Assembly: GCA_903908245.1 (NCBI GenBank)
Contig: CAIVRE010000006.1
Location: 21,951-85,950 of the forward strand
DNA from: Candidatus Omnitrophota bacterium
GTDB lineage: Bacteria; Omnitrophota; Gorgyraeia; Zapsychrales; Fredricksoniimonadaceae
DNA length: 64,000 nt
Direction of reading: 5' to 3'
The translations under genes and the position numbers were made by a program. Positions 1-64,000 of this stretch are shown piece after piece. The notes below the pieces were generated by a model. It saw only the letters and a list, made by a program, of their open reading frames with translations. It had not been told where the DNA came from and did not search any database. Numbering within the stretch: position 1 is the first letter of the stretch; each line of letters begins with the position of its first letter.

Positions 1-632
1 ATCCCCCATGACAACCGCGCCTTGGGGCGGGAAATACAAAGGTCGGTCAACGGCTGGCGCAAAAAACCCAGCATCTCGTTCCTGCGGTGCTCCGGGCGGA
101 TAAACCCGGGATTATCCTCAATATATTTGATGAGCCTGTCCTGATACTTGCTCATCTTGAAGAAATAATTCTTTTCCTTAATGGTCTTCACCTCGCGGAA
201 CTGCCCGCTTTCGGCCTCCTTCTCGGTAATGAACCGCTCTTCCGCGACGGAATAAAGCCCTTCATACTCTTTCTGATAAATATCCCCGCCATCATAGACC
301 TTCTGCAGGATAGACCGGACGATCCGCTTGTGCCGTTCCTGGGTCGTACGGATAAAATCGTCATTGAAAATGCCAAGCTTCTTCCAAAGATCAGTAAAAC
401 GAGGCGCCAGGTCATCGCAATGCGCCTGAGGTGACAATCCACGCTTCTCCGCCGCCTGCTGCACCTTCTGCCCGTGCTCATCCAGGCCCGTGAGGAAGAA
501 AACATCATCCCCCAGAGCCCTGTGAAAACGCGACAGCACATCCGCCAGAATAGTCGTATACGCATGCCCGATATGCGGCGCATCGTTCACATAATAAATA
601 GGGGTTGTAACATAAAACCTACTTTTTATCAT
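1..632 (-). CDS. metG: Methionyl-tRNA synthetase, N-terminal part (gene continues past window start)
   Basis: Reverse-complement translation from the ATG at 632-630 gives MIKSRFYVTTPIYYVNDAPHIGHAYTTILAD, the canonical MetRS N-terminus with the HIGH motif. The listed ORFs 87..434(+) and 188..583(-) are out-of-frame artefacts. Confidence 0.9.
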   Translation of the reverse strand, partial: MIKSRFYVTTPIYYVNDAPHIGHAYTTILADVLSRFHRALGDDVFFLTGLDEHGQKVQQAAEKRGLSPQAHCDDLAPRFTDLWKKLGIFNDDFIRTTQERHKRIVRSILQKVYDGGDIYQKEYEGLYSVAEERFITEKEAESGQFREVKTIKEKNYFFKMSKYQDRLIKYIEDNPGFIRPEHRRNEMLGFLRQPLTDLCISRPKARLSWG

Positions 633-1428
633 TGGGATTTTCCAGCGGCATACTGATCTTCACGACCTTGCCGTCACCTGTATCCACATAGACAAGGCGT
701 TTTAAGATATCGAGGTTGATCACCCGCCCGCGGCCTTCGGCGACCTGGATCTTGGCGCCCATTTTGGGCAGCCCGCGGTTCAATTCTTTATAAACGTTGA
801 ACTCATAGGCCATACAACACTTGATACGCCCGCAGACACCCGAGATCTTCGACGGATTAAGCGGCAACGCCTGCTCCTTGGCCATTTTGATGGACAACTG
901 GCTGAAATCCTTGATAAAATTCGCGCAACACAACTCCTGCCCGCACACACCGTAACCCTTGATCATTTTCGCGCGGTCACGCACACCGATCTGCTTGAGT
1001 TCGATCCGAAGACGGAACACCTTGGCCAATTCCTTGACCAGATTACGAAAATCCACACGCCCTTCCGCCGTAAAATACAGGATGACCTTGGTGGCATCAA
1101 ATGAATATTCCGCATTGAGCATTTTCATGTCCAGCTTGAGCTCATTGACCTTGCTGATGCAGACATTAAGCGCATCTTTGGCTTTATTGCGGTTGTTCTC
1201 GATCTGGCGCCGGTCGCCTTCCGTGACCTTGCGCAAAACCTTGCCCTGCGCAGCTGGCAGACGCCCGCCCTCGCCGTGAGGCACTGCCTCGGCGACAACC
1301 CGCCCCATTTCAGAAGAACGGTCAAGATCAACGATCACAAGCTCCCCGCGCTTAAGCTCCTGCCCGTTACAGTCAAAACACCCGGACGGACGGTATTCCC
1401 CAACCTGTATATGAAATATCTTTGCCAT
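619..1428 (-). CDS. ricT: PSP1 C-terminal domain protein RicT/YaaT
   Basis: 269 aa with the cysteine-rich PSP1 pattern (GVCGRIKCC, CGQELCC). Conserved tmk-holB-yaaT-metG synteny. Confidence 0.8.
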   Translation of the reverse strand: MAKIFHIQVGEYRPSGCFDCNGQELKRGELVIVDLDRSSEMGRVVAEAVPHGEGGRLPAAQGKVLRKVTEGDRRQIENNRNKAKDALNVCISKVNELKLDMKMLNAEYSFDATKVILYFTAEGRVDFRNLVKELAKVFRLRIELKQIGVRDRAKMIKGYGVCGQELCCANFIKDFSQLSIKMAKEQALPLNPSKISGVCGRIKCCMAYEFNVYKELNRGLPKMGAKIQVAEGRGRVINLDILKRLVYVDTGDGKVVKISMPLENPNDKK

Positions 1429-1434
1429 AAACCC

Positions 1435-2364
1435 CTATCTGATCATTTCTTTTAATAAAATAAGCGCCAGTTTCACATTGAAATTTTCGTTAACAGCCTC
1501 GATCACCTTCACCGCCCGGGCCACAACCGCCTGGGCATCACCGGCGGAAAGTTTCTGCGCCGCCCTCCGGATATCCGCCGAACGGCCACTATAATACAAC
1601 ACCTGGTCCGCCGCCCCGTTCTGTACGCAAAGGACGTCCCGATAAAACTTCAACACCACATCCCCGGCCTTGCGCGCCTTTTCCTTATCCGCGCTCCACT
1701 TCTTGAACAACTCCTCGGATGCGGCCCCTAAAATAAACTCGTCTATGACCAGGTCCTCCGGAGACCCAACATCATACTTACTTTTCGCCCCCCCGACAAG
1801 AACGGAATTCCTCAAAGGAGCAAAGCGGACCTCATGACAGCGCGACAGGACGGTCTTAAGAATATTACCGGGTGCCGCGCTGGTCAGGACGAACAAGGAC
1901 CCCGGACAGGGCTCCTCCAACGTCTTTAAGAACGCATTGGAAGCCTGCGTGTTAAGCAGATCGGCGTCTTTGATAACAATGACCCGCACGCGGGCTTCAA
2001 GCGCCCGAACACCTAACCAAGGGATAAGTGGCGGATGCTGCGGCTTAAACGGTTCTGCCTCCGCCTTAGGTAACATTTGAGCAATCACTATCTCGGCCTT
2101 GTTCTCCGGCTTCTTTAAAACAAAAAGATCCGGATGATTACCGGTATCAAACTTTCGACAGGAAGAGCACTGGCATCCGGCCTTACGTCCGCCCGGCTCG
2201 AGGCAATTCACCGCTTGAGCCAAAGCCAAAGCTGTCTCCACCTTGCCAGACCCCCCGGGGCCGGTGAATAAATAGGCATGCGCCAAACGGCCGGAAGCAT
2301 AAAGCTTTAGAAGCCTCTCGATCACATCAAGGTTGATCAACTCAGCGGGCAGAGGCATTGTCAA
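1435..2364 (-). CDS. holB: DNA polymerase III delta-prime subunit
   Basis: Walker A FTGPGGSGK and zinc-module cysteines (CQCSSC). 4-nt overlap with tmk. Confidence 0.85.
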   Translation of the reverse strand: MTMPLPAELINLDVIERLLKLYASGRLAHAYLFTGPGGSGKVETALALAQAVNCLEPGGRKAGCQCSSCRKFDTGNHPDLFVLKKPENKAEIVIAQMLPKAEAEPFKPQHPPLIPWLGVRALEARVRVIVIKDADLLNTQASNAFLKTLEEPCPGSLFVLTSAAPGNILKTVLSRCHEVRFAPLRNSVLVGGAKSKYDVGSPEDLVIDEFILGAASEELFKKWSADKEKARKAGDVVLKFYRDVLCVQNGAADQVLYYSGRSADIRRAAQKLSAGDAQAVVARAVKVIEAVNENFNVKLALILLKEMIR

Positions 2365-2975
2365 AGCATTGTCTCAATACGCGCGCAGATCCGCGCAAAG
2401 ATCACATCCCTGGGAAGAGAGCCGTCAATAGCCATGATCCGCATTGGCTCTTTCTTCGCCATATCAAGATATCCATTACGCACTTTATTGTGATACTCCA
2501 TGGAACGCAGTTCAATGCGGTCACGTTCCGCCCCGCGGCGGCGCAACCCTTCCTCAACATCCAGGTCCAGGAAGATCGTCAGGTCAGGTGCAATGCCTTT
2601 GGTGGCAAACAAGCCGACCGACCGGATCGCGTCAACCGGAACACCGCAACCATACCCCTGATAAGCGATCGTGGAATCCAGGAAACGATCACATAAAAGG
2701 ACCGTGCCCTGCTCAAGCTCCGGAATGACCACTTCCTCCACCAGCTGAGCACGGGCAGCCATGTAAAGAAGCGTTTCACACTCCCTGTTCATCGCCGTAT
2801 TCGCCTTGTCGAGAAGGATCGCGCGGATCTTTTCGCTGATCGCGACCCCGCCCGGCTCACGGATAAGTTTCACTTGACGGCCGGCGGCCTTCAAATGCTC
2901 CAGGAGCATTCTCGACTGAGTGCTCTTACCGCAGCCCTCGGAACCTTCAAATGTAATGAACTTGCCCTTAAGCAT
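2361..2975 (-). CDS. tmk: Thymidylate kinase
   Basis: P-loop FITFEGSEGCGKST, DRF motif and LID region. 204 aa. Confidence 0.9.
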   Translation of the reverse strand: MLKGKFITFEGSEGCGKSTQSRMLLEHLKAAGRQVKLIREPGGVAISEKIRAILLDKANTAMNRECETLLYMAARAQLVEEVVIPELEQGTVLLCDRFLDSTIAYQGYGCGVPVDAIRSVGLFATKGIAPDLTIFLDLDVEEGLRRRGAERDRIELRSMEYHNKVRNGYLDMAKKEPMRIMAIDGSLPRDVIFARICARIETML

Positions 2976-2996
2976 ATTTACTCCCTGCGATACTTC

Positions 2997-3233
2997 TCAA
3001 CCATGGTCCATCCAGCGTATAACGCGCAGGTCCCTGTTATCCCGAAAACTTCCGGAAATAATAAAGATCAGGTCAACAATAGCCCAAACACCCAACCCGC
3101 CTGCCGTACACAGCATTAAAATAGCCGTCCCTGTTTTCCCGACATAAAACCGGTGCGCGCCCAGCAGCCCCAGGAACAGGCAGAGCAACAAACACGCCAG
3201 ACGGGATTTAGGAGAATCCATTTGCTGGTCCAT
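2997..3233 (-). CDS. TM2 domain membrane protein
   Basis: GAHRFYVGKTGTAILM matches the TM2 domain signature with two TM helices. Start refined to the internal ATG to avoid overlap with cysS (listed ORF runs to 3284). Confidence 0.6.
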   Translation of the reverse strand: MDQQMDSPKSRLACLLLCLFLGLLGAHRFYVGKTGTAILMLCTAGGLGVWAIVDLIFIISGSFRDNRDLRVIRWMDHG

Positions 3234-3249
3234 GATCAGCCTTTCTGTT

Positions 3250-4647
3250 TTAACCTCGCCGCCAAGATTGGCCCGTTTTCCCATCCTCGACGAGAATGCC
3301 GCGCGCTTTTAAAATATCGCGCAACTCATCCGAACGCTTCCAATCCCTGGCCTTACGCGCTTCAACGCGCTCATTAACAAGCACCAGATCCCCGGCGGAT
3401 AACCCTGCAGACTTATCCTCCAGGTCAAGGCCAAGGACCCCCGCCAAAAAACTTCTCAGAAAATCTGCCGTTGCATGAACACTGCCCTCAAAATAATCAT
3501 CCTGTTTCCCGGTATCAATGAACCGGTTCGCCGCCGTGATCAGCTCGAATACATGCCCGACCGCAAGCGCGGTATTGAAATCCTCATCCATCGCCGCCAG
3601 GATCTTTTCCTTGGCATCCACCAGGAACTCCACATCCTCCAGGCGCACTTCCAGTTTCGACGACGGGACCCGCGCGGCGCGGCCGATCAGCGCCTTGAAC
3701 TTGACAAGGCCCTTCTCCATATCGCCGAGCTTCTCATCCGTATAATCAATGGAACTGGCATAATGCGTCGACAGAAAGAACAGCTTGAACGCGCCCACAG
3801 AATATTTCTTAAGAGCATCCTGGACCGTAATGAAATTCCCCAAAGACTTGCTCATTTTCTGCGAATTGATAGTGAGCAGGCCGTGATGGATCCACATCTT
3901 CGCGAATTGTTTTCCCGTAAGCGCCTCGGCCTGGGCGATCTCATTCTCGTGATGCGGGAAAACCAGATCACGCCCGCCGGCATGAATATCCAGCGTTTCC
4001 GTACCAAGATGCTTGATGCTCATGCAGGAACACTCGATATGCCACCCCGGACGGCCATCGCCCCATGGAGACGGCCACGAGGGCTCCCCGGGTTTGGCCT
4101 TCTTCCAAAGCGCGAAATCCAGCGGATCTTCCTTCTTTTCATCCTTGTCAATGCGAACGCCCTCAAGCATCTTGTCGACGCTCTGGCCCGACAACTTTCC
4201 GTAAGAGGGGAACGAACGGACACGGAAGTACACATCCCCTTCAACGGGATAGGCATGCCCCTTGGCGATCAGCCCCTCGATATGCGCGATCATCAGCGGG
4301 ATATTCTCCGTCGCGCGCGGCTCAACATCCGCGGGGCTTACCCCCAGATCGGCCATATCCTTATAATACAGCGCGATATTTTCTTTAACCACCTCATCGA
4401 ATGTCCTGCCTGTCTGCGCAGCCTTGGCAATGATCTTGTCATCAACATCCGTGATATTGCGGACAAACCGCACCTCATACCCGCGATAACGCATATATTT
4501 CACCAGCGTATCGAACGTATACAGCGACCGGGCATGGCCGATATGACATTTATCATAGACCGTCACGCCGCAAGAATACATGTTGATCCGCGCCGGAAGA
4601 GGAGGCAGGGCCTCGCGTGCCCTGGTAAGTGAATTATAAAGGTCCAT
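3250..4647 (-). CDS. cysS: Cysteinyl-tRNA synthetase
   Basis: HIGH (CHIGHARS) and KMSKS motifs. 465 aa class I aaRS. Confidence 0.95.
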   Translation of the reverse strand: MDLYNSLTRAREALPPLPARINMYSCGVTVYDKCHIGHARSLYTFDTLVKYMRYRGYEVRFVRNITDVDDKIIAKAAQTGRTFDEVVKENIALYYKDMADLGVSPADVEPRATENIPLMIAHIEGLIAKGHAYPVEGDVYFRVRSFPSYGKLSGQSVDKMLEGVRIDKDEKKEDPLDFALWKKAKPGEPSWPSPWGDGRPGWHIECSCMSIKHLGTETLDIHAGGRDLVFPHHENEIAQAEALTGKQFAKMWIHHGLLTINSQKMSKSLGNFITVQDALKKYSVGAFKLFFLSTHYASSIDYTDEKLGDMEKGLVKFKALIGRAARVPSSKLEVRLEDVEFLVDAKEKILAAMDEDFNTALAVGHVFELITAANRFIDTGKQDDYFEGSVHATADFLRSFLAGVLGLDLEDKSAGLSAGDLVLVNERVEARKARDWKRSDELRDILKARGILVEDGKTGQSWRRG

Positions 4648-4649
4648 AC

Positions 4650-5312
4650 CTAACTCTTTTTCTCTAGCGCGTTAAGCCGCTGAGCAAGCTCATCAATATC
4701 CCGCCGGACGGGGTCAAGGATCTGTTCATGCGCCAGCTTCTTGTCGATCTTCTCTCCGTCCTGTTTGGTCACATAACCGGGAACACCGACAACCGTCGCA
4801 TTGGGCGGGACACTTTGCAGGACAACCGAATTCGCCCCGACATAAGAATTGTCCCCGATCGTGATATTCCCCAGGATCTTGGCCCCCGCGCCGACAACAA
4901 TATTGTTCCCCAGGGAAGGATGGCGCTTGCCTGTTTCCTTGCCCGTGCCACCGAGGGTCACCCCCTGATAAAGCGTCACATTATTTCCAACGACCGCGGT
5001 CTCGCCGATCACAACCCCCGTTCCATGGTCGATCAGAAGCCCGTCACCGATCACGGCCCCGGGGTGGATCTCGATCCCCGTGCACATGCGCGCGAACTGG
5101 GAAATAGCCCTCGGCAGGATAGGGATATTCATCCTCCACAAAGGATGCGCTATCCGGTGGAACACCACCGCATGCAACCCCGAATACAAAAGGACCACTT
5201 CAATGGCTGAACGCGCCGCCGGATCCCGCTCCTGGATCGCCCTGACCTCTTTATTAAAGAAGATCAGCGTTACCAGCCAGAACACCAGCAGGCTGTACAA
5301 TAAAAACATCAT
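4650..5312 (-). CDS. cysE: Serine O-acetyltransferase
   Basis: DPAARS N-terminal motif followed by a left-handed beta-helix hexapeptide region (GIEIHPGAVIGDG...GGTGK). 220 aa short form. Confidence 0.9.
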   Translation of the reverse strand: MMFLLYSLLVFWLVTLIFFNKEVRAIQERDPAARSAIEVVLLYSGLHAVVFHRIAHPLWRMNIPILPRAISQFARMCTGIEIHPGAVIGDGLLIDHGTGVVIGETAVVGNNVTLYQGVTLGGTGKETGKRHPSLGNNIVVGAGAKILGNITIGDNSYVGANSVVLQSVPPNATVVGVPGYVTKQDGEKIDKKLAHEQILDPVRRDIDELAQRLNALEKKS

Positions 5313-5324
5313 ATAACCCTCCTG

Positions 5325-5831
5325 TTAAACCCGATGCAACATAACCGTCGCATACGCGGCCATGCCTTCTTTACGCCCGATGAACCCGAGGCCTTCATTG
5401 GTCGTTGCCTTCACATTCACCCGGCGAACATCCATATCAAGCGCTTTGGCGATGTTCGCTCTCATTTTAGCCTTGTAAGGGCTTATCTTCGGCGCCTCGG
5501 CCAGCAGTACGCAATCGACATTAATAACTTGAAAACCCGACGCTTCAAGCAGCTTTTGCACATGCTTTAGCAGGACCACGCTCGCAATGCCTTTATATTT
5601 CTTGTCGGTATCCGGGAAATGCTCCCCGATATCGCCTTTGCCGGCCGCGCCCAATAACGCATCGGCAATGGCGTGCAACAACACATCCGCGTCCGAATGG
5701 CCTTGAAGGCCGCGGCCATACGGAATCCTCACCCCGCCGAGCACCAATTTGCGCCCGGGCACCAACGGATGCACATCGTACCCGATGCCCGTACAATAAT
5801 CGAACGGCTTATCTCCTTTTAATGACCTCAT
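5325..5831 (-). CDS. ispF: 2-C-methyl-D-erythritol 2,4-cyclodiphosphate synthase
   Basis: GIGYDVHPL ... [19 protein letters not shown] signature. 4-nt overlap with ispD. Confidence 0.9.
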
Positions 5832-6514
5832 GACAATCTTCCCCGCAAAAAGATCTCCGCGATATCCATATCCTCGGGAGTGGTTATCTTAATATTCCTG
5901 TAATCCCCCATATAAACCATCACCTTGTGCCCCGCGAGCTCGACCAATCCGGCATCATCGGAAGCATCCATATCTCCTTCATAAACCTGGTCCAGAAGCC
6001 GGCGGTCGAATATTTGCGGCGTCTGGATCTCCCAGACCAGAGAACGGTCAAGCGTTTCAAGAACAACCCCGGTCACAGGATCGACCACTTTGAGCGTAGG
6101 CTTCACAGGGACTCCGACCACCGCCGCCTTCCCTTTAAGCACGTGCGCAATCCCGTCATCGATCATCCGGCCGGTCACAAAAGGCCGCACCGCGTCATGA
6201 ACGATCACGATCTGCGTGTCCTGATCAAGCGCCCTGAGCCCCAACCGTACCGATCCGGTACGCGTCTGGCCTCCGGGAACAACGTCGACCCGCCGGGCCA
6301 GACCGGCCGCCTTAAGCGCCTGGCGGTAATCCTCAATATAATCCCCATGCACCACCAGGACAATGCCCGCCACCAAAGGATGCGCATCAAAAACCTTGAG
6401 CGTGCGCACCACGACCGGTTCACCGCCTAAAAGTAAAAGCGGTTTTGGGACCGGAGCATTCATCCTCTCACCGGTACCGCCGGCCGCAATAATGACCTGG
6501 ACTTTAAGGTTCAT
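5828..6514 (-). CDS. ispD: 2-C-methyl-D-erythritol 4-phosphate cytidylyltransferase
   Basis: [12 protein letters not shown]-terminal nucleotidyltransferase motif. 228 aa. ispD-ispF adjacency. Confidence 0.9.
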
Positions 6515-7494
6515 CCATGCTCCATTTTGGCAAAAACCATCCGGCCCGCCTGCGTCTGCAGGACAGAAGAAACCACCACCTTGACCTTATGCCCGGTATG
6601 GCGGCGGCCATCGGTCACAACCACCATGGTGCCATCTTCAAGATACCCGACCCCCTGATTCTCTTCCTTGCCTTCCTTGATGATAAGGACATCCATCTGC
6701 TCGCCGGCAAAAATAACCGGCTTCACCGAATTGAGCAGGTCGTTGATATTAAGCATTTCTGTCCCCTGAATAGCGGCAATACGGCTCAAATTAAAATCCG
6801 TGGTGCACACCCGGGCATCAAGGATCTTGGCCAGCTTGATCAGCTTGAGGTCCACTTCCTTGTCCCCCGGGAGATCATCCTCATGGATATGGATGTCCAC
6901 CGCAGGATCTTTCTGCATCGCGCGAAGGAGCTCCATCCCCCGGCGCCCACGCTGGCGTTTAAGGTCATCCTCGGAATCCGCCAGGCGCTGCAGTTCATGC
7001 AGGACAAACCGCGGGACCACCAGCCGGCCGGTCAGAAAACGGCTGCGAAAGATATCCGCCACACGGCCGTCAATGATCGCGCTCGTATCAAGCAGAATAA
7101 CGCTGTCTTTAAGGTCCGTCCGTTTAAAACGGACATACGGGATGATCAGGTTGAACTCGTCTTTCCCGCGCAAGGCGATAACAGCGCCGAGATAAGAAAA
7201 GATCAGCGTAAATATCACGCGCAGTGCCGAATGAACTGTTTCAGTGAACGGGACCAGCGCCAGGATATCCGACACCAGCTTGGCCATGATCACGCCGAAC
7301 ACCAGCCCGAAGACAACGCTCGAAAGCCCCCGTACAGAAACCTGCTTGGTCATGGCCTCGATCCATACCCAGACCGCGGCGCAAGCCAGCCCGCCGAGAA
7401 CCCCCAGCAATTCCCGATTGTAGAAACTGCCCACCAGATACCCGACAACAGCGCTTAATACGGTGAAAAAGATCCGAATGAATAATAATGTCAT
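6511..7494 (-). CDS. yacL: PIN/TRAM domain membrane protein (YacL-like)
   Basis: N-terminal TM helices, a PIN-like domain and a C-terminal TRAM-like domain. Conserved position between radA and ispD as in Bacillus. Confidence 0.7.
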   Translation of the reverse strand: MTLLFIRIFFTVLSAVVGYLVGSFYNRELLGVLGGLACAAVWVWIEAMTKQVSVRGLSSVVFGLVFGVIMAKLVSDILALVPFTETVHSALRVIFTLIFSYLGAVIALRGKDEFNLIIPYVRFKRTDLKDSVILLDTSAIIDGRVADIFRSRFLTGRLVVPRFVLHELQRLADSEDDLKRQRGRRGMELLRAMQKDPAVDIHIHEDDLPGDKEVDLKLIKLAKILDARVCTTDFNLSRIAAIQGTEMLNINDLLNSVKPVIFAGEQMDVLIIKEGKEENQGVGYLEDGTMVVVTDGRRHTGHKVKVVVSSVLQTQAGRMVFAKMEHG

Positions 7495-7530
7495 AGAATT
7501 CTTCTCCGAAAACTTTTGTAGGGACTCCCT

Positions 7531-8916
7531 CTAATTCCTGATCAGATCCAGCGCCTCGCGCACATCGCCAACGGCAATGATCTGCAGCGTCTTCAGCTTC
7601 AGGCCGCTATGCGCCTTCAGATTGTTCTTCGGTATAAAACACTTCTTGAAACCCAGTTTCTCGGCCTCATTGAGACGGGGAACGATATGCCCCACACTGC
7701 GCACTTCCGCCGATAACCCGACCTCGCCCAGCACGGCGGTATCCGGCGGCAAAGGCTTGTCCAGGAAAGATGATGCAACTGCAAGCGCCACACCCAGGTC
7801 TGCCGCCGGGTCTTCCACCCTGACGCCTCCCACGATGTTCAGGAAAATATCCTGATCCTCCAGGCGCAGGCCGACCCTCTTCTCCAGAACGGCGGTCAAT
7901 AGCGACAAACGGTTCGAGTCAAACCCCTGTGCGCGATGTCGCACCATCCCGAACGCAGAGCGGCTCACCAAGCCCTGGACCTCGACAAGGAACGGCCGGG
8001 TCCCTTCCAGGATCGGGACCACCACGGAACCCGAAGACGCCTTCGCACGCTCGGAAAGAAATATCTCCGACGGATTCTCGACCTCGAGAAGGCCGGCGGA
8101 CGTCATTTCAAAAACGCCCAGCTCATTGGTCGAGCCGAAACGGTTCTTGGTCGTACGCAGGACACGATAAGCCGAATAACGTTCTCCTTCAAAATAAAGG
8201 ACCGTATCAACAATATGTTCCAGGACCCTCGGCCCCGCAATGGCTCCGTCCTTGGTCACATGGCCTATGATCATCATCGCAACCCCGCGGGACTTCGCCA
8301 GCTGGGTCAACAATGCCGCGCATTCACGCACCTGCCCCACACTCCCCGGCGAAGAACCAAGGTTCGGCTCATAAACCACCTGGATCGAATCAATGACCAC
8401 GACCGACGGCGCGATCTTGTTAATGAACTCGATAATAATATTCAGGTCGATCTGGTTGACAATGAACAGATTGGCATTCGCCTTGCGAACGATGCGGTCC
8501 GCGCGCATCTTGGTCTGCGCGATCGATTCCTCACCGCTCACGTACAAAACCTTAAGCCCCTCTTCACTGAAACGGCAGGCGGCCTGCAACGCGATCGTGG
8601 ATTTCCCGATCCCGGGATCCCCGCCGATAAGCGTCACGGACCCCACCACCATCCCGCCACCCAGGACACGGTCCAGCTCCTTGATCCCGGTCTGATACCG
8701 CTTTTCATGAACAGACGATATATCCCCCAACAGCACCGGCGCGTCCATGCTGGTCAGCAGCCCGCGCTGGGTCCCCTGGGCCGGTTTTGACACCGAGGTC
8801 TCCTCAACGAACGAATTCCAGCCATTACAGCCCGGACATTTCCCGAGCCAGCGGGAAGACTCCTGCCCGCAACTCTGGCAAATAAAAACGGTCTTGGCGC
8901 TGCCCTTGATCCTCAT
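7531..8916 (-). CDS. radA: DNA repair protein RadA/Sms
   Basis: N-terminal C4 zinc finger (CQSCGQ...CPGCNGWNS), RecA-like Walker A GDPGIGKST, KNRFG motif and a Lon-like C-terminus. Start refined to the internal ATG (MRIKGSAK); listed ORF extends to 8967. Confidence 0.9.
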   Translation of the reverse strand: MRIKGSAKTVFICQSCGQESSRWLGKCPGCNGWNSFVEETSVSKPAQGTQRGLLTSMDAPVLLGDISSVHEKRYQTGIKELDRVLGGGMVVGSVTLIGGDPGIGKSTIALQAACRFSEEGLKVLYVSGEESIAQTKMRADRIVRKANANLFIVNQIDLNIIIEFINKIAPSVVVIDSIQVVYEPNLGSSPGSVGQVRECAALLTQLAKSRGVAMMIIGHVTKDGAIAGPRVLEHIVDTVLYFEGERYSAYRVLRTTKNRFGSTNELGVFEMTSAGLLEVENPSEIFLSERAKASSGSVVVPILEGTRPFLVEVQGLVSRSAFGMVRHRAQGFDSNRLSLLTAVLEKRVGLRLEDQDIFLNIVGGVRVEDPAADLGVALAVASSFLDKPLPPDTAVLGEVGLSAEVRSVGHIVPRLNEAEKLGFKKCFIPKNNLKAHSGLKLKTLQIIAVGDVREALDLIRN

Positions 8917-8933
8917 AACAACAGGTCCTGTCC

Positions 8934-9734
8934 TTACTTGCCTCTGGGACGAAAGAACAGCTTCCACGGATTCGCCTTCAGGTCCGCCGAAAGCTCTTCC
9001 AGGTTCTGATAAACCCGCGGGTCTGTCAGGAACTTGCCCACCGTCCCATCACCTTTATTCAATTTATCCGTCAAAAGGGCAATATTCGCCAGCGTCAAAG
9101 AAAGATTCTGATAAACGCTCTCATCAACGAGCAGCTTGCCAACGCTCCCCTCGCCTTTTCTTACCATCGCCGTGATCGCCGCCAGGTTCTGCAAGGACTC
9201 CGCCAGCGCTTTGGCATTCGCTTCGGTCAATATCCGCTGGTTAACACTCGCAAGGGTCATATCAAGCTTCCCGGCGATACTCCCCACCATCGCCATGATC
9301 GACTCCATGGCCACCGGGTCTTCACCCGTCATCCTGGTCCCCAACGGCAAAAAAGCTTTTGCCTCCCCGGGGATGATCTCGATATATTTCTCCCCCAAAA
9401 GTCCCAGCTGATTGATCAGAACACGTGAATCTTCAGGGATCCCCACCCCGCGCATGACCCATAGCCCGATCCTGACCTTCGTACGGAGATGTGTTGTGTC
9501 ATAAAAGATCACAAGGTCCTTCACGTGGCCGGCATCCACTCCCGCAAGACGGACCGGAGCGCCTTTCTTGAGCCCGTTGGCATAAGTGAACACCGCGGCA
9601 TAGTCATCCCCTTTCTCAAAGAAAGAGAAATCACTGACCGCGAACACAAACCCAAGCAGGCAAACGACCGCCAGCACAACAAACGCACCCACCTTCAAAT
9701 CAAGATTACTTTCCTTAGGCATAACGATCCTCAT
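8934..9734 (-). CDS. mlaD: MCE-domain lipid transport protein MlaD
   Basis: N-terminal TM anchor plus MCE domain. Follows mlaE-mlaF. Confidence 0.8.
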   Translation of the reverse strand: MRIVMPKESNLDLKVGAFVVLAVVCLLGFVFAVSDFSFFEKGDDYAAVFTYANGLKKGAPVRLAGVDAGHVKDLVIFYDTTHLRTKVRIGLWVMRGVGIPEDSRVLINQLGLLGEKYIEIIPGEAKAFLPLGTRMTGEDPVAMESIMAMVGSIAGKLDMTLASVNQRILTEANAKALAESLQNLAAITAMVRKGEGSVGKLLVDESVYQNLSLTLANIALLTDKLNKGDGTVGKFLTDPRVYQNLEELSADLKANPWKLFFRPRGK

Positions 9735-10504
9735 TTTGCATGGCCAAACTTCATACTTTCATCGTCGGTGATAGGCCCGAGCGCTTCCCCGTTAATGAAT
9801 TGCTTCACCACCGGATGGCGGGAGCTCCTTATCTCATCAGGCGTTCCGTCGGCAATGATCTGCCCGTGATAGAACATCGCCACTGAATCCCCCACCTTGA
9901 ACGCCGCGGTCATATCATGGGTCACAACGATCGAGGTGATCTTGAGTTTATTGCGCATTTCGATAATAATATTGTTGATCGCATCCGCCGTTATCGGATC
10001 GATCCCGGTCGTAGGCTCGTCATAAAGGATGATCTTCGGCTCCATGCACAGGATCCGCGCAAGCGATACGCGTTTGCGCATCCCCCCCGAAAGCTCGGAC
10101 GGCATGAGCGCTTCGATCCCCTTTAGCCCGACCAAAGAAAGCGTGTGCATCATCCGCTCTTTTTTCTGGACAGGCGTTAATGACGTGTATTCATCCAGGA
10201 AAAAGCTGACATTCTCGCCGACATTGAGCGAATCGAACAAGGCCCCGCCCTGGAACACCAAACCGATATTCTTGCGGACACGGTCATACTCATGCTGACT
10301 GAGCGTGGTCAATTCCTCCCCGTTCAGCTTGATCGACCCGCCGTCAACCTGCAAAATACCCACAATGCATTTTAATAACACGCTTTTCCCCGCACCGGAG
10401 CGGCCGATAATGACCTTGGTCTCCCCGTCGCGCACAGACAAAGACAGGCCGTTAAGGACCTGGGTCTGGTCAAAAGTCTTGTATAGATCTCGGATCTCGA
10501 TCAT
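9731..10504 (-). CDS. mlaF: ABC transporter ATP-binding protein MlaF
   Basis: Walker A GRSGAGKS, LSGGMRKR signature and Walker B LYDEPT. Start refined to MIEIRDL. Confidence 0.85.
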   Translation of the reverse strand: MIEIRDLYKTFDQTQVLNGLSLSVRDGETKVIIGRSGAGKSVLLKCIVGILQVDGGSIKLNGEELTTLSQHEYDRVRKNIGLVFQGGALFDSLNVGENVSFFLDEYTSLTPVQKKERMMHTLSLVGLKGIEALMPSELSGGMRKRVSLARILCMEPKIILYDEPTTGIDPITADAINNIIIEMRNKLKITSIVVTHDMTAAFKVGDSVAMFYHGQIIADGTPDEIRSSRHPVVKQFINGEALGPITDDESMKFGHAK

Positions 10505-11301
10505 GCGTTGAATAAAAAGTAAAAGATGAATGTAAAGACACAATCGAACATAATGATAAAAATGAACGACCGCACCACCGAAAGCGTGGTGGCCTGGCCG
10601 ACCCCGTCGGCACCTCCCCGCACATTAAGCCCCTCGAAACACCCCACAATAGCGATGATCATCCCGAAGAAAAAAGGCTTCAAAAGCCCGGTAATGATAT
10701 CCTTGAGCGCCAGCGAATCAAAGACCATGCTCCAATAGGTGTGCGGATTGATCGAAAGTTTAAACGCGCAGATCAGGAACCCCCCGCAAATGCCGACCAG
10801 GACCGCGAACAGGGTCAAAATGGGCAGCATCAGGGCCAGGGCCAGAAAACGCGGAACGACCAGATAACGCACAGGGTCGACCGCGAAAGCCCGAAGCGCG
10901 TCCACCTGCTCGGTGACGATCATCGCTCCTATTTCCGCCGTGATCCCCGCACCGACACGTCCGGCCACAATCAGCGCGGTCAGCACCGGCCCCATCTCGC
11001 GCATTAACGATACCGCGATAACGTTCGGGATATAGATCTCGGCCGAAAGCCGCACCATCATATATGCCATCTGCAACGCGATGATCATCCCGATGAAAAA
11101 AGCCACCAGAGAGGAGATCAGGAAACTCCCCGGGCCAACGCGCCTGGCCTGGGACAAAAAACGATACATATTCAAGGGTGTCGAAAGGATACACCAGATC
11201 GTCTGTCCGAAAAGAAGGGTCAGCCTCCCGGTATAAGAAAAGAAATCGAACGCCACGCCGATAACGCGGTTGCCAAAAACGGTTAACATTTTCTGGACCA
11301 T
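10501..11301 (-). CDS. mlaE: ABC transporter permease MlaE
   Basis: Polytopic MlaE/Ttg2B-family permease. 266 aa. Confidence 0.85.
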   Translation of the reverse strand: MVQKMLTVFGNRVIGVAFDFFSYTGRLTLLFGQTIWCILSTPLNMYRFLSQARRVGPGSFLISSLVAFFIGMIIALQMAYMMVRLSAEIYIPNVIAVSLMREMGPVLTALIVAGRVGAGITAEIGAMIVTEQVDALRAFAVDPVRYLVVPRFLALALMLPILTLFAVLVGICGGFLICAFKLSINPHTYWSMVFDSLALKDIITGLLKPFFFGMIIAIVGCFEGLNVRGGADGVGQATTLSVVRSFIFIIMFDCVFTFIFYFLFNA

Positions 11302-11302
11302 A

Positions 11303-12318
11303 TCAAAACCCTATACTTTTCTGTATGCCAACGACCGCCTCGGTGTCCCCCCGGTCATTCTTGGTAAAGAAATATTTCATTTCCGTACGCGTCGCATCCG
11401 GTGATTGCATCCGCTTGAAAACCCATTCCCTGCGGTTATCATCCGCCGTTACCATCGGAAATTTCTTCAGGGCCGCGACCTGTACGGGAAGCCCCGCCCA
11501 GTCGCTCACATCCAGCCCGCCCGCCAGGCGAAAACTTAAGCCCTCGGCCTGCGTGATCAGCGCCTCCTTGATATTGAGCAAAGGATACTGCCCGTCAAAA
11601 TCCAGGCTGATCGTATCATAGTCAAACGCCTTGACCCGGCCGTTATACGCGGCCAGCCGGCCCTGAACATGCGGCCGCGGCCATTTGCCGCTGACATTGA
11701 ACGCACCTTTCATCACCCCGGTGAACATCAACGGATCCGCACTATGAGCCCCGCACACCGCCCGGATGATCGCCGATACCTCCTCGATATCCGCCGAAAC
11801 CACTTCAATGTTCAATTTCATCTGATGCTGCCCCGTCAGCTGAAATTCACCGCCGGCCGAAACACCGCCCGCCCATAACGACTCAATAATGAACTTCCGG
11901 TCACGCACCGCGAACCGGATGCTCGCATCATGCAACGGCGCGTAATTCAAAAGCATATAGGAACTGTTGAATTCCCCGGTAAATTCCCGGGTGCGCGGAT
12001 TATCCCCCTTAACCCTGACATCCCCTTCAAAGACCGCCGCCACATCAAAGTTCGGAAGAGGGACATGGGACACATCCACCTTTAAATGATACATCCCCCG
12101 GCCGGTCATCACGGCATTAAAAGCCAGGCTCCTTTTCCCTTCCGGATGGCCCACCTTGACCTCGGCCCGATCCTGCTTCAGATCAATGAATCCGGAAAAA
12201 GGGATCACGATCTGCGATGCCGGAGCCACGGCCGGAGCGCCCGCGAGAGCCGAAGGACTTGCGCAGGCGGGAGCCATAACACCCCCCCATACCGCTATTA
12301 TAAAGAATGCCCGTCGTA

Positions 12319-12322
<4 letters not shown>
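11303..12322 (-). CDS. Hypothetical secreted protein (signal peptide), first gene of the mla operon region
   Basis: Signal peptide MIRRAFFIIAVWGGVMAPACA. 339 aa with no recognisable catalytic motif. 2-nt spacing to mlaE. Confidence 0.55.
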
Positions 12323-14766
<2,444 letters not shown>

Positions 14767-14800
14767 AGATCCCCCTCAATGATTTTTTACGAAAAATATC

Positions 14801-15856
14801 TCAAGCCGCCTTGCGGACCTTCTCACGGATCAGCTGAGCCCGACGGATATCGCGCTCCGCTGAATTGAGCTTGCGTCCTTCGATCTTCTGCAAATGCGCC
14901 GGCTGGATCATAATAAAAAGATCGTTCATCGCCTTGCTGTCGATCTCCTGCAATATCCCCATATCCAGGCCAAGGCGCACCATGGACATCAGCTCAATGG
15001 TCTCCTGGCTGGAAATGATCCTGGAATGTTTCAGGATCCCCCACGCACGGCAGATCTTGTCCTCCAGCATCAGGCGGTTCTGCACCAGCAGCGCCTGACG
15101 CGCCTGCTCTTCCTGTTCCACGATCTGACGGATAAGCCCGTTGATATTCGAAATAATATCCTGTTCGCTGTGCCCCAACGAGACCTGGTTGGATATCTGA
15201 TAAAAATTCCCGATCGCCTGGGTCCCCTCGCCGTAAAACCCGCGCGAAGCAAAGCTCAATTTGGATATCGCCATAAGCACTTTGTTGATCTGGCGCGTCA
15301 TGACAAGGGCGGGAAGATGCAGCATCACCGACCCGCGCATGGCCGTTCCCGTATTCGTCGGACAGGCGGTCAGATACCCCCATTCGGGCAAATACGCATA
15401 ATCCAGCTTTGCGCTGAGCGCATTATCGACGTTGTTGATGATCTCCCAGGTCCCGTCCAGGTTATGGCCGGACTGCATGACCTGGATCCGCAAATGATCC
15501 TCTTCGTTCACCATGACCGACAACGCCTCTTCCTGCGACACCACGACCGCCTTCCCCTGGGGGTTCGACGCGTGGTCGTGGCTCATCAAATGACGTTCCA
15601 CCAGAAATTGCCGGTCCACATTGTCCAGATCACTGAGACGAAAAAAACGGGAATCCTTGAACAAAGGAATGGTATTAACGGACGCCTCGACCGCCGCGAG
15701 GACCGTATCAAGGTCTTTGCGCTGGGCACGGTTCGTAAAAAGGACATCCCTCAAATTACGCGCGAGCCGGATACGCGACGAAAGGACAATATGGGCCTGA
15801 GGCCCTGTCCCCCGGAGCCATTCACCGGTATGATTGATAAGATCATTGAGTTCCAT
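14801..15856 (-). CDS. mcsB: Protein arginine kinase McsB
   Basis: ATP:guanido phosphotransferase signature CPTNTGT. N-terminus VLSSRIRLARNL matches McsB. Confidence 0.9.
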   Translation of the reverse strand: MELNDLINHTGEWLRGTGPQAHIVLSSRIRLARNLRDVLFTNRAQRKDLDTVLAAVEASVNTIPLFKDSRFFRLSDLDNVDRQFLVERHLMSHDHASNPQGKAVVVSQEEALSVMVNEEDHLRIQVMQSGHNLDGTWEIINNVDNALSAKLDYAYLPEWGYLTACPTNTGTAMRGSVMLHLPALVMTRQINKVLMAISKLSFASRGFYGEGTQAIGNFYQISNQVSLGHSEQDIISNINGLIRQIVEQEEQARQALLVQNRLMLEDKICRAWGILKHSRIISSQETIELMSMVRLGLDMGILQEIDSKAMNDLFIMIQPAHLQKIEGRKLNSAERDIRRAQLIREKVRKAA

Positions 15857-16396
15857 TCAGCCTTTCTGTTCCAGTTCGCGGATCTTGTCACGAAAAGATG
15901 CCGCCAGTTCAAAATCTTCCTGCTCGATCGCCTGGTGCATCTTGACACGCAAGGTTTCGACCGTATCAACGGCCGAAGCCTCTTCCCGAGGAGCCACTGC
16001 CACGCCATTGGCCGAAGACGGCGCCACCGCCTCCGCACTGCCGGTGGCCAGTTTCTTCCCCAAATGGACATTCGAACCATGGATCTTCTTTAACAACGCT
16101 TTCAAATGAACTGTAAACGCAACATAACATTTTGCGCAACCGAATCGCCCGAACTTCCGGAAATCCTCGTAAGACAACCCGCACGCCGGGCACAAAAGCG
16201 CTTCTTTCTGAACTTCAGGGATATGCTTGCCGAAATCCGTCAGGCCTGCCAGCAGGTCGGCCAGCCCGAACTGCTGCTCCATATGCTGGCTCTGATCACG
16301 CGCGCAATCCTCGCACAAATGCATTTCGGCAGCCTTCCCGTCGACGATCTCGGTCAGATGAACAGTGGCTTTCTTTGAGCATTTATCGCATTTCAT
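15857..16396 (-). CDS. mcsA: McsA, activator of McsB (zinc-finger/UVR-domain protein)
   Basis: Two CxxC pairs at the N-terminus, a second pair mid-protein and a C-terminal UVR motif (ELAASFRDKIRELE). Confidence 0.85.
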   Translation of the reverse strand: MKCDKCSKKATVHLTEIVDGKAAEMHLCEDCARDQSQHMEQQFGLADLLAGLTDFGKHIPEVQKEALLCPACGLSYEDFRKFGRFGCAKCYVAFTVHLKALLKKIHGSNVHLGKKLATGSAEAVAPSSANGVAVAPREEASAVDTVETLRVKMHQAIEQEDFELAASFRDKIRELEQKG

Positions 16397-17262
16397 GAGA
16401 ACTTCACCCCATCCTGACGCGTAACTTCGTGAAAAAGTTTAAGCAGTTCAAGTGTCAGAGGCCCCGGTTTGCCATTACCGATCGGCCGGCCATCGATCTT
16501 GACCACAGGAATAAGCTCGGCAGCGGTACCGGTCAAAAAAACCTCATCGGCATTATAAAACTCATGCCGGGTGATCAGTGTTTCCTGCACATCCAGCTTC
16601 AGCTTCTTTACCGCCAGCACCATCACCGCATCGCGCGTGATCCCGCGCAACCGCCCCTGCTGCGGCGTTTTAAGAATGCCCCCCTTGATCATAAAAATAT
16701 TATCGCCCGTGCACTCAGCCACATAACCGCTGCCGTCAAGCATGATCGCTTCCGGCACGCCGGCGTTATTCGCCTCGATCTTGGCCAGGATATTATTAAG
16801 ATAATTCAATGACTTCAGCTGAGGATTGATCGCCTCAGGATGATTGCGCATCGTCGGGACCGTCACAATGGTCAGCCCGTTCTTGTACATTTCGTCCGGA
16901 TACAAAGTGATCTTGTCGGCGATAATAATGATATTGGGGCTGCCCTTGCATTTACGCGGGTCCAGGCCAAGGTCTCCATCCCCGCGGGTGATCACCAGGC
17001 GAATATATCCGTCACGCAAATTATTGGCCTGCAATGTTTTTACCACCGCATCGATCATCTGCTCTTTCGTAAGCCCCACATTGATCATCATGGTATGACA
17101 AGTCTCGTACAGACGGTCAATATGTTCCTGAAGCTTAAAAACCACCCCGCTGTAAGCACGGATCCCTTCAAAAGCCCCGTCCCCGTACAAAAGGCCATGA
17201 TCGAACACCGACACACGAGCATCCTCTTTTTCAACCCATTTTCCATTAAGATAAATTTTCAT
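16393..17262 (-). CDS. ilvE: Branched-chain amino acid aminotransferase (class IV PLP enzyme)
   Basis: 289 aa class IV aminotransferase fold (YGDGAFEGIRAY ... ITRGDG ... EVFLTGTAAE). GGAG Shine-Dalgarno before the ATG. 4-nt overlap with mcsA. Confidence 0.8.
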   Translation of the reverse strand: MKIYLNGKWVEKEDARVSVFDHGLLYGDGAFEGIRAYSGVVFKLQEHIDRLYETCHTMMINVGLTKEQMIDAVVKTLQANNLRDGYIRLVITRGDGDLGLDPRKCKGSPNIIIIADKITLYPDEMYKNGLTIVTVPTMRNHPEAINPQLKSLNYLNNILAKIEANNAGVPEAIMLDGSGYVAECTGDNIFMIKGGILKTPQQGRLRGITRDAVMVLAVKKLKLDVQETLITRHEFYNADEVFLTGTAAELIPVVKIDGRPIGNGKPGPLTLELLKLFHEVTRQDGVKFS

Positions 17263-17515
17263 ATCAATATCTCCATTAAGTTTAGAATATTATACTTAAA
17301 TAAGTATTTATTGCTATTGGATTTAGAGAGGATTTGTCGCAACCATTCGAAGACAGTTGCATAATAAAGATATTTTATACTCTTGTTACGCTTTGTTCGC
17401 TCGCGGGTCCTGCCGCCTTCGGCGTCACCCGCTCGCTCACACGCGTTTTCTAAGGACAAATAGAAACATATTATGTATTTAAGCGGCTTTGCCGCACCCA
17501 TGCTATCAAGCCGCA

Positions 17516-17709
17516 ATTCACGGAATAATCTGTCTGTGAGCAATCAGATGATTTTTGGCAAAAGTCTCCGAAGATTTACGTAAAAACGTAATCATGACCG
17601 GCTCGCTTGTGCTCTCTTTGATGCGAGAGCGGTTTATGTGTTTTACGTTTTTATGTAAATCGAAGGAGACGGCAAAAATCATCGCGAACAGACAGGTTAT
17701 TCCGTGAAT
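17516..17709. repeat. AT-rich 194-bp element bounded by 22-bp terminal inverted repeats (MITE-like or structured RNA)
   Basis: Left repeat ATTCACGGAATAATCTGTCTGT (17516-17537) pairs with right repeat ACAGACAGGTTATTCCGTGAAT (17688-17709) with 1 mismatch. Nested internal palindromes include TTACGTAAAAACGTAA and GCTCTC..GAGAGC. GC content drops sharply against ~58% GC surroundings. Confidence 0.5.
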
Positions 17710-17784
17710 AACAAGGCGGCATATTATGGCAGGCAAAGCGACTTTGAAGAAATCGTCTGCCCACACAAATATACTTCAAAGGAT

Positions 17785-18459
17785 TCAGACACCCAAAACA
17801 CCGTCTTTAATGCGGACGGTGCGGGCGACGCGGCGGGCAAGGAACTCGTCATGCGTAACAATGATCAAGGTGCGGTTTTCGCGGGCATTAAGAGAAAATA
17901 AACAATCGATCACGGCATTGCCCGAAGCGGAGTCCAAGTTACCGGTAGGCTCATCGCACAAAAGCAGCGCAGGATCATTGATCAGGGCGCGCGCCACGGC
18001 GACCCGCTGCTGTTCCCCGCCGGATAACTGATTCGGCTTATGGTCCAGACGCCCCCCCAGTCCGACTTCCTCAAGGCGCTTCACCGCTTTTGCCTCGATC
18101 GCGCGCGTCCTGGAACCGAGATCCCCTCCCACCATCAGCGGGAGCATCACATTTTCCAGTGCCGTAAGGTCCCCAAGCAAGTGATAGAACTGAAAAACAA
18201 AACCAATGGTCGAATTGCGCAGCCGGGAACGGTCACTGTCCGACAACCGGTACAGGTCTTTTCCATTAAGCGCTACCGTTCCCCCGTCAGGACGGTCCAG
18301 CCCGCCCATGATATGGAGCAGCGTCGACTTGCCTGCGCCGGAAGGCCCGACAACAGCCAGGGTCTCACCCGCGCTCACCGCAAGGCTCACATCTTTAAGC
18401 ACGTCCACGCGTTTTTGCGTATCGGTATACGACCTCGTGACATTCTTTATGTCCAGCAT
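17785..18459 (-). CDS. lolD: Lipoprotein-releasing system ATP-binding protein LolD
   Basis: Walker A GPSGAGKST, LSGGEQQR and Walker B LLCDEPT. 224 aa. Confidence 0.9.
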   Translation of the reverse strand: MLDIKNVTRSYTDTQKRVDVLKDVSLAVSAGETLAVVGPSGAGKSTLLHIMGGLDRPDGGTVALNGKDLYRLSDSDRSRLRNSTIGFVFQFYHLLGDLTALENVMLPLMVGGDLGSRTRAIEAKAVKRLEEVGLGGRLDHKPNQLSGGEQQRVAVARALINDPALLLCDEPTGNLDSASGNAVIDCLFSLNARENRTLIIVTHDEFLARRVARTVRIKDGVLGV

Positions 18460-19661
18460 TATTGGTACCTCAACGCTTCCACCGGCTCAAGGCTGGCAGC
18501 CTTTGCCGATGGATAGATCGTCGCCAGGAAACTGATAAGCATCGCGCTGCCGGTGATCAAAAGCACATCGTTGAGCTGGATCAGGACCGGAAGATGATCG
18601 ATATAATAAACCGTTTGAGGAAGCTTGATCAGCTCGGTCTCTCTTAAAACATAAGCGATCCCAAGCCCTCCGAGCAAACCCCAGAAAGTCCCGATAAATC
18701 CCAACGCCAGGCCATAAAGCGTGAATACCCGCCTGATCGCGGACGCCGGGACCCCGATGGAACGAAGGATGCCGATATCTTTCGTCTTGCTGGTGACCGT
18801 TACGATCAGCGTGCTGATAATATTGAACGACGCCACCAGAACGATCAATATAAGGATAATGAACATGGCGAACTTCTCGAGGTTCAGTGCCTCGAAGAAA
18901 TTCGCGTTCTGTTCGATCCAGGTGCGCACTTCATACGCGAACCCGACCTGAGCGCGGATAGCCTCTTTGACCTCGCCGGCCTTATCAATATTGTCCAGCT
19001 TTACACCGATGCCGGAGACGATATCCAGCGGCAAATTAAAGACCTCCTGCGCATTCTGATAATCCACCAGGATCAGGTTGCGGTCATAATCATACATGCC
19101 GGAATTAAAAATAGCCGCGACCTTGAACTTGTAACGCCAGCCGTCCCCTGCCACCCCCGATACAGGCGACAGCAAAGAGATCTCGTCACCCACTTTATAG
19201 CCGTAATAACGCGCCAGCTCTTTGCCGATGATGACCTTGTCCTGCTCCAGATCCTTGACCTTGAACCCTTTTTGAAGATACTTGTCGATCTTGGTGACAT
19301 TCCCTTCATTCTTCGGATCAATACCGCGCAATATCAGCCCCGACGCACGGTTACCGCTCTCCAAAAAAACATTCCCCAGGACATAAGGCGAAGCGCCCGC
19401 CACGCCCTTGATCCGCGCCACCTTGTTACGCAAGGCCTCAAAACCCTTCACGCCATTCTCGCGTTCAATGACAATATGAGCGTTAGTCCCAACGATCTTG
19501 TCGCGCAGGTCCCGGTCGAACCCGGTCATCACGCCAATGACCACAATAAGCGCGGCCACCCCGATGGCAATGCCCAGGATCGATACCCAGTTGATCAACG
19601 CCAGGAATTTATCCTTCTTCGCGATCAAATACCGGTAGGCGATCCAGGGAACGTAGTTCAT
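18459..19661 (-). CDS. lolC: Lipoprotein-releasing system permease LolC/LolE (FtsX family)
   Basis: 400 aa with 4 TM helices, a large periplasmic loop and the MacB/FtsX permease architecture. Confidence 0.85.
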   Translation of the reverse strand: MNYVPWIAYRYLIAKKDKFLALINWVSILGIAIGVAALIVVIGVMTGFDRDLRDKIVGTNAHIVIERENGVKGFEALRNKVARIKGVAGASPYVLGNVFLESGNRASGLILRGIDPKNEGNVTKIDKYLQKGFKVKDLEQDKVIIGKELARYYGYKVGDEISLLSPVSGVAGDGWRYKFKVAAIFNSGMYDYDRNLILVDYQNAQEVFNLPLDIVSGIGVKLDNIDKAGEVKEAIRAQVGFAYEVRTWIEQNANFFEALNLEKFAMFIILILIVLVASFNIISTLIVTVTSKTKDIGILRSIGVPASAIRRVFTLYGLALGFIGTFWGLLGGLGIAYVLRETELIKLPQTVYYIDHLPVLIQLNDVLLITGSAMLISFLATIYPSAKAASLEPVEALRYQ

Positions 19662-21104
19662 TTATTCCTGAGGTTTCATTAAGGGAAAGAGAATAACATC
19701 CCGGATACTCAACGAATTGGTCAGCAGCATCACCAGGCGGTCAATACCGATCCCCAAACCACCGGCCGGGGGCATGCCATATTCCAAGGCCCGCACAAAA
19801 TCCTCATCGATATTGCGCAACCCGGTCTCGGTGTCATCCTGCAGGTCCTCCAACAACCGCGCGCGCTGTTCCTGCGGGTCATTGAGCTCCGAATAAGCGT
19901 TGCCCACTTCCATTCCGGCGATAAAGAACTCGAACCTTTTGGAAAGAGCAGGATTCGCCGGATCGGTCTTGGCCAGCGGACACAGGAACGTAAAATAATC
20001 CGTGAAGAACACCGGATCCATGGTGGCATCCTCGTCCAGGACTTCCTCGACGATCTTCATGATGTTCGACTTGGTGAGCTTGTCCATCTTGTAATTCCCG
20101 GGACGCTTCGCCTTGACCTTGGACAGCATCACTTCCGCCGAATCCGTTGGATCGATATCGAACTTGTCCTTGATAAGCCCGGCAAAAGAAACACGCTTCC
20201 AGGGCGTCGTAAAATCGATCGTATGCTCCCCGAATTTCACTTTATAGTCCCCCGTGATATCCTTGGCCAGGGAACTGATGAGCGTTTCGGTGATATCCAT
20301 CATATCCTGCATATCGCCATAGGCCTGATACAGCTCGAGCATGGTGAATTCAGGATTATGACGGGTCGACACGCCTTCATTGCGGAAATTCCGGTTGATC
20401 TCATAAACCCTGTCTAGCCCGCCAACGAGCAAACGCTTGAGATACAGCTCGGGCGCGATGCGCAAGAACACATCCATATTATAGGCATTATGCTTCGACT
20501 GGAACGGACGGCCGCGCGCACCGCCGGCCTGTGTCTGAAGCATGGGAGTCTCGACTTCCAGAAAACGGCGGGTATCAAGAAAATTGCGGATATAAGAAAC
20601 GATCTTGCTGCGCTTGATGAATACGTCCCGCACTTCGGGATTTGCGATCATATCCACATAACGCTGACGATAACGGATATCCACATCCTTGAGGCCATGC
20701 CACTTTTCCGGCAAACACATGAGCGACTTTGACAGCACCGCGAATTTCTCGACACGCAAACTCTGCTGGCCGGTGCGGGTAATAAAAAGCTTGCCTTCGG
20801 CACTGATAATATCACCGATATCAAGCAACTTGAAGACATCCCACTGGTCCGCCAGCACGGCCTCCTTGAAGAACAGCTGCAAACGGCCCGTCTGGTCCAT
20901 CAGGTCGCAAAAGCAAACCTTGCCCTGGTCGCGCTTCGACATGATGCGCCCGGCCGTGAACGCCGGCTTTTCTTCGGCGAAACATTTCAGCACATCAACG
21001 ACCGGCTCCAATCCCTGCACCCGCCCGCCGTAAGGGTTCAAGCCCTTTTCGCGAAGCGCATTTAACTTCTGGATACGGAACTGCTTTATTTCGTCGATCT
21101 CCAC
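19662..21104 (-). CDS. lysS: Lysyl-tRNA synthetase (class II)
   Basis: N-terminal OB-fold anticodon-binding domain and class II motifs. GTG start with a GAGGT Shine-Dalgarno. Confidence 0.95.
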   Translation of the reverse strand: MEIDEIKQFRIQKLNALREKGLNPYGGRVQGLEPVVDVLKCFAEEKPAFTAGRIMSKRDQGKVCFCDLMDQTGRLQLFFKEAVLADQWDVFKLLDIGDIISAEGKLFITRTGQQSLRVEKFAVLSKSLMCLPEKWHGLKDVDIRYRQRYVDMIANPEVRDVFIKRSKIVSYIRNFLDTRRFLEVETPMLQTQAGGARGRPFQSKHNAYNMDVFLRIAPELYLKRLLVGGLDRVYEINRNFRNEGVSTRHNPEFTMLELYQAYGDMQDMMDITETLISSLAKDITGDYKVKFGEHTIDFTTPWKRVSFAGLIKDKFDIDPTDSAEVMLSKVKAKRPGNYKMDKLTKSNIMKIVEEVLDEDATMDPVFFTDYFTFLCPLAKTDPANPALSKRFEFFIAGMEVGNAYSELNDPQEQRARLLEDLQDDTETGLRNIDEDFVRALEYGMPPAGGLGIGIDRLVMLLTNSLSIRDVILFPLMKPQE

Positions 21105-21126
21105 AGGAATACCTCATTGATTGTAA

Positions 21127-21153
21127 TTGAAAAGATCTGTCCCGCATGGATTC
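21127..21153. repeat. Direct-repeat copy of the tRNA-Gln 3' end plus 3' flank (att-like duplication)
   Basis: TGAAAAGATCTGTCCCGCATGGATTCG matches 21267-21293 (TGAAAAAATCTGTCCCGCATGGATTCG) at 26/27. The latter is the T-arm/acceptor 3' half of tRNA-Gln plus 10 nt beyond it. Confidence 0.7.
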
Positions 21154-21276
21154 GGCGCCCTCCAGTCGCCCTTCGGGCTCCTTTCGGGTCGGCCATCCGC
21201 CCCGCCTTTAGTTTGCTCCTGTTCGTCGCAAACAGCGGGGCTCCTTCGAATCCACCATTTACTTAACTGAAAAAAT

Positions 21277-21347
21277 CTGTCCCGCATGGATTCGAACCAT
21301 GGCTCACGCCTCCAAAGGGCGGTGTGCTACCATTACACCACAGGACA
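21277..21347 (-). tRNA. tRNA-Gln (anticodon UUG)
   Basis: 71-nt cloverleaf on the minus strand with a 7-bp acceptor stem (one G-U), T-loop GGTTCGAATCC and anticodon loop CUUUGGA. No encoded CCA. Confidence 0.8.
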
Positions 21348-21355
21348 ATGATCAT

Positions 21356-22258
21356 TTACGCCGTACGCACCACAAAAACCTGCCTGTACTTCCGGCGAAA
21401 GACTTCAGCGATATTTTCAGCCTCGGCCCGCGTGCGCGTCAACGCAAAAATGGACGGCCCGCTGCCGGAAAAACATACCCCGGCGCCTGCCAGCTGCTGC
21501 ACCCGCGCCTTTAACTTCAACAAACCCGGGCGAAGGGCCCCGATAGGGCCCTGAAGATCATTGAACACCAACCTCTGCGCACCCGCGGCATCATTCGATC
21601 CCAACGAACGGATGAGCATCGTAACATCGGCTGATTTCTTTGTCAAACCGGCAACATCTCCGGCGAGAAACCGCTGCGCGTAAACACCATAAACATCTTT
21701 GGTCAAGAGCGGCTGTTCTGCCGTTATAAGAACATGCCAGAATCGATGCCTGACCGGCAGCTTCCTGATCCTGTCGCCACGAAGGGTCCCTTGCGCAAAC
21801 GGCACATCATATAAGAAGAATGCCACATCACTCCCGATCTTCTTCGCCAGCCGGATCAATGCTGCCCGCGACAACTTCAACTTCCACAATCGGTTTAAGC
21901 CCAGCAATGCCGTGGCCGCGTTACTCGACCCGCCCGCCAAGCCCGCTGCCACAGGGATATTCTTTTCAATATGGACCCGCACGCCTTTGCAGGTCTTCGT
22001 TGCTTCACGAAGAACAAGCGCGGCTTTATACACCAGGTTACGCCCGTCCACAGGAACACCCGGATGACTGCACGAAATATGAATACCATCATCGCCGGAA
22101 ACTGAAAAAGCCAGGGTATCTTCCAGGTCGATGCGTTCAAAAACAGTGTTTAACGTATGAAACCCGTCCGGCCGCCGCCCGGTGATCTGCAGGGCAAGGT
22201 TCAATTTTGCCGGCGATACCAGAATGAACGGCTTATTTGACTTTCTTGCTTTGGGCAT
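21356..22258 (-). CDS. ispE: 4-diphosphocytidyl-2-C-methyl-D-erythritol kinase
   Basis: GHMP kinase motifs (PAKLNLAL; PVAAGLAGGSSNAA). Start set to the internal ATG (MPKARK); listed ORF extends to 22375. Confidence 0.85.
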   Translation of the reverse strand: MPKARKSNKPFILVSPAKLNLALQITGRRPDGFHTLNTVFERIDLEDTLAFSVSGDDGIHISCSHPGVPVDGRNLVYKAALVLREATKTCKGVRVHIEKNIPVAAGLAGGSSNAATALLGLNRLWKLKLSRAALIRLAKKIGSDVAFFLYDVPFAQGTLRGDRIRKLPVRHRFWHVLITAEQPLLTKDVYGVYAQRFLAGDVAGLTKKSADVTMLIRSLGSNDAAGAQRLVFNDLQGPIGALRPGLLKLKARVQQLAGAGVCFSGSGPSIFALTRTRAEAENIAEVFRRKYRQVFVVRTA

Positions 22259-23201
22259 TAAGGGCTTGCTCTTTTTGCTGCCGGTATTTCCCGGCTTCCG
22301 CCGGCGACCCGAGTTTAAGGTAAACTTCCGCGATATGCCCGAGGATCTCGGGGTCCTTAAGGATCCCGTCCGCACGGATCAATTCCTTCAGCGCCTTTTC
22401 ATACTGGCCCTGGCGGTAATACAGCCAGCCGCGGGTATCCAGATAGGCAGGATTATCCGGCTCGACGACCAAAGCGGCATTCACATGCTTCAGGCCTTCG
22501 TCCAGATTCACGTTATCTTCCGCATAAGCATATGCCAGCGAATTAAGGCAATCCGCATTCACCGGCTCGAGGGAAAGGCATTGCTTGAGAAGCCCCAGGC
22601 CTTCCGCCCTCCGGGGACCGGGAACATTAAGATAGTATGTCCCCAATATATAAAGAAGCGACCCGTTCTTTGGGTCCAGTTTCAAGGCCAGCGCGAACTG
22701 GTCCATCGCCGCCGCTTCATTGCCATTGGAATAATAAAGCTGTCCAAGATATACCGGGAACTCGCTGCTCTGCGGATTCCTGGCCGCGAGAGTTTTAAAA
22801 ATATGTTCATACTCACGCGAAACTTTATTCTCTTCTTTCTGATTGGAATAAAGCAGTGCCAGCAAGTAATGTGCGCTGAGATCCTCGGGATCAAGCTCGA
22901 TCACTTTCTGCAGCTCACGCTGGGCATCAGAATAACGCTCCAGTTGGGCAAGAACTGCGGCCAGGCGCAGCCTGACCACACGGGAAGAACCATCCGCCCT
23001 AACGGACCGCTCATAATAGTCTGCGGCCTCGTCAATAACGCCCAGAAGCTCCGCGTTATACCCCATAATGAAGCAGGCGACACTCCGTGCCGTAGACGAC
23101 CTGTCGGCCGAAACGGACGGTTGTGCCGCCCACCCAGGAAAAGCTGTCAAAACAATATGACCAGCGGCCAATAAAGCAAAAATGCCAGGCTTATGCCGCA
23201 T
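22233..23201 (-). CDS. Secreted TPR-repeat protein
   Basis: Signal peptide followed by ~7 TPR-like repeats (AxxYY/LG patterns). Confidence 0.7.
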   Translation of the reverse strand: MRHKPGIFALLAAGHIVLTAFPGWAAQPSVSADRSSTARSVACFIMGYNAELLGVIDEAADYYERSVRADGSSRVVRLRLAAVLAQLERYSDAQRELQKVIELDPEDLSAHYLLALLYSNQKEENKVSREYEHIFKTLAARNPQSSEFPVYLGQLYYSNGNEAAAMDQFALALKLDPKNGSLLYILGTYYLNVPGPRRAEGLGLLKQCLSLEPVNADCLNSLAYAYAEDNVNLDEGLKHVNAALVVEPDNPAYLDTRGWLYYRQGQYEKALKELIRADGILKDPEILGHIAEVYLKLGSPAEAGKYRQQKEQALNAQSKKVK

Positions 23202-23213
23202 ACCTTCGATCCT

Positions 23214-23315
23214 TTAGCGAGTCTCGCGCTTCTTGAGGTGACGCAGGGACTTGCGTAATTTCTTACGTTTATGAGTCTTGATCTTGCGAAGCTTTCGTTT
23301 TCTCCCGCACGGCAT
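23214..23315 (-). CDS. 33-aa highly basic peptide, bS22/DUF1713-like (not in ORF track, under 60 aa)
   Basis: Reverse-complement translation gives MPCGRKRKLRKIKTHKRKKLRKSLRHLKKRETR with a GGGAG Shine-Dalgarno 9 nt upstream. The KIKTHKRKKLRK core resembles the K-M-K-K-H-K-x-K-K-R-R-K motif of bacterial ribosomal protein bS22. Confidence 0.5.
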   Translation of the reverse strand: MPCGRKRKLRKIKTHKRKKLRKSLRHLKKRETR

Positions 23316-23334
23316 GGTCTATCTCCCTTTTTAG

Positions 23335-24210
23335 TTAATAAATAAGCTTGTTGATCGAATATTCAATAATACCCTGCGCGCCGGATTCTTTCAACGCTGG
23401 AATGATGGTCCGCACGATACTCTCATCAATAATAGTTTCAAGTGCGACCCAACCCTCCCTGGTCAACGGAGCAACGGTCGGATTCTTCAGCGCGGGCAAT
23501 GTTTCAAGGACAGCCTTCAAATTCTTCTCTTCGATATTGAGCTTGAGCCCAACCATATTGTTCGCCGCCAGAGCGCCTTTAAGGAGCATAACGATCTGCT
23601 CCATCTTCTTTGCCTTCCATCCGTCCCTGGACGACTGCTTGTTGGCAATGAACTGGGTGGACGATTCGCACAATGTCTCGACAATACGCAGATTATTCGC
23701 GCGCAGGCTGCTGCCCGTCTCCGTCAACTCGACAATAGCATCCACCAGACCCGACGTCACCTTCGCCTCGGTCGCGCCCCAGCTGAACTCCACATGCGCC
23801 TTGACCTTGTGCTTGGCCAGATATTTCCTGGTGATCGCAACGACTTCGGTCGCGATCTTTTTGCCCTGCAGGTCCTTGACGGACTTGATAGGGCAATCTT
23901 CCGGGACCGCCAGCACCCAGCGCACCTTGTTCGAAGTCGCTTTGGAATACTGCAGTTCCGTAATAACATCGATCTTGGACCCGTTCTCCAGGATCCAGTC
24001 CGCACCGGTAATACCGCAGTCCAGCGTGCCGTCTTCCACATAACGGGACATTTCCTGGGCACGCAAGAGCACAGGCTTGATCTCAACGTCATCAATATGA
24101 GGGAAATACGAACGACTCGATACGACGACCTTGAACCCCGCTTTCTCAAACAAAGCGACGGTCGCGTCCTGTAAACTGCCTTTGGGCAAACCAAGTTTTA
24201 AGACCTTCAT
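23335..24210 (-). CDS. hisG: ATP phosphoribosyltransferase (long form)
   Basis: Start [13 protein letters not shown] with a GGGGAG Shine-Dalgarno. C-terminal regulatory domain present. Listed ORF begins 5 codons upstream. Confidence 0.9.
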
Positions 24211-24323
24211 TGCGTTTCTCCCCAAACATTAGACGACGGATGCCGGCTGCGCGAGCACCCGACAAAATGGGGCTTATTATATATTAGACATTCAGAAGAA
24301 GTAAAGAAGAATAATAAAACAAC

Positions 24324-24380
24324 CCTCCACCACCCCGGGGGCGAAGGAGATGGCCTCCTTCACCCCCGGGGTGATGGAGG
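24324..24380. promoter_or_regulatory. 57-bp near-perfect palindrome (26-bp arms, 5-nt spacer) in a divergent promoter region
   Basis: CCTCCACCACCCCGGGGGCGAAGGAG-atggc-CTCCTTCACCCCCGGGGTGATGGAGG with 2 arm mismatches. Ends 18 nt upstream of the ppiD -35. A half-copy recurs at 40385-40408. Confidence 0.6.
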
Positions 24381-24398
24381 TTAGAATGTTAAAATGAC

Positions 24399-24427
24399 TT
24401 GCAAGGCTACAGCGGGATGGATATAAT
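24399..24427 (+). promoter_or_regulatory. Sigma70-like promoter for ppiD
   Basis: TTGCAA-N17-TATAAT with GGAG 10 nt before the ATG at 24466. Confidence 0.6.
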
Positions 24428-24465
24428 TCGCCAATCAGAAAAATCGTTAACGGAGAAATTCACCC

Positions 24466-25935
24466 ATGTTAAAGATCATGCGTAACAAAGGCGTTGCCAA
24501 GAAAGTCCTCTGGGTCATCTCGGGGATCATCATTATCTCTTTCGGGTTCGGCTTCGGCATGTCCCGCTACGGCAACAAGATATCGCTCACCGATTCCGCA
24601 GGAAAAGCGTTCGGCAAGAAGATCAGTATCAAGGAATTCCGCGCGAAATACCTCGACTCCCGCGACCAGGCCATGATGATGTACGGCGAAAATTTCAAGA
24701 AAGTCAGCGCCCTGATGGACCTTAACAGCGAGGCCTGGACCAGGCTGCTTCTGGTCAAAGAAGCCGACCGGCGCAAGATCACGGCGGCCGACCCTGAAGT
24801 CATCACCTACATCGAAAGCATCCCCTTCTTCCAGCGAGACGGCGAATTCGACCGCAAAACCTATGAAACGATCATAAAGTACTCTTTCGGGCGCGAACCG
24901 CGCGCCTTTGAAGAGGGCATCCGCGACCAGATCAAGATCATGAAGCTGTTCCGCGAAGAAACAATAGGGCTGAATGTCGCCGATGAGACCGTCCGCAAGG
25001 AATACGAGCGCCGCAACCAGAAGGTTGAGGTCAGCTATTGTCTTGTCGACCCGAAAAGCTTCGCCGACAAATTGACCCTGTCCGACAAGGAGCTGCAGGA
25101 CTATTTTGATGCCCAGCGCCAGGACTTCCTGGAACCCGACTCCGTGAACCTGCAATATGCCGCCTTCACGATCGACCCGAAAGCGTCTGCCGATGACAAA
25201 AAGATCATCAGCGAGAAAGCAGCCAATTTCTACCTGAAAACAAAAAGTTCCGATGATTTCTCCGCCGCGGCCATTGCAGCCGGAGCACAGGTCAAGGAAA
25301 CCGGCTTCTTCAGCATGGAACAGCCGGAAACGGACCAGAACTGGCCACTCGAAGTCCTCCAGAAAGTTTTTGAAGCGAAGACCGGAGATATCCTCAAACC
25401 GGTAGGCACAGACACAGGTATCCAGGTGATCAAAGTCAGCGCCCGGAAACCTGCCTTTGTCCCCACGTTCAATAAAGCCAAGAATGCCGTCAAGGAAAAG
25501 ATCCTCTCCGAAAAGACACTGGCAATGGCCAAGGACAAGGCCGCGGAGATCCGAAAGACCATTACGTCCAGGATCGCAGGCGCTCCATCCTTTGACGCAG
25601 CCATCGCCGACCTCGGCCTCGTCAAGAAAACAACCCCCTTCTTCGCCCTCGGCGATTATGTGCCGGAAATAGGGATATCCGAAGACTTTTCCGCCGCTGC
25701 CTTCACCCTGAATAAAGAAAAACCGTTAAGCGATGTGGTCTTTACTTCACGGGGGCCGGTGATCCTGTATTTCGAAGCGCTGCAGCCGATCGATGAGAAA
25801 AAGTTCGAGGAAGTAAAAAAAGATTTCACTGCGTCCCTCTACGAAGAACAGAAGGTCGCGGCAATGAACCGCGTAATCAAGGGCATCAAGGAAAAAGCGG
25901 GGCTGGAAAGCTATCTCGACAAGATCAGGCTGTAA
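24466..25935 (+). CDS. ppiD: Periplasmic chaperone PpiD/SurA-like (N-terminal TM anchor, parvulin-like PPIase)
   Basis: N-terminal membrane anchor (VLWVISGIIIISFGF), SurA_N-like region and a parvulin-like segment. 489 aa. Confidence 0.65.
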   Translation: MLKIMRNKGVAKKVLWVISGIIIISFGFGFGMSRYGNKISLTDSAGKAFGKKISIKEFRAKYLDSRDQAMMMYGENFKKVSALMDLNSEAWTRLLLVKEADRRKITAADPEVITYIESIPFFQRDGEFDRKTYETIIKYSFGREPRAFEEGIRDQIKIMKLFREETIGLNVADETVRKEYERRNQKVEVSYCLVDPKSFADKLTLSDKELQDYFDAQRQDFLEPDSVNLQYAAFTIDPKASADDKKIISEKAANFYLKTKSSDDFSAAAIAAGAQVKETGFFSMEQPETDQNWPLEVLQKVFEAKTGDILKPVGTDTGIQVIKVSARKPAFVPTFNKAKNAVKEKILSEKTLAMAKDKAAEIRKTITSRIAGAPSFDAAIADLGLVKKTTPFFALGDYVPEIGISEDFSAAAFTLNKEKPLSDVVFTSRGPVILYFEALQPIDEKKFEEVKKDFTASLYEEQKVAAMNRVIKGIKEKAGLESYLDKIRL

Positions 25936-26242
25936 GGCTCTGATCGATCCAGTTCAGGTAGGGTTCACTGCCTGCCGCAACAGGCAGGGCGATAATTTCA
26001 GGGACGGTATAGCTGTGCAAAGCGACGACCGTCCCTTTTATTTCATTGAACATATCTGCACGGCTCTTGATCACGAGCAGAACTTCATTATCATCCGCGA
26101 TCTTTCCCTGCCACCAATACAGCGACCGTACCCCGCCGATAATGTTGCAACAGGCCGCCAGCTTCTTTTCAAGCAGGGTGCGTGCGATCTTTTCCGCTTC
26201 TTCCTGCTTTGAGGCTGTAACAAATACCACGATATAGGCCAT
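25925..26242 (-). CDS. cutA: Divalent-cation tolerance protein CutA
   Basis: 105 aa CutA1 fold (VVFVT...ACCN). Convergent 11-nt overlap with the ppiD 3' end. Confidence 0.8.
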   Translation of the reverse strand: MAYIVVFVTASKQEEAEKIARTLLEKKLAACCNIIGGVRSLYWWQGKIADDNEVLLVIKSRADMFNEIKGTVVALHSYTVPEIIALPVAAGSEPYLNWIDQSLTA

Positions 26243-26958
26243 TATTGATCTCTTAACATGATCGCATGGATAAGACGGCCGGAAGCTTCCCCGTCACGGC
26301 GGAAGGAATGCCAGGACTTGTCTGAATATGTATCACAGCCGCAATCGAAAATATTCTTGCCCCCCAGGCCCTCTCCCAGCAATTGACGGCGATTGGCGGC
26401 CGCGATGTCAAAATACAGGCATCCATCCCGCTGTGCCACTTCCTTCGGGAAAAGATCTTTGAATTCAACGCCGACAGGATAACTCGCCGGACGGATACAC
26501 GGGCCGATCACCGCCTTGATATCCGCCGGATCAACATTATATTTTGCCTTCATGAGTGCCACCACCTTGGCCGCAATATCGAGCCGGGTGCTTTTCCAAC
26601 CGGCATGCACGGCCGCGACCACGCGCCTCGCCGGCGCGAACAAAAGCAGCGGCAGACAATCCGCAGTACGCACCGCCACCGCAAGCCCCGGCGTTGCCGT
26701 CACTACCGCATCGGCCTCATACACCCCCGCCTGATCAATATTTTCAGCCGTCACTTCCCAGACGGAATCCCCGTGGACCTGCTTGGGAAATATCACCGCA
26801 TCCTTTACCCCCATCGTATCGAGCAAAGCCCGTTGAAGCGCGGTCATCCCGAAGCGCGGCAACACGGATGGATCCCCTTTAAGGAAATCCAAGCTCCCGT
26901 CCGATGTAAAAGCGGTCACACCATTCCCGAAGAACTGTTCATAGCGCAATACAGCCAT
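26242..26958 (-). CDS. pgeF: Peptidoglycan editing factor PgeF/YfiH (DUF152 laccase-domain protein)
   Basis: QVHGDSV ... TADCLPLLL ... AAVHAGWKST ... CGCDTYS signature. Confidence 0.8.
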   Translation of the reverse strand: MAVLRYEQFFGNGVTAFTSDGSLDFLKGDPSVLPRFGMTALQRALLDTMGVKDAVIFPKQVHGDSVWEVTAENIDQAGVYEADAVVTATPGLAVAVRTADCLPLLLFAPARRVVAAVHAGWKSTRLDIAAKVVALMKAKYNVDPADIKAVIGPCIRPASYPVGVEFKDLFPKEVAQRDGCLYFDIAAANRRQLLGEGLGGKNIFDCGCDTYSDKSWHSFRRDGEASGRLIHAIMLRDQ

Positions 26959-28019
26959 CAGTCACTCTCCCGGGCGTCACCAGCCGCCCCGCTCTTGTGT
27001 TCCTCAATATGCCGAAGCTTGGTCTCGATCTGCCTGAAACTCGTATCCCGCAGGTCCGAGTATTTCCCCTGAAGCTTGACAATGATCTCGCCGAATTCAA
27101 TGAACCGCCCTTTGAACGTTTCAAAATGTTTGGCAAAAATATCAATATGCCCGAGGATCTTCTTAATATCTTTCTCGAAACGAAAATGTTCATGCGCCTG
27201 GCGGATAATGCTGAGGACCGCATAAAGCGTGAACGGCGAACACAGGACCACCTTGTCCTTTAACGCCTCGTCCATGATCTCCGGTGCCTTTTCCTGAATG
27301 AACCCGAATACCTGTTCATTGGGAATGAACAAAAGGACAAAATCCAGGGTGCTCTCGGCTGGATTAATATACTCGCGGCCCCGAAGCTCCTTAATGCGGG
27401 CGCGGACATTTTTAAAAAACTCCTTCTCGGCCGCTTCACGCTCGGTCGGGACCAAAGCGTTCACCATCAAAAGGTAATTATTCAACGGGAACTTCACATC
27501 CATATTGACCACACGCTCATCCGGGAGGAAAAAAATAAAATCCGGACGGGTCCCGCTGGAGGCCTGCGCCGCCTGTTTCCTGTAATTCACATTCTCAAGC
27601 AAGCCGGCATAACGGATAATATCCTCGGCCATCCGTTCGCCCCACTGGCCGCGCAACTTATTATTACTGAGCGTACTCGCGAGCGACTGGGTTGTTTCCT
27701 GCAAACGCATGGTAGCCTGGCTCGCTCCCTGTAATTCACTGGCAAGCTGCCCGAACTTCTGCGCGCGGTCTTTCTCCCACTCGCGTAAAAGAGAATCATA
27801 AACGCGCAATTTATCTTCCAGCGACCGCACCGCCCCTTCCAGAGAAACGCGGCGCGCCTCTTCACCGACCGCTGCGCTGGTATCACGGGTACGGGCGTCG
27901 TCACGCTGAGAACGGATAAGCTCGCTCAAACGGGCGTTCTGGCTGATCAGTACCCATACCGCCACACCTAAAGCCCCAAGAACAACCAAAAACAAGATAT
28001 CCACGGCTGACATTGCCAT
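26958..28019 (-). CDS. rmuC: DNA recombination protein RmuC
   Basis: N-terminal TM helix, long coiled coil and a C-terminal RmuC nuclease-like region (LLFIPNEQV). Confidence 0.7.
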   Translation of the reverse strand: MAMSAVDILFLVVLGALGVAVWVLISQNARLSELIRSQRDDARTRDTSAAVGEEARRVSLEGAVRSLEDKLRVYDSLLREWEKDRAQKFGQLASELQGASQATMRLQETTQSLASTLSNNKLRGQWGERMAEDIIRYAGLLENVNYRKQAAQASSGTRPDFIFFLPDERVVNMDVKFPLNNYLLMVNALVPTEREAAEKEFFKNVRARIKELRGREYINPAESTLDFVLLFIPNEQVFGFIQEKAPEIMDEALKDKVVLCSPFTLYAVLSIIRQAHEHFRFEKDIKKILGHIDIFAKHFETFKGRFIEFGEIIVKLQGKYSDLRDTSFRQIETKLRHIEEHKSGAAGDARESD

Positions 28020-28399
28020 TAACCCCCGCTATTGGGCCCAGGGCCGATGATCTGATCCATTAATTTGAATAACACATCAAAATTAACCGGCTTGATCAAA
28101 TAATGCGCGATCCCCTTACGGGCAAAGATCTTTTGATTCTCTTCGTGAGCCGTCAACACAATGACCGGAACGGCCTTTAACGCATCGATGCTCCTGAGCT
28201 CGTACAAAAAAGAGTACCCGTTCATTTCCGGCATCTCGACATCCAGGATGATCAGCGCGGGAGAAACAGCTTTGGCGAATTTCAACCCCTCCTCACCATT
28301 GCACGCCATATTCACTTCATAACCGGCTTTGGTCAACCGGCCTTCCATCAAAGCCACTCCCACCGGATCATCATCAACTACCAGGATCCTTTTGCCCAT
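28019..28399 (-). CDS. Single-domain response regulator (CheY-like receiver)
   Basis: ILVVDDD ... phospho-acceptor D in ILDVEMP ... VIVLTA ... K in LIKP. Confidence 0.8.
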   Translation of the reverse strand: MGKRILVVDDDPVGVALMEGRLTKAGYEVNMACNGEEGLKFAKAVSPALIILDVEMPEMNGYSFLYELRSIDALKAVPVIVLTAHEENQKIFARKGIAHYLIKPVNFDVLFKLMDQIIGPGPNSGG

Positions 28400-28421
28400 A
28401 TTCCCCTCCGCTCAGAATTCT

Positions 28422-28739
28422 TTAACGCAATGCCGCATTTATCTTCTCTTTAAACCTGCCCAAACGCGCCTCCTGAAGGCCCCGCACCTCCTCGATGTCA
28501 ACCCCATGACGCTCAAGCAATAAAAACCCGTGAATAATGATATCCAGCGTTTCCGCTTTCCAATGAGCATCCCCGGCTGCAAGCGATCCTCTCACTTCCT
28601 CCACATGCTCTTCCAGCGACCTGAAGGTGAACGCGTCCGCTGCCGGCGTCCCGCCATGAAGGCGCAATGCCAGTGCGTTGATTTCCGTCAGTTTATTCTT
28701 CAATCCCGAATCCATGGACCACCCCATCCGGGCCGACAC
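28422..28739 (-). CDS. MazG-like nucleotide pyrophosphohydrolase domain protein
   Basis: ~100 aa all-alpha domain with an EExxE/D pattern (SLEEHVEEVRGS...DIEEVRG). Start may be an internal ATG. Confidence 0.45.
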   Translation of the reverse strand: MSARMGWSMDSGLKNKLTEINALALRLHGGTPAADAFTFRSLEEHVEEVRGSLAAGDAHWKAETLDIIIHGFLLLERHGVDIEEVRGLQEARLGRFKEKINAALR

Positions 28740-29076
28740 TCACATAAATCTTCGGCCCCTGATGTTTGACCTGATAACGATACAGCCACCGGGATCCTCC
28801 ATCACGGCCTGCCTGGACCGGCGCCTTTAACACCGGCTCACCGAATTGACGCGTCAACCCAGCCGAGGTCCTTACAGACGCCTGCGCTTGCCCCGACCGC
28901 ACCATGGCCAAAAGCTTCTCAAACTGCGCGTCATGGCGCGCCACGTCCCGGCCCAATGCATCCTGCTCGTCAGAATACGCCTTAACAGCCAATGCCTGGT
29001 CGATATACTGCAACTTTGAACAGGAGGACAAAACAAGGCCCAACACAAAAACAAAAAGAAATTCATACCGGATCAT
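28693..29076 (-). CDS. Hypothetical lipoprotein
   Basis: Start refined to MIRYEFLFVFVLGLVLSSC, a lipobox L-S-S-C. Confidence 0.5.
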   Translation of the reverse strand: MIRYEFLFVFVLGLVLSSCSKLQYIDQALAVKAYSDEQDALGRDVARHDAQFEKLLAMVRSGQAQASVRTSAGLTRQFGEPVLKAPVQAGRDGGSRWLYRYQVKHQGPKIYVSVGPDGVVHGFGIEE

Positions 29077-29138
29077 ATCTACACTATACCATAAGAAATA
29101 TTGTCTAAATAATTGTAAAATCATCATTAATATTTTCC

Positions 29139-31433
29139 TTGATTCCATCCAGCAGACGCTATACCCTTATTGCTATGCCCAAATTGAACTTCTGGATAAA
29201 ACTGGCCATATTATTCGGTGTCGGATTCCTTTTATACGCCAATACCCTTCACAGCGAATTCCACCTGGATGATGTGCCTTTTATCGTCAAGAACCCGACC
29301 ATCCGGGACATCACCAACCTTGCCCTGATCGGGAAAAGCATCCTCGGGGTACACTCGCGGCATGTGGTCTTCTTTTCCCTGGCCCTGAATTACCACCTTA
29401 ATCAACTCGATGTGTTCGGCTATCATGTTTTTAACACCCTCATCCATATCCTCACCGCGCTGGGGATATGGCAATTCACCCGGCTGCTTTTGTCAACGCC
29501 ACGATTTGCGTCCAATGTCAGCCAGGACAATAAAGAGAACATCGCTTTCTGCGCGGCATTCCTCTTCCTGTGCCACCCGGCCAATACCCAAGCCATCACC
29601 TATATTACCCAGCGCTTTGCCTCAATGGCGACCATGTTCTACATAGGGGCTCTTGCTTTTTATATCAAAGCCCGGTTAACCCCGCGCCTGGCCCCAAGCC
29701 TGGGATTCTACTTTCTCACAGGAGCGACCGCCCTGCTTGGAATGCTTTCCAAAGAACTCGTCATCACGCTCCCGATCATGGCATTCATTATCGACCGGCT
29801 GTGCATCTGCTACGACCCGCCGGCAAAAAAAGAAAGAAACAAGGCCGCAGCTCCGGCCAAAACCCCGTATATCCTTATTGCCGCCCTGATCGGTCTTGGC
29901 CTTATCGTTCCGGCCTTGTTCCGCTTTGATATCGCAGGCATACTCGCCTCCAAAATGGCCTCTTCATCGCATGAAGGCGACATGCTCACGTTCAACACCT
30001 TCTTCCTGACACAATGGCGGGTCATGGCCGTCATGCTCAGGCTTTTCGTCCTGCCGATCGATCAAACCCTGGATTACGATTTTCCGATGTCCACCGGGCT
30101 GTTCACACCGCCGACCACTTTCTTAAGCCTCGTCTTTCTTGTCGGACTGGCTATCCTCGGCTGGAAAATGTTCAAACAAAACTTCATCGTCTTCTTTGGC
30201 ATCCTGTGGTTCTTCATCACTTACATCCCGGAATTCTATCCGCGCGTCCACGTGATCTTTGAACATAAATTCTACCTGATCTCGATCGGGCTCTTTATTG
30301 CCGCCGCCTATCTGATATGGGAACACCCGGCCATTAAAAAACATGCCCTGTGGATCATGATCGCGCTTTCACTGATCCTCGGGATCGCTACGGTCAAAAG
30401 GAATGCGGTCTGGAAAACAGAACAAACCCTCTGGGAAGATGTTGTCAAAAAATCACCCAACAAATACCGGGCCAACCTGAATCTAGGGAATGTCTACCAG
30501 CTGCAAGGCCTTTACGACAAGTCCTTGCCCTATTACGACAAAGCCATTGCCGTCATGCCCTATGGGTACAAAGCGCTGAACAGCCGGGCCGTGATCTATT
30601 ATATGAAGGGCAACCTGGAAGGCGCCATGGCCGACTTCAACCGCTCCATCGCGGCCAACCCACAATACGACGACCCTTACAATAATCGCGGCAATCTCTA
30701 CCGCCAGAACGGCGAATTTGAGAAAGCCATCAACGATTACAATATGGCCATCCAGGTCAGCCAGTTCGCCCCCATGGCCTACAAGAACCGGGGCGATGTA
30801 TACGCCAGGATCAATGAGATCGAAAAAGCCCTGGCCGATTACCGCGCCGCGCTGAACCTCGACCCGAAATTGCGTGACGCTTACAACAACATGGGCAACC
30901 TGCTCAACGAACGCAAGCGCTACAAGGAAGCGCTGGACTTGTACGCCATTGCGCTGAAGAACGATCCCGGGAACAGCGCGGAATATCTCGTCGGACGCGG
31001 GAATGTCTACTCCAGCATGCAAGACCATCAAAAAGCTCTCAATGAATTCCGCGCGGCATTAAAACTGCGGCCCTCCATGGTCGAGGCGCTTTTTAACGCC
31101 GGCGTGGCTTTCGCCGCTACCGGTGACCTGCAGCAGGCGGACACATTCTACACTTTAGCCCTCAAAGCCAGGCCGAACCTGGCCGTTGCCTACAATAACC
31201 GGGGGAACACCCGCCGCCAGATGGGCCGCCGCAATGAAGCCCTCGAAGACTTCCTGGCCGCCGACAAGCTTTCTCCGCGCACCGAGATCATCCGGCGCAA
31301 CATCGTGGTGACCTATTACGAGATCGGGCAGAGAGATCAAGCCACCGCCGCCTTCAATGAGACCATCGCCCAGGGCATAACCTTTGACGAAAGGTTCAAA
31401 CAGGAATTCCTGAAGAATACCGCAAAAAAATGA
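29139..31433 (+). CDS. TMTC-like protein: N-terminal GT-C membrane glycosyltransferase domain fused to ~10 C-terminal TPR repeats
   Basis: ~11 TM helices (DUF1736/PMT_2-like) followed by TPR repeats with N-x-x-x-Y/L-G periodicity. 764 aa. Alternative start MPKLNF at 29175. Confidence 0.7.
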   Translation: MIPSSRRYTLIAMPKLNFWIKLAILFGVGFLLYANTLHSEFHLDDVPFIVKNPTIRDITNLALIGKSILGVHSRHVVFFSLALNYHLNQLDVFGYHVFNTLIHILTALGIWQFTRLLLSTPRFASNVSQDNKENIAFCAAFLFLCHPANTQAITYITQRFASMATMFYIGALAFYIKARLTPRLAPSLGFYFLTGATALLGMLSKELVITLPIMAFIIDRLCICYDPPAKKERNKAAAPAKTPYILIAALIGLGLIVPALFRFDIAGILASKMASSSHEGDMLTFNTFFLTQWRVMAVMLRLFVLPIDQTLDYDFPMSTGLFTPPTTFLSLVFLVGLAILGWKMFKQNFIVFFGILWFFITYIPEFYPRVHVIFEHKFYLISIGLFIAAAYLIWEHPAIKKHALWIMIALSLILGIATVKRNAVWKTEQTLWEDVVKKSPNKYRANLNLGNVYQLQGLYDKSLPYYDKAIAVMPYGYKALNSRAVIYYMKGNLEGAMADFNRSIAANPQYDDPYNNRGNLYRQNGEFEKAINDYNMAIQVSQFAPMAYKNRGDVYARINEIEKALADYRAALNLDPKLRDAYNNMGNLLNERKRYKEALDLYAIALKNDPGNSAEYLVGRGNVYSSMQDHQKALNEFRAALKLRPSMVEALFNAGVAFAATGDLQQADTFYTLALKARPNLAVAYNNRGNTRRQMGRRNEALEDFLAADKLSPRTEIIRRNIVVTYYEIGQRDQATAAFNETIAQGITFDERFKQEFLKNTAKK

Positions 31434-31446
31434 GAACATTGCTCCA

Positions 31447-31486
31447 TTAAAAAAGCCCCGATCTTCATGACGGGGCTTTTTTATTT
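31447..31486. terminator. Bidirectional Rho-independent terminator between TMTC-like (+) and pgi (-)
   Basis: AAAAAAGCCCCG-atcttcatga-CGGGGCTTTTTTATTT with an A-tract on one side and a T-tract on the other. Confidence 0.8.
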
Positions 31487-31509
31487 CTCTTGTCGAAGGA
31501 TAACAGCTG

Positions 31510-32784
31510 CTATTTCTTCCCTAATAACGCGAACATCTTGGTTTTATACGCCTCGACACCAGGCTGGTCGAACGGATTGACCCCGAGGATATATCCCGAG
31601 ATCCCGACGCCCTTCTCAAAAAAATAATACAGCTGACCAATATGGAACGCATCGGCTTTATCGAGCGTAATGCACATATTGGGCACGCCGCCTTCATAAT
31701 GCGCGCCAGCGGTCGCCTTATAGGCCTGCTTGTTCACCCAGTCCAGTTCCTTGCCGGCCACACAATTGAACTTGTCCAGATCTTCCGGATCAGAAGGAAC
31801 GATCACCGTCGCATCAACAGCATTGATCATAAGGAACGTTTCAAAGATATTACGCATTCCGTCCTGCATCAGCTGGCCCATGGAATGAAGGTCTGTCGAA
31901 AGGATGGTCGATGCCGGGAATATCCCACGGCCGCCCTTGCCTTCACTCTCGCCGTAAAGCTGCTTCCACCACTCGGCAACATATTGCACATTGGGATAAA
32001 ATGACGCCATCATCTCAATGCATTTCCCTTTTTTATAAAGCACATTACGGATGGCCGCATACCGATAGCAAACATTCTTCGAAAGATCGGGATCGGCATA
32101 TTCCTTCTCGCCGGCCCGGAACCCGTCCACGAACGCCTTGATATCAACCCCCGCCAGCGCCAGCGGGACCAGGCCTACCGGAGTAAGGATAGAGAACCGT
32201 CCGCCGACGTCATCGGGGATCACATAAGAACGATAGCCCTCTTTATCCGCGATCTTCCGGAGCGCCCCTTTTTTTGCATCTGTCACACAGATCACGCGTT
32301 TTTTCAGCTCGGCACCGCTGTACTTGCGCTTCATGGCCGCGTCCACGATACGGAACGCCAACGCAGGCTCGGTCGTGGCACCCGACTTCGAAATAACGAC
32401 CACGGTCACATTCTTCCGTGCAATAAGCCCGATGATACGGTTCATATCGACCGAAGACATATTATGCCCGGCGTAATACACCGGGACCTTCGGCTCACCG
32501 CCCAAAAACTCCAGCGTGGAGCGGATGCCAAGATACGACCCGCCGATACCGATAGAAATGATCGCGTCCGAATGGCCCTGAACTTCTTTCGCCAGCGCCG
32601 TAAGCTCGGACACCAACGCATCAGGGACCTGCGAAGGCAAATGGACCCAACCCAGGAAATCATTCCCCGCGCCTGTCTTGTTATGCAGGTCCTTATGCGC
32701 TTTATCCACCGCAGGCGCGAACGCCTTGATATCCGCATCACCAACAAACCCTTTTAAAAATCCGGCATCCAGTGAAATTCCCAT
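31510..32784 (-). CDS. pgi: Glucose-6-phosphate isomerase (short ~420 aa form)
   Basis: SIGIGGSYLG and other PGI family motifs. Confidence 0.85.
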   Translation of the reverse strand: MGISLDAGFLKGFVGDADIKAFAPAVDKAHKDLHNKTGAGNDFLGWVHLPSQVPDALVSELTALAKEVQGHSDAIISIGIGGSYLGIRSTLEFLGGEPKVPVYYAGHNMSSVDMNRIIGLIARKNVTVVVISKSGATTEPALAFRIVDAAMKRKYSGAELKKRVICVTDAKKGALRKIADKEGYRSYVIPDDVGGRFSILTPVGLVPLALAGVDIKAFVDGFRAGEKEYADPDLSKNVCYRYAAIRNVLYKKGKCIEMMASFYPNVQYVAEWWKQLYGESEGKGGRGIFPASTILSTDLHSMGQLMQDGMRNIFETFLMINAVDATVIVPSDPEDLDKFNCVAGKELDWVNKQAYKATAGAHYEGGVPNMCITLDKADAFHIGQLYYFFEKGVGISGYILGVNPFDQPGVEAYKTKMFALLGKK

Positions 32785-32817
32785 ACCAATATCCTGACCC
32801 CTCTTTGCGTTAATCCT

Positions 32818-33549
32818 TTAATTTTTTATTTCCACAGGCGCAGCCGCTTCTGACGGTTTTACGGCATCCGGCGGCTTGACGGCTTCCGCTCCGGGCTTGG
32901 CCAACGGCGCGGCAGGCTTCACCTCTTCCGCCTTCTTGGCCGGAACAGCGGGCTTGGCCTCCTCTTTCTTTTTCGGAACAGGCACCGGCGCCGGCTTCGT
33001 CATCAGGTCCGCCGCCGATTCAAATTTCATTGAATTGCCCAGGACACCATCCTTATACGATTCCTGCGCCTTCATCTTGCCATCCTCATAATATTCAAAA
33101 GCGCTCCCGGAAAGCACTGCGTTGACATAATACGCCTGCCGGCGCAATATCCCGCTGGGATAAAACGTCTTGCTGTCGCCATCGAGGATCCCGTCCTTGT
33201 AATTCTCTTCTTTCTGCAAACGGCCGCCTTCATCATACTGCCGGAACACGCCTGAAAGGTTATTGGCGCGGTATTCGCCCTCACTCTTGACAATGCCGGA
33301 CTCATAATATGTCCTGGTCTCACCATCTCGCTGGCCACTCACATAATGATCCACGGATTTCCGCGTACCATTCTCGTAATATTCCGTAACAACACCGTCA
33401 AGCTGCCTGAACTTGTAATTCGCCTCTTTAAGGATACTGCCTGATTTATAATAAGTACGGAAAACACCGTCATTCACCGGCGCCTCTGCCGCGAAAGCGA
33501 TCCCGGCGACCAGCATCCACATCATCAGGAATCCCGATAATCTTTTCAT
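32818..33549 (-). CDS. Secreted MORN/YwqK-like repeat protein with a Pro/Ala/Lys-rich C-terminal tail
   Basis: Signal peptide MKRLSGFLMMWMLVAGIAFA, then ~7 repeats of the YYE(N/S)G...G..DG..(T/K).Y type and a PAK-rich tail. Listed ORF starts further upstream, overlapping mnmA. Confidence 0.6.
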   Translation of the reverse strand: MKRLSGFLMMWMLVAGIAFAAEAPVNDGVFRTYYKSGSILKEANYKFRQLDGVVTEYYENGTRKSVDHYVSGQRDGETRTYYESGIVKSEGEYRANNLSGVFRQYDEGGRLQKEENYKDGILDGDSKTFYPSGILRRQAYYVNAVLSGSAFEYYEDGKMKAQESYKDGVLGNSMKFESAADLMTKPAPVPVPKKKEEAKPAVPAKKAEEVKPAAPLAKPGAEAVKPPDAVKPSEAAAPVEIKN

Positions 33550-33577
33550 TGCATATCTCCCTGGTAATTTTTTCTGA

Positions 33578-34678
33578 CTAAAAACCCGCATCAATGAGCG
33601 CTCCGCCCAAAAGCATGTCCTCTTTGTAAAAAACAACCGATTGGCCCGGAGTGACCGACGCCTGCGGCTCTTTGAACCTGACGGAGACACAGCCTTGATC
33701 AAGCACATCGACCCTTGCTTCAATATCGAAGTGATTATACCTTATCTTGACACCCGCTTCGATGGTTTCTTTGGAAAAATTCATGCTGACAAGGTTAAGG
33801 CCGCTGGCCACAAGCCCGCTGGAGAGAAGTTTCTCCTTTGGACCGACATAAACCAGATTCTTTGCGACATCAATACGATAAACATACACAGGGACACCAA
33901 GGGCAATGCCCAGCCCCTCGCGCTGACCGACCGTATAATGCGATACTCCCTTATGAACCCCGACCTTCTTGCCCGTATGATCGAGCATATCTCCGGGAAT
34001 GGACAAAGACGGCGCCCGCGCCTCAAGAAAAGAACGATAATCGCCGTCCGTAATGAAACAAATATCCTGGCTTTCTTTCTTTTCTGCGGTCGGAAGGCCC
34101 ATCCTCCGGGCCGCAATACGCACCTCATCCTTAGTGAGGCCGCCCAGCGGGAACATCACGAATGGCAGGGTCTCCCTGGGGATGCCATACAGAAAATACG
34201 ACTGGTCCTTGCGCTCATCGATCCCTTTCTTCAAACACCAGCCCTGATAAGGATCATTTTCGATCCGGGCATAATGACCTGTTGCCAGATGCATAGCCCC
34301 CAACGCCCGCGAATCATTGAAAAGACGGACAAATTTCAAATGCTGATTGCAACGCACACACGGATTCGGCGTGCGGCCTTTAAGATATTCATTAACAAAA
34401 TCATCGATGACCGTCGCAAAAAGCGCGTCGCCGTAATTAAGCACATGATGACGGATCCCCAGCGCCTTGGCCACACGACGGGCATCTTCAATGGACTCAA
34501 GACCGCAACAGCTCGGACGACGAGCCCCTCCCGATGCCGGCAGTTCAAAACACATGGTCACGCCTTCAACGGCATATCCCTGCTCAAGCAGCAGGCCCGC
34601 GGCAACGGATGAATCCACCCCGCCGGACATGGCAACAAAGGTCTTCTTGTCCAATAAACCCATGATCAACACCCGCAA
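33578..34678 (-). CDS. mnmA: tRNA-specific 2-thiouridylase MnmA
   Basis: PP-loop SGGVDSSV and the catalytic cysteines of MnmA. 366 aa. Confidence 0.9.
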   Translation of the reverse strand: MRVLIMGLLDKKTFVAMSGGVDSSVAAGLLLEQGYAVEGVTMCFELPASGGARRPSCCGLESIEDARRVAKALGIRHHVLNYGDALFATVIDDFVNEYLKGRTPNPCVRCNQHLKFVRLFNDSRALGAMHLATGHYARIENDPYQGWCLKKGIDERKDQSYFLYGIPRETLPFVMFPLGGLTKDEVRIAARRMGLPTAEKKESQDICFITDGDYRSFLEARAPSLSIPGDMLDHTGKKVGVHKGVSHYTVGQREGLGIALGVPVYVYRIDVAKNLVYVGPKEKLLSSGLVASGLNLVSMNFSKETIEAGVKIRYNHFDIEARVDVLDQGCVSVRFKEPQASVTPGQSVVFYKEDMLLGGALIDAGF

Positions 34679-36714
34679 TATGGCTTATTGATATCCGCCA
34701 GGATATCTTTGATCGAACGCTCAAGCGCATCCAACATCATATCGATCTCTGATGCTGCTATCGACAGCGGCGGCATCAGCACGATCACATTGCCCAGAGG
34801 CCGAAGAATAACGCCATAGTCCCGTGCCCGCTCGCACACACGTACGCCAATGCGTTCCTGCCAGTCAAAAGGCTCTTTGGTCACCCGGTCCTTGACCAGT
34901 TCGATCCCGACCATCAATCCGCGCTGGCGGATATCACCGACTTGCGCAATATCGCGAAAGCGTTCCAGCCCTCGCGCAAGATAGCCGGCAGATCCCCGGA
35001 CCCGGTCAAGGGTCTTGTCCGACCTGAACAATTCAAGGTTCGCCAGCGCGGCCGCGCAAGCGATCGGATTCCCCGTATACGTATGGCCGTGAAAGAACGC
35101 CTGCATATCCTTATACGGGAATTGGAATCCGTCATAAATGCGTCGCGTCGTCAATGTCGCGGCCAGCGGCAATACCCCGCCGGAAAGCCCTTTGGCAATG
35201 CACAGAAGGTCCGGATGGACATCTTCGTGCTCGCAAGCGAACATCTTCCCCGTCCGCCCAAAACCGGTCGCAACCTCATCACAGATCAAAAGCACATCAT
35301 ATTCCCGGCACAGCCCTTCCAATCGTTTCAAAACACCCGCCGGCCACATCATCATCCCCGCCGCCCCCTGGACGATCGGCTCGACCACCAACGCCGCCAC
35401 CCTGGAATGCTCTTTCTTCAGGAAAACCCCGAACGCATCAACAGCCTCGAACACCCGTGTATCCCGGTAGCAATCCGGGAAAGGGACCTGATGTGCCTTG
35501 AAAATAAGCTTGCGGTAAACTTTATGAAAAAGGTCGATGCCGCCGATGCTGACACTCCCCAGTGTGTCTCCATGGTAAGAGTTCTGTAAATGACAAATAC
35601 CCGACTTCTTCGCAACGCCCGTATTCTGCCAATATTGATACGCCATCTTGACCGCGATCTCAACCGCCGTCGACCCGTTATCCGAATAAAAGACCCTCTC
35701 CAGGCCCTTGGGCGCAATACCAACAAGCCGCTCCGCCAACTGCACGGCGGGCGTATTGGCCAGGCCAAGCATGGTGGAATGGTCAAGCCGCGCTGCCTGA
35801 CGGGCGATAGCCTCTGTTATCTCCGGCCGGCCGTGGCCATGCACCGTAACCCAAAGGCTTGAAACAGCATCCAAATACCTTCGGCCGTCCGTATCGACCA
35901 GGAATGATCCCTGTGCCCGGTCGATCACCAGCGGAACGCCGGGAATATCCGACTCCCAATCACGCATCTGCGTGAACGGATGCCAGATGAACTTCTTGTC
36001 CGTTTCAACCAGTTTCTTCGTACAGCCAGGCCGCGCAGATATCAACGCCTCGATGTTGATCGTCTTGCGGCACGCCGCAAAAACGGACGCCGCGTCCTTT
36101 TTCTTCAAAAAAGGGACCTCTCCCAGGACCGGGACCGAACATAGCTCCCTGATCGCTTCTGGATTCGTTCGCTCGGGAACACCCCGCTTCTTCCCTGCCG
36201 GATCTGAAAAAACGATCCCTGATACGGTCAATGCCCTGCGCTCGGCTTCACGCACTGTCAAAAGCGTATGGTTGATACTCCCGAGCCCAAGACGGGAAAC
36301 AACAATGACCTCTGCACCAAGGTCCCTGGCCAGATCGGCCATAAAATAACCATCGATGATCGGGACCAGCAACCCCCCCGCGCCCTCGACCAGGAGAATG
36401 TCATATTTCGCGGCCAGCCTCCCGGCGGCGAATAAAACCCTGTCCTTGTTAAAAACGACCCGCGTGCGCTTTAAAGCCAAATGAGGTGAAAGCGGCTCGC
36501 GGGCAGAATACGGGTTGATATCACGGATATCATCCGTCAATCCCAACCGCCTCTTGAGGAACTGCGCATCACCCGATCTTTCATCGCCGGATTGCACCGG
36601 TTTCATCACGCCTGTCGACAATCCTTTGGCCCTCAACAGCAAGGCCAGGGCATAGACAAACATCGTCTTGCCCACACCGGTATCCGTCCCTGTAATAAAA
36701 ATAATACGGCTCAT
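34666..36714 (-). CDS. bioDA: Bifunctional dethiobiotin synthetase / adenosylmethionine-8-amino-7-oxononanoate aminotransferase (BioD-BioA fusion)
   Basis: N-terminal BioD P-loop FITGTDTGVGKT. C-terminal class-III aminotransferase with a Schiff-base Lys (LLCIAKGLSGG). 682 aa. Confidence 0.85.
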   Translation of the reverse strand: MSRIIFITGTDTGVGKTMFVYALALLLRAKGLSTGVMKPVQSGDERSGDAQFLKRRLGLTDDIRDINPYSAREPLSPHLALKRTRVVFNKDRVLFAAGRLAAKYDILLVEGAGGLLVPIIDGYFMADLARDLGAEVIVVSRLGLGSINHTLLTVREAERRALTVSGIVFSDPAGKKRGVPERTNPEAIRELCSVPVLGEVPFLKKKDAASVFAACRKTINIEALISARPGCTKKLVETDKKFIWHPFTQMRDWESDIPGVPLVIDRAQGSFLVDTDGRRYLDAVSSLWVTVHGHGRPEITEAIARQAARLDHSTMLGLANTPAVQLAERLVGIAPKGLERVFYSDNGSTAVEIAVKMAYQYWQNTGVAKKSGICHLQNSYHGDTLGSVSIGGIDLFHKVYRKLIFKAHQVPFPDCYRDTRVFEAVDAFGVFLKKEHSRVAALVVEPIVQGAAGMMMWPAGVLKRLEGLCREYDVLLICDEVATGFGRTGKMFACEHEDVHPDLLCIAKGLSGGVLPLAATLTTRRIYDGFQFPYKDMQAFFHGHTYTGNPIACAAALANLELFRSDKTLDRVRGSAGYLARGLERFRDIAQVGDIRQRGLMVGIELVKDRVTKEPFDWQERIGVRVCERARDYGVILRPLGNVIVLMPPLSIAASEIDMMLDALERSIKDILADINKPYCGC

Positions 36715-37460
36715 TTTTGCGCCTGCAACCAGATCACTTCAAAAGAGACCTGCCCGTTAAAATTCTTTAAATAATATGATTCCGCCCGCTTCAAGACATC
36801 CCGGCCAATGAACATCCCGCGGCCTAAGCCGCTGGTCCCTGTCTCCCTCAACCAAAGGAGGACCTCCTTGATCGATCCAAAATCCTCCCGGCGATATTCA
36901 CGCTCAAAATCAAATCCCGTGAACCCTGCCGTCGCGATCGCCGCGCAAACATCTTCCAATGAAGGCAGACGCGGCATCGTATCGATCCTTGCCGATAGGC
37001 CGGAAGATGCCGCAGCAAGGGCCCTGAACAACTCCCCCAGCGTATCCCGGCCGAAAAGAACAGCCTCGAATTTTCCGCCGGGTTTAAGAACGGCGGCGGC
37101 AGAACGAAATGCCGCCGGAAGGTCCGTTGACCAGTGATAGCATGATGACGAAACAAGGATGTCGAGCGACTCTCTCTTGAACGGCAGACGACCATGGTCG
37201 GCGCGGACACGCGAGCCCTCACCGCGCAACAGCATCCCTTCCGATGCATCGACCCCCACATACACCGCATCAGGATACCTCTGCCTTAGTGCCTCCAGCA
37301 GCCGGCCGGTCCCCGTTCCGATATCCGCCACGGTATCACCGGGACGAACACGGACCTTCCCTGCCAACTCAACCGCCAACGCCCGCTGAATACGTGCGCG
37401 GGCATCATAGAACCCCGCAGCATCAGAAAAATACTTGGATATTTGCGCACAAGAAGTCAT
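36711..37460 (-). CDS. bioC: Malonyl-ACP O-methyltransferase BioC
   Basis: SAM-MTase motif I DIGTGTG. Position within the bio operon. Confidence 0.75.
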   Translation of the reverse strand: MTSCAQISKYFSDAAGFYDARARIQRALAVELAGKVRVRPGDTVADIGTGTGRLLEALRQRYPDAVYVGVDASEGMLLRGEGSRVRADHGRLPFKRESLDILVSSSCYHWSTDLPAAFRSAAAVLKPGGKFEAVLFGRDTLGELFRALAAASSGLSARIDTMPRLPSLEDVCAAIATAGFTGFDFEREYRREDFGSIKEVLLWLRETGTSGLGRGMFIGRDVLKRAESYYLKNFNGQVSFEVIWLQAQK

Positions 37461-38200
37461 TGCAGAAATCTCTCCACCCGACGGTTAAAAACATCAGGAA
37501 TGCTCAGGAACGGAAAGTGAGCGACATCTTTGAGCGCCTCGACCTGCAATGATGGCAGAAGCCGACGCAGCGGCTCGATCACCGCTGACGGACAAATAGG
37601 GTCACTATCACCTGTAATAAAAAGGCACGGCTGGGTAAGGCGCGATAACTCCGGACGAAGATCCTCTGTTCCTAACATCGCCAATACCCCCAACAGCCCT
37701 TCACGGCACGGCAAGGGGCTCTGGCAGCGCAATTGCTTGACCTGAAAATAGCGCGGCCGCTCTTTTTCTTTCCTGGTAAAAAGAGACCGGAAAAACATAT
37801 CCAATACTGTTCCGATATCTTTATCGAGCTGGCCTGCCAGCTTGCGGATCCTGGCCGGATCAAGCCCGGCGGGGAAACCCTCCGTCACCGTAAATCTGGG
37901 AAGCGCCCCGGCAAAAACGATACGCCGTACAAAGTCCGGATAAAGTTCGGACAATTTGACCGCGACCAGGCCTCCGAAAGAACTGGCGACAATATCCGTT
38001 AAAGCAACCCCCTCCTCCCGGCACTGCGCATGGACAAGGCGGGCCATATCCTCCAGGTTCTCCCCGTTCCAGGGGCGGCCGCCATGGCCAGGAAGGTCGA
38101 TCAAAAGGACCTTTCTCCCGGCAGAGAAATACTCTTTCTGCCATTGCCAGATACTGGAACAACCGCCGAACCCGTGGATAAAAACGATCGGATCATGCAT
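37457..38200 (-). CDS. bioH: Pimeloyl-ACP methyl ester esterase BioH (alpha/beta hydrolase)
   Basis: HGFGG ... nucleophile elbow SSFGG ... bio operon context. Confidence 0.7.
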   Translation of the reverse strand: MHDPIVFIHGFGGCSSIWQWQKEYFSAGRKVLLIDLPGHGGRPWNGENLEDMARLVHAQCREEGVALTDIVASSFGGLVAVKLSELYPDFVRRIVFAGALPRFTVTEGFPAGLDPARIRKLAGQLDKDIGTVLDMFFRSLFTRKEKERPRYFQVKQLRCQSPLPCREGLLGVLAMLGTEDLRPELSRLTQPCLFITGDSDPICPSAVIEPLRRLLPSLQVEALKDVAHFPFLSIPDVFNRRVERFLQ

Positions 38201-39353
38201 GGGACATCACCTTCTTGAATGCGCTCACACAATGCTCAAGATCACTGCCCGTATGCGCAGCGGTTACGGTCACACGCAACCGCGCCGACCCCGAAGGAAC
38301 CGTCGGAGGGCGAATAGCCGAAACAAAGATGCCTTCCTCCAGCAATGCCTTCGACCAGCGCACCGCACGGTCAGCGGATCCAAGCATCACGGGAATAATG
38401 GGCGTGATCCCCGGCGGAACATCGAGCCCGAGTGCCTGCAAAGCCTCGCGCAGGGATCCTGCCGACCTTAACACCTTTTGCCTGCGCTGAGGTTCCGCCC
38501 TGATGATCCTTAACGCCGCCCGGCCTGCCGCCGCGACTGACGGCGGAAGCGCGGTCGTAAAGACCACGCTGCGCGCGGCATTCAATAAATGATCGACAAG
38601 GACCCTGGACCCCGCCGCATATGCGCCAAAAGACCCGGCCGCCTTGGATAAAGTCCCCATCTGAACATCGACAACGCCAGCCACACCCAGTTCCTCTGCC
38701 ATGCCCGAGCCAGACACACCGAACAAACCGAAAGCGTGCGCTTCATCCACCATCAGCCACGCATTATGACGCTTGGCCAACGCCGCCAGTTCCACAAGAG
38801 GCGCAACATCCCCGTCCATGCTAAAGACGGTGTCGGTCACGATCAACTTACGACGGGCATTTGTTTCCGCCGCCAGCAGGGCATCAAGCGCAGCCATATC
38901 ATTATGAGGATACCGCCGCATTGAAGCACGGCTAAGGACGATCCCATCAACAATAGATGCATGATTAAACCGGTCGGAAAATACCGCGTCATCCCGGCCC
39001 ACCAGCGCGGAAATGATCCCGACATTCGCCATATATCCTGCAGAGAACAGAAGCGCCGCTTCCGTCTTTTTCAAGGCCGCGATGTCCCGCTCCAATGCGG
39101 TGTGTTCGTCAAAATTGCCACAAACCAGGCGCGATGCTCCCGCCCCGAACCCGCGCTGCCCGGCAACAGAGCCCGCGGCAAGGGCCATGCGGGGATCTGC
39201 CGCCAGTCCCAGGTAATCATTGGAACAAAAATTCAACACCGGCCGGCCGTCAAGAATAACCTCCCGGGATTGCGCAGAAGCGACCTCCCGCAAGGACCGC
39301 CGAAGCCCCTGTCCATCCAACTTCAGCAACTCGGCCGCCAATACATCATTCAC
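38193..39353 (-). CDS. bioF: 8-amino-7-oxononanoate synthase
   Basis: Class II aminotransferase with LGTLSKA PLP-Lys region. 386 aa. Confidence 0.85.
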   Translation of the reverse strand: MNDVLAAELLKLDGQGLRRSLREVASAQSREVILDGRPVLNFCSNDYLGLAADPRMALAAGSVAGQRGFGAGASRLVCGNFDEHTALERDIAALKKTEAALLFSAGYMANVGIISALVGRDDAVFSDRFNHASIVDGIVLSRASMRRYPHNDMAALDALLAAETNARRKLIVTDTVFSMDGDVAPLVELAALAKRHNAWLMVDEAHAFGLFGVSGSGMAEELGVAGVVDVQMGTLSKAAGSFGAYAAGSRVLVDHLLNAARSVVFTTALPPSVAAAGRAALRIIRAEPQRRQKVLRSAGSLREALQALGLDVPPGITPIIPVMLGSADRAVRWSKALLEEGIFVSAIRPPTVPSGSARLRVTVTAAHTGSDLEHCVSAFKKVMSHA

Positions 39354-40321
39354 GCGTTTTTTCCCTTCATTTCCAACAGGATATCCCCGGCCATCCTCTT
39401 GACGGTCTCGCCGCTGTCCAACTGTACCAGTAACCCTCCGTCATCGGCCAGGCCCATCGCAACGCCTTCCCGCTTACACCCGCGCTCTTCAAACTGCACC
39501 CGCCGGCCGATCGTAGCCGACCGCCGCCGCCACTCCTCAAGAGAAGGGGCGAACCCCTGTTTTTTCAGGTTCAAATATCGTTTCTCAAACGCACGCAGGA
39601 ACTCCCGCAACAAGCCGACCCGATCGCAAGCCTGGCCAAGCACTTCTTTCAAGGAAACTCCTTCCGGCGGAAGTTCTTTGGACAATGTATTCACATTCAA
39701 ACCAACACCGACAACCGCAAAATCCACACGATCGACCTCAGCACGCAGATCGGTCAGGATCCCCGCCAATTTTCTGCCGTTCAACAGCAAGTCATTCGGC
39801 CATTTGATCAACGGCCGTAAACCGGAAAAAGACTCCACGGCCTCGCTTAAAGCCACGGCGCTGAGCAGTGTAAGCCGGGCAGCCTCGGACGATGACAACG
39901 CCGGACGCAAAAGCATGGAAAAATATAATCCCTTTGACTTGGGAGACACCCAGGAGCGGCCCAAGCGACCGCGGCCTTTGGTCTGGGATTCAGCGGTCAC
40001 AATGATGCCTTCCGGGGCGCCATTCATCCCCAGACGAAAAGCTTCATCCATAGTAGAGGGGATCTCATCAAAGAAATGCACATGACAACCGAACTTGCGC
40101 GTACCCAGGCCGTGTTGAACTTCGGTGGCGATCAACTTGTCAGGGACCGCAACCAGCTTATACCCGTGATGCGAAACCGCCTCGACCTTATACCCTTCCA
40201 GGCGCAGGTCTTCCATACACTTCCAGACCGCGGCCCGGCTGACACCAAGGGTACGGCTAAGGTCCTCTCCAGAAACAAAACCGTCGGTTTCTCTCAAATA
40301 TTGAAGGATCTTTACACGCAT
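39350..40321 (-). CDS. birA: Bifunctional biotin-protein ligase / bio operon repressor BirA
   Basis: N-terminal winged HTH and ligase core GRGRLGRSW. 323 aa. Confidence 0.9.
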   Translation of the reverse strand: MRVKILQYLRETDGFVSGEDLSRTLGVSRAAVWKCMEDLRLEGYKVEAVSHHGYKLVAVPDKLIATEVQHGLGTRKFGCHVHFFDEIPSTMDEAFRLGMNGAPEGIIVTAESQTKGRGRLGRSWVSPKSKGLYFSMLLRPALSSSEAARLTLLSAVALSEAVESFSGLRPLIKWPNDLLLNGRKLAGILTDLRAEVDRVDFAVVGVGLNVNTLSKELPPEGVSLKEVLGQACDRVGLLREFLRAFEKRYLNLKKQGFAPSLEEWRRRSATIGRRVQFEERGCKREGVAMGLADDGGLLVQLDSGETVKRMAGDILLEMKGKNA

Positions 40322-40350
40322 GGCGGCATTCTAATCCGGACCGGGCCGGA

Positions 40351-40382
40351 TTGTCAACCGGAATATATATATCAGTTTACAA
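40351..40382. promoter_or_regulatory. Putative BirA operator (bioO)
   Basis: TTGTCAACC-N15-GTTTACAA inverted repeat matching the TTGTAAACC/GGTTTACAA half-site consensus. Lies 30 nt upstream of the birA start and overlaps an AT-rich -10-like TATATA. Confidence 0.7.
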
Positions 40383-40384
40383 TA

Positions 40385-40408
40385 CCTCCCTCACCCCGGG
40401 GGTGAAGG
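40385..40408. promoter_or_regulatory. Half-copy of the 24.3 kb palindrome arm (CCTCCCTCACCCCGGGGGTGAAGG)
   Basis: The reverse complement matches the right arm at 24355-24380 in 23/24 positions. Located 12 nt upstream of the tRNA promoter -35. Confidence 0.55.
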
Positions 40409-40420
40409 TTTGTTTTGCCT

Positions 40421-40449
40421 TTGACAAACAATAAAACGGATGTTATATT
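40421..40449 (+). promoter_or_regulatory. Consensus sigma70-like promoter for tRNA-Ala/tRNA-Leu
   Basis: TTGACA-N17-TATATT ending 14 nt before the tRNA-Ala 5' end. Confidence 0.65.
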
Positions 40450-40463
40450 CTCATTCTATTTGC

Positions 40464-40537
40464 GGGGCTGTAGCTCAGTTTGGGAGAGCGCGTGCATGGC
40501 ATGCATGAGGTCAGGGGTTCGATCCCCCTCAGCTCCA
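40464..40537 (+). tRNA. tRNA-Ala (anticodon GGC)
   Basis: GGGGCTGTAGCTCAG...GGTTCGATCCCC with anticodon loop AUGGCAU. Aligns position by position with bacterial tRNA-Ala. Confidence 0.85.
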
Positions 40538-40545
40538 CTTCTTTT

Positions 40546-40628
40546 GCTGGAGTGGCGGAACGGTATACGCGTCGGTCTCAAAAACCGATATCTTAACGGG
40601 TGTGTGGGTTCGAGTCCCACCTCCAGCA
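40546..40628 (+). tRNA. tRNA-Leu (anticodon CAA), long variable arm
   Basis: 83 nt with acceptor GCTGGAG/CTCCAGC, anticodon loop CUCAAAA and T-loop GGTTCGAGTCC. Confidence 0.85.
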
Positions 40629-40668
40629 CTATTATCTCCCCACATCCTTTCCCCCGAAATCCCTTCCC

Positions 40669-40697
40669 AAATAAAAAACCCCGGAATATTTCCAGGG
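40669..40697 (-). terminator. Rho-independent terminator of gene 40728..41021
   Basis: Minus-strand read CCCTGG-aaatatt-CCGGGG followed by TTTTTTATTT. Confidence 0.6.
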
Positions 40698-40727
40698 CAT
40701 CGTATTACCGCAACACATCACGCGTTC

Positions 40728-41021
40728 TTATCTCTTCGGCGGAGGCTTCACCATGGTCGCCCTGTTCCCATCGACCTTGAAAATAACGACCACTTCCTCT
40801 CCCGGATTCGTCGCTACCGTAACCTGGGCGCTGGAAAGGTCAAAAGACACCTTCCCTTCCCCCCGGTTCCCGTCCACCATCAACATCCTGGTCTTGGGGT
40901 TATAGTCCACCACCTTGCCGCGGACAAGGCCCATGTCTTTTCGCATCAATGACGCATGCGCCGGAGACACCATGAATAACATGAGTACAGCCGCGAACAT
41001 CAGCCTCAAGCCATTTTTCAT
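40728..41021 (-). CDS. Small secreted hypothetical protein (97 aa)
   Basis: Signal peptide MKNGLRLMFAAVLMLFMVSPAHA. Its own terminator lies downstream. Confidence 0.5.
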   Translation of the reverse strand: MKNGLRLMFAAVLMLFMVSPAHASLMRKDMGLVRGKVVDYNPKTRMLMVDGNRGEGKVSFDLSSAQVTVATNPGEEVVVIFKVDGNRATMVKPPPKR

Positions 41022-41102
41022 TCCCTGCCTCCTTAAAAATTTCTCTGCGAGAAAGTCGTTAAGAAACCATTATAAGTATAGCAAAAGAATCCCGCGCGCA
41101 CC

Positions 41103-41139
41103 AAAAAAAATCCCGGCATCATTTAACACAATGCCGGGA
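41103..41139 (-). terminator. Rho-independent terminator of gene 41161..41352
   Basis: Minus-strand read CCCGGCAT-tgtgttaaatg-ATGCCGGG followed by ATTTTTTTT. Confidence 0.8.
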
Positions 41140-41160
41140 GCATATCTTCATCAGGACAAT

Positions 41161-41352
41161 TTAACCGGCCGCAGGCGCCGCTTCCGCGTCTTTCTTCGCC
41201 TTATCTTCCGCTTCTTTCTTCATCTGTGCCGCCCAAGCCTGCTTGGTCACATAATATTTTCCGTTACGATAATAACGCTTCTTGCGCTTGATCGCCTTGC
41301 CGGTATTGGCACACTTGAATTTCCACTCGTTCTCTGGCTTTACTTTACCCAT
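41161..41352 (-). CDS. Small basic hypothetical protein (63 aa)
   Basis: AGGAG Shine-Dalgarno 7 nt before the ATG and a strong terminator after it. Lys/Arg/Tyr-rich N-terminus with a KAKKDAEAA tail. Confidence 0.5.
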   Translation of the reverse strand: MGKVKPENEWKFKCANTGKAIKRKKRYYRNGKYYVTKQAWAAQMKKEAEDKAKKDAEAAPAAG

Positions 41353-41487
41353 ACTGATCTTTCTCCTTTCAAGAGACTATAGTCCGGGACAATCCACGGA
41401 CAAATTTCTACTTGGAAGCCGGCATTATAATGACAGCCATTCAAATACGCAACAATAATTTTCTTCCCTACCGGAGAGGGAGAAGGT

Positions 41488-42309
41488 TCATGCGGAAACG
41501 ATAGAAATACCATTCCTATCAGCCAAAGCAACCGCCTTATCCCGGTCAATGATGAGCGTCTTCCCGGCCTCAATGGCAAGAACTGACGCGCGCGCCTTTA
41601 CCATTGTCCGGATCGTCCGGGGGCCTATCACCGGAACATCGAAACGGCTGTCCTGATTCGGTTTAGACGCCTTCACCACCACCGCTCCTGCACGGGCAAT
41701 AATGCCGCCCCGCAAGATACAGCGGTCCGTCCCCTCCATGGCCTCAATAGCCAGGATCGCCTTCCCCTTGATCACAACCGTCTGGCCGATATCCATCCCC
41801 CCGATATGCCTGGCGATACCGATACCGAACTCAATATCCAGCAGCTCACTCTCCGTCGGAGCCCGGCGCGTAAGCGTACCGCGGGGAGCAAGGAACCCCT
41901 TGAGAAGCAGGGTCGAATCCAGAAGCTCCAGCCCCTGCGCCTTAAGGCGGTCGGCCACGGCCCCGAAGATCGTATCACAGCGGCGGTCCGCCAGGGCCGC
42001 AAAAAGAGCCCTGTATTCATCATCCGCCTGAACATTCTCGTTAAAAAGAGTATCGGGGTCGATCTGCCCTGCCATAAGGATCGACTTCACCCCGCGCAGA
42101 CGGAAAAAAGTGAACATGTCCTTGAGCTGCCCTGGTGAGAACCAGCGGACCTCATCGGCGGCAAAATACATGAGGAATGACGCATCGCCCTTTGCCGCGG
42201 CCACGATCACTTTAATGCCCTGCCGCCGCGCAGCTTCCGCGAACAGGATCGGGAAACGGCCGCTTCCGGCGATAAGCCCTATGATTGAAGGAAGCCCCGG
42301 AACAGGCAC
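41488..42309 (-). CDS. lpxI: UDP-2,3-diacylglucosamine pyrophosphatase LpxI (DUF1009)
   Basis: GLIAGSGRFP start and DIGQTVVIKGKAILAIEAMEGTD motif, matching Caulobacter LpxI. Sits in the lpx cluster. Confidence 0.75.
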   Translation of the reverse strand: MPVPGLPSIIGLIAGSGRFPILFAEAARRQGIKVIVAAAKGDASFLMYFAADEVRWFSPGQLKDMFTFFRLRGVKSILMAGQIDPDTLFNENVQADDEYRALFAALADRRCDTIFGAVADRLKAQGLELLDSTLLLKGFLAPRGTLTRRAPTESELLDIEFGIGIARHIGGMDIGQTVVIKGKAILAIEAMEGTDRCILRGGIIARAGAVVVKASKPNQDSRFDVPVIGPRTIRTMVKARASVLAIEAGKTLIIDRDKAVALADRNGISIVSA

Positions 42310-42315
42310 TTGGGA

Positions 42316-43125
42316 TCATTCTCCGTTGGAAGGTTCTTTGACCGAACCGCAAAGCCCGCGTTCAGACGCTTTGGCAAAATCGAGCAAATGTTTCACATGA
42401 TCCGTCAGATTGACCTCCCGCTCGATCTGTTCGATCGCGGTATTCTTTGCCAGACCGGAATGGAACATGATACGGAACGCTTCTTTTAAATGCTTCATGG
42501 AGTCCGCCGTAACACCCGCGCGCCTGAGGCCGATCGCATTCAGATTATAGACCAATGCCGGCCCGCCCACGCACAAGGAATACGGAGGGACATCCTGCAC
42601 CACACGGGAACAGCCGCCGATCATGGCGTTCTTCCCCACCCGGCAGAACTGATGCACCGCGGACAATCCGCCAACAATAACAAAATCCTCCACGGTCACA
42701 TGGCCGGCCAGGGTCCCGGAATTCGCCAGCACACAGCCATTGCCCACCACACAATCATGGGCAACATGCGAATACGCCATAAAAAGATTATTACTCCCGA
42801 TACGGGTCACCCCGTCGCCTTCGACCGTACCGCGATGAATCGTGCAGAATTCACGGAAAATATTATTGTCCCCGACCTCAAGAAGCGTCTTGTCTCCGCG
42901 CTTGTACTTTTTGTCCTGGGGGTCAAACCCGACGGCCGCATGCGGAAAGATACGATTCCCGCAACCAATGCTCGTCCACCCGGAAAGCACCGCGTGCGCG
43001 CCGACCTCGGTACCGTCACCCAGAACGACCTCGCCTTCAATGACCGCGTAAGGCCCGACAATGATATTCTTGCCCAATTTTACATTCGGGCCGATGACTG
43101 CTGTAGGATGTATCGTGTTCGACAT
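42316..43125 (-). CDS. lpxA: UDP-N-acetylglucosamine O-acyltransferase
   Basis: Start MSNTIHPTAVIG with a GAGGGG Shine-Dalgarno. Hexapeptide-repeat LbH fold with an alpha-helical C-terminus. Listed ORF extends to 43212. Confidence 0.9.
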   Translation of the reverse strand: MSNTIHPTAVIGPNVKLGKNIIVGPYAVIEGEVVLGDGTEVGAHAVLSGWTSIGCGNRIFPHAAVGFDPQDKKYKRGDKTLLEVGDNNIFREFCTIHRGTVEGDGVTRIGSNNLFMAYSHVAHDCVVGNGCVLANSGTLAGHVTVEDFVIVGGLSAVHQFCRVGKNAMIGGCSRVVQDVPPYSLCVGGPALVYNLNAIGLRRAGVTADSMKHLKEAFRIMFHSGLAKNTAIEQIEREVNLTDHVKHLLDFAKASERGLCGSVKEPSNGE

Positions 43126-43132
43126 TAACCCC

Positions 43133-44446
43133 TCATTCTCCAAAAGCAAAACCCATTTCCGCTTCACAAACAACCTGGCCATCCACCCTGCAAACACCCG
43201 TCGCCTGCGCAATGCGCGAACGCGCCTTGGTCACTTCAACTTCCATTACAACCTGATCGCCAGGCTCAATGACCTTGCGGAATTTAACCTTATCAACAGA
43301 CATAAAGAACGCCAGCTTGCCGCGCAACTCGGGATTGCTGAGCATCGTGACCCCCACCACCTGCGCCATCGCCTCCACCATCAAAACCCCGGGCATGACC
43401 GGACGCGCCGGAAAATGCCCCTGGAAGAAAGCCTCGTTCATCGTAACATTCTTGATCGCGACCGCGCGCTTGCCAGGCTCGATCTCGGTAATACGGTCGA
43501 CCAGAAGGAACGGATAACGATGCGGAATAATATTCATGATCCCGCGCACATCAAGCCCGGCGCCTTCTTTTATGTCAACCTTAAAGACCTCACGCTTTGA
43601 TTCATATTTTATCTTCTGCTCGGCGATCTTCTTAAGAAGCTCGCGGTTGAGATTATGCCCGCTCTTAAAAGCAAACACATGGCCTTTCAAAGGAATGCCG
43701 AGCAAATACAGATCGCCGACGCAATCCATCAACTTGTGACGGGCAGGCTCGTCCGGAAAACGAAGCGTGTTCTGAACCACGCCCTCTGGCCCGAAAACAA
43801 GGGTATTGGCATAATTAGCACCCTGGCCAAACCCCTTTGCCCGTAAAGCATCCGCCTCATCCTTAAGGCAAAAAGTGCGGCAAGGAGCGATATCCCGTTC
43901 AAAATTCTCCGGAGTTACCGCGAACGTGACGGAAGCGCGCAACAGGGGATGCGCATATTCCAGCGCGTAGGAAACTTTAAAATCATCCGCCGGAACGATC
44001 ATGACCGATGCGCCGTCCCTGGAAACACAAAGGGTCTCTTTCACTTCAAAATACGTCTTGTCCGCCTCCAGGTCAACGATCCCGGCCAACATTAAAGCCT
44101 TCACATACTCCCTCGCACTCCCATCAAGGCCGGGGGCTTCATCCCCGTCCATCTCGATGATAATATTGTCGAGCCCAAGCCCTGCCAGCGCGCCCATCAT
44201 ATGCTCAATGGTATAGATCTGCCCATCGCCGACCTTAAGGGCGGAATACCTCCCCGAATCCCCGCCGCTGATCACAGCCATGCTGCCCAGCTTCACCAAT
44301 GGGCTGCCCGGCATATCCGTACGCTTGAAAACGATCCCCTCGCCCGCCTGAGCCGGTTTGAAAACAACATTGACCTTGTGCCCGGTATGCAAACCGGTTC
44401 CGCCAAGCCGGGCCTCTGAACAGATCGTCCTTTGTTTCAACAGCAT
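43133..44446 (-). CDS. lpxC-fabZ: Bifunctional UDP-3-O-acyl-GlcNAc deacetylase / 3-hydroxyacyl-ACP dehydratase (LpxC-FabZ fusion)
   Basis: N-terminus MLLKQRTI...GTGLHTG (LpxC) with the zinc-binding HKLMD motif. C-terminal hot-dog FabZ (HRYPFLLVDRI...GHFP...PGVL). Confidence 0.9.
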   Translation of the reverse strand: MLLKQRTICSEARLGGTGLHTGHKVNVVFKPAQAGEGIVFKRTDMPGSPLVKLGSMAVISGGDSGRYSALKVGDGQIYTIEHMMGALAGLGLDNIIIEMDGDEAPGLDGSAREYVKALMLAGIVDLEADKTYFEVKETLCVSRDGASVMIVPADDFKVSYALEYAHPLLRASVTFAVTPENFERDIAPCRTFCLKDEADALRAKGFGQGANYANTLVFGPEGVVQNTLRFPDEPARHKLMDCVGDLYLLGIPLKGHVFAFKSGHNLNRELLKKIAEQKIKYESKREVFKVDIKEGAGLDVRGIMNIIPHRYPFLLVDRITEIEPGKRAVAIKNVTMNEAFFQGHFPARPVMPGVLMVEAMAQVVGVTMLSNPELRGKLAFFMSVDKVKFRKVIEPGDQVVMEVEVTKARSRIAQATGVCRVDGQVVCEAEMGFAFGE

Positions 44447-45486
44447 CAGGACACCTTCCCCTGTCTCGCTTCCAATTCCTGGACTTTCTTCTTCAGTTCC
44501 CTGATCTCATCCGCATAACGGGGCAAACGTTTCACATGCGCCATCACACGCGTTGCCTTGGAATACTCATCTGCCGGAGTCCCGAACATCATGGTCCCCG
44601 GATCAACATCTTTAGTGATCCCCGATTGCGCCGCCACTACCGCACGGTCGCCAACGGTCACATGCCCTGCCACACCCACCTGGCCCGCAATGATCGCGTT
44701 ATTGCCGATCCTGGCGCTGCCGGCAATGCCTGCCAACGCGATGATCAAACAATCCTCCCCGATACGGACATTATGCGCGATCTGCACCAGATTATCGATC
44801 TTCGTCCCCCGGCCGATCAATGTTTTATCGAAACGCGCGCGGTCGACCGTCACGCACGCGCCGATCTCGACATCATCCTCCACAACAACGGTCCCCATCT
44901 GCGGGATCTTGACGTGATGGTCTCCAACCTGCAAATATCCAAACCCGTCCGAACCGATAACAGCCCCGCTGTGAATGATCACTCGGTTCCCGATCGACAC
45001 GTCCTCACGGATGGTCACATTCGGATAGATCAACGTGCTTTCACCAATGGATGTTTTCTGCCCGATAAAGACACCGGCACAGATAATACTCCCCTTGCCA
45101 ACACGCGCACCGCTCTCAATGACCACATGCGGCCCGATGCCGGCACCTTCGCCGATAAACACGTCCGGCGCTATCACCGCCGTTGAATGGATCCCTTTAA
45201 CCTTGGGGGAAAGATCCTCTTTGATAAGGCTGACGATACGGGCAAAAGCCATCGATGGGTTATCTGTCTGGATAACAGACTTCCCCTCGATGACCACATC
45301 CCGGCCGACAATAATAGCCGAAGCTTTGGTGGAAAAGGCCAGCGGAAGGTATTTGGAGTTCGCGAGAAAAGTCAGGTCACCCGGAACAGCTTCCTTGATC
45401 CCGGATATTCCGGTCATGACCAGATTCCCGTCACCAACAAGCTTGCCGCCAACCAACTGAGCGATCTCGGTCAGAGTTTGGCGCAT
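44446..45486 (-). CDS. lpxD: UDP-3-O-(3-hydroxyacyl)glucosamine N-acyltransferase
   Basis: 346 aa with an N-terminal LpxD domain followed by extended hexapeptide repeats. Confidence 0.9.
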
Positions 45487-45492
45487 ACAGTC

Positions 45493-46014
45493 TTATTTCT
45501 TTACTGCTTGTTTAGCGTAGTTATCATTCAAGGTCTTAAGGATCGGCTCCGAGATATTCAAGGTGTCTTTCCCGTAGATCAAGACACGGTCATTAAGCAC
45601 AAAAGTGATATTCTGCGCCTTGGCATATTCGCTGACCGTCTTCTCGATCTCAAGCAGGATCTCACGCACTTTTTCATCGCGGGCCTTGGTCAGGTCCGTA
45701 CGCTTGGTGCGGTCAAATTCCAGGATCTCGTTCTTGAGCGCCTCGATATCCTTGTCGTTCTTGACCTTGGCATCATCTTTAAGCATCGCCGCCTTACCCT
45801 GCAGGTCGCGGATCTTTTCGATCTTCTTGTTGCGCTCTTCCTGGAACTTGTTGTTTTCACCTTCAAGCACCTTGTCGTACTCCTTGGTGCGCTCATACTG
45901 ATCGAAAAGCTTCGCCAGATCGACATAGGCGAACTTCAATTCCTCGGCGCGAGCGAATGTGGATGCCACGAACATGAACACGACTGCGAGACCAAAAACC
46001 TTCATTAACTTCAT
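45493..46014 (-). CDS. skp: Periplasmic chaperone Skp/OmpH
   Basis: Signal peptide and coiled-coil Skp fold. Sits between lpxD and bamA. Confidence 0.8.
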   Translation of the reverse strand: MKLMKVFGLAVVFMFVASTFARAEELKFAYVDLAKLFDQYERTKEYDKVLEGENNKFQEERNKKIEKIRDLQGKAAMLKDDAKVKNDKDIEALKNEILEFDRTKRTDLTKARDEKVREILLEIEKTVSEYAKAQNITFVLNDRVLIYGKDTLNISEPILKTLNDNYAKQAVKK

Positions 46015-46046
46015 AACTCTCTCCTTTTTAATTTTATTCTAAAAAA

Positions 46047-48485
46047 TTAGAACCCACGACTTACGCTGAAATAAAACTTGCCGCTGGAACGCGAAGCCTG
46101 CCCCGGCTCTTTATTGAGCGGGATACCGTAATCCAGGTTCATCGGGCCGATCGGCGTCTTCACACGAAAACCGATACCCGTACCGGAATACAGTTTTTCA
46201 GAGAAAATATCCCCGTACTTCGCCGATACACTTCCGGAATCAAAGAACGTCGCGAACTTGATCACATCAATGAGCGGGATCGTATATTCCAGACTGCCCA
46301 GCATGATCCCTTCACCGCCGATAGGATCGCCATTGCCCGGATCGATGGGGCCAACCGCGCGTTCACTATAACCGCGGATCGTTCGGGCACCACCCCCGAA
46401 ATAACGCTCAAAGATCGGGACTTTGCTCGTACTGCCGTACGCGGAAACCATCCCGAGCCTTCCGGAAAGCTCCACCACGGAATTATACCTCAAAGGGATA
46501 TAATATGCCCCATTGGTTTCCAAACGGTAGAAATCCTTGCTTCCTCCGACGGGGCCTCCCGCGAGGTCCACCGCGCCTGAAGTCTGCCACCCCTTGGTCG
46601 GCGAGATCGTACTGTCGCGATGATCGTTGGACAAAGACGCGCCGATCGCGCTCAGGTTGCTCTTGCCTTCCTCAGCCTTCAGGTCCGCCGAGACACCGTC
46701 CTCCATATTGGTGATATCAACGCTTTCCAGACGATAATACCCGGCCGTCGAGACATACTCTGAAAGCTCCTTGCCCGCGCGCAATTTTCCGCCAACACGC
46801 GTCTGATCATAAGCGTACCCCGTACTGCTGGAACGGTTATACTGCGAACGGTACAGATCGAACCCTCCGGAAACCGGATAATCGAACATCCAGGGTTCCG
46901 TGAAGGATAATAGAATATTATTGCGGCTGGAGCCGACCTCGGCCCTCGCCGTCACCCGCTGGCCGCCGCCGGTGAAATTCGGCCAATTCGCGAAGTCAAA
47001 ATTCTTCTGGTCCAATTCCACGAACCCGATCAACTGGTCTACCGTGCTGTATCCACCGCCAAAACTGAACGACCCTGTCTTGGCTTCCTTCACATCAACC
47101 ACCAGGTCTTTCTGGTCAGGCGTGTTCGTATCTTCAATATCAAACCCTACATCATCGAAATACCCGAGGTTATTGAGCCGCTCCTTACTGCGGCGCAGCT
47201 TGACACCGTCAAACTGGTCGCCCGGATACATCCGGAGTTCACGCCGGATAACAATATCGCGCGTCTGCGTATTGCCCTGAATCTTGATCTTGTTGATATA
47301 CGCGATCCCGCCCTCGACAACATCCAGCTTAAGGTCGACCCGGCCATCCGCGGGATTCAAGGATGTTGATTCCTCGACCTTGGCAAAAATATATCCGCGG
47401 TCAAAATACAATGACTTGATATTCGCCACATCATCCGCCAGTTTGGCCTTGGAGAAGATCTTGCCTTTCTTGATATCCTTCATCACAGCCGCGATCTCGG
47501 GCTCGGCAAGGACGGCATTCCCCTTGAACTGGATATCGCCGACATAATAACGCTTGCCTTCCTCCACCGTCACGTCCACATTAAGCAACCCGTGTTGCAG
47601 CTGCTCCGTGGCATAAGTCGCCTTGGCATCAATATATCCGTTCTTTTCATAGAACGCCGCAATGCGATCCATATCTTCCGCCAGCACATCTTCTTTAAGG
47701 AACCCGGAATTAAAAAGCCAGGCCGAACGGGATTTCATCACTTTAATGATCTTGTCATCATTATACGCGAGATTCCCGAGGATCTTGATCCGTTTGATCT
47801 TGACCCTGTACCCTTCACTGATAATAAAATGCAACGACGCTTTATTCGTGACTGCATCCAGGAATTGCTCAACATCGACCTTGACCTGTGTCAGGCCTTT
47901 CTTGGAATACATTTCTTCGATCGTATTCACGTCATCATTCAAGGCTTTCTTGTCCAGGAATTTACCGCTCTGGGTCTTGATCTTGGAAAGCAGGACCTTC
48001 TTGTTGAAGAATTTAAGCTTTGAGAACGTGATCTCGTCCACAATAGGCTTTTCTTCGAGAATAATGATCACCTTGAGCCCTGCAGCCTCTTCCTTGCGGT
48101 CCACACGGACATCCGAAAACCAGCCGGTAGTATACAAACGCTTAAGATCATCGGAAATGACATTCTGACGATATTCCTGGCCGACACGCGTTTTGATCTT
48201 GGAGAGGATCGTCGCCACACCGATACTCTTATTCCCCTGGATATCAATGGAAACAACCTTCTTCCCCGCCAAAGCGCCTTCGGAAACCGCCTGGGCCTCT
48301 TCCGCCCCCGCAGCGACATCCGCTGATGGCGCCGCCTGGACATTCATCTCGACCGCGTCAAGCGTGGCTGCCACATCCGCCTCTTTGGAAGAAGGGACAG
48401 CGGCTTGACCTTCAGCCCTGGCAAAGGACCCCGTTGAACAAATAAAACCTAAAACAAAGAGTGGGAGTAGGATGGTTTTTTTCAT
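46047..48485 (-). CDS. bamA: Outer membrane protein assembly factor BamA
   Basis: 812 aa with a signal peptide, POTRA repeats and a C-terminal Omp85 barrel ending in F. Confidence 0.9.
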   Translation of the reverse strand: MKKTILLPLFVLGFICSTGSFARAEGQAAVPSSKEADVAATLDAVEMNVQAAPSADVAAGAEEAQAVSEGALAGKKVVSIDIQGNKSIGVATILSKIKTRVGQEYRQNVISDDLKRLYTTGWFSDVRVDRKEEAAGLKVIIILEEKPIVDEITFSKLKFFNKKVLLSKIKTQSGKFLDKKALNDDVNTIEEMYSKKGLTQVKVDVEQFLDAVTNKASLHFIISEGYRVKIKRIKILGNLAYNDDKIIKVMKSRSAWLFNSGFLKEDVLAEDMDRIAAFYEKNGYIDAKATYATEQLQHGLLNVDVTVEEGKRYYVGDIQFKGNAVLAEPEIAAVMKDIKKGKIFSKAKLADDVANIKSLYFDRGYIFAKVEESTSLNPADGRVDLKLDVVEGGIAYINKIKIQGNTQTRDIVIRRELRMYPGDQFDGVKLRRSKERLNNLGYFDDVGFDIEDTNTPDQKDLVVDVKEAKTGSFSFGGGYSTVDQLIGFVELDQKNFDFANWPNFTGGGQRVTARAEVGSSRNNILLSFTEPWMFDYPVSGGFDLYRSQYNRSSSTGYAYDQTRVGGKLRAGKELSEYVSTAGYYRLESVDITNMEDGVSADLKAEEGKSNLSAIGASLSNDHRDSTISPTKGWQTSGAVDLAGGPVGGSKDFYRLETNGAYYIPLRYNSVVELSGRLGMVSAYGSTSKVPIFERYFGGGARTIRGYSERAVGPIDPGNGDPIGGEGIMLGSLEYTIPLIDVIKFATFFDSGSVSAKYGDIFSEKLYSGTGIGFRVKTPIGPMNLDYGIPLNKEPGQASRSSGKFYFSVSRGF

Positions 48486-48534
48486 AGGGGTGATTATACT
48501 TTCCTTATTATAAGCTGTAAAGCGTTAAGCGTTT

Positions 48535-49872
48535 TTATTCCGCGTGCGCCAAGTCAAGATTCTCAAAACGGACATATTCCCTGGAAAAACGCACTTTGAA
48601 CGAACCCGTTGGCCCATTACGCTGTTTGGCGATAATAATATCGGCAAGGCCGATATTCTCGGGTTTGGCTTCATACATTTCATCACGGGTCAGAAGAATG
48701 ACCACATCCGCGTCCTGCTCGATGGCCCCGGATTCACGCAAGTCGGAAAGCTGGGGCTTGCGGTCGGTACGCCCTTCCACCGCGCGGTTCAGCTGGCTGA
48801 GCGCAATGACCGGCACGCTCAACTCGCGCGCCAGCGCTTTGAGCGAACGGGAGATCTCGGAAATTTCCTGCTGACGGTTCTCGAATTTCGAATTGCCGCG
48901 CATCAGCTGCATATAATCGATCACGATCATCCGGATATCATGCTGGGACTTCAGGCGGCGGGCCTTGGCGCGCAGCTCCAGCGGCGAGATCGCCGGCGTA
49001 TCATCAATAAAAAATTTGATCTTCGATAACTTCGTCGAAGCTCCAGTCAAAAGAGGCCAATCCGAAGGCGAAAGCTGCCCCGTACGCACCTTGGACGCAT
49101 CCACCCGCGCCTGCCCGCAAAGCATGCGCATCACCAGCTGCTCTTTGGCCATTTCAAGACTGAAAAAAGCGACCGGCAGCCCCTTCGCGATCGCCGCATG
49201 TTCGGCAATGGCACTGACCAGGGCACTTTTCCCCATCGAAGGGCGGGCCGCGATAATAATAAGGTCGGAAGCCTGAAGCCCGGATGTCATTTTATCAAGC
49301 TCGTAAAACCCTGTCGGGACACCGGTAACGGTCTCTTTGCGCCGGTACAGCATGTCGATCTTGGCCATCGCGTCCTTGACAATATCGCGGACGGACGAAG
49401 CCTGCTGTTTTTCATTGGACGACGCGATCTCAAAGATCAGGCGCTCGGCTTCATCAACCAGCTCTTCCACGCCTTTTTCCGTACTGAAGCTTTGGGTAAC
49501 GATCTCGGTGGCATTGCGGATGAGTTTGCGGCGGACCCCTTTTTCTTTCACAATATCCGCGTAATGCAGCACATTGGCGGCTGTGGGAACTGAATCGGCC
49601 AGATCGGTCAGGTACGTGGCACCGCCGACCACCTCCAGCGCACCCTCGCTCTTCAACCGGTCGGAAAGCGTGATGATATCCACGTTCCTGCGGTCGGCAT
49701 AAAGCCCCTTGATACCGTCGAAGATCCGCTGATGGGCCGCGCCATAAAAAAAAGAGCTATCGAGGCGTTCAATGACCGCCCCGATAGCGTCTTCATCAAT
49801 AAGCATCGCGCCCAGAACAGCCTTCTCGGCTTCAAGGTTCTGCGGCGGAAGTTTTATTTCTTCGTTACCCAT
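48535..49872 (-). CDS. dnaB: Replicative DNA helicase DnaB
   Basis: LPPQNLEAEKAVLGAML N-terminus, Walker A ARPSMGKSA, no intein. Confidence 0.95.
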   Translation of the reverse strand: MGNEEIKLPPQNLEAEKAVLGAMLIDEDAIGAVIERLDSSFFYGAAHQRIFDGIKGLYADRRNVDIITLSDRLKSEGALEVVGGATYLTDLADSVPTAANVLHYADIVKEKGVRRKLIRNATEIVTQSFSTEKGVEELVDEAERLIFEIASSNEKQQASSVRDIVKDAMAKIDMLYRRKETVTGVPTGFYELDKMTSGLQASDLIIIAARPSMGKSALVSAIAEHAAIAKGLPVAFFSLEMAKEQLVMRMLCGQARVDASKVRTGQLSPSDWPLLTGASTKLSKIKFFIDDTPAISPLELRAKARRLKSQHDIRMIVIDYMQLMRGNSKFENRQQEISEISRSLKALARELSVPVIALSQLNRAVEGRTDRKPQLSDLRESGAIEQDADVVILLTRDEMYEAKPENIGLADIIIAKQRNGPTGSFKVRFSREYVRFENLDLAHAE

Positions 49873-50297
49873 AACCGGAACTTAGCCGTGACTTCCGGAT
49901 GAAGTTTAACCCCGATCTCAAAAATGCCGAGCTCTTCCACGGCCTTTTCGATCACAAGGTCCTTGCGTTCGTATTTGAACCCTTCCTGCTCGAGCGCGCG
50001 CAGGATATCGGACTCTGAAACAGCGCCGTAAAGCTTCTCCTGGTCATTGACCTCCACGGTCAATGTGCAGGAGACCTTGCCGATCTTCTCGGCCAGTGCA
50101 AGCGCTTCATCTTTTTTCTGCTGGTAGATCGCGGCCAGCTTGGCCTTGTGAAGCTCGACCCGTTTAAGATTCGCCTTTGTCGCGGCGAGAGCCTGGTTGC
50201 GGGGGAACAGAAAATTCCGGGCATAGCCGTCCTTGACCTTCACCACATCACCAGTCTTACCTAAGTTGGCCATATCATGGCAGAGAATGACTTCCAT
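49854..50297 (-). CDS. rplI: 50S ribosomal protein L9
   Basis: 147 aa with the L9 N-domain (GK.GD...V..GYARNFL). Confidence 0.9.
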   Translation of the reverse strand: MEVILCHDMANLGKTGDVVKVKDGYARNFLFPRNQALAATKANLKRVELHKAKLAAIYQQKKDEALALAEKIGKVSCTLTVEVNDQEKLYGAVSESDILRALEQEGFKYERKDLVIEKAVEELGIFEIGVKLHPEVTAKFRLWVTKK

Positions 50298-50300
50298 CGT

Positions 50301-50624
50301 TTACTTCCTTTTTGCTGATCCGCTTGAGAGTAACCCTAAGAATCTCGCCCGCTTGATCGCCACCGCCACCAGACGCTGATTCCTGGCGGAAACGCCGGTA
50401 AAACGGCGCGGCATCAACTTGCCGCGGTCAGTGAGGAATTTCTTAAGGAGCATAATATCCTTGTAATCAATGACATCCGGAAGATCGATCTGGATCCTGG
50501 GCGTACGAAGTACCCGGCGCGGACGTGCATCTTTGCCCTTGCCCTTGCCGCCCTTATCGGCTCCGTGCTCTCTTCCTCCCTTGTCATCCCTGCTGTTAGC
50601 ACGCTTCATCGGTCTCTTTTCCAA
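50301..50624 (-). CDS. rpsR: 30S ribosomal protein S18
   Basis: [23 protein letters not shown]...[18 protein letters not shown] with a basic N-terminal extension. Confidence 0.9.
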
Positions 50625-50661
50625 CTGTTCCCCCTTTTTAAGTTTTTACATCCCTTCAATA

Positions 50662-51111
50662 CTATTCTTCCCAGGCAATATCTTCCGGCCGTACCGCACC
50701 TTCACCGCCATGGCTTTCCGATGATTCGCTCGCAGCCCCCTGAACGCCACCGGCGGCTGAGCCGTCGGCCATTTTGCCACCAGGGCTTAAGAACTGAATG
50801 CGTTCCGCGCGCACATCAATGGTACTGCGCTTTTGTCCGTCGGGAGCATCCCACGAACGTGACTGCAGGATGCCTTCCACGAAAACCTGGCGCCCTTTCT
50901 GCAGGTACTGATTGCAGATCTCTGCCTGTTTATCCCAGGCCGTTACGGTAACAAAACAAACATCTTCCTTGAGCTCGCCTGAACGGTCCTTGAACTTGCG
51001 ATTGACCGCGATACGGATATTGGCCACCGCCGTACCATTGGGCGTGTAGCGCAACTCGGGGTCTTTGGTCAGGTTCCCTATCAACAGGACTTTGTTCAAA
51101 CTCGCCATCAC
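50662..51111 (-). CDS. ssb: Single-stranded DNA-binding protein
   Basis: OB fold (NKVLLIGNLTKDPELRYTPNG...) and an acidic C-terminal tip. Confidence 0.9.
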   Translation of the reverse strand: MMASLNKVLLIGNLTKDPELRYTPNGTAVANIRIAVNRKFKDRSGELKEDVCFVTVTAWDKQAEICNQYLQKGRQVFVEGILQSRSWDAPDGQKRSTIDVRAERIQFLSPGGKMADGSAAGGVQGAASESSESHGGEGAVRPEDIAWEE

Positions 51112-51137
51112 AGGATCCTCCGTCTTACCGCATTCCC

Positions 51138-51443
51138 TTAAACCTTGACCTTCTGCTCCTCGGGCCTGATGATCAGAAAGCGCATAACACGCTCGTTGAT
51201 CAGAAGCTCACGCCGCAAACGGGCGATCTCGGCAGCCTTCATTTCGATATTGAACAAATAATAAGTGCCTTCCGGAGCCTTGTTGATCGGGAAAGCCATC
51301 CGCTGACGGTCGATCCAGACACTGGAATTGATGATCTTGCCTTCCATTTTGGCAACAAGATCGGTCACCTGTTTGCTCACATCGCTTTTTTCCGCATCAG
51401 AAAGACGGGAATCCACGATAAAAACCAATTCATATTTGTTCAT
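51138..51443 (-). CDS. rpsF: 30S ribosomal protein S6
   Basis: MNKYELVFIV...YYLFNIE. 101 aa. First gene of the rpsF-ssb-rpsR-rplI operon. Confidence 0.9.
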   Translation of the reverse strand: MNKYELVFIVDSRLSDAEKSDVSKQVTDLVAKMEGKIINSSVWIDRQRMAFPINKAPEGTYYLFNIEMKAAEIARLRRELLINERVMRFLIIRPEEQKVKV

Positions 51444-52032
51444 TGTGCTTTTTCCCCTTTGTTTTATTGTATTGCGTCATTGCGCCGGAAATCTCGCCCT
51501 TCACCCAAAGGCTGCAGCAATCCGCCGCATCCGAAATAAATGGGCCAAGCTCCTTTATTTCCCTGGCGTTGAACTCTGAAAGAACATAATCCGCCTGATC
51601 CATCCCCTGTGCCGGCGCGCTAACACCCAAACGCAATCGCGGATACTCCAGGGAACCAAGCTCCAACGCAATGGACTTATGGCCGTTATGCCCCCCATCC
51701 GAACCATTCGGCTTCAAACGCATCTCGCCGAACTCAAGCCTAATATCATCCGCCACGACCAGGATGTTCTCAACGGCGATCTTGTTGAAATGAGCGATCT
51801 CACGGACCGCCTGGCCCGAATTGTTCATGAACGTCAAAGGCAGGACCAGCCCGACAACCTCACTGCCTTCATTCCACTCTGCCACCAGGGCTGAACCCTG
51901 CCGGCTCTTTTTCCAATCGACTCCGGATCTCCTGGCCAATTCCATAAGGGCCATGAACCCGATATTATGCCGTGTCTTCTCATATTGCCGGCCGGGGTTC
52001 CCCAGGCCAACGCAAAGTTTCGATAGCCCCAA
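51430..52032 (-). CDS. pth: Peptidyl-tRNA hydrolase
   Basis: GLGNPG ... HNGH motifs. 200 aa. Confidence 0.9.
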   Translation of the reverse strand: MGLSKLCVGLGNPGRQYEKTRHNIGFMALMELARRSGVDWKKSRQGSALVAEWNEGSEVVGLVLPLTFMNNSGQAVREIAHFNKIAVENILVVADDIRLEFGEMRLKPNGSDGGHNGHKSIALELGSLEYPRLRLGVSAPAQGMDQADYVLSEFNAREIKELGPFISDAADCCSLWVKGEISGAMTQYNKTKGKKHNEQI

Positions 52033-52047
52033 AACAGAACTCCTGTA

Positions 52048-52800
52048 TTACTTTTTCGGAGCCGCAGGCTTGGCCGCGCCAGCCGCAGGCTTCGCACCGG
52101 CCGCCGGTTTTGCCCCTGCCGCCGGTTTCGCCCCTGCCGCCGCTTCCGCCGCAGGATCCTTGGGCTTCTCTTTAATAACTTCAAGTGTCGGTGCCACCAC
52201 TTCCGCATCGGCTGCGGGAGCTTCCTCACGACTGGAATAGACCACCGCCACCACCACCGCGCCCGGATCCATCTTGGTCCGGACACCGGACGGAAGAGCA
52301 AGGTCGCTGACATGGATCGCGTGATGCGTGTCGAGATTAGTCACATCCACTTCAATATGTTGCGGGATATCTTTCGGTAAACAGATCACTTCCAGCTCGC
52401 GCAACCCGTGCTCAAGCGTGGCCCCGATCTTCTTAAGGCCGATCGCCTCGCCTTTGACCACGATCGCCACACGGAAGGCGATCTCTTTATCCATTGAAAT
52501 GCGCTGAAAATCAATGTGATCGACCGCATCACTGACCGGATTAAAATATGTTTCCTTCGCCAGCGCGATACAATCACTGACCTTTTTTTCGCCTGCCAGG
52601 ATCTGCACCTGGAAAAGAATACTTTCCCCGTGATGCTCGCGCATGATACGGTCAAAATCCTTGCGCATCAGCTTGACCGACAAGGGTTTTTCCGCCCCGC
52701 CGTACACCACGCCAGGGATATAACCCGCCTTGCGAAGGGTCTTCACTTCCCCGGAGCCTGCTTCATTCCTGACCTGTAAATCCAATTTGATCTGTTCCAT
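52048..52800 (-). CDS. rplY: 50S ribosomal protein L25 / general stress protein Ctc with a low-complexity C-terminal tail
   Basis: L25 beta-barrel N-terminus plus Ctc domain. C-terminal (AGAKPA)n repeats. Confidence 0.85.
   Translation of the reverse strand: MEQIKLDLQVRNEAGSGEVKTLRKAGYIPGVVYGGAEKPLSVKLMRKDFDRIMREHHGESILFQVQILAGEKKVSDCIALAKETYFNPVSDAVDHIDFQRISMDKEIAFRVAIVVKGEAIGLKKIGATLEHGLRELEVICLPKDIPQHIEVDVTNLDTHHAIHVSDLALPSGVRTKMDPGAVVVAVVYSSREEAPAADAEVVAPTLEVIKEKPKDPAAEAAAGAKPAAGAKPAAGAKPAAGAAKPAAPKK
52060..52150. repeat. Imperfect tandem 18-nt repeats encoding the (AGAKPA)n tail of Ctc
   Basis: GGCTTCGCACCGGCCGCC / GGTTTTGCCCCTGCCGCC / GGTTTCGCCCCTGCCGCC. Confidence 0.7.
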
Positions 52801-52874
52801 AATCCGCTTCCCACCTTTTCCCTGTGATCCCGTTAATAGCTCTCTGCCGAGTACAGGCGGTTCATGAACCGCCC

Positions 52875-53834
52875 CTACCTATTGACCTCGAACAGGCAAC
52901 TGATCGACTGTTCGTTATGAATACGCTTGATCGCTTCCGCCAAAAGCGGAGCCACCGTCAGCTGCTTGATCTTCGAAACTTTCCTGGCCTTGGCGCTCAA
53001 AGGGATACTGTCCGTAATGACCAGCTCTTCCAACGCCTTGCATTCCGCCATACGCTCAACCGCAGGCCCGGACAGGACCCCATGGCTGACCGCGGCGTAA
53101 ACCTTGTCGACCCCGACCTCCTTCAGCGCCGTAATGGCCTCCGAAAGCGATCCACCGGTCGCCACAATATCATCCACCAAAACCGCAGTCTTCCCCTTGA
53201 CCTTCCCGAGGATATTCATCACTTCTGTCTCCTCCGGGCTCATGCGGCGCTTGTCAATGATCGCGAGGCCCGCACCCAAACGCTTGGCGTACGCGCGCGC
53301 CATGCGAATACCCCCGACATCAGGGGAAACGACTACAAGATTTTTCATATTCATCGCTTCAAAATATTCACAAAGCGTGTTGATCGCGTATAAATGATCC
53401 ACAGGAATATCAAAAAAACCCTGGATCTGACTGGCGTGCAGATCCATCGCAAGCACCCGGTCAACACCAGCCGCCGTAATAAGGTTCGCCACCAGCTTGG
53501 CCGTGATCGGAACGCGCGGCTGATCCTTGCGGTCCTGACGCGCGTAACCATAGAACGGAATAACCGCCGTGATCCGCTTGGCCGAGGCGCGCTTGGCGGC
53601 ATCGATCAGGATCAACAGCTCCATCAAATTATCATTCGTCGGCGAACAGGTCGGCTGAATAATGAACAGATCCTTGCCGCGCACGTTCGCCACGATCTGC
53701 ACGCGGATCTCACCCTCGCTGAAACGCGTACAAATAACCTCCGCGAGCGGAATATCCAGGCATTTACAGATTTTATCGGCCAATTCTTTATTGGCATTCC
53801 CCGAAAGGACACAGATCTCGCTCATAAAGCTCAT
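52875..53834 (-). CDS. prs: Ribose-phosphate pyrophosphokinase
   Basis: PRPP synthetase motifs including the PRPP-binding VLVDDIVATGGS. Confidence 0.95.
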   Translation of the reverse strand: MSFMSEICVLSGNANKELADKICKCLDIPLAEVICTRFSEGEIRVQIVANVRGKDLFIIQPTCSPTNDNLMELLILIDAAKRASAKRITAVIPFYGYARQDRKDQPRVPITAKLVANLITAAGVDRVLAMDLHASQIQGFFDIPVDHLYAINTLCEYFEAMNMKNLVVVSPDVGGIRMARAYAKRLGAGLAIIDKRRMSPEETEVMNILGKVKGKTAVLVDDIVATGGSLSEAITALKEVGVDKVYAAVSHGVLSGPAVERMAECKALEELVITDSIPLSAKARKVSKIKQLTVAPLLAEAIKRIHNEQSISCLFEVNR

Positions 53835-55111
53835 ACCTTTTTAATGACCCTGGCCGGCATCCCCACCGCCAATTTCCCAGCCGGGACATCACGCCCCGCC
53901 GTCACCACACTGCCGGCACCGACCTTGGAACCTTTGCCGATCTTGACCGGAGCGATCAGGACACTGTCACAACCGATGAACGCGCCCGGGCCGATCAAAG
54001 TTTTGTTCTTGTTCTTTCCGTCGTAATTCGCCGTCACCGTCCCGCAGCCGATATTCGCGCCGCGGCCGACGGTCGTATCTCCCAGAAAACTGAAATGCTT
54101 CATGTTCACGTCATCCCCCAGGACAGAGCGGGAGACTTCCGTAAAATTCCCCACCGAAACATTATTCCCAAGCCTTGTCCCCGGACGAAGCCTCGCAAAA
54201 GGCCCGACCGAACAATTCCGTCCGACAAAAACATCATGATGGATATACGTGCAGGGATAAATGACCGTATCCTGGCCGATGCTCACATCATTCTCGACAT
54301 ATGTAGTGGACGGGTCAACAATGGTCACCCCTTTATCCATCAACCGGCCCAGGATCTTCTGGCGAAGGATATCCTCGGATAAAGCCAGGTCCGCGCGGGT
54401 ATTAAGCCCTAAATTCGCCGTCCAGTCGTCCGTGACCAGCGTTTCAACCCCCAGGCCCCGATCCAGGAACAATTCAATGATATCTGTAAGATAATATTCC
54501 TTCTTGTTCGCGTTCGCTTTTATGTCACCGATCGCGCTAAAAAGCTTTTTTGCATTAAAACAGTAAACCCCGGTATTGATCTCGCGGATATTCAACTCTT
54601 CCGCCGAAGCATCCTTATGCTCACGAATGGCCAGGAACTTGTTCCCGGCATCCCGGATGATACGGCCGTAACCGAAAGGATCATCCAATAAACATGTTAA
54701 AACTGTAACGGCCGCCCCTGTCTTTTCATGTTTCACCGCCAGACGGCGCACGATCCCGCGGTCCAGAAGCGGCGTATCGCCGCACATGACCAGCACCGTG
54801 CCAGCATCATTCCTGAAGAACGGCGCACACATTTTAACCGCATGAGCGGTGCCAAGCTGCTTTGACTGCACCACGATCCTGGCCCGGCCGCCCACCGCAT
54901 CCGCCACCTTTTCCGCCTGATGGCCAACCACCACATATGTTGTCAAAGAACCGACCGCCTCAGCCACATCCAGCACATAATGCAAGGCTGGCTTACCGGC
55001 GAGACAATGCAAAACCTTCGGCATCGCAGACTTGAAACGCGTCCCCTTGCCTGCCGCCAGAACAATGGTCTTTAAATTTTTTGCCATAAAAACCGAAACG
55101 CCCGTATTCAC
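53831..55111 (-). CDS. glmU: Bifunctional UDP-GlcNAc pyrophosphorylase / GlcN-1-P N-acetyltransferase
   Basis: LAAGKGTR nucleotidyltransferase motif and a C-terminal LbH acetyltransferase. Start may be the internal MAKNLK at 55087. Confidence 0.9.
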   Translation of the reverse strand: MNTGVSVFMAKNLKTIVLAAGKGTRFKSAMPKVLHCLAGKPALHYVLDVAEAVGSLTTYVVVGHQAEKVADAVGGRARIVVQSKQLGTAHAVKMCAPFFRNDAGTVLVMCGDTPLLDRGIVRRLAVKHEKTGAAVTVLTCLLDDPFGYGRIIRDAGNKFLAIREHKDASAEELNIREINTGVYCFNAKKLFSAIGDIKANANKKEYYLTDIIELFLDRGLGVETLVTDDWTANLGLNTRADLALSEDILRQKILGRLMDKGVTIVDPSTTYVENDVSIGQDTVIYPCTYIHHDVFVGRNCSVGPFARLRPGTRLGNNVSVGNFTEVSRSVLGDDVNMKHFSFLGDTTVGRGANIGCGTVTANYDGKNKNKTLIGPGAFIGCDSVLIAPVKIGKGSKVGAGSVVTAGRDVPAGKLAVGMPARVIKKV

Positions 55112-55298
55112 TAATATAATAGTGGCACACGAGACGATAAAATAGCCATGGAACCGCTAAGGTGCGATAGTATATCTTACGACTTTTTTTTCGTCAAGGA
55201 GAATTAGGCGCCTTGATTTATCCTCAAAAGGGTTGCTAAACCCTGGTTTATCTTTTATACTTAAATTGTCGATTGACCAGAAATCTACAAAGGTCCCT

Positions 55299-56885
55299 AT
55301 GCTTTTAAAAAATAAAGGGCAATCCGTTCTCGAATATATGCTGCTCGCCTCGATCATTATGGTCGGGATCATCATTGGCGGGCCTATATTATTAAAATCC
55401 GTCCAGGGCTATTTCCAGCTCACCGATGAAAGCGTACAGGACGCGACTTCCGAGATCATCCAGCAGGCCCCCGATGCCACGAATATCCCCAAGATCTGCG
55501 GATGTTCGAACGGCACCACCGCCCTGCCCAGCGCACTGAACATCGGCAGCTATCAGGCCGCCGGCTGGTCACAAGGCGAGTGCGGCGTAGGCAACTGCAG
55601 TGCCCTGCAAAGATACTTTTACCGCACCTGCTCTCCGATCAAATGCGCGGCGGAAGAAGCCTGCGTTCCCGACGGCACCTGCTGCTCTGCGCCAGAGCCT
55701 CTGAGCTGCGGGACACGCTTCTCGGCAGGTTCAGCCACTTTGAACTGTACCCAGGCTGGAAAGACCAAAACCACCCTGGATGCAAGATTCGGCGGCTCCT
55801 ATACCAACACCTGTGACCTGTTATCCGCCAACGGCTACGACTGCCTTGTCGGCCAACGATTATATGTCAGACAATGCGCCAATGCCGCCAACCCCAGCAC
55901 GAAAGACACGATCTATGCCTGCAAAGGCCCGGATGATGAGACAAAGCAAAATTGCCTGCCTACCTGCTGGCAGTATCCTTTCCCGGGATCAAAACCCTGC
56001 AACGGGCCCGCTACAGGGGACGCCGAAAAAGATGACTACATGGTCCGGGAGAATGCACTCCAGGACGCCAAGGCCACGGCCATCGCCCTGCGCACAGACC
56101 TGATCCCGGAAGTCATCTACCGTCAATCCGCCACCAACTCGGGCGATAACCCGCCCAACATCAATGAAGAACCGAAGGATATGGCCTATTACGCACGGGT
56201 AAGCGCGCACCTCGTCGAACCACCCCCTCATAACCCCTACAGGATCCTGACCAAGAACGCGGAAACATCCGATATCCTGAAGTTCAACTCTTACCGCGCT
56301 CATTATGTATATTTAAAAGCCAACCAATGCGCCGACGCGCGCTATTGCGAAAGGCGCTGTCCCGGCGGCTATGGGCCGAATCCGGAAGGCCTCAGGGGCA
56401 TGCGCGAGAATGAAAGCTGCGCACAGTTGGCCTGCCTGTACGGCTGGTGGCCGGAAATAGAACCCCTGCCTGTAGCCGCGGGCTCGCGAGACACAGCAAA
56501 AGCATCCCCGGCCAACCAGATATGCGACGCCCTTGATGAACCGAAAATATGCCTCCCCAATACAGATATTTGCGGCTATATCGCCGTATGCTCATCCCCG
56601 TCTGGATACAGTTACCGGACATCCGACACCAGCGGCAGCTTTGATCTGAAGAAACTCGCTGACTCTGCAGCCCCTTGCGATACCGGGTATCGCAAGATCT
56701 CCGACCTGCACAACAAGATAACATACTGTTATAAAGCGACCCCAAGCGCCAGCCCCATAGCGGCACTCCCCGCCGACTTCCATTGTGACGCCGGCAATAT
56801 CTTTGTTGAAAGCTTCGGCTATCCGGCAAATGCGGCCACCAAAGACAACACTCTCTTTTTTACGCTCCTCGGATGCGACAACTGA
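55299..56885 (+). CDS. Cysteine-rich (~40 Cys) 528-aa secreted protein with an Flp/type-IV-pilin-like class III signal peptide
   Basis: MLLKNKG|QSVLEYMLLASIIMVGIIIGG: a short basic leader ending in Gly, Glu at +5, Tyr at +6 and a hydrophobic helix, matching the prepilin peptidase motif G/xxxxEY. The remainder is a unique Cys-rich extracellular region. Confidence 0.7.
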   Translation: MLLKNKGQSVLEYMLLASIIMVGIIIGGPILLKSVQGYFQLTDESVQDATSEIIQQAPDATNIPKICGCSNGTTALPSALNIGSYQAAGWSQGECGVGNCSALQRYFYRTCSPIKCAAEEACVPDGTCCSAPEPLSCGTRFSAGSATLNCTQAGKTKTTLDARFGGSYTNTCDLLSANGYDCLVGQRLYVRQCANAANPSTKDTIYACKGPDDETKQNCLPTCWQYPFPGSKPCNGPATGDAEKDDYMVRENALQDAKATAIALRTDLIPEVIYRQSATNSGDNPPNINEEPKDMAYYARVSAHLVEPPPHNPYRILTKNAETSDILKFNSYRAHYVYLKANQCADARYCERRCPGGYGPNPEGLRGMRENESCAQLACLYGWWPEIEPLPVAAGSRDTAKASPANQICDALDEPKICLPNTDICGYIAVCSSPSGYSYRTSDTSGSFDLKKLADSAAPCDTGYRKISDLHNKITYCYKATPSASPIAALPADFHCDAGNIFVESFGYPANAATKDNTLFFTLLGCDN

Positions 56886-56910
56886 CCTGAAATTGATCGT
56901 GCGCTTGGCA

Positions 56911-58131
56911 ATGGCAAAGAAACTCCGTATCCTTCTTCATTACACCCACAAACAAACTCTCGGCCACACCACCCGCACGATCTCGCTTGCGACATCTATT
57001 GTTGATCACCACGCAACAAAAACAAGCCTTCTGCTCCTGCAGGGTGGAGCGCTTCAACCCCTTATAGAACACCCCAAAGGGTACAGGCTCCTGAACATCC
57101 CCTTCCCGTTCGATACCCGGGACAGTTTTCGCTCCCGCTCAATACCGCAGCGAACAACCGAACGCGCCGCGTTCATCCTTAAAGCCGCGCAAGAATTCAC
57201 CCCCGGCGTCTTTATAACAGAATTCTTCCCTTTCGGCCGTTCAGCCTATATCCCGGAACTTCTTCCGGCGTTGCGTTATTTGCGGAAGACCGGCTGCAGG
57301 ATCATTGCCAGTATCGGCTATCCTCTCATCATCGACCTGATCCGCCTTCAGGACAGGCAATTCGCGGCGGTATATAAAGCCCTGCTGTCCTTTTACGATG
57401 CCTTCCTGATCCACACACCCGAACAACTCGAAACGCCCTATTTTCTAAGGTCCATCGCCTCAAAAGAGATCGCGGACCTTTACACCGCGACCCTTGGATC
57501 GATCAGAAAGAAAATGATCCATACCGGCTATATTTTCCCCCGGCGAATACTGACACCGACGAAGAACGACGGCCTTGAAAAACTCCCCCCCGCCCCGAAT
57601 ACAGTGATTGTCAGCCGCGGCGGCGGCGCTGTATATCCCAAACTCATTGTCAACGCGATCCAAGCTCAAAAACTCCTCGGGAAGAACTTCCGGATGATCA
57701 TCGCCTGCGGCCCATCCACATCCGAAAAAGAAATGTCCCTCTTTAAACAGGTCCTGAAAGAAAACAAAGGCAGCCCGATCCTTTTGACCAGCCACCTCTC
57801 CGACCTGGATGATCATCTGCGGACCTGCCAGGTCTCGATAAGCCTCTGCGGCTATAATACATCGGTACAACTGATGCGCCATGGCACTCCGTCGGTGATC
57901 GTGCCCTACAGTAACGGGCTCTCCCGGATGCCCACCAATGACCAGATCGCCCGTGCCGCCCTTCTTCAAGAGAAATTCGCAAGCACCGTCCTGTCTTACG
58001 ACACGCTGACCCCCCGGTCGCTCGCCCAGGCCATTCGTGCGCGGGCCGACCGGCCGCGGCCGGCCCCGGCGCCATTGTCCTGGTTCCAGGGAGCGCGAAC
58101 CTCTGCCAAGATCATCGTCGAGGAGGCCTAA
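56911..58131 (+). CDS. GT-B fold glycosyltransferase (GT28/MurG-like)
   Basis: N-terminus MAKKLRILLHYTHKQTLGHTTRT (degenerate GGTGGH loop) and a MurG-like C-terminal nucleotide-sugar-binding half. Listed ORF starts further upstream, overlapping the preceding gene. Confidence 0.6.
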   Translation: MAKKLRILLHYTHKQTLGHTTRTISLATSIVDHHATKTSLLLLQGGALQPLIEHPKGYRLLNIPFPFDTRDSFRSRSIPQRTTERAAFILKAAQEFTPGVFITEFFPFGRSAYIPELLPALRYLRKTGCRIIASIGYPLIIDLIRLQDRQFAAVYKALLSFYDAFLIHTPEQLETPYFLRSIASKEIADLYTATLGSIRKKMIHTGYIFPRRILTPTKNDGLEKLPPAPNTVIVSRGGGAVYPKLIVNAIQAQKLLGKNFRMIIACGPSTSEKEMSLFKQVLKENKGSPILLTSHLSDLDDHLRTCQVSISLCGYNTSVQLMRHGTPSVIVPYSNGLSRMPTNDQIARAALLQEKFASTVLSYDTLTPRSLAQAIRARADRPRPAPAPLSWFQGARTSAKIIVEEA

Positions 58132-58132
58132 A

Positions 58133-59176
58133 ATGGAGCATCAAGCCTTCACCGGAATGGACGCGCGCCGTTTTGACACAAGGGACTTCAATATCAACCG
58201 GCCCGAAGTTGAACGCTTATGCGCCATATTCAATACCGGCAGGCTGCTGGAGTGGATCCCCGAAAAAGGCCTGCGCCTGTCCCACTCGAACTTCACCGTT
58301 TACGCGAAGTGTTCCCGTGGACAATATATTTTTAAATTCCAGCCGGCCACGAATGAATGGTTCCGGCGCATTGAAAAGAACGTTCAAACAGAATGGCTCC
58401 TCAACCGCCTGCTGATATCCAAGACTATCGCGGTCCCGCCCATGTTCCGCGCGAACGACCGCCGGCCTTATGCCTTATCCGGTCAATATTGCACGACCTG
58501 CTATACCTATCTCGACGGTTACCCTGCCTACCAGAACAAGCTCGTCCCCAGGCAGGTCGCCAGGATCAATCGCGCCCTTTTCCTCCTGGATCAGGCCCTG
58601 GACACAGCGCCGGCTATCGTTAAATTGCTTAAAACAGAACCCCTCATAAAGAAATTGCGCCCGCTGACCGAAGCCGCTCCTGCATGCCCCCCCGCACAGG
58701 AAGCCCTCAAAGCTTTTAAAAGAACATATTCCGAAACCCCCCGGCTCTTTGTGGCACGGCCCGTCCATGCCAATCTCTCCCTGGCCAACATTTTCTTCTG
58801 CAATGGCCAGGCCTATATCCTGGACATCGGCCATATCCAGACAGACCAGGAATTATCCGGATTGGCGACATTGATCACCTCCTGCATTTTCCTGAGAAAA
58901 CCATCTTCGGTGATCCGCGGCCTTGTGCAAGGCTATTTCAAAGAACACCGGCTGGAGAAAGAAAAACTGGGCGTCTTGAATATCCTCGTTCAGCTTGATC
59001 TGGCCAAAGAATATATCAAGTTGAACACGCGGGGAGAAGAACGGGCCCGGCAGCTGCCGACCAACCGCCTGCAGAAAGAATATTCTTACCACCTTGGAAA
59101 ACGGATTGAAATGCTCAGGAACCTGCTTGAAAAGAAGAACGGCGGCCAAGAACGTCCGATAACAGGATTATTTTAA
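58133..59176 (+). CDS. Aminoglycoside-phosphotransferase-fold kinase-like protein with catalytic Asp replaced by Asn
   Basis: Perfect AGGAGG Shine-Dalgarno 7 nt upstream. VHANLSLANIFF aligns to HGDLHPGNLL (H-x-N instead of H-x-D). ILDIGH aligns to the IDxE/DFG-like metal site. Confidence 0.55.
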   Translation: MEHQAFTGMDARRFDTRDFNINRPEVERLCAIFNTGRLLEWIPEKGLRLSHSNFTVYAKCSRGQYIFKFQPATNEWFRRIEKNVQTEWLLNRLLISKTIAVPPMFRANDRRPYALSGQYCTTCYTYLDGYPAYQNKLVPRQVARINRALFLLDQALDTAPAIVKLLKTEPLIKKLRPLTEAAPACPPAQEALKAFKRTYSETPRLFVARPVHANLSLANIFFCNGQAYILDIGHIQTDQELSGLATLITSCIFLRKPSSVIRGLVQGYFKEHRLEKEKLGVLNILVQLDLAKEYIKLNTRGEERARQLPTNRLQKEYSYHLGKRIEMLRNLLEKKNGGQERPITGLF

Positions 59177-59849
59177 TTCCCCCTTTGTCACGCCAGCGGG
59201 AAATCCCCTTCAGAAAGAACTGCAATTCCCCCTCCAGCCCTTGCGCCGCGAACTCTTCATGATGAAGAAGGATCCCGGTCAATTGGCCCGGAACAACCGC
59301 CCGCACCAGATGCCGCAGCATATATCGGTGATCCATCTTCTTCCCCTGACCGTTGCGGGCGCCAAAAGATATTCCGGCGGGGATATCAAGGACTTTATCT
59401 CCGGGAGAGAACGCCTTCTTGCCGGCAGAAAAACCGGCGAACCTGCACTTTTTCACAAGGCCGAGCGTTGTCGCGTCATATCCATGGAACGGAGGAACAA
59501 AGACCGAAGTGAACATTTTTCCGAAAACCGACTTCATCACGGACATCCCCCTCTTAAGATCACGCCCCTGGCAAGCGGCGCAACGCGAAGGCCCGAACTC
59601 ATACTTCCGCTCTCCCGGGCGGGAATGATCCGCATGGCTCCAGCCATGCTGAACAATATCCAATAATCCAGGCGTCCGCGCTTTCTGGCGCTTTAACATA
59701 CCCGCCAGTCGGCTGTCCAGGCCATCAGGGATCACCGCGTACACCACGGGAAGATCCTTCTCCAGGAATAAACGAAAGAATTCCTTGAAATAACCGCCTG
59801 CAGCCTTTACATCATCATCCCGGATAAAAAGATACGCCGGCCTCATCAC
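59115..59849 (-). CDS. Divergent NodB-like polysaccharide/carbohydrate deacetylase
   Basis: FIRDDDV ... VQHGWSHADH motif pair as seen in divergent polysaccharide-deacetylase families. 244 aa. Last gene of the minus-strand operon. Its 3' end overlaps the kinase-like gene by 62 nt. Confidence 0.5.
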   Translation of the reverse strand: MMRPAYLFIRDDDVKAAGGYFKEFFRLFLEKDLPVVYAVIPDGLDSRLAGMLKRQKARTPGLLDIVQHGWSHADHSRPGERKYEFGPSRCAACQGRDLKRGMSVMKSVFGKMFTSVFVPPFHGYDATTLGLVKKCRFAGFSAGKKAFSPGDKVLDIPAGISFGARNGQGKKMDHRYMLRHLVRAVVPGQLTGILLHHEEFAAQGLEGELQFFLKGISRWRDKGGIKIILLSDVLGRRSSFQAGS

Positions 59850-59850
59850 G

Positions 59851-60594
59851 TCAACCTCCCCGCTTTCGGCAACAGTTCAACGCCAGCGCTCTGACACTCG
59901 CCGGGACCTGCAACTCGGGTTTGCCCACGCAGGGAAATAAAACGGATAGATCCGGCGACAATGAACGCAGCAACCGCTTGCCTTTCTTAAGCGGTGCCGG
60001 GATACGGACAGCAGCATCAAGGACCGCCTTCTCAAGGAAAGGGAATACGATTTCCCGGCCGGAATCTGCCGCGATGATCCCGTGATGACGTACCATCTCC
60101 CGCGCCTGGCTGCGCCGCCGGGCGGTTGACGGTCCCCGGGCCATCGCCTCTTCCCCCAGCCACTGATCACTGCCCATCCCTGCCCAGAAACGTTTGAACG
60201 AAGACGGAAGTTTCAGGAGCGCGGCATGCAAAAGAGGGATGTCATAATCGCGGCCCCTTCCTTTCAAAAGCTCCTCAACGCGTATCGCAGAAAGAATATA
60301 TTCTTTCAGGGAAACCCGGACCACCTGATGCCTGGCCTTAAGCAGACGGGCCGCCCGTTGAGCCTCAAGGACCGTACGCGGATTATACCTGTCGAAAGCC
60401 ACCGTGACCGCCGCAACGCCGGGGAAAACCTGCCTGGCCTGTTCATATAAGAAAATCGAATCAAAACCGCCGCTGAACATTACCGCCGACGGAATGCCTC
60501 CCGACCGGATGGCCACGGCCATCGCGGCACACAACTCGACACGGAATTGCTCCGTCCGAAGATTCTTTTCAGGATTAGCCGTTTTTCTTTTCAT
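59851..60594 (-). CDS. PP-loop ATP-pyrophosphatase, asparagine-synthetase-B-like C-terminal domain only (PseA/WbuX-type amidotransferase candidate)
   Basis: PP-loop MFSGGFDS. 247 aa with no glutaminase domain. Confidence 0.6.
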   Translation of the reverse strand: MKRKTANPEKNLRTEQFRVELCAAMAVAIRSGGIPSAVMFSGGFDSIFLYEQARQVFPGVAAVTVAFDRYNPRTVLEAQRAARLLKARHQVVRVSLKEYILSAIRVEELLKGRGRDYDIPLLHAALLKLPSSFKRFWAGMGSDQWLGEEAMARGPSTARRRSQAREMVRHHGIIAADSGREIVFPFLEKAVLDAAVRIPAPLKKGKRLLRSLSPDLSVLFPCVGKPELQVPASVRALALNCCRKRGG

Positions 60595-61577
60595 GCCAGA
60601 TAACGCAAATTAAATGGTTTCAAAAAACCGTGATAGGCAAAACACCCGGGGCAATCCCCCTTCTTGGCGGATCGGAACATTACGCCCCTTTGAAGATCCA
60701 GCCCGTCCGGAAGGCCTCCTTTAAGGTCAACACAGCCCACCGGCGGCATATACAGGCATGGATGAACATCGCCGCCGGAAGTGATGAACAAACTATTCTT
60801 CGGCGTAGCGCAAGCCGAGATCCCCTTCCGGCCAGAGTCAAGCAAATGCAGGACAGCCTCGGCCATCGCCCGGTCGATCCCCTCTGCCCCGCCATGGAGA
60901 ATATCCAATACCTGCGCGCGTACGCTGGAACGCATCAATGCCGTCAACGAAGACAACGCCTGAACTCCCGGCCCGCCGCTGCGATGATAATACGCCGCAA
61001 CCCCATACTCCATGATCTTGGGAGAGAATCGCGCGCCGAAACGACGGGCAAGCCGATACACCTCCCCAAGGGCATGATAATTAACACGGTTAATGGTGAA
61101 CTTCAACTCCAGCTTAACACTGTCCCGGCACTCGCCCGCCAGGAACTCCAGCGTCTTCATTGTCTTGCGGTACGCCCCCTTGCCCCTCAGGGCATCATGC
61201 GCCTGCTCATCCCCGTCCACACTCACCCCTACCTCGATACCGTTGAACATTCTTCCTTGAGACTTGAACAGTCTTTGAATACGCGCGGTACAAGCCCCAT
61301 TCGTGTAAACACCATATCCGGTCACAAGGCCGCGCGATCTCATCAGCGCCAGAAAACGCAGGACCCCCCCGATCCCGGGATGCAGGAAAGGCTCGCCGCC
61401 CGTGACCGATATGAACCGGACCTGATAATTCCGCAACAGGCTTTCGGTCAACCGGATAAAACGGGACGCTGATATCTCGCGCCTGGAGCGTTCCTTCCAT
61501 ATCGCGCAAGCCCGGCAGCGCAGTTGACAGCGGTTGGTCACCTCAACGGTCACATCCCTTAATACAGCCTTGGTCAT
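60591..61577 (-). CDS. Radical SAM enzyme with C-terminal SPASM/twitch-like cysteine cluster
   Basis: CQLRCRAC (CX3CX2C) near the N-terminus. C-terminal cysteines CATPKNSLFITSGGDVHPC...CVDLKGG...CPGC. 4-nt overlaps on both sides. Confidence 0.75.
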   Translation of the reverse strand: MTKAVLRDVTVEVTNRCQLRCRACAIWKERSRREISASRFIRLTESLLRNYQVRFISVTGGEPFLHPGIGGVLRFLALMRSRGLVTGYGVYTNGACTARIQRLFKSQGRMFNGIEVGVSVDGDEQAHDALRGKGAYRKTMKTLEFLAGECRDSVKLELKFTINRVNYHALGEVYRLARRFGARFSPKIMEYGVAAYYHRSGGPGVQALSSLTALMRSSVRAQVLDILHGGAEGIDRAMAEAVLHLLDSGRKGISACATPKNSLFITSGGDVHPCLYMPPVGCVDLKGGLPDGLDLQRGVMFRSAKKGDCPGCFAYHGFLKPFNLRYLA

Positions 61578-62725
61578 TGCCTCACCAACCCTTTCAAGCC
61601 TCTGCCGGACGGGCCAGATTGAACACGGGCCAATACCGCATGCACAGACCTGTTAAGCTCCGCATGCCCGCAGTACCGGCACTCCCTCCAGCGGTCTTTC
61701 CTGATATCAATACACCGCATCGCGTCCTGCCGGATCTTCTGAAATTTGACTGACCCGAACCAGATATCCTTGAAAGATCCTTTATAAATATTCCCCGCGA
61801 TACAAACCCCGATATTGTCGCAGGGAGCGACGACCCTGCCCCGCTCGTCGATCAGGGCATTGAACCACCCGGTATAACAATGCACCCGCTCCTGCGGCAC
61901 CGCGTGATAATAAAAAAGCCTGTCGTTATTCCATTTTGTCGGCGCCATTGCCGCCCGGTCCTTCACAAACCCCTTTCGGGAAATGATATCGTGGATCTGC
62001 GACAAATTATTGATCGCCCGATGCCGGCCCTTTCCGGCCCTGGCAATGATCCCCAGCAAGGGTTTCATTGACCCCGGCGAAAACACCAGGGATTTCATCT
62101 CGACCGTAGCCTCAAAAAGGCGAAAAGCCACCCGGTCGACCTGAAAACGATCCGTCAGATCAAGATACGCCTCGATCTCCCTGTAATTCACTTCATTGAT
62201 AATGAACGTAAGCACCAGCGACGGCTTGCCGTACTTTGTACGCATGGCCGATAACAGGCGCAAATTGTCAATGACATCCCCGAACCCGTCTTTGCCATGA
62301 ATACGGCGGTAGGAAGCGGCCGTAGTGGCGGAAAGGTTGACATTAAGCCGGTCGGCCAACCGGAGGTAGTCGAGATGCTCCCGGCCATAATCCAGATGCG
62401 TATACGCCGCCAGCGACATCCCCAGGCGATGGACCAGGCGAAAAGCCTCGGCAACGCGTGGATACAGGGCCACCTCCCCTCCCTCCAGATTGATCTCCTC
62501 AACACCCATCCCGGCACAATCATGGATCAACCTTTTTAAAACATCAAAATCAATATCCTTGCGCTTTTCACGCCAGGAGACCATCGGAGAAAAATACCAG
62601 CAGAACCTGCACCGGCGGTCGCAGGCATTGGTCAAATGGACATTGACCGAACGCGGCCCGATCAGCGGCTTTCCCGAAAGGATCCCCTTGAACCTCAAAC
62701 GCTCGGATGCGCGGTCCCAACTCAC
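61574..62725 (-). CDS. Radical SAM enzyme with C-terminal SPASM/twitch-like cysteine cluster (paralogous partner)
   Basis: CDRRCRFC (CX3CX2C). C-terminal HCYTGW...APCDNIGVC...CRYCGH. Confidence 0.75.
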   Translation of the reverse strand: MSWDRASERLRFKGILSGKPLIGPRSVNVHLTNACDRRCRFCWYFSPMVSWREKRKDIDFDVLKRLIHDCAGMGVEEINLEGGEVALYPRVAEAFRLVHRLGMSLAAYTHLDYGREHLDYLRLADRLNVNLSATTAASYRRIHGKDGFGDVIDNLRLLSAMRTKYGKPSLVLTFIINEVNYREIEAYLDLTDRFQVDRVAFRLFEATVEMKSLVFSPGSMKPLLGIIARAGKGRHRAINNLSQIHDIISRKGFVKDRAAMAPTKWNNDRLFYYHAVPQERVHCYTGWFNALIDERGRVVAPCDNIGVCIAGNIYKGSFKDIWFGSVKFQKIRQDAMRCIDIRKDRWRECRYCGHAELNRSVHAVLARVQSGPSGRGLKGLVRQ

Positions 62726-63834
62726 TTCGACCTCCGTCCCAGAAAAGCTTTACAGACAGCCACGACCTCCCGCGCCTTATCCAGGCCCATGAAAGAATAC
62801 AGGGGAAGATGCAAGCCGCAGGCGAAATACTCTTCGCTCACAGGGTACTTCCTGCGGCATGACTTTTGATACGCTCCCATCGCATGCAACGGCGTATACG
62901 GGCGCTGCGCAAGGATACCGTGCAATGAAAGAAATGCGAACAGCTCATCCCTGACAGAGAAATACACCAGGAAATTCTGCGGCACGATCCCGGCCTTTTC
63001 CCTGTCCTTAAAAATACGCACCCCTTCCATGGATCCCAGCGCCCCTGCATAGAAATCGCTGACCTGTTTGCGCGAATCAATGATCTTTTTTAAATGCGCG
63101 AATTTAACCCGTAAAGCGACCAGGTCCATCAAAGGCAAAGGCGCGAAACGCTGCCCCAGCCGCAAAAGCTCCCCGTCATCTTTCCAATCCTCCATCCAGC
63201 CGCGGATCCGTTCATATTTTTTGTCATTAAAAACAACCATCCCGCCCCCGCCCCCGCAGGAGGAAAGCGGCTTGTAATAAGAGAACGAAAAAGCCCCCAT
63301 ATCCCCGTAACTCCCCAGCATCCGGCCCTTCCATCGTGAACTTTCAGCCTGGCAAACATCCTCCAGAAGCACGATCCCCCGGTCCCGGCAAAGGCGCACC
63401 AGACGGTCCAGGTCACACGGCCGGCCGAACATATGCGCCGCGACCACCGCTTTCGTACGGCGCGTGATCATTCGCTCGACCTCAACAGGATCCATGGTCA
63501 GGTCTTGCGCACGGGCATCCACAGGGACCGGCTTCGCCCCGCAATAGGAAACAGCCAAAGGGACTGCCTGATAGGTCAAGTCCGGCACAATGACCTCGTC
63601 CCCCTTCTTGACGCCATTGGCCAAAAGCATCATCTTCAATGCGTCGCTTCCGGAATTAACCGCCACCGCGTGTTTAACCCCGATATACGCCGCGAACCGG
63701 TCCTCAAAATCACGGATTAAAGGCTTGATATCATTAAGCCCGTCAAGGCCCTTCACACACCGTTCCAATTCGGACGCATACTCACATGCAAGCGCGCGCT
63801 CGACAAGTGCACATTCATAGCGGACTTTTATCAT
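62722..63834 (-). CDS. DegT/DnrJ/EryC1/StrS-family PLP-dependent sugar aminotransferase
   Basis: 370 aa with DegT-family conserved segments (AVNSGSDAL, GDEVIVP, FSFSYYKP with PLP-Lys). Confidence 0.8.
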   Translation of the reverse strand: MIKVRYECALVERALACEYASELERCVKGLDGLNDIKPLIRDFEDRFAAYIGVKHAVAVNSGSDALKMMLLANGVKKGDEVIVPDLTYQAVPLAVSYCGAKPVPVDARAQDLTMDPVEVERMITRRTKAVVAAHMFGRPCDLDRLVRLCRDRGIVLLEDVCQAESSRWKGRMLGSYGDMGAFSFSYYKPLSSCGGGGGMVVFNDKKYERIRGWMEDWKDDGELLRLGQRFAPLPLMDLVALRVKFAHLKKIIDSRKQVSDFYAGALGSMEGVRIFKDREKAGIVPQNFLVYFSVRDELFAFLSLHGILAQRPYTPLHAMGAYQKSCRRKYPVSEEYFACGLHLPLYSFMGLDKAREVVAVCKAFLGRRSK

Positions 63835-64000
63835 GCTATTCTCCCCATAAACCTTCGGTCAACCGCCTCGATGCTTTCGCATAATCCTGTATAAGCCCCC
63901 ACTCGCGCGGAGTACCGGCCGCCTCCGGAAGAACGGACAGCCAGGCCCGCATTAAAATTGCTCACGGCCCGGTAACTCGGCATTCCGTCCCTCTCGCCCA
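63831..64000 (-). CDS. C-terminal end of an upstream operon gene (hypothetical), ATGA-overlapped with the DegT gene
   Basis: Open frame to the window edge ending ...AVDRRFMGRIA* with its TGA overlapping the downstream ATG (ATGA), typical translational coupling. Confidence 0.5.
   Translation of the reverse strand, partial: GERDGMPSYRAVSNFNAGLAVRSSGGGRYSARVGAYTGLCESIEAVDRRFMGRIA

What the first reader, a model, noticed from the sequence alone, without database searches (positions are those of the whole stretch)
55299..64000. Candidate undescribed surface-protein modification system: a pilin-like Cys-rich protein flanked by glycosyltransferase, kinase-like, DegT, two radical-SAM/SPASM, PP-loop amidotransferase and deacetylase genes
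After ~55 kb of textbook housekeeping genes the window ends in a ~9 kb block of a different character. The plus strand carries a three-gene unit with short intergenic gaps (25 nt and 1 nt): a 528-aa cysteine-rich secreted protein with a class III signal peptide, a GT-B glycosyltransferase and an APH-fold pseudo-kinase. This unit converges on a five-plus-gene minus-strand operon with 4-nt overlaps. That operon runs, in order, through a partial upstream gene, a DegT aminotransferase, a radical-SAM/SPASM enzyme and a second radical-SAM/SPASM enzyme. It ends with an AsnB-like PP-loop amidotransferase and a NodB-like deacetylase. By established knowledge, DegT aminotransferases, PseA/WbuX-type amidotransferases and deacetylases belong to unusual aminosugar pathways that glycosylate pilins and flagellins. 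Radical-SAM/SPASM enzymes install thioether or C-C crosslinks on Cys-rich substrates, or act as sugar dehydrogenases such as BtrN. Taken together this looks like a dedicated glycosylation and/or crosslink maturation system for the pilin-like protein. I cannot match the ensemble to a named system.
Basis: partly seen in the sequence, partly recalled or inferred. Interest (0 to 1): 0.85.

Follow-up and report, generated by a model that had tools for sequence, protein, structure and literature searches.

The report
Cysteine-rich pilin with radical-SAM accessory island
The end of this window, from an uncultured Omnitrophota bacterium, holds an unusual cysteine-rich type IV pilin gene beside a large, uncharacterised cluster of radical-SAM and sugar-modifying enzymes; the two recur together across the phylum, so the cluster probably decorates or matures the pilus protein.

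Summary
The window cuts the system short. On the identical 229-kb contig the minus-strand "operon" has 11 genes. It faces three more radical-SAM genes and a prepilin-peptidase-like gene.

The 528-aa protein belongs to an unannotated, Omnitrophota-only family of at least 80 sequence clusters. Members have a prepilin-type leader (G|QSxxEY), a predicted 40-residue N-terminal helix, and a globular part with about 9% Cys (14 invariant Cys). In relatives this gene sits in the pilin slot of type IV pilus loci (pilMNOPQ | pilin | pilC pilB).

The enzyme set is conserved across the phylum. Its core is GT28 glycosyltransferase, DUF2334 deacetylase, DegT, AsnB-like, PaaK-like, an APH-like protein lacking the catalytic Asp, and several radical-SAM enzymes. 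It lies beside the pilin gene in about 45% of informative loci, in at least five gene orders, often with an A24 peptidase. Fusions (GT28–rSAM, GT28–DUF2334, APH–GT28) tie the enzymes into one pathway.

The four closest orthologues lack this island, so linkage is frequent but not obligatory. The most likely reading is a pilin-modification island of new composition. The chemistry (glycan versus Cys crosslink) is unresolved. I found no published description.

The parts
55233..55261 (+). Sigma-70-like promoter match (TTGCTA-17-TATACT) in the 187-nt divergent glmU/pilin intergenic region, about 38 nt upstream of the pilin start codon
   Evidence: Consensus scan only; sequence read. This is weak evidence.
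55299..56885 (+). Cys-rich type IV pilin-like protein, 528 aa. The leader is MLLKNKG|QSVLEY. A predicted alpha-1 helix spans residues 10-51. A conserved Cys-rich domain ends near residue 235 and holds 14 invariant Cys. The C-terminal half is variable.
   Evidence: ORF. No Pfam or NCBIfam hit. Family alignments. AF2 model. Family of at least 80 clusters, all Omnitrophota where a source names the organism. Pilin slot in T4P loci of relatives.
56911..58131 (+). GT-B glycosyltransferase with a Glyco_tran_28_C (MurG-like) C-terminal domain, 406 aa, carrying an invariant N-terminal HYTHKxTLGHTTR motif. It is a core member of the island.
   Evidence: Pfam 1e-10. Orthologues at 45-57% identity in 20 of 23 cluster loci. 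Fusions to rSAM, DUF2334 and APH domains elsewhere. No solved relative by sequence.
58133..59176 (+). APH/CotS-fold kinase-like protein, 347 aa. It keeps the beta3 Lys, the alphaC Glu and the Mg-binding Asp, but has HxN in place of the catalytic HxD. It is the gene most often found directly downstream of the pilin in other genomes.
   Evidence: Pfam APH 3e-4, below cutoff, and CotS. Alignment. Best PDB match is YtaA/CotI at E 0.12. Adjacency shown.
59115..59846 (-). DUF2334 / polysaccharide-deacetylase-like protein, 243 aa, last gene of the 11-gene operon. Its 3' end overlaps the 3' end of the APH-like gene by 62 nt.
   Evidence: Pfam DUF2334 1e-6 and Polysacc_deac_1 4e-4. Present in 18 of 23 cluster loci. 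Fused to GT28 in P0254, P0279 and P0298. No solved relative by sequence.
59851..60594 (-). AsnB-like PP-loop ATP-pyrophosphatase domain protein, 247 aa, with no glutaminase domain
   Evidence: Pfam Asn_synthase 3e-7 and QueC; NCBIfam LarE/AsnB/QueC, all far below cutoff. Present in 15 of 23 cluster loci, some with a longer N-terminus.
60591..61577 (-). Radical-SAM enzyme ('rSAM328'), 328 aa. It has CxxxCxxC at residues 17-24 and a twitch-like C-terminus with 5 Cys. It is the most widely conserved island gene.
   Evidence: Present in 22 of 23 cluster loci.
61574..62725 (-). Radical-SAM enzyme ('SPASM383'), 383 aa. It has CxxxCxxC at residues 35-42 and five invariant C-terminal Cys (283, 302, 308, 349, 352). 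It has three paralogues in the same super-locus.
   Evidence: At least 72 homologous clusters at 42-66% identity; those that a source names are Omnitrophota/Omnitrophica. AF2 model pLDDT 83. Its fold is equally near SuiB, DesII, SkfB, viperin, BlsE, PqqE, anSME and MoaA.
62722..63834 (-). DegT/DnrJ/EryC1-family PLP sugar (or cyclitol) aminotransferase, 370 aa
   Evidence: Pfam 5e-74. Nearest solved structures are DesV, QdtB, Gln:scyllo-inositol transaminase and perosamine synthase. Orthologues at 57-66% identity in 19 of 23 loci.
63831..64000 (-). 3' end of a PapB-like radical-SAM gene. The full gene is 340 aa with CxxxCxxC but no SPASM cysteines. The operon continues beyond the window with rSAM/SPASM, a second PapB-like rSAM, a PaaK-like ligase, an ApbA-like reductase and a WbuX-like amidotransferase.
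   Evidence: Contig extension L009/L010; domain calls; Cys anatomy; DNA identity to the window.

Best explanation
The 528-aa protein is a type IV pilin of a lineage-specific, cysteine-rich family. The genes around it form a 'pilin accessory island'.

**Proposed mechanism**
1. A prepilin-peptidase-like A24 protease encoded in the same super-locus cleaves the prepilin after Gly7.
2. The island enzymes build an unusual amino-sugar-type modifier in the cytoplasm. A GT-B glycosyltransferase transfers an N-acetyl-hexosamine-like sugar. The DUF2334 enzyme de-N-acetylates it.
3. Twitch-type radical-SAM enzymes, together with the DegT aminotransferase, oxidise and aminate it without oxygen. This is the logic of BtrN plus BtrS.
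4. PaaK-like, AsnB-like and WbuX-like ATP-dependent enzymes add acyl or amidino groups.
5. The APH-like protein, which lacks the catalytic Asp, acts as a non-canonical or regulatory partner.
6. The product ends up on the pilin or pilus. In some genomes this goes through a polyprenyl-phosphate carrier and a GT-C transferase.

**Shown versus inferred**
- Shown: gene content, family membership at the domain level, conservation across the phylum, recurrent adjacency to the pilin and A24 genes, and the gene fusions.
- Inferred: that the pilin is the target, the order of the steps, and the nature of the product.
For: **The protein is a pilin**
- The leader has Gly at -1 and Glu at +5, and the motif is conserved in all members.
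- The AF2 model has a helix at 10-51 followed by a beta-rich domain.
- Members sit between pilMNOPQ and pilC/pilB in about 25 loci. Pfam verifies the machinery genes.
- The pilin-like leader pattern used in the scan matched only nine ORFs in about 443 kb of Omnitrophota DNA, and all nine are family members.

**The pilin and the island are linked**
- 6 of 13 informative cluster loci have the pilin at the cluster edge.
- 9 of about 20 informative pilin loci have the APH-like gene or the cluster adjacent.
- The pairing occurs in at least five different gene orders: the window, L011, the L025 type, L024 and L073, with L076 as a further variant.
- The pilin-to-APH spacing runs from a 4-nt overlap to a 27-nt gap.
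- An A24-like peptidase with both Asp motifs lies in the window's super-locus. Homologues sit beside or inside the island in L015, L019, L073 and L076.

**The enzymes form one pathway**
- Fusions exist between GT28 and rSAM/SPASM (L073), GT28 and DUF2334, and APH and GT28.

**The chemistry is glycan-type**
- The DegT's nearest solved relatives are sugar or cyclitol transaminases.
- The first operon gene is WbuX-like.
- Variable island genes include GT2 plus PMT_2 (a GT-C), GT9, sulfotransferases and arylsulfotransferases.
- The pilin's globular part is about 20% Ser plus Thr.
Against: - The four closest orthologues (42-49% identity) sit at the same glmU-adjacent position but next to unrelated radical-SAM clusters.
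- About half of both kinds of locus show no adjacency.
- No oligosaccharyltransferase, flippase or GT-C gene is visible in the window genome's locus. No 4,6-dehydratase or nucleotidyltransferase is present to start a classical sugar-nucleotide route.
- The pilin's globular domain matches no solved pilin fold.
- No radical-SAM enzyme reaches any curated family cutoff, and the SPASM383 fold does not distinguish peptide from sugar substrates.
- The loci are phylogenetically non-independent, so the adjacency counts overstate the number of independent events.
- There are no expression or biochemical data.
Confidence: 0.5

Rival explanations
1. The radical-SAM enzymes act directly on the Cys-rich pilin, as RiPP or QhpD-type maturases do. 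They would install thioether or C-C crosslinks, or other Cys-derived modifications, before export. The sugar enzymes would play a secondary role.
For: - The pilin family has a median of 30 Cys, about 9% of the globular part, and 14 are invariant.
- The super-locus carries eight radical-SAM genes.
- The best, though sub-threshold, NCBIfam hits of two of them are the PapB ranthipeptide maturase and other peptide maturases.
- In sister genomes and in L076 the pilin again neighbours other radical-SAM-rich clusters together with an A24 peptidase.
- The SPASM383 model resembles SuiB, SkfB, CteB and anSME as well as it resembles anything else.
Against: - The PapB-like pair has no SPASM or auxiliary-cluster cysteines. 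The others have only five C-terminal Cys, a twitch-like arrangement, not the seven-Cys SPASM motif of known thioether synthases.
- No RRE or PqqD-like domain and no short precursor gene was detected.
- From established knowledge, a pilin's globular domain is translocated unfolded to the periplasm, and cytoplasmic crosslinking would hinder that.
- Cys-richness is the same in pilins with and without an adjacent island.
- DegT, GT, deacetylase and ligases, and their fusions to rSAM domains, point to small-molecule or sugar chemistry.
Confidence: 0.15
2. The enzyme cluster is a general cell-envelope glycan or glycolipid pathway, for example an LPS core, O-antigen or capsule route, or an Arn-like lipid A modification. 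It would merely tend to lie near the pilus locus in this phylum, and the pilin would not be its target.
For: - DegT, WbuX-like, GT9 and sulfotransferases are typical of surface-polysaccharide loci. GT2 plus PMT_2 plus a deacetylase mirrors ArnC/ArnT/ArnD.
- The cluster is found without an adjacent pilin in about half of the loci.
- The same MAG can hold the pilin and the cluster on different contigs (L016 versus L075).
- The GT28/DUF2334 module also occurs outside Omnitrophota, for example in Nanoarchaeota.
Against: - Adjacency persists through at least five rearranged architectures and tight pilin-APH or pilin-GT28 spacing.
- An A24 prepilin-peptidase-like gene is embedded in or beside the cluster in five loci, two of which have no adjacent pilin.
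- No Wzx, Wzy, Wzz, ABC-exporter or initiating-transferase genes were seen in the window genome's locus.
Confidence: 0.2
3. The cluster is a secondary-metabolite pathway of the aminoglycoside or aminocyclitol type, and the APH-like protein is its self-resistance kinase.
For: - The DegT resembles Gln:scyllo-inositol and 2-DOI transaminases.
- The C-terminus of SPASM383 aligns weakly with the BtrN twitch domain.
- GT, deacetylase and APH-fold genes parallel BtrM, BtrD and APH. A B12-type rSAM has a sub-threshold AprD4 hit, and an ApbA-like reductase is present.
Against: - No cyclitol synthase is encoded in the locus.
- The APH-like protein lacks the catalytic Asp in 8 of 9 sequences.
- The cluster is a vertically conserved, phylum-wide feature at native GC content, not a sporadic BGC.
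- This reading does not explain the pilin and A24 linkage.
Confidence: 0.07

Closest known systems
Pilin accessory and glycosylation genes next to pilA in Pseudomonas aeruginosa (tfpO/pilO; tfpW-tfpX), and Neisseria pilin glycosylation (own knowledge)
   Same: Modification genes sit immediately downstream of the pilin gene inside or beside the type IV pilus locus. Gene content varies between strains. A GT-C transferase (PMT_2, comparable to TfpW) is present in some Omnitrophota versions.
   Different: The window genome has no PglL/TfpO-type O-oligosaccharyltransferase. The island is far larger and is dominated by radical-SAM enzymes. The pilin is 300-700 aa with about 30 Cys and a G|QSxxEY leader instead of G|FTLIE.
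Flagellin glycosylation islands of Campylobacter and Helicobacter (pseudaminic or legionaminic acid: PseC/LegC DegT-type transaminases, PseA WbuX-type amidotransferase) (own knowledge; NCBIfam hits)
   Same: A DegT-family aminotransferase (best NCBIfam hits are LegC and PseC, below cutoff) and a WbuX/PseA-like amidotransferase are encoded next to the filament subunit gene.
   Different: There is no PseB/PseF/PseG/PseI or Maf homologue. All scores are far below the equivalog cutoffs. The radical-SAM, GT28, DUF2334 and APH-like genes have no counterpart there.
2-deoxystreptamine aminoglycoside logic (butirosin BtrS, BtrN, BtrM, BtrD) and the 'GlcNAc transfer then de-N-acetylation then ligation' logic of mycothiol and bacillithiol (own knowledge)
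   Same: The cluster combines an aminotransferase, a twitch-type radical-SAM enzyme, a GT-B glycosyltransferase, a deacetylase and ATP-dependent ligases. The GT28-DUF2334 fusions fit a transfer-then-deacetylate pair.
   Different: The GT and deacetylase belong to different protein families (GT28 and DUF2334, not GT4 and LmbE). There is no cyclitol synthase. The kinase-like protein lacks the catalytic Asp. The cluster is linked to a pilin.
Radical-SAM/SPASM maturases of Cys-rich substrates (sactipeptides, ranthipeptides/PapB, QhpD on the QHNDH gamma subunit, anSME) (own knowledge; NCBIfam)
   Same: Several radical-SAM genes lie next to a Cys-rich secreted protein, and their best sub-threshold hits include PapB, SkfB, CcpM and HxsB/C.
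   Different: There is no full SPASM motif, no RRE and no short precursor. The substrate would be a 300-700-aa Sec-exported pilin. No family cutoff is reached.

Membership tests
Type IV pilin / class III signal-peptide protein | Short basic leader ending in Gly, followed by a hydrophobic segment with Glu at +5 | tested here: met
   The sequence is MLLKNKG|QSVLEYMLLASIIMVGIIIGG. G7, Q8, S9, E12 and Y13 are invariant in nine family members.
Type IV pilin / class III signal-peptide protein | Long N-terminal alpha-1 helix packed on a globular beta-rich domain | tested here: met
   The AF2 model has a helix at 10-51 and a beta-rich region at 65-235 with pLDDT 70-90. This is a prediction only.
Type IV pilin / class III signal-peptide protein | Globular domain recognisably similar to solved pilins, or a match to pilin sequence models (N_methyl, Flp_Fap) | tested here: not met
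Type IV pilin / class III signal-peptide protein | Encoded with type IV pilus assembly genes and a prepilin peptidase | tested here: met
   In relatives, pilM-N-O-P-Q runs divergently and pilC/pilB lie downstream. In the window genome only an A24-like peptidase, about 15 kb away, is visible, and the window holds no pil genes.
Type IV pilin / class III signal-peptide protein | Cleaved by a prepilin peptidase and polymerised into a filament | not testable with these tools
   This needs proteomics or microscopy.
Pilin/flagellin glycosylation island | Sugar-modifying enzymes encoded next to the filament subunit gene | tested here: met
   GT28, DegT, DUF2334, and the WbuX- and AsnB-like genes are adjacent here and recurrently in other genomes.
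Pilin/flagellin glycosylation island | A transferase able to put the glycan on the protein (PglL/TfpO O-OTase, TfpW-type GT-C, or Maf) | tested here: inconclusive
   None is recognisable in the window genome's locus. A PMT_2 GT-C is present in L025 and L028, and a GT2 in L025 and L076. GT28 itself could act on the protein, but this is untested.
Pilin/flagellin glycosylation island | Glycan demonstrated on the subunit | not testable with these tools
   This needs mass spectrometry.
Radical-SAM/SPASM peptide maturase (sacti-/ranthipeptide, QhpD-like) | CxxxCxxC radical-SAM cluster motif | tested here: met
   All eight rSAM proteins of the super-locus have it.
Radical-SAM/SPASM peptide maturase (sacti-/ranthipeptide, QhpD-like) | Full seven-Cys SPASM domain binding two auxiliary clusters | tested here: not met
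   The SPASM383, rSAM328 and SPASM_a/d1/d2 proteins have a five- to six-Cys pattern, C-x17-18-C-x5-7-C...C-x2-C. The PapB-like pair has none.
Radical-SAM/SPASM peptide maturase (sacti-/ranthipeptide, QhpD-like) | Score above a curated family cutoff, an RRE domain, or an adjacent short precursor | tested here: not met
   The best NCBIfam scores are 45-92 bits against cutoffs of 265-650. Pfam finds no PqqD/RRE domain. No conserved small ORF was noticed.
Aminoglycoside phosphotransferase / CotS kinase family | Brenner motif HxDxxxxN with the catalytic Asp | tested here: not met
   The motif is HxNxxxxN in 8 of 9 aligned members. K69, E88, N220 and D232 are conserved. The Pfam APH score of 21.1 is below the 23.2 cutoff.
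2-DOS aminoglycoside-type gene cluster | Cyclitol synthase (2-DOI synthase) together with a BtrS-type transaminase and a BtrN-type dehydrogenase | tested here: not met
   None of the 14 genes of the super-locus has a DHQS-like domain. DegT is present, but similarity to the BtrN twitch domain is only weak, at E 5e-4.

The most novel reading that the evidence does not exclude
Omnitrophota build a type IV pilus from a pilin whose roughly 30 cysteines are substrates of the co-located radical-SAM enzymes. The fibre subunit would then be a RiPP-like, covalently crosslinked or cofactor-bearing protein: thioether or C-C bridged, S-glycosylated, or metal- or cluster-binding. A dedicated A24 peptidase would mature it. 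This would be the first radical-SAM-matured pilus. Because these are ultra-small, host-dependent bacteria, it could be a key determinant of attachment or of electron transfer.
Probability: 0.15. Interest if true: 0.9.

Novelty: new variant of a known kind. Interest (0 to 1): 0.62.

Why it matters
Omnitrophota are an uncultured, globally distributed phylum of ultra-small bacteria. Their type IV and Tad pili are thought to mediate attachment to hosts or prey (PMC10066038).

This work finds that the pilin slot of their type IV pilus loci is filled by an unannotated, very cysteine-rich protein family. Gene callers often give these proteins the wrong start.

A 10-14-gene enzyme island rich in radical-SAM genes travels with that pilin and with a prepilin peptidase. 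Together these give a concrete, testable handle on how these organisms build and decorate their main surface appendage.

The work also assigns a biological context to several orphan families: the GT28-like HYTHK glycosyltransferases, DUF2334, an Asp-less APH-like family, and four radical-SAM subfamilies. It suggests that radical-SAM enzymes can replace oxygen- or NAD-dependent steps in surface-glycan or protein maturation in anaerobes.

Tried and rejected
1. **Foreign island.** Rejected. GC content and GC skew match the rest of the window.

3. **Orthology between this island and the radical-SAM clusters next to the four close pilin orthologues.** Rejected. Only generic 24-31% rSAM similarity was found. 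Those clusters are a His-Xaa-Ser-type system and others.

4. **Chance adjacency because pilin-like genes are common.** Rejected. A regex scan of about 443 kb found only nine pilin-like leaders, all from this family.

5. **PapB-like gene 2 as a strain-specific truncation.** Rejected. L009 and L010 are identical in DNA, and only the gene calls differ.

6. **Sequence searches of PDB with GT28, APH-like, DUF2334 and AsnB-like queries.** There were no significant hits.

7. **Fold of SPASM383 to decide between a peptide and a sugar substrate.** Uninformative. SuiB, DesII, SkfB, viperin, BlsE, PqqE, anSME and MoaA are all equally near.

8. **N-glycosylation sequon enrichment in the pilin family.** The excess is modest, 395 observed against 336 expected, and I do not rely on it. 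Cys-count parity gave no disulfide signal. The window protein has no CxxCH haem motif.

9. **First metagenome scan with the nine-member alignment.** It failed because no stretch was conserved enough. I repeated it with a closer subfamily, so the reverse test is biased toward that subfamily.

10. **Literature.** No paper in the library describes the cluster or the pilin family.

11. **Promoter and terminator scans.** They gave no more matches than shuffled sequence.

Full report
**1. The observation**

- On the plus strand lie a 528-aa ORF (55299-56885, 31 Cys), a 406-aa ORF (56911-58131, after a 25-nt gap) and a 347-aa ORF (58133-59176, after a 1-nt gap).
- On the minus strand, joined by 4-nt overlaps, lie genes of 243, 247, 328, 383 and 370 aa, then a partial gene that runs off the window end.

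Pfam and NCBIfam confirm the domain calls.
- These are Glyco_tran_28_C, APH (weak, below cutoff; also CotS), DUF2334/Polysacc_deac_1, and an Asn_synthase PP-loop domain with no glutaminase.
- There are also two Radical_SAM proteins with SPASM-type C-termini, and DegT (5e-74).
- The 528-aa protein hits nothing.

GC content and skew match the rest of the window.

**2. The window truncates the system**

The 528-aa protein is encoded identically on a 229-kb ENA contig from an Omnitrophota MAG. The DNA is identical to the window over 55299-64000.

Extending from DegT shows an 11-gene operon:
1. WbuX-like amidotransferase
2. ApbA-like reductase
3. PaaK-like AMP-ligase
4. PapB-like rSAM
5. rSAM/SPASM
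6. PapB-like rSAM
7. DegT
8. rSAM/SPASM ('SPASM383')
9. rSAM ('rSAM328')
10. AsnB-like
11. DUF2334

A second unit runs divergently from this operon. It holds a B12-type rSAM, two more rSAM/SPASM paralogues, and a 299-aa protein matching Peptidase_A24 (26.1 bits against a cutoff of 26.5). That protein carries both prepilin-peptidase Asp motifs, FFDITRQKILN and RGGDAKL.

The super-locus therefore holds eight radical-SAM genes. None reaches any curated NCBIfam cutoff. Four are paralogues of one another.

Their cysteine anatomy shows two things. The 'SPASM' proteins have only five conserved C-terminal Cys, a twitch-like pattern with probably one auxiliary cluster. The two PapB-like proteins have no auxiliary-cluster cysteines at all.

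**3. What the Cys-rich protein is**

Its N-terminus, MLLKNKG|QSVLEY followed by a hydrophobic stretch, has the prepilin signature of Gly at -1 and Glu at +5. AlphaFold, run with a 70-sequence alignment, predicts a helix at residues 10-51 and then a beta-rich domain at 65-235 with pLDDT 70-90. The C-terminal half is low-confidence.

A single-sequence search found only four homologues at 42-46% identity. A profile of the conserved N-terminal 235 residues found 77 more clusters. All are 'hypothetical' and have no Pfam domain. Every one that a source names is from Omnitrophica/Omnitrophota.

Context is the decisive evidence. In about 25 loci the gene lies divergently next to pilM-pilN-pilO-pilP-pilQ. 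Where the contig continues, it lies upstream of pilC and two MshEN-domain PilB ATPases. Pfam verifies these machinery genes.

A regex scan of about 443 kb of Omnitrophota DNA found no other pilin-like leader. The family therefore occupies the pilin slot of the Omnitrophota type IV pilus locus. Whether it is the major pilin or a large minor or tip pilin cannot be told.

Many database entries for the family start at an internal Met (MGPYVLRS...) and so miss the leader.

**4. Whether the neighbours belong with it**

*Forward test.* An alignment of SPASM383 homologues was built. There are at least 72 clusters at 42-66% identity, and those that a source names are Omnitrophota/Omnitrophica. The alignment retrieved 21 loci from GTDB species representatives, labelled Omnitrophota/Omnitrophica or 'uncultured Planctomycetales'.

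Annotating these loci against the window genome's proteins reveals a conserved cluster. Its core, counted over 23 loci, is:
- rSAM328 in 22
- SPASM383 in 21
- GT28 in 20
- DegT in 19
- DUF2334 in 18
- PapB-like 2 in 17
- AsnB-like in 15
- APH-like in 14
- PapB-like 1 in 11
- PaaK-like in 9

In 6 of 13 loci with an informative flank (the window, L011, L022, L024, L025, L028), a member of the Cys-rich pilin family sits at the cluster edge.

*Reverse test.* A scan of JGI metagenome contigs with a pilin-subfamily alignment gave 40 loci. Among about 20 with an informative downstream flank, nine have the APH-like gene immediately downstream of the pilin, or the cluster adjacent. The spacing runs from a 4-nt overlap to a 27-nt gap. 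The rest have the pilin inside a plain pilus locus.

Further look-ups added three variants.
- L073 reads pilin, then convergently DUF2334, four SPASM rSAMs, a GT28::rSAM/SPASM fusion protein of 709 aa, DegT, Peptidase_A24 and a FemAB-like gene.
- L076 reads pilMNOPQ | pilin, rSAM | GT28, B12-rSAM, rSAM, A24 | B12-rSAM, SPASM, GT2.
- L077 reads pilMNOPQ | pilin, APH-like, arylsulfotransferase.

Homologues of the window genome's A24-like peptidase also lie beside the cluster in L015 and L019, which have no adjacent pilin.

The pilin-island pairing is thus kept through at least five distinct gene orders, and an A24 peptidase repeatedly accompanies it. For two single-copy features in genomes of a few megabases, this is far beyond chance. 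The loci are not phylogenetically independent, however.

**5. Counter-evidence on linkage**

The four closest orthologues of the window's pilin occupy the same position next to glmU. Their neighbours have no orthology to this island.
- In L004 the neighbour is a His-Xaa-Ser-type radical-SAM cluster.
- In L006 and L007 the neighbours are a PP-loop ATPase, another A24 peptidase and other rSAMs.
- In the remaining case it is a hybrid-cluster protein.

About half of cluster loci and half of pilin loci show no adjacency. In one MAG (GCA_964483785.1), the cluster (L016) and the pilin (L075) are on different contigs. This shows genome-level co-occurrence without adjacency.

In my view they were too strict. 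The association is statistical, as it is for other pilin accessory genes.

**6. What the enzymes suggest**

- The DegT's nearest solved relatives are sugar and cyclitol transaminases: DesV, QdtB, Gln:scyllo-inositol transaminase and perosamine synthase.
- GT28 has no solved relative by sequence. Its family is large, with 703 representative clusters at E<=1e-10.
- That family includes GT28+DUF2334 fusions, GT28+DUF2334+GT4 (in a Nanoarchaeota MAG) and APH+GT28 fusions, plus the GT28::rSAM fusion in L073.
- These fusions argue that the GT, deacetylase, kinase-like protein and rSAM work in one pathway. The GT-deacetylase pair fits the common 'transfer an N-acetyl-hexosamine, then de-N-acetylate' logic (established knowledge: MshA/MshB, BshA/BshB, BtrM/BtrD, PIG-A/PIG-L).
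- Variable genes in other versions of the island are GT2 plus PMT_2 (a GT-C), GT9, PAPS-type sulfotransferase and exported arylsulfotransferases. These again point to glycan chemistry. The GT-C offers a route to periplasmic transfer onto a protein, by analogy with TfpW and PMT.
- The APH-like protein keeps the ATP-binding Lys and Glu and the Mg-binding Asp. It has Asn in place of the catalytic Asp in 8 of 9 sequences, so it is a pseudokinase or a non-canonical enzyme.
- The SPASM383 model (pLDDT 83) is equally close to peptide-modifying enzymes (SuiB, SkfB, CteB, anSME, PqqE) and to sugar- or nucleotide-modifying ones (DesII, BlsE, viperin, MoaA). The rSAM substrates remain open.

**7. Best explanation and rivals**

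- *Pilin accessory island (0.5).* The island makes an unusual amino-sugar-type modifier with anaerobic radical chemistry and delivers it to the Cys-rich pilin, which an island-linked A24 peptidase processes. The gene content, conservation, adjacency and fusions are shown. The target and the chemistry are inferred.
- *Direct radical-SAM crosslinking or modification of the pilin's cysteines (0.15).* This is attractive because of the Cys content and because rSAM clusters recur next to the pilin even in genomes lacking this island. It is weakened by the missing SPASM cysteines and RRE, and by pilin export topology.
- *A general envelope-glycan or Arn-like pathway that is only syntenic with the pilus locus (0.2).*
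- *An aminoglycoside-like metabolite cluster (0.07).*

**8. Comparison with known systems, and novelty**

The nearest known kinds are pilin and flagellin glycosylation islands. This one shares their position next to the subunit gene and their DegT- and WbuX-type enzymes.

It differs in several ways:
- The pilin is 300-700 aa with about 30 Cys and an atypical leader.
- Radical-SAM enzymes dominate the island.
- It carries the GT28/DUF2334/APH-like module.
- An A24 peptidase is embedded in it.
- The window genome shows no recognisable oligosaccharyltransferase.

Full-text searches found no description of the cluster or of the pilin family. The two phylum-wide Omnitrophota genome papers were included in those searches.

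I classify it as a new variant of a known kind. It has a minority chance of being something more radical, namely a radical-SAM-matured pilus.

Interest is moderate to high (0.62). The system is conserved across a whole uncultured phylum, and it concerns the appendage thought to underlie that phylum's host-dependent lifestyle. Function rests entirely on comparative genomics.

Noticed in passing
L073:15534-17663 (minus strand); proteins P0254, P0279, P0298, P0285: There are Rosetta-stone fusions in the GT28 family. One is a 709-aa GT28::radical-SAM/SPASM protein in an Omnitrophota island. Others are GT28+DUF2334 (650-662 aa), GT28+DUF2334+GT4 (998 aa, in a Nanoarchaeota MAG) and APH+GT28 (519 aa). 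The GT28/DUF2334 module is therefore wider than Omnitrophota.
   Followed up: partly
L024:11136-12275, P0088, P0133, P0136, P0141, P0154 and others: Public gene calls for many members of the pilin family start at an internal Met (MGPYVLRS...). They omit the conserved leader and the first half of the alpha-1 helix, although the ORF and the conserved MNKRGQSIIEY... sequence extend upstream. This probably hides the family from pilin predictors.
   Followed up: partly
window 59115-59176: The convergent APH-like and DUF2334 genes overlap by 62 nt at their 3' ends. No terminator-like site lies between the two transcription units.
   Followed up: no
L042:5777-6460, L059:4137-4814, L072:11455-12126, L049:11380-12075, L048:2619-3383: An IS200-like Y1 (REP-associated-type) transposase gene lies immediately downstream of the pilin gene in several type IV pilus loci that lack the enzyme island. 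The site seems to be a recurrent insertion or exchange point.
   Followed up: no
L040:11982-13068; L036, L053/L054, L058, L075:11301-11657: A 117-aa PterinBD-DUF4346 protein is a recurrent gene just after the pilin or APH-like gene, sometimes followed by a Diphthami_syn_2 PP-loop ATPase. A Diphthami_syn_2 gene also sits next to the pilin orthologue in L006 and L007.
   Followed up: partly
L004:11580-15692: In the genome of pilin orthologue P0002, the convergent neighbour is a His-Xaa-Ser-type radical-SAM system (HxsD Pfam hit, rSAMs of 245, 372 and 484 aa, small ORFs of 75-103 aa). The same block occurs further along in L006 and L007.
   Followed up: partly
L065:9962-13951; L047:1486-4235: Some loci have tandem or extra paralogues that are extremely Cys-rich. 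L065 has proteins of 575 aa with 42 Cys and 721 aa with 67 Cys. L047 has one of 701 aa with 64 Cys, plus a second 206-aa pilin-like protein with 22 Cys on the opposite strand.
   Followed up: no
L016:15981-17699: In a cluster locus without an adjacent pilin, the gene next to the two APH-like paralogues encodes a 572-aa secreted protein with a Peptidase_S74 (endosialidase-chaperone) domain. That domain is typical of self-cleaving fibre or tailspike proteins.
   Followed up: no
window 52048-52800 (minus strand): The ribosomal protein L25/Ctc homologue carries a C-terminal low-complexity tail of AAGAKP repeats (…AAGAKPAAGAKPAAGAKPAAGAAKPAAPKK).
   Followed up: no
window 1-64000: GC skew is uniformly negative (-0.05 to -0.26) across the whole window, and nearly all long ORFs are on the minus strand. 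The three-gene pilin unit is one of the few plus-strand units.
   Followed up: no

Follow-up and report, generated by a model that had tools for sequence, protein, structure and literature searches.

The 528-aa protein encoded from position 55299 of the window, the whole 64-kb stretch of DNA analysed here, is probably a modular subunit of a type IV filament. It appears to join a prepilin-type leader to a large cysteine-rich region. This fusion was the central idea of a preliminary description of the same DNA. At the level of sequence and predicted structure, it is well supported by family-wide conservation, a predicted helix, remote homology to Flp pilins, an A24-type gene on the contig, and relatives located in pilus clusters. 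The observation in that description is partly confirmed, and its interpretation as a whole is partly supported.

The ORF lies on the + strand, with ATG at 55299 and a stop codon at 56883-56885, and its product begins MLLKNKGQSVLEYMLLASIIMVGIIIGGPILL. Independent gene callers gave the identical 528-aa product on four public contigs, in agreement with our ORF reading and with the ORF first placed at 55299-56885. An alignment showed the start methionine to be common to all close homologues. The gene is preceded by a 187-nt intergenic region, divergent from glmU, that contains a promoter-like site (Table 1). Because of this site and a possible ribosome-binding site, ATG 55299 is preferred over an upstream TTG at 55233. 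The window also carries the bacterial outer-membrane genes BamA and LpxA/C/D, and the 10 kb to its left show only housekeeping genes.

Table 1. Features of the 528-aa protein gene and its downstream neighbours (positions in the window)
Feature	Position	Strand	Basis
Promoter-like site, TTGCTA-17-TATACT	55233..55261	+	Consensus scan alone; not functional evidence
Possible ribosome-binding site AAAGG, 5 nt before ATG 55299	55289..55293	+	Sequence reading
Leader M1-G7 (MLLKNKG), predicted prepilin-peptidase cut after Gly7	55299..55319	+	Sequence and 143 relatives
Q8-P29, hydrophobic first half of helix, with Gln+1, Glu+5, Tyr+6, Gly+21, Pro+22	55320..55385	+	Sequence, relatives, AF2
I30-P58, amphipathic second half of helix and linker (ILLKSVQGYFQLTDESVQDATSE...)	55386..55472	+	Alignments
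Residues 59-246, conserved cysteine-rich, beta-rich head domain	55473..56036	+	
Residues 247-528, more variable C-terminal region, 13 cysteines	56037..56882	+	Alignments
Family-28 glycosyltransferase (GT28) gene, 28 nt downstream	56914..58131	+	Pfam Glyco_tran_28_C, E 1e-10
APH-fold (kinase-like) gene	58133..59176	+	Pfam APH, E 3e-4, below cut-off
Convergent island of five genes	59115..63834	-	Pfam and NCBIfam
DUF2334/deacetylase-like	59115-59849	-	
PP-loop Asn-synthase-like	59851-60594	-	
Radical SAM	60591-61577	-	
Radical SAM/SPASM	61574-62725	-	
DegT aminotransferase (LegC/PseC-like)	62722-63834	-	

The protein belongs to an unannotated family of 173 representatives of 63-1162 aa, and the named members are Candidatus Omnitrophota. 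A word-indexed homologue search found four close relatives, and with the family profile it recovered the same five proteins. Scanning GTDB genomes for a degenerate DNA pattern gave eight matches, three of them real: one in Omnitrophus (L012) and two both labelled Planctomycetales (L014 and L016). The N-terminus found nothing by tblastn against plasmids, and the family N-terminal profile had no match among PDB sequences. Stand-alone 63-aa versions of the N-terminal module exist, one of them named 'Flp pilus assembly pilin Flp' in IMG, and there are proteins of 49-55 aa with a similar N-terminus.

A class III signal has a leader ending in Gly or Ala, followed by 21 mostly hydrophobic residues with Glu5 (PMC8179133). 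The leader of the 528-aa protein is short, hydrophilic and Gly-ended, and the 21 residues after the predicted cut, QSVLEYMLLASIIMVGIIIGG, are mainly hydrophobic with Glu at +5. The leader pattern holds in 143 of the 156 family sequences, which come from representatives clustered at 50% identity. These 143 were aligned with Glu+5 as the anchor, a residue that is invariant in alignment A2. In these diverged relatives, position -1 is Gly in 66% and Ala in 30% (together 96%), and the leaders are short and basic, commonly of 5 or 7 aa with Lys or Arg at -2 and -3. Gln at +1 is found in 96%, Tyr at +6 in 87%, Gly at +21 in 94%, and Pro at +22 in 88%. Conservation continues along the helix family-wide (Phe+32, 82%; Asp+41, 90%), and I30-P58 is nearly invariant in close homologues. 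Among six-frame ORFs of at least 40 aa in the window, the combination of G-x4-E-[YF] and a hydrophobic run occurs once, in this ORF. Since no other such ORF occurs and 143 relatives conserve these positions, the prepilin motif is, by the measure of sequence, more than chance. The fit of the N-terminus to the prepilin pattern, first noted from Gly-1, Glu+5 and Tyr+6, thus extends to the family.

The structural prediction agrees with this assignment. AF2 places a helix at residues 5-51 (about 47 residues; block pLDDT ~88-93 for residues 11-50) and a beta-rich domain after it. This is the form of a pilin, in which an N-terminal helix of about 50 residues projects from a globular head. The preliminary description had set a prepilin signal against a Sec signal. 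By inspection, there is no small-x-small (A-x-A-like) site after the hydrophobic core, which ends G-G-P. The by-eye reading and the positional conservation are both unlike a Sec signal cut by signal peptidase I, with its variable h-region and small-x-small site.

The N-terminal module resembles Flp pilins, and the resemblance is distant. The full-length protein matched nothing in Pfam and NCBIfam, and Pfam Flp_Fap was not found at E<=10; the N-terminus alone matched only TIGR04205 in these collections, at E 0.039. Flp_Fap is matched at E<=0.1 by 14 of 60 family members. The best N-terminal segment scores 28.6 bits (E 1.2e-6), and no member reaches the gathering cut-off of 32.2 bits. An hhalign comparison of the family N-terminus with RefSeq-annotated Flp pilins gave 94% probability and E 1.4e-7, scores of a kind that shared composition inflates between transmembrane helices. 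In that alignment, which reaches up to the conserved Phe, the positions Gly-1, Glu5, Tyr6 and Phe coincide. A high hhalign probability below the Pfam cut-off is, at the sequence level, a case of remote homology rather than of curated Flp_Fap membership.

The protein shares several properties with the Flp/Fap pilins (Tad, type IVc, PF04964). These include the short basic leader, the cleavage-site Gly and the motif G/xxxxEY (G7/QSVL-E12-Y13, where the slash marks the cut), then a hydrophobic helix and a short amphipathic segment that contains a conserved Phe. The 63-aa stand-alone members of the family are also of Flp size. In contrast to Flp/Fap precursors of about 50-80 aa, the 528-aa protein has about ten times the size, with a cysteine-rich head of ~470 aa. 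Flp/Fap pilins have Ala or Val at +1, whereas Gln is found here. They also go with Tad, whereas the machinery adjoining family members is of the PilMNOPQ/PilB/PilC type. Neither the window nor the related loci examined showed any tad/cpa gene (TadV, RcpA, TadZ, TadA, TadB/C, CpaF). The term 'Flp', given to the protein at the outset, therefore holds for the leader and N-terminus and not for the system.

Archaeal Epd pilins, which are glycoproteins, provide a parallel for Gln at +1. The Epd pilins of Methanococcus maripaludis are substrates of EppA, described as a 'much larger' prepilin peptidase, and have a K-G/Q site with a required Gln+1 and Glu+5 (PMC4371748). The sequence here is NKG/QSVLE, with the same Gln in 96% of relatives. 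The A24-like peptidases encoded near family members are ~300 aa, long against the 104-position Pfam Peptidase_A24 core, which is a likeness to EppA in length and not a comparison of relatedness. Epd pilins differ in their archaeal host, as opposed to Candidatus Omnitrophota bacteria here, and the head of the 528-aa protein is unrelated and far larger.

Modular pilins are built from an N-terminal pilin module and a bulky grafted module for display on the filament (Raynaud et al. 2021, PMC8179133). The 528-aa protein has the same plan of a small pilin module carrying a bulky graft as S. sanguinis PilB/PilC, ETEC CofB and T2SS GspK, and it is similar in size to S. sanguinis PilB (454 aa when processed). 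Its modules also exist independently, the N-terminal one alone, and a cysteine module of the head both in Sec-signal proteins and grafted onto a canonical N_methyl pilin elsewhere. However, the known modular pilins carry the IPR012902/N_methyl motif (G/F-T-L-x-E) used in their original definition, and this family does not. The motif G/(F/M)-(T/S)-L-(I/L)-E (PF07963/IPR012902) is absent from the 528-aa protein, which has Gln at +1 and no PF07963 match; P0150, in contrast, does match N_methyl. Modular pilins are minor pilins encoded beside a major pilin, whereas the pilus clusters of relatives have no other pilin gene, and the grafted domains of this family have no known fold. In the archaeal bindosome, large non-pilin-like proteins with a prepilin-type signal use a PilB/PilC-type system for surface localisation (PMC4371748). 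The likeness is in the large non-pilin-like protein with such a signal. Bindosome subunits, however, are archaeal and can be recognised as substrate-binding proteins. The head of the 528-aa protein belongs to no recognisable family, and the N-terminal module here is itself conserved over ~55 residues and also occurs stand-alone. The architecture had been taken as undescribed; modular pilins and the bindosome show that the general plan was already known, but this family and its head are unannotated.

The protein has 31 cysteines, fewer than the ~40 originally estimated. Twenty-two of them are invariant among five close homologues, and in 60 diverged members about 23 are either invariant or conserved to at least 90%. 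A search of homologues for conserved cysteine spacing, proposed earlier, thus reveals a framework kept across the family. The conserved domain includes a module of ~45 aa, W-x2-G-x-C-G...C...R...R-x-C-x-P-x2-C...C-x2-D-x2-CC. The more variable C-terminal region has near-invariant cysteines at C344, C350, C354, C374, C379 and C526 (penultimate region); AF2 confidence is lower there, with pLDDT <50 for residues 378-422. No Pfam family or solved fold was matched by the head in Pfam and fold searches, in line with the initial view that the region has no recognisable domain. A thrombospondin type-1 repeat was considered by eye for the module (W..G.CG...C...R...R.C) and dropped, since neither search supported it. 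The ~45-aa module is also present in proteins with apparent Sec-type N-terminal signals, beside PKD, Ig, fn3 and GDSL domains. In another organism, it occurs three times on the canonical N_methyl pilin mentioned above, beside a VWA protein.

The head is also the part that diverges most. The 528-aa protein is 42-45% identical between genomes, and the flanking genes are 71-98% identical (BamA 87-89%, DnaB 97%). Among close relatives, the N-terminus is 67-78% identical and residues 381-528 are 14-38% identical. As a sequence pattern, divergence this extreme is compatible with an adhesin or antigen on the cell surface that undergoes diversifying selection or allele replacement.

The genomic context of relatives provides the link to a pilus machine. 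In a sister subfamily, ~28-30% identical overall to the 528-aa protein, the gene adjoins a pilM homologue in 29 metagenomic loci, and a pilM-pilN-pilO-(114-120-aa gene)-secretin operon follows wherever the contig reaches far enough. Seven of these loci have pilC (T2SSF) on the other side of the gene, and six of the seven also have two T2SSE ATPase genes. The domains in this machinery are PilM_2, PilN, PilO, secretin with STN/N0, T2SSE with MshEN, and T2SSF. No other pilin-like ORF was found in the sister-subfamily pilus loci, except in L052, where the family gene has a second copy. Omnitrophota commonly encode type IVa pilus and Tad clusters (PMC10066038).

A candidate prepilin-type peptidase gene is closer at hand. 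On the source contig (L010), an A24-like gene lies ~17 kb downstream of the 528-aa protein gene, outside the window, and in L007 and L008 such genes are one gene away from its orthologue. All three carry both catalytic Asp motifs, D...R(I/L)xN and G-G-D-A-K-L-F, and score 28.7, 26.1 and 26.1 bits with Pfam Peptidase_A24, whose cut-off is 26.5. They sit within radical-SAM clusters, not pilus operons. The A24-like protein had no relative in a PDB sequence search or, with a partial query, in a homologue search. A tblastn search of the window with A24-like and pilus-machinery seeds gave nothing real. The earlier suggestion to look for tadV/pilD has a candidate answer on the source contig, outside the window.

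The evidence from context also bears on an alternative in which the protein is processed as a class III-signal protein and displayed at the cell surface or in the periplasm but does not serve to build a filament. It would be anchored by its helix or held in a short pseudopilus- or 'bindosome'-like structure, and the pilin-type N-terminus would serve export and anchoring only. In its favour, known major pilins are far shorter than 528 aa, let alone the 1162 aa of the longest relative. No pilus machinery lies near the gene (none in the window or in the 10 kb on either side), and head modules are also found on ordinary secreted proteins. We nevertheless regard this alternative as unlikely. Relatives hold the pilin position in complete pilus clusters without another pilin gene, the stand-alone 63-aa modules look like real pilins, and the helix keeps Glu5 and Gly21/Pro22, which are typical of polymerising type IV pilins.

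Downstream of the gene lies an island of glycosyltransferase, kinase-like and radical-SAM genes. No terminator-like site was found between the 528-aa protein gene and the GT28 gene, and by sequence the two are probably co-transcribed. A GT28 gene is also beside relatives in L105, L019, L033 and L036, and homologues of the kinase-like gene immediately follow family members in L019, L030, L033, L034, L038, L050, L054 and L063. The neighbouring radical-SAM genes of the first description are confirmed, and two of them lie in the window. Beyond it, the island runs on with six more and with the A24-like peptidase gene, to give eight radical-SAM genes, several with SPASM domains, within ~17 kb. The same GT28/kinase/DegT/radical-SAM gene set is found beside relatives in four chromosomal contexts. 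A radical-SAM island adjoins the family gene in the window, L105, L019, L033, L034, L036 and L054. Inherited synteny as the sole reason for this link is only partly true, as the island recurs in four independent contexts and is absent from many others.

One suggestion at the outset was that the protein could be a substrate of the neighbouring radical-SAM enzymes. On this reading, the radical-SAM/SPASM enzymes would cross-link its cysteines, by thioethers or otherwise, prior to export, and the product would be a large protein of ribosomal origin with post-translational cross-links. The number of cysteines, the density of these genes and their recurrence in the four contexts agree with such a role, as does a weak, far sub-threshold similarity of some of the enzymes to the peptide maturases PapB, CcpM and HxsB/C. 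None of the radical-SAM proteins, however, reaches any NCBIfam family cut-off. The same cysteine framework is found with no radical-SAM neighbour within 10 kb in L021, L037, L039, L048, L056, L064 and L066, and in L020 the nearby radical-SAM genes are only ThiH-like or unrelated. Since many family members lack such neighbours, the idea is not supported as a general rule. The radical-SAM sets also differ at this site between the very close relatives L005 and L007, and the occurrence of the cysteine module in Sec-signal proteins with PKD, fn3 and similar domains points to ordinary disulfides. The island holds GT28, kinase-like, deacetylase-like and LegC/PseC-like aminotransferase genes as well, a set typical of sugar pathways. 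We therefore consider cross-linking by these enzymes improbable to a high degree. It is possible that the island is functionally linked to the 528-aa protein, most plausibly by glycosylation.

We find it hardly credible that the likeness to prepilins is coincidental and the N-terminus a common Sec signal peptide or a signal anchor that stays uncleaved. The protein alone reaches no curated pilin model, and its ~21-residue hydrophobic segment could serve as an anchor. Sec signal peptides, however, do not conserve sequence, and here relatives of <=50% identity keep -1 Gly/Ala, +1 Gln, +2 Ser, +5 Glu and +6 Tyr at 76-100%. The core ends Gly-Gly-Pro with no small-x-small motif after it, and Pro at +1 blocks signal peptidase I. 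The module is also in register with Flp pilins and has relatives in pilus clusters.

As a modular type IV filament subunit, the protein would be assembled as follows. The preprotein would enter the inner membrane by its hydrophobic N-terminal segment. An A24-family prepilin-type peptidase would cut after Gly7, leaving Gln8 at the N-terminus and Glu at +5. The ~50-residue helix, which is remotely related to Flp pilins and has KG/Q...E as in EppA-processed Epd pilins, could let the pilus machine extract the protein and polymerise it or place it at the filament tip. The machine would be of the PilM-N-O-P-Q / PilB / PilC type, as shown beside the sister-subfamily genes of relatives rather than for this genome. 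The cysteine-rich region of ~470 residues would form the exposed head, in which disulfides between conserved cysteines would most likely hold together a beta-rich fold outside the cell. In the weakest step of the scheme, the GT28, kinase-like and DegT/deacetylase/amidotransferase-like/radical-SAM genes may make a modified sugar that decorates the protein, by analogy with pilin and flagellin glycosylation islands.

A bolder reading, which we hold only tentatively and consider rather doubtful, is that the family provides the principal type IV pilus subunit in many Omnitrophota. This subunit would be a disulfide-rich, hypervariable and probably glycosylated pilin of ~30-120 kDa, with a Flp/Epd-type module (archaeal-like, Gln+1), polymerisation of the PilMNOPQ/PilB/PilC type, and an unusually large A24 peptidase. 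A major pilin of 520 residues would, to our knowledge, be unprecedented. Omnitrophota are also reported to encode conventional pilins (PMC10066038). For these two reasons, the pilus machines may polymerise other subunits, which also weighs against the filament-subunit reading itself.

Omnitrophota, which are uncultured and mostly ultra-small bacteria, are thought to attach themselves to other cells or to feed on them as predators. Genomic arguments for this lifestyle draw chiefly, among other features, on type IV and Tad pilus clusters (PMC10066038). The subunits that these machines display have not been described so far. The family offers a concrete candidate for the part of Omnitrophota pili that is exposed and contacts the host, with a conserved pilin stem, a disulfide-rich head that matches no solved structure, and a variable sugar/radical-SAM island alongside. 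Surveys of 'modular pilins' that are keyed to the N_methyl signature miss whole families. The occurrence of a Flp/Epd-type module beside PilMNOPQ-type machinery bears on the kinship of type IV filament classes. If the family does provide the principal pilus subunit, its type IV filament would form a hybrid class that connects the type IVa lineage with the Tad/Epd one, and would probably be the organelle by which these ultra-small, host-dependent bacteria make contact.

Judged from its sequence, the 528-aa cysteine-rich protein (the target) carries a class III (prepilin-type) signal at its N-terminus; the resemblance is not due to chance. The target is the sole six-frame ORF in the window in which a match to G-x4-E-[YF] precedes a hydrophobic stretch. 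Class III signal peptides have a hydrophilic leader with Gly or Ala as its last residue, followed by 21 mainly hydrophobic residues that include Glu5 and open a helix of about 50 residues (PMC8179133). The target N-terminus fits this published definition exactly. When 1.84 billion cluster representatives were searched exhaustively with HMMER, 173 relatives of 63-1162 aa emerged at E<=1e-3, 32 of them also at E<=1e-10. Conservation was counted in the 143 relatives retaining the N-terminus, aligned on the +5 Glu as anchor. Their leaders are mostly 5 or 7 residues long, with Lys/Arg at -2 and -3 and either Gly (66%) or Ala (30%) at -1. Downstream, the conserved residues are Gln+1 (96%), Ser+2 (76%), Tyr+6 (87%), Gly+21 (94%), Pro+22 (88%), Phe+32 (82%) and Asp+41 (90%). 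Sequence conservation of this kind is foreign to Sec signal peptides. By inspection, the hydrophobic core of the target ends in Gly-Gly-Pro and lacks a small-x-small site. AlphaFold2, run with a 60-sequence alignment, predicted one helix over residues 5-51 (block pLDDT about 88-93 over residues 11-50). The motif's uniqueness in the window and its conservation among the relatives uphold the preliminary description, which had proposed a large cysteine-rich protein headed by a prepilin-type leader; its count of about 40 cysteines must be lowered to 31.

The target ORF is real. It begins MLLKNKGQSVLEYMLLASIIMVGIIIGGPILL, gene callers yield the same 528-aa product in four public contigs with identical sequence, and the equivalent methionine is the start in all close homologues. 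A longer TTG-initiated ORF is disfavoured because a promoter-like site and an AAAGG precede the ATG (see table). The full protein matched nothing in Pfam or NCBIfam at E<=10. The window has a G+C content of about 54%. Every 2-kb bin has a negative GC skew (-0.05 to -0.26), and the genes are almost all encoded on the minus strand; the window therefore lies inside a single replichore. The target, GT28 and kinase-like genes are exceptions on the plus strand. It also holds a biotin cluster, judged from translations, an apparent LpxC-FabZ fusion, and a ribosomal protein L25 that ends in a tail of AAGAKP repeats.

Features of the target locus and related loci (window coordinates unless a locus is named)
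Feature	Position	Strand	Remark
Promoter-like site	55233-55261		upstream of target ATG
AAAGG	five bases before ATG 55299	+	
Target ORF	ATG 55299 to stop 56883-56885	+	528 aa
GT28 glycosyltransferase gene	28 nt after target	+	no terminator-like site between
APH-fold kinase-like gene	after GT28	+	
DUF2334/deacetylase-like gene	convergent set after kinase-like gene		
PP-loop Asn-synthase-like gene	convergent set		
Radical SAM gene	convergent set		
Radical SAM/SPASM gene	convergent set		
DegT aminotransferase gene	convergent set		best, sub-threshold matches LegC/PseC sugar aminotransferases
Island extent	56914-63834, continuing L010:1-10004		L010, source contig beyond window end
A24-like gene of source contig	about 73.3-74.2 kb on window scale		outside window
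Biotin cluster	34666-40321		apparent fused BioD-BioA (682 aa) first, then BioC-, BioH-, BioF- and BirA-like genes
LpxC-FabZ fusion (apparent)	43133-44446	-	437 aa
Ribosomal protein L25	52048-52800	-	
Radical-SAM clusters at same site	L005:11580-21605; L007:11563-21593		
Secretin-C-terminal-domain-only proteins	L019:8342-9139; L021:8320-9123		about 265 aa
Type IVa minor-pilin cluster	L022:289-3652		
Multi-pass membrane proteins	L038:12120-13688; L054:16323-17876		about 520 aa

The target is best placed within the modular-pilin theme, as a form with an Flp/Epd-type stem. The only model reached by its N-terminus alone is TIGR04205 ('class III signal peptide domain', E 0.039), and one close homologue matches Class_IIIsignal (E 0.008). 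Pfam Flp_Fap is matched at E<=0.1 by 14 of 60 relatives, the best N-terminal segment reaching E 1.2e-6 and 28.6 bits, below the 32.2-bit cut-off. The family N-terminal profile was also compared with an alignment of two genes, carried by Phyllobacterium plasmids, that RefSeq annotates as 'Flp family type IVb pilin'; hhalign matched 37 columns with 94% probability (E 1.4e-7), with the cleavage-site Gly, Glu5, Tyr6 and downstream Phe in the same register. Since composition inflates the scores of transmembrane helices, this match is taken to mean remote homology rather than membership. The target is no curated member of Flp_Fap, N_methyl or another described family. The family shares the K-G↓Q...E signature described for archaeal Epd pilins, whose dedicated and unusually large peptidase, EppA, requires Gln+1 (PMC4371748). 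The module also stands alone, as a 63-aa protein with nothing cysteine-rich behind it in four metagenomic contigs, and proteins of 49-55 aa have a similar type of N-terminus. One 63-aa member is labelled 'Flp pilus assembly pilin Flp' by IMG. A self-sufficient pilin module of Flp size therefore makes up the first ~55 residues, and the remainder is an addition to it. Proteins of 275-360 aa in human-gut metagenome contigs (L078-L102) have an also Flp-like N-terminus (RGQSIIEYVLIIAIIGLVIVFAGPGVAGAIRNQF), few cysteines and a Gly/Ser-rich linker, and look like another set of large Flp-stem proteins.

Some relatives are encoded within pilus gene clusters. A scan of metagenome contigs for the N-terminal sequence conserved in the largest subfamily (MNKxGQSIIEY...MGPYVLRSVNAHFKLWD) gave about 50 loci; neighbouring ORFs were clustered, and representatives were scanned against Pfam and mapped back by tblastn. 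The pilus-cluster loci come from a sister subfamily whose overall identity to the target is about 28-30%, and several of them are redundant. In 29 loci a pilM homologue adjoins the relative's gene divergently, and where the contig is long enough the full operon comprises pilM (PilM_2), pilN, pilO, a 114-120-aa gene and a secretin of 470-490 aa with STN/N0 domains. On the other side, beyond a coiled-coil gene, pilC (T2SSF) is present in seven loci, and in six of them a small gene with an MshEN domain and a pair of T2SSE ATPase genes (570-579 aa) come after it. Apart from a second family copy in L052, a motif scan of the pilus-cluster loci yielded no further pilin-like ORF. Thus, in the sister subfamily loci, the family occupies the pilin-gene place in complete PilMNOPQ/PilBC-type clusters, not Tad-type ones. 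Pilus clusters of this type are reported to be common in Omnitrophota, their pilins not being described (PMC10066038). Named family members come from Candidatus Omnitrophota and two MAGs labelled Planctomycetales. For the target's own lineage, no pilus machinery was found in the window or within 10 kb on either side of it. Proteins consisting only of a secretin C-terminal domain are encoded two genes upstream of family members in two loci (see table) and likewise occur in L034, L035, L045, L055, L060, L065 and L069; their genes share an operon with an RsmB-like methyltransferase, an AmiC-type amidase and a racemase.

A candidate prepilin peptidase, whose absence the preliminary description had named as counting against its reading, is encoded about 17 kb downstream of the target on the source contig. 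This A24-like gene (FFDITRQKILN, WRGGDAKLF) is related to that of a 302-aa membrane protein (QD(V/I)xTxRIxN, WWGGGDAKLF) one gene downstream of the target orthologue in L007 and L008. The three genes score 28.7, 26.1 and 26.1 bits against Pfam Peptidase_A24 (cut-off 26.5), each match spanning nearly the whole profile. They sit within radical-SAM clusters, not pilus operons, and PDB and database sequence searches found no relatives of the proteins.

The locus is hypervariable. The window and three related genomes share the upstream order glmU-prs-L25-pth-S6-ssb-S18-L9-dnaB-bamA, with proteins mostly 87-98% identical (DnaB 97%, Prs 97%, BamA 87-89%); the lowest values are 76% for GlmU in one locus and 71-79% for Pth and SSB in some. 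The target is only 42-45% identical to its orthologues in these genomes, with identity of 67-78% over residues 1-58, 43-65% over residues 59-380 and 14-38% over residues 381-528. The region downstream of the target gene is wholly different among the three genomes. Such a divergence pattern is typical of exposed adhesins, major pilins and cassette-exchanging loci. The site downstream of the target behaves as a replacement hot spot. Two loci carry wholly different radical-SAM clusters here, between flanking genes 71-98% identical to those of the window: one includes an HxsD-like gene, small ORFs of 75-103 aa and a short-chain dehydrogenase (L005), the other a Peptidase_U32 gene and a diphthamide-synthase-like PP-loop gene (L007).

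The part C-terminal to the pilin module, the head, lacks a known fold. Across 60 diverged members, nothing in it is conserved better than the cysteines: five never vary, eighteen more are conserved in >=90%, and one of the conserved cysteines sits two to three residues from the C-terminus. A module of about 45 aa in the head (W-x2-G-x-C-G...C...R...R-x-C-x-P-x2-C...C-x2-D-x2-CC) recurs in tandem in proteins whose N-termini look like Sec-type signals, accompanied by PKD, Ig-like, fn3, GDSL-lipase or Hint domains. It also occurs in L022, where a canonical cluster of type IVa minor pilins encodes three proteins with the motif G↓F(S/T)L(I/V)E; the third, an N_methyl minor pilin, bears three tandem copies and is followed by a VWA-domain protein. 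This distribution argues for an extracytoplasmic module, presumably disulfide-stabilised, that was grafted onto pilins of two classes. Hint/intein-like domains (Hom_end_hint, Hint, Vint) were seen in a protein carrying the module (P0105) and in one family member of the 60-member alignment.

The target is followed by a radical-SAM and sugar-gene island with two radical-SAM genes inside the window and six beyond, where AMP-ligase, ApbA-type reductase, second PP-loop and A24-like genes also lie. The same gene set adjoins family members in four unrelated upstream contexts, namely the window; a named Omnitrophica MAG (L105); L019 and L034; and a group of loci in which the set comes after the junction of pilMNOPQ and the pilin gene (L033, L036, L054 and L063). 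This recurrence makes the association real, but it is not obligatory. Island genes are absent within 10 kb in seven loci (L021, L037, L039, L048, L056, L064 and L066), the neighbourhood in L020 offers only genes of the thiamine pathway and a single, unrelated radical-SAM gene, and L005 and L007 (near-identical genomes) have other radical-SAM sets than the window. L038 has a different sugar-type island with, judged from translations, GT2-like, epimerase-like, dehydrogenase-like and large membrane proteins. None of the island's radical-SAM proteins approaches any NCBIfam cut-off. Direct cross-linking of the target's cysteines by the SPASM enzymes has a low probability, given the seven loci without island genes and the case of L020. 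By analogy with pilin and flagellin glycosylation islands, the island would be a variable one for modification, with glycosylation as the most plausible kind. Conserved multi-pass membrane proteins (...FFPKDAWAYIDPGYGSYMISS at the N-terminus) recur in islands beside the pilin-like gene in L038 and L054; one possibility is a transferase that works at the membrane's outer face.

In the best-supported mechanism, the target would be a filament subunit. The N-terminal helix would insert the protein into the membrane, an A24 peptidase would cut after Gly7, and a type IV pilus machine would build the protein into a filament or present it on one. The result would be the display of a hypervariable, probably disulfide-rich and possibly glycosylated head, perhaps for adhesion. 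The target may be a major subunit, or a tip or minor subunit; as a major subunit it would be remarkable at its size of 528 aa.

What the first reader, a model, noticed from the sequence alone, without database searches (positions are those of the whole stretch)
60591..62725. Tandem paralogous radical-SAM enzymes with SPASM/twitch C-terminal cysteine clusters, translationally coupled to a DegT aminotransferase and a PP-loop amidotransferase
Both proteins carry CX3CX2C (CQLRCRAC; CDRRCRFC) plus 5-7 additional C-terminal cysteines, typical of auxiliary [4Fe-4S] clusters. Known SPASM/twitch enzymes act as peptide-crosslinking maturases, as the sugar dehydrogenase BtrN, or as cofactor-maturation enzymes (AhbD, anSME). 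A pair of them next to sugar-amine enzymes is unusual. I considered hopanoid HpnH/HpnJ and 2-deoxystreptamine BtrN/BtrS analogies but could not support either from sequence alone.
Basis: partly seen in the sequence, partly recalled or inferred. Interest (0 to 1): 0.65.

Follow-up and report, generated by a model that had tools for sequence, protein, structure and literature searches.

The report
Radical-SAM-rich sugar-tailoring gene cluster of Omnitrophota
The two genes are real but only distantly related radical-SAM enzymes, each probably carrying one extra iron-sulfur cluster, and they belong to a larger, uncharacterised seven-radical-SAM gene cluster conserved in Omnitrophota bacteria that most likely builds an unusual amino-sugar-containing molecule.

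Summary
Window 61574-62725 and 60591-61577 (minus strand) encode two radical-SAM proteins with CX3CX2C motifs and C-terminal cysteines. They are linked by 4-nt start/stop overlaps to a DegT aminotransferase and a PP-loop protein.

Three corrections:
- They are not close paralogs. They share about 26% identity over the radical-SAM core only. The true paralogs of protein A lie elsewhere in the cluster.
- The conserved cysteines fit a one-cluster "twitch" domain (C-X17/18-C…C-X2-C), not the seven-Cys SPASM motif. A's four align with the cysteines in BtrN's C-terminal domain.
- The pair is a fragment of a cluster running past the window end. In the parent contig it holds 7 radical-SAM genes, DegT, two PP-loop proteins, a PaaK/CapK-like ligase, an ApbA-like reductase, a DUF2334 deacetylase-like protein, a MurG-like glycosyltransferase and an APH-like protein.

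No curated family claims either protein. Both families were found only in Omnitrophota MAGs. Eight of nine sampled contexts of distant relatives of A lie among sugar, glycan or aminotransferase genes, three directly beside DegT. No precursor peptide or recognition domain was found.

Best reading: carbohydrate-tailoring radical-SAM enzymes, A possibly a BtrN-like alcohol oxidase feeding DegT. The product is unknown.

The parts
63831..64000 (-). 3' end (last 55 codons plus stop) of a further radical-SAM gene (340 aa in the parent contig). Its stop overlaps the DegT start (ATGA).
   Evidence: The full gene is L001 6725-7747. It is a paralog of another cluster gene (33% identity, E 1e-48).
62722..63834 (-). 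DegT/DnrJ/EryC1-family PLP sugar aminotransferase, 370 aa
   Evidence: Pfam PF01041 E 5.5e-74. Best solved relatives are DesV, QdtB, a scyllo-inositol transaminase and perosamine synthase. The SFSYYK lysine motif is read from the translation. Relatives share 57-64% identity.
61574..62725 (-). rSAM-A: radical-SAM enzyme with a BtrN-type twitch C-terminal domain, 383 aa
62600..62623 (-). rSAM-A CX3CX2C motif (C35, C39, C42) for the SAM-binding [4Fe-4S] cluster
   Evidence: Read. Invariant in 20 homologs.
61670..61879 (-). rSAM-A auxiliary-cluster region. Invariant C283, C302, C349 and C352, plus subfamily-specific C308.
   Evidence: for conservation. One search shows these four aligned on the four cysteines of BtrN's C-terminal domain.
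60591..61577 (-). rSAM-B: radical-SAM enzyme with four conserved C-terminal cysteines (twitch-like), 328 aa
61506..61529 (-). rSAM-B CX3CX2C motif (C17, C21, C24)
   Evidence: Read. Invariant in 22 homologs.
60642..60812 (-). rSAM-B auxiliary-cluster region. Invariant C256, C274, C309 and C312 (C-X17-C-X34-C-X2-C).
59851..60594 (-). PP-loop ATP-pyrophosphatase of the asparagine-synthase type (synthetase domain only), 247 aa, SGGFDS motif
   Evidence: Pfam Asn_synthase E 2.7e-7. In relatives L006, L008 and L017 the counterpart ORF is about 480-500 aa, and the one scanned (L006, 501 aa) matches asparagine synthase. The motif is conserved.
59115..59849 (-). DUF2334 / polysaccharide-deacetylase-like protein, 243-244 aa, with FIRDDD and QHGWSHADH motifs
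58133..59176 (+). APH-fold protein, 347 aa. It is convergent with the operon and overlaps it. Asn sits at the third position of the H-x-N-x-x-x-x-N stretch, where kinases of this fold have the catalytic Asp (from memory).
   Evidence: Pfam APH E 3.7e-4, below the cutoff. Gene call. Motif alignment of 15 homologs.
56911..58131 (+). MurG-like GT-B glycosyltransferase (Glyco_tran_28_C), 406 aa. With DegT, it is the best-conserved partner gene.
55299..56885 (+). Cys-rich (31 Cys) 528-aa exported protein with a Flp/type-IV-pilin-like N-terminus (KG/QSVLEY). It sits at the cluster edge and may be associated with it.

Best explanation
The two genes encode distinct, uncharacterised radical-SAM enzymes. 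Each binds the SAM-cleaving [4Fe-4S] cluster through CX3CX2C. Each probably also binds one auxiliary [4Fe-4S] cluster in a twitch-type C-terminal domain.

They are two of seven radical-SAM genes in one conserved Omnitrophota gene cluster. The cluster also encodes:
- a DegT sugar aminotransferase
- a MurG-like glycosyltransferase
- a DUF2334 deacetylase-like enzyme
- two PP-loop proteins, one of the asparagine-synthase type and one resembling N-acetyl-sugar amidotransferases
- a PaaK/CapK-like adenylating ligase
- an ApbA-like reductase
- an APH-fold protein

Inferred mechanism: the cluster tailors a carbohydrate, either a hexosamine-type sugar or a cyclitol. One possible order is glycosyl transfer and de-N-acetylation, radical oxidation and other C-H chemistry on the ring, transamination, and then amide formation. 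rSAM-A, or its paralog in the cluster, would abstract a ring hydrogen with the 5'-deoxyadenosyl radical. It would pass the second electron to the auxiliary cluster, as BtrN does. This converts a secondary alcohol to the ketone that DegT then aminates. rSAM-B performs a second, different radical step and may work with the DUF2334 enzyme.

The favoured destination of the product is the cell envelope.

What is shown: gene content, motifs, conservation and genomic associations. What is inferred: substrate, reaction order and product.
For: Family status:
- Both proteins are radical-SAM members, and no curated family reaches its cutoff for either.
- The named members of both families come only from Omnitrophota MAGs.

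Auxiliary-cluster domain:
- The invariant cysteines give C-X18-C…C-X2-C in A and C-X17-C…C-X2-C in B.
- A's C-terminal domain finds only BtrN in the PDB, with cysteine on cysteine at four positions.

Cluster:
- The cluster extends past the window and has 7 radical-SAM genes.
- A, B, DegT and GT28 co-occur in 15 of the 16 other genome loci that hold a close A homolog on more than 3 kb of sequence. DUF2334, PP-loop and APH-like genes are present in most. The same association is seen in the deep-branching locus L034.
- One extra cluster gene matches N-acetyl-sugar amidotransferase (5.7e-19), and the ligase is PaaK-like.
- Some loci add an ArnC-like GT2 and a large membrane protein with weak Agl23/STT3-type matches.
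- No NAD-dependent sugar dehydratase or dehydrogenase family recurs in the cluster.

Distant relatives of A:
- They lie in glycan loci with Wzm/Wzt exporters, GT2/GT4 genes, NeuB, cytidylyltransferases and heptose-nucleotide genes.
- One is fused to a cytidylyltransferase.
- Three sit directly beside DegT.

Fold:
- Structure matches include the sugar-acting DesII and BlsE. BlsE gives the best TM-scores for both proteins.

Against a peptide substrate:
- No PqqD/RRE domain was found in any cluster protein.
- No conserved small ORF was found.
Against: - No substrate or product is known for any member, so everything beyond domain content rests on gene association.
- Fold searches rank the peptide maturases SuiB, SkfB and CteB as high as the sugar enzymes. 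BtrN is not among the top 50 hits for either protein.
- B's best sequence match in the PDB is the sactisynthase SkfB, at 4.5e-20 over the core.
- The BtrN match is weak: E 5e-4 with the whole profile and 0.02 with the domain alone.
- The DegT-adjacent distant relatives are closer to A's paralog than to A itself.
- The cluster lacks a recognisable cyclase, a nonulosonate synthase and a nucleotidyltransferase of its own.
- The APH-like protein has Asn where the catalytic Asp is expected.
- A distant B relative lies near an HxsD-like gene, which belongs to a peptide system.
Confidence: 0.55

Rival explanations
1. The cluster makes a soluble small molecule and not an envelope glycan. Candidates are an aminocyclitol or aminoglycoside-like compound, or a glucosamine-based metabolite built by glycosyl transfer, deacetylation and ligation (the logic of paromamine, mycothiol or bacillithiol). 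A and B would be tailoring enzymes of that pathway.
For: - The enzyme types mirror those of the butirosin core pathway as I remember it: a DegT aminotransferase, a twitch radical-SAM, a glycosyltransferase, a deacetylase and an APH-fold protein.
- Two ATP-dependent ligase-type enzymes are present.
- The window's own cluster contains no flippase, polymerase or exporter.
Against: - No 2-deoxy-inosose synthase or inositol-phosphate synthase is present in the cluster.
- The cluster is conserved at 40-65% identity across many Omnitrophota lineages, which looks more like core physiology than a variable secondary metabolite.
- Some loci carry an ArnC-like GT2 and a large membrane protein with weak Agl23/STT3-type matches. 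That pairing is typical of periplasmic glycosyl transfer.
- Distant relatives sit in exporter-linked polysaccharide loci.
Confidence: 0.2
2. A and B are peptide or protein maturases. They would install thioether or carbon-carbon cross-links in an unrecognised peptide, or in the neighbouring Cys-rich pilin-like protein.
For: - The best curated and solved matches include peptide maturases: MftC, ScmE/F and SkfB at 4.5e-20, plus SuiB and CteB.
- The two paralogous upstream radical-SAM genes resemble PapB most (1e-23 to 1e-26).
- A 31-Cys exported protein lies at the cluster edge in several lineages.
- An HxsD-like gene lies near a distant B relative.
Against: - All these scores are far below the family cutoffs.
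- No RRE/PqqD domain, peptidase or conserved small ORF was found.
- Only one auxiliary cluster is indicated, whereas the solved maturases SuiB, CteB and PqqE carry the two-cluster SPASM domain (SkfB is a twitch exception).
- The Cys-rich protein is peripheral, was detected in only 7 of the 17 longer genome loci (L001 included), and is conserved mainly in its N-terminal part.
- The other conserved partners are sugar-type enzymes.
Confidence: 0.12
3. The cluster modifies a membrane lipid, for example a glycolipid, a hopanoid-type polyol or a membrane-spanning lipid.
For: - The divergent B12-binding radical-SAM gene resembles lipid-type B12 radical-SAM proteins and HpnJ (about 1e-31 to 1e-33).
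- There are weak hits to tetraether synthase.
- Some Omnitrophota MAGs carry membrane-spanning-lipid synthase homologs (PMC11868695).
- Glycosyl transfer, deacetylation and a radical-SAM step form the logic of hopanoid cyclitol-ether synthesis, as I remember it.
Against: - Scores are far below the cutoffs, and the B12 gene is present in only a minority of loci.
- Neither A nor B hits HpnH or HpnJ.
- No squalene-hopene cyclase and no fatty-acid, isoprenoid or ether-lipid genes are seen in the cluster.
- The contexts of distant relatives are glycan loci, not lipid loci.
Confidence: 0.08
4. A and B are housekeeping cofactor-maturation enzymes, for example in heme (AhbD/NirJ), molybdopterin (MoaA), PQQ or tungsten-enzyme maturation.
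For: There are weak matches to the tungsten-cofactor maturase model (60.9 bits), MoaA, AhbD and NirJ.
Against: - All are 5- to 20-fold below the curated cutoffs.
- No cofactor-pathway genes are present in the conserved neighbourhood.
- The named members of both families come only from Omnitrophota MAGs.
Confidence: 0.03

Closest known systems
BtrN (2-deoxy-scyllo-inosamine dehydrogenase of butirosin biosynthesis; twitch radical-SAM, PDB 4M7T)
   Same: - It has one C-terminal auxiliary-cluster domain. Cysteines in the spacing C-X17-C…C-X2-C align one-to-one with A's C283, C302, C349 and C352.
- It works together with a DegT-family aminotransferase on a carbohydrate-derived ring (reaction and twitch definition from PMC9012708).
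- It lacks a peptide-recognition domain.
   Different: - The match is confined to the C-terminal domain and is weak (E 5e-4 to 0.02).
- BtrN is about 250 aa, against 383 and 328 aa here.
- It is not among the top 50 fold matches.
- No 2-deoxy-inosose synthase is present in the cluster.
- A has an extra invariant Cys (C308) and an N-terminal conserved helix.
DesII and BlsE (radical-SAM enzymes acting on a nucleotide sugar and a nucleoside sugar; PDB 8HZV, 7VOB)
   Same: - DesII is the top Foldseek match to A (7.5e-14).
- BlsE gives the best TM-scores for both proteins (0.63/0.73 for A and 0.70/0.70 for B).
- DesII works downstream of the DegT-family enzyme DesI (from memory).
   Different: - Sequence identity is only 14-17%.
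- The sequence E-values are 0.004 (DesII against A), 0.005 (BlsE against A) and 3e-6 (BlsE against B).
- Sizes differ.
- Reaction type cannot be transferred at this distance.
SkfB, PqqE, MftC, SuiB and CteB (radical-SAM peptide maturases with twitch or SPASM domains)
   Same: - They share the core fold, with sequence similarity over the radical-SAM half. Examples are SkfB 4.5e-20 to B, PqqE 1e-6 to A and the MftC model 1e-16 to B.
- SkfB also has a single auxiliary cluster.
   Different: - The scores are far below the family cutoffs.
- No RRE domain and no precursor gene are present.
- The seven-Cys SPASM motif is absent.
- The gene neighbourhood consists of sugar-type enzymes.
Arn (lipid A aminoarabinose) and Pse/Leg (nonulosonic acid) pathways
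   Same: The accessory gene types are shared: a DegT aminotransferase (its best curated hits are LegC, PseC and ArnB-type models), a deacetylase-fold enzyme, an ArnC-like GT2 and a large membrane protein in some loci, and a Glyco_tran_28_C protein. A distant relative of A sits in a NeuB / cytidylyltransferase / Glyco_tran_28_C locus.
   Different: - This cluster has no NeuB, cytidylyltransferase, formyltransferase or SDR dehydratase.
- None of those known pathways uses radical-SAM enzymes (from memory).

Membership tests
Radical SAM superfamily (PF04055) | CX3CX2C motif for the SAM-binding [4Fe-4S] cluster, with a profile match above the cutoff | tested here: met
   A scores 60.3 bits and B 50.2 bits against a cutoff of 29.5. 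The motif cysteines are invariant in 20 and 22 homologs. GGE is present in both.
SPASM domain (PF13186; two auxiliary clusters) | Seven-cysteine motif that includes CX2CX5CX3C and binds two [4Fe-4S] clusters | tested here: not met
   A passes the Pfam cutoff (28.4 against 21.5 bits) but has only five conserved C-terminal Cys and no CX2CX5CX3C. B is below the cutoff (17.4 bits, first 22 profile positions only) and has four conserved Cys. No general SPASM-domain model was listed when the C-terminal domains were scanned alone.
Twitch domain (one auxiliary cluster, BtrN type) | A truncated SPASM domain with one set of cluster-ligating cysteines | tested here: met
   This applies to A. C283, C302, C349 and C352 align on the four cysteines of BtrN's C-terminal domain, and BtrN is the only PDB hit of that domain. 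The definition is from PMC9012708. Cluster binding itself is not testable here.
Twitch domain (one auxiliary cluster, BtrN type), applied to rSAM-B | The same cysteine pattern and domain homology | tested here: inconclusive
   The invariant pattern C256-X17-C274-X34-C309-X2-C312 fits. The C-terminal domain alone has no significant PDB or NCBIfam match.
BtrN / 2-deoxystreptamine pathway | Orthology to BtrN, plus a 2-deoxy-scyllo-inosose synthase and a BtrS-type aminotransferase in the same cluster | tested here: not met
   Only the C-terminal domain matches, and weakly. No sugar-phosphate cyclase is present in any locus. A DegT enzyme is present.
AhbD / AhbC / NirJ (alternative heme and heme d1) | Score above the curated equivalog cutoffs (500-650 bits) | tested here: not met
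   Scores are 25.8-52.3 bits.
Anaerobic sulfatase maturase (anSME) | A TIGR03942 match and two SPASM clusters | tested here: not met
   The model is not among the 25 best matches listed for A or B. PDB sequence E is 0.002 for B. The fold match at about 1e-8 ranks below many others.
RiPP maturases (PqqE, MftC, SkfB, PapB, sactisynthases) | A family-level score, an RRE/PqqD recognition domain or partner, and a precursor peptide gene | tested here: not met
   Scores are 31-61 bits against cutoffs of 265-850. No PqqD/RRE match was found in any cluster protein. No conserved small ORF was found in 20 loci.
Hopanoid HpnH / HpnJ | A match to the HpnH or HpnJ equivalog models, with hopanoid genes nearby | tested here: not met
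   A and B give no such hit. Only the separate B12-binding gene hits HpnJ, at 107.9 bits against a cutoff of 577.6. No hopanoid genes are present in the cluster.
MoaA / tungsten-cofactor maturase | Score above the cutoffs (284 and 380 bits) | tested here: not met
   A scores 46.6 and 60.9 bits. B scores 36.4 and 48.1 bits.
Prokaryotic viperin (defence) | A family-level match and a defence context | tested here: not met
   NCBIfam gives 40.1 bits against a cutoff of 180. The PADLOC pVip hits of 35-44 bits cover only the radical-SAM core. The other cluster proteins give no PADLOC hit.

The most novel reading that the evidence does not exclude
A large, entirely uncharacterised clade of one-auxiliary-cluster radical-SAM enzymes carries out anaerobic C-H chemistry on sugars. 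The clade comprises 228 clusters (50% identity) at E<=1e-30 and 3152 at E<=1e-10. The chemistry would include alcohol oxidation feeding DegT aminotransferases, so these enzymes would take the place of NAD-dependent dehydratases and dehydrogenases.

In Omnitrophota seven such radical-SAM steps would be combined to build a previously unseen, heavily modified amino-sugar or cyclitol component of the cell envelope, possibly displayed on a Cys-rich pilin-like protein.

The same enzyme logic would recur as 1300-1900-aa multi-radical-SAM fusion proteins, and as an array of at least 12 consecutive radical-SAM genes on a contig of a candidate-phylum archaeon (Aenigmatarchaeota).
Probability: 0.3. Interest if true: 0.75.

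Novelty: new variant of a known kind. Interest (0 to 1): 0.55.

Why it matters
Radical-SAM chemistry on carbohydrates is known from only a handful of antibiotic pathways, such as BtrN, DesII and BlsE.

If this reading is right, such chemistry is used widely by uncultured anaerobes to build surface glycans or related molecules. Omnitrophota, a phylum of very small and possibly host-dependent cells, would devote a conserved seven-radical-SAM cluster to one product.

That would give enzymologists new reaction types to look for. It would also give microbiologists a candidate lineage-specific envelope structure.

The practical value for annotation is immediate. These genes should not be called peptide maturases, MoaA/PqqE-family enzymes or SPASM proteins by default.

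Tried and rejected
- **Curated families.** I scanned Pfam and NCBIfam for all cluster proteins. No family cutoff is reached by either radical-SAM protein. I rejected heme, MoaA, PqqE, mycofactocin, anSME, viperin and hopanoid assignments.
- **RiPP hypothesis.** I found no RRE domain. A systematic search for conserved small ORFs in 20 loci gave only opposite-strand shadows of real genes.
- **Defence-system hypothesis.** PADLOC gave only generic viperin-core hits.
- **Literature.** Searches on Omnitrophota plus radical SAM, radical SAM plus polysaccharide or O-antigen, nonulosonic acid, and sugar aminotransferase found no description of this cluster or clade. The library does not cover most subscription journals.
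- **Glycosyltransferase.** A profile search for it reached only MurG-like and generic GT-B enzymes at E 0.01-0.04, so neither acceptor nor donor could be inferred.
- **Promoters and terminators.** The scan found nothing beyond chance.

Full report
**1. What is at the coordinates**

On the minus strand the window carries an unbroken run of genes with overlapping stops and starts:
- the 3' end of a radical-SAM gene that runs off the window (64000..63831)
- a DegT aminotransferase (63834..62722)
- rSAM-A (62725..61574, 383 aa)
- rSAM-B (61577..60591, 328 aa)
- a PP-loop protein (60594..59851)
- a DUF2334/deacetylase-like protein (59849..59115)

The junctions DegT/A (GTGA), A/B (ATGA), B/PP-loop (ATGA) and upstream-gene/DegT (ATGA) are 4-nt overlaps.

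Both radical-SAM proteins carry the quoted CX3CX2C motifs and a GGE motif. Both match Pfam Radical_SAM above its cutoff.

The genes are real. Homologs share 42-66% (A) and 38-60% (B) identity with E-values down to 1e-169.

**2. Are they tandem paralogs?**

Only in the loosest sense.
- A and B align over the radical-SAM core alone: 26% identity over 182 residues, E 1e-7.
- The profile-profile comparison covers 170 columns at 25% identity, and the C-terminal halves do not align.
- Within the full cluster, A's real paralogs are two other genes, of 335 and 331 aa. A against the 335-aa protein gives 27.5% over 356 residues, E 2e-27.
- The two genes upstream of DegT (340 and 341 aa) are paralogs of each other (33%, E 1e-48).
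- B has no close paralog in the cluster.

**3. SPASM or twitch?**

In 20 homologs of A the invariant non-motif cysteines are C70, C283, C302, C308, C349 and C352. In 22 homologs of B they are C256, C274, C309 and C312 only.

Neither protein has the CX2CX5CX3C core of the seven-Cys SPASM motif. The pattern C-X17/18-C…C-X2-C is that of a twitch domain, which is a truncated SPASM domain binding one auxiliary cluster (definition from PMC9012708).

For A:
- The whole-family profile hits BtrN's C-terminal domain at E 5e-4.
- A profile of the C-terminal domain alone hits nothing in the PDB except BtrN (E 0.02).
- In that alignment C283, C302, C349 and C352 each sit on a BtrN cysteine. From memory, those four are the auxiliary-cluster ligands of BtrN.
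- In the wider clade the same four positions stay conserved while C308 does not.
- A passes Pfam's SPASM cutoff.

For B:
- It has the same spacing, but its C-terminal domain has no significant match on its own.
- It does not pass Pfam's SPASM cutoff.

**4. Known families**

No NCBIfam model comes near its cutoff. The best is 60.9 bits for A (tungsten-cofactor maturase model, cutoff 380) and 60.8 bits for B (mycofactocin maturase, cutoff 265).

AhbD, NirJ, MoaA, PqqE, SkfB, HxsC, PapB and viperin all score 18-61 bits against cutoffs of 170-850.

**5. Structure**

The AlphaFold2 models are confident: A has pLDDT 83 and pTM 0.85, and B has pLDDT 92 and pTM 0.91.

Foldseek against the PDB returns the general radical-SAM/SPASM-twitch neighbourhood.
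- For A: DesII (7.5e-14), SuiB, SkfB, BlsE (best TM 0.63/0.73) and viperins.
- For B: SkfB (1.2e-14), BlsE (TM 0.70/0.70), CteB, SuiB and viperins.

This confirms the fold but does not separate sugar substrates from peptide substrates. BtrN is not in the top 50 for either protein.

**6. The pair is a fragment of a larger cluster**

The window is part of a 229-kb metagenomic scaffold (L001). Beyond the window end, the same operon continues upstream with:
- a PP-loop protein resembling N-acetyl-sugar amidotransferases (TIGR03573, 5.7e-19)
- an ApbA/ketopantoate-reductase-like enzyme
- a PaaK-like adenylating ligase
- three more radical-SAM genes

Two further radical-SAM genes are transcribed divergently, one of them B12-binding.

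Downstream on the other strand lie an APH-fold protein, a MurG-like GT-B glycosyltransferase and a Cys-rich exported protein.

That makes seven radical-SAM genes in about 16 kb.

**7. Conservation**

A pattern scan of one genome per species returned 21 loci. All are from Omnitrophota MAGs, although some are labelled 'Planctomycetales'.

Mapping the cluster proteins onto them shows the following.
- A, B, DegT and the glycosyltransferase co-occur in 15 of the 16 loci that hold a close A homolog on more than 3 kb of sequence.
- DUF2334, PP-loop, APH-like, the ligase and the 340/341-aa radical-SAM genes are present in most.
- The commonest order is ligase - 341 - 340 - DegT - (335) - B - <GT28 - DUF2334 - A - (335-like) - PP-loop - <APH-like. 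In most genomes A and B are therefore not neighbours.
- Direct A-B adjacency is particular to the window's lineage.

A deep-branching homolog (39% identity to B) again sits with GT28, DegT, DUF2334, APH and several radical-SAM genes, in scrambled order.

Some loci add another radical-SAM family, an ArnC-like polyprenyl-phosphate glycosyltransferase and a large membrane protein with weak Agl23/STT3-type matches.

In L006, L008 and L017 the PP-loop counterpart is a roughly 480-500-aa ORF. The one scanned, from L006, matches asparagine synthase. This supports an amidotransferase role.

**8. The wider clade**

An exhaustive profile search with the A family found 228 representatives at E<=1e-30 and 3152 at E<=1e-10. 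Many are 900-1950-aa fusions of two to four radical-SAM/SPASM modules with a B12-binding radical-SAM module. One of these comes from Calescamantes.

Nine genomic contexts of distant relatives could be read:

| Locus | Context |
|---|---|
| L025/26 | GT2 and GT4 genes with Wzm/Wzt export genes |
| L027/28 | GT4, GT2, PMT_2, carbamoyltransferase, CapK |
| L029 | Fusion to a cytidylyltransferase, followed by DegT |
| L031 | Directly beside DegT, among glycosyltransferases and methyltransferases |
| L032 | Directly beside DegT, in a NeuB / cytidylyltransferase / Glyco_tran_28_C locus |
| L035 | Several radical-SAM genes with DegT, an ABC transporter and a prepilin peptidase |
| L036 | GT2, sulfotransferase, methyltransferases |
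| L037 | Heptose-nucleotide genes and a triple-GT2 protein |
| L030 | At least 12 consecutive radical-SAM genes in an Aenigmatarchaeota contig (uninformative) |

The cysteine spacing C-X17-C…C-X2/3-C is kept in all six relatives examined.

A distant relative of B (33% identity) directly follows a DUF2334 gene on a contig that looks archaeal.

**9. Peptide substrate?**

- No cluster protein has a PqqD/RRE match.
- The genes are packed without room for a precursor gene.
- A search for conserved ORFs of 20-110 aa across 20 loci found only opposite-strand shadows of real genes.
- The Cys-rich protein (31 Cys) has a Flp/type-IV-pilin-like N-terminus (KG/QSVLEY). Homologs recur at the cluster edge in several lineages, but it is peripheral and conserved mainly in its N-terminal part.

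**10. Interpretation**

What is shown: two distinct twitch-type radical-SAM enzymes of uncharacterised families lie inside a conserved, Omnitrophota-specific cluster, and the non-radical-SAM members of that cluster are all carbohydrate-type enzymes.

What is inferred: the substrate is a sugar or cyclitol.

No NAD-dependent sugar dehydratase or dehydrogenase recurs in the cluster. A DegT enzyme needs a keto substrate. The simplest proposal is therefore that A, or its 335-aa paralog, acts like BtrN. It would oxidise a ring alcohol to a ketone by hydrogen abstraction and electron transfer to the auxiliary cluster, and DegT would then aminate that ketone.

B would catalyse a different radical step, possibly coupled to the DUF2334 enzyme.

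Possible roles for the remaining genes:
- The glycosyltransferase and the deacetylase may form the common pair of HexNAc transfer followed by de-N-acetylation.
- The PaaK-like ligase, the ApbA-like reductase and the two PP-loop proteins may build amide or amidine decorations.

I put about 0.55 on the general carbohydrate-tailoring reading and roughly half of that on the specific BtrN-like step. Rivals are a soluble aminocyclitol or glucosamine-based metabolite (0.2), peptide or protein maturation (0.12), lipid modification (0.08) and cofactor maturation (0.03).

**11. Novelty**

I found no description of this cluster or of the A or B families in the searchable literature. That library is incomplete.

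The enzyme class (twitch radical-SAM acting with a sugar aminotransferase) is known, so this is a new variant and not a new kind. The density of radical-SAM genes, the restriction to one phylum and the size of the uncharacterised clade make it worth experimental follow-up.

Noticed in passing
window 55299-56885 (+); homologs in L004, L010, L015, L017, L018, L021: A 528-aa protein with 31 cysteines begins MLLKNKGQSVLEYMLLASIIMVG. That matches the Flp/type-IV-pilin-like class III signal (G/xxxxEY), yet the protein is far larger than ordinary Flp pilins. Homologous N-terminal regions recur at the edge of the same cluster in other Omnitrophota. A distant radical-SAM/DegT locus (L035) carries a prepilin peptidase.
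   Followed up: partly
window 58133-59176 (+): In the APH-fold protein the catalytic-loop motif HxDxxxxN reads H-x-N-x-x-L-[ST/A]-N in 14 of 15 homologs. The usual catalytic Asp is therefore replaced by Asn across the family. It may be a pseudokinase or use a different mechanism.
   Followed up: partly
L001 1-7747 (parent contig, beyond window position 64000): The operon continues outside the window. It holds three more radical-SAM genes, a PaaK-like ligase, an ApbA-like reductase and a PP-loop protein like N-acetyl-sugar amidotransferases. Two radical-SAM genes are transcribed divergently, one of them B12-binding.
   Followed up: yes
proteins P0199, P0200, P0201, P0208, P0210 (relatives of rSAM-A): These are single polypeptides of 1300-1930 aa that fuse two to four radical-SAM/SPASM modules, often with a B12-binding radical-SAM module. 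One is from Calescamantes, and one shows a weak carbohydrate-binding-module hit.
   Followed up: partly
L030 1-12500 (Aenigmatarchaeota contig): At least twelve consecutive radical-SAM/SPASM genes lie in a row, with almost nothing else between them.
   Followed up: no
L033 1599-3213: A distant relative of rSAM-B (33% identity) directly follows and overlaps a DUF2334 gene on a contig that looks archaeal (it carries RNase P p30). An HxsD-like gene lies nearby. The DUF2334/B pairing may be older than the Omnitrophota cluster.
   Followed up: no
window 59115-59176: The DUF2334 gene (minus strand) and the APH-like gene (plus strand) converge and overlap by 62 nt.
   Followed up: no
window 52048-52800 (-): The 250-aa ORF between the Pth and PRPP-synthetase genes is probably ribosomal protein L25/Ctc (identified by eye only). 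It ends in a low-complexity tail of (P)AAGAK repeats.
   Followed up: no
window 1-64000: GC skew is negative in every 2-kb block of the 64 kb, mostly between -0.10 and -0.20. Most long ORFs lie on the minus strand.
   Followed up: no
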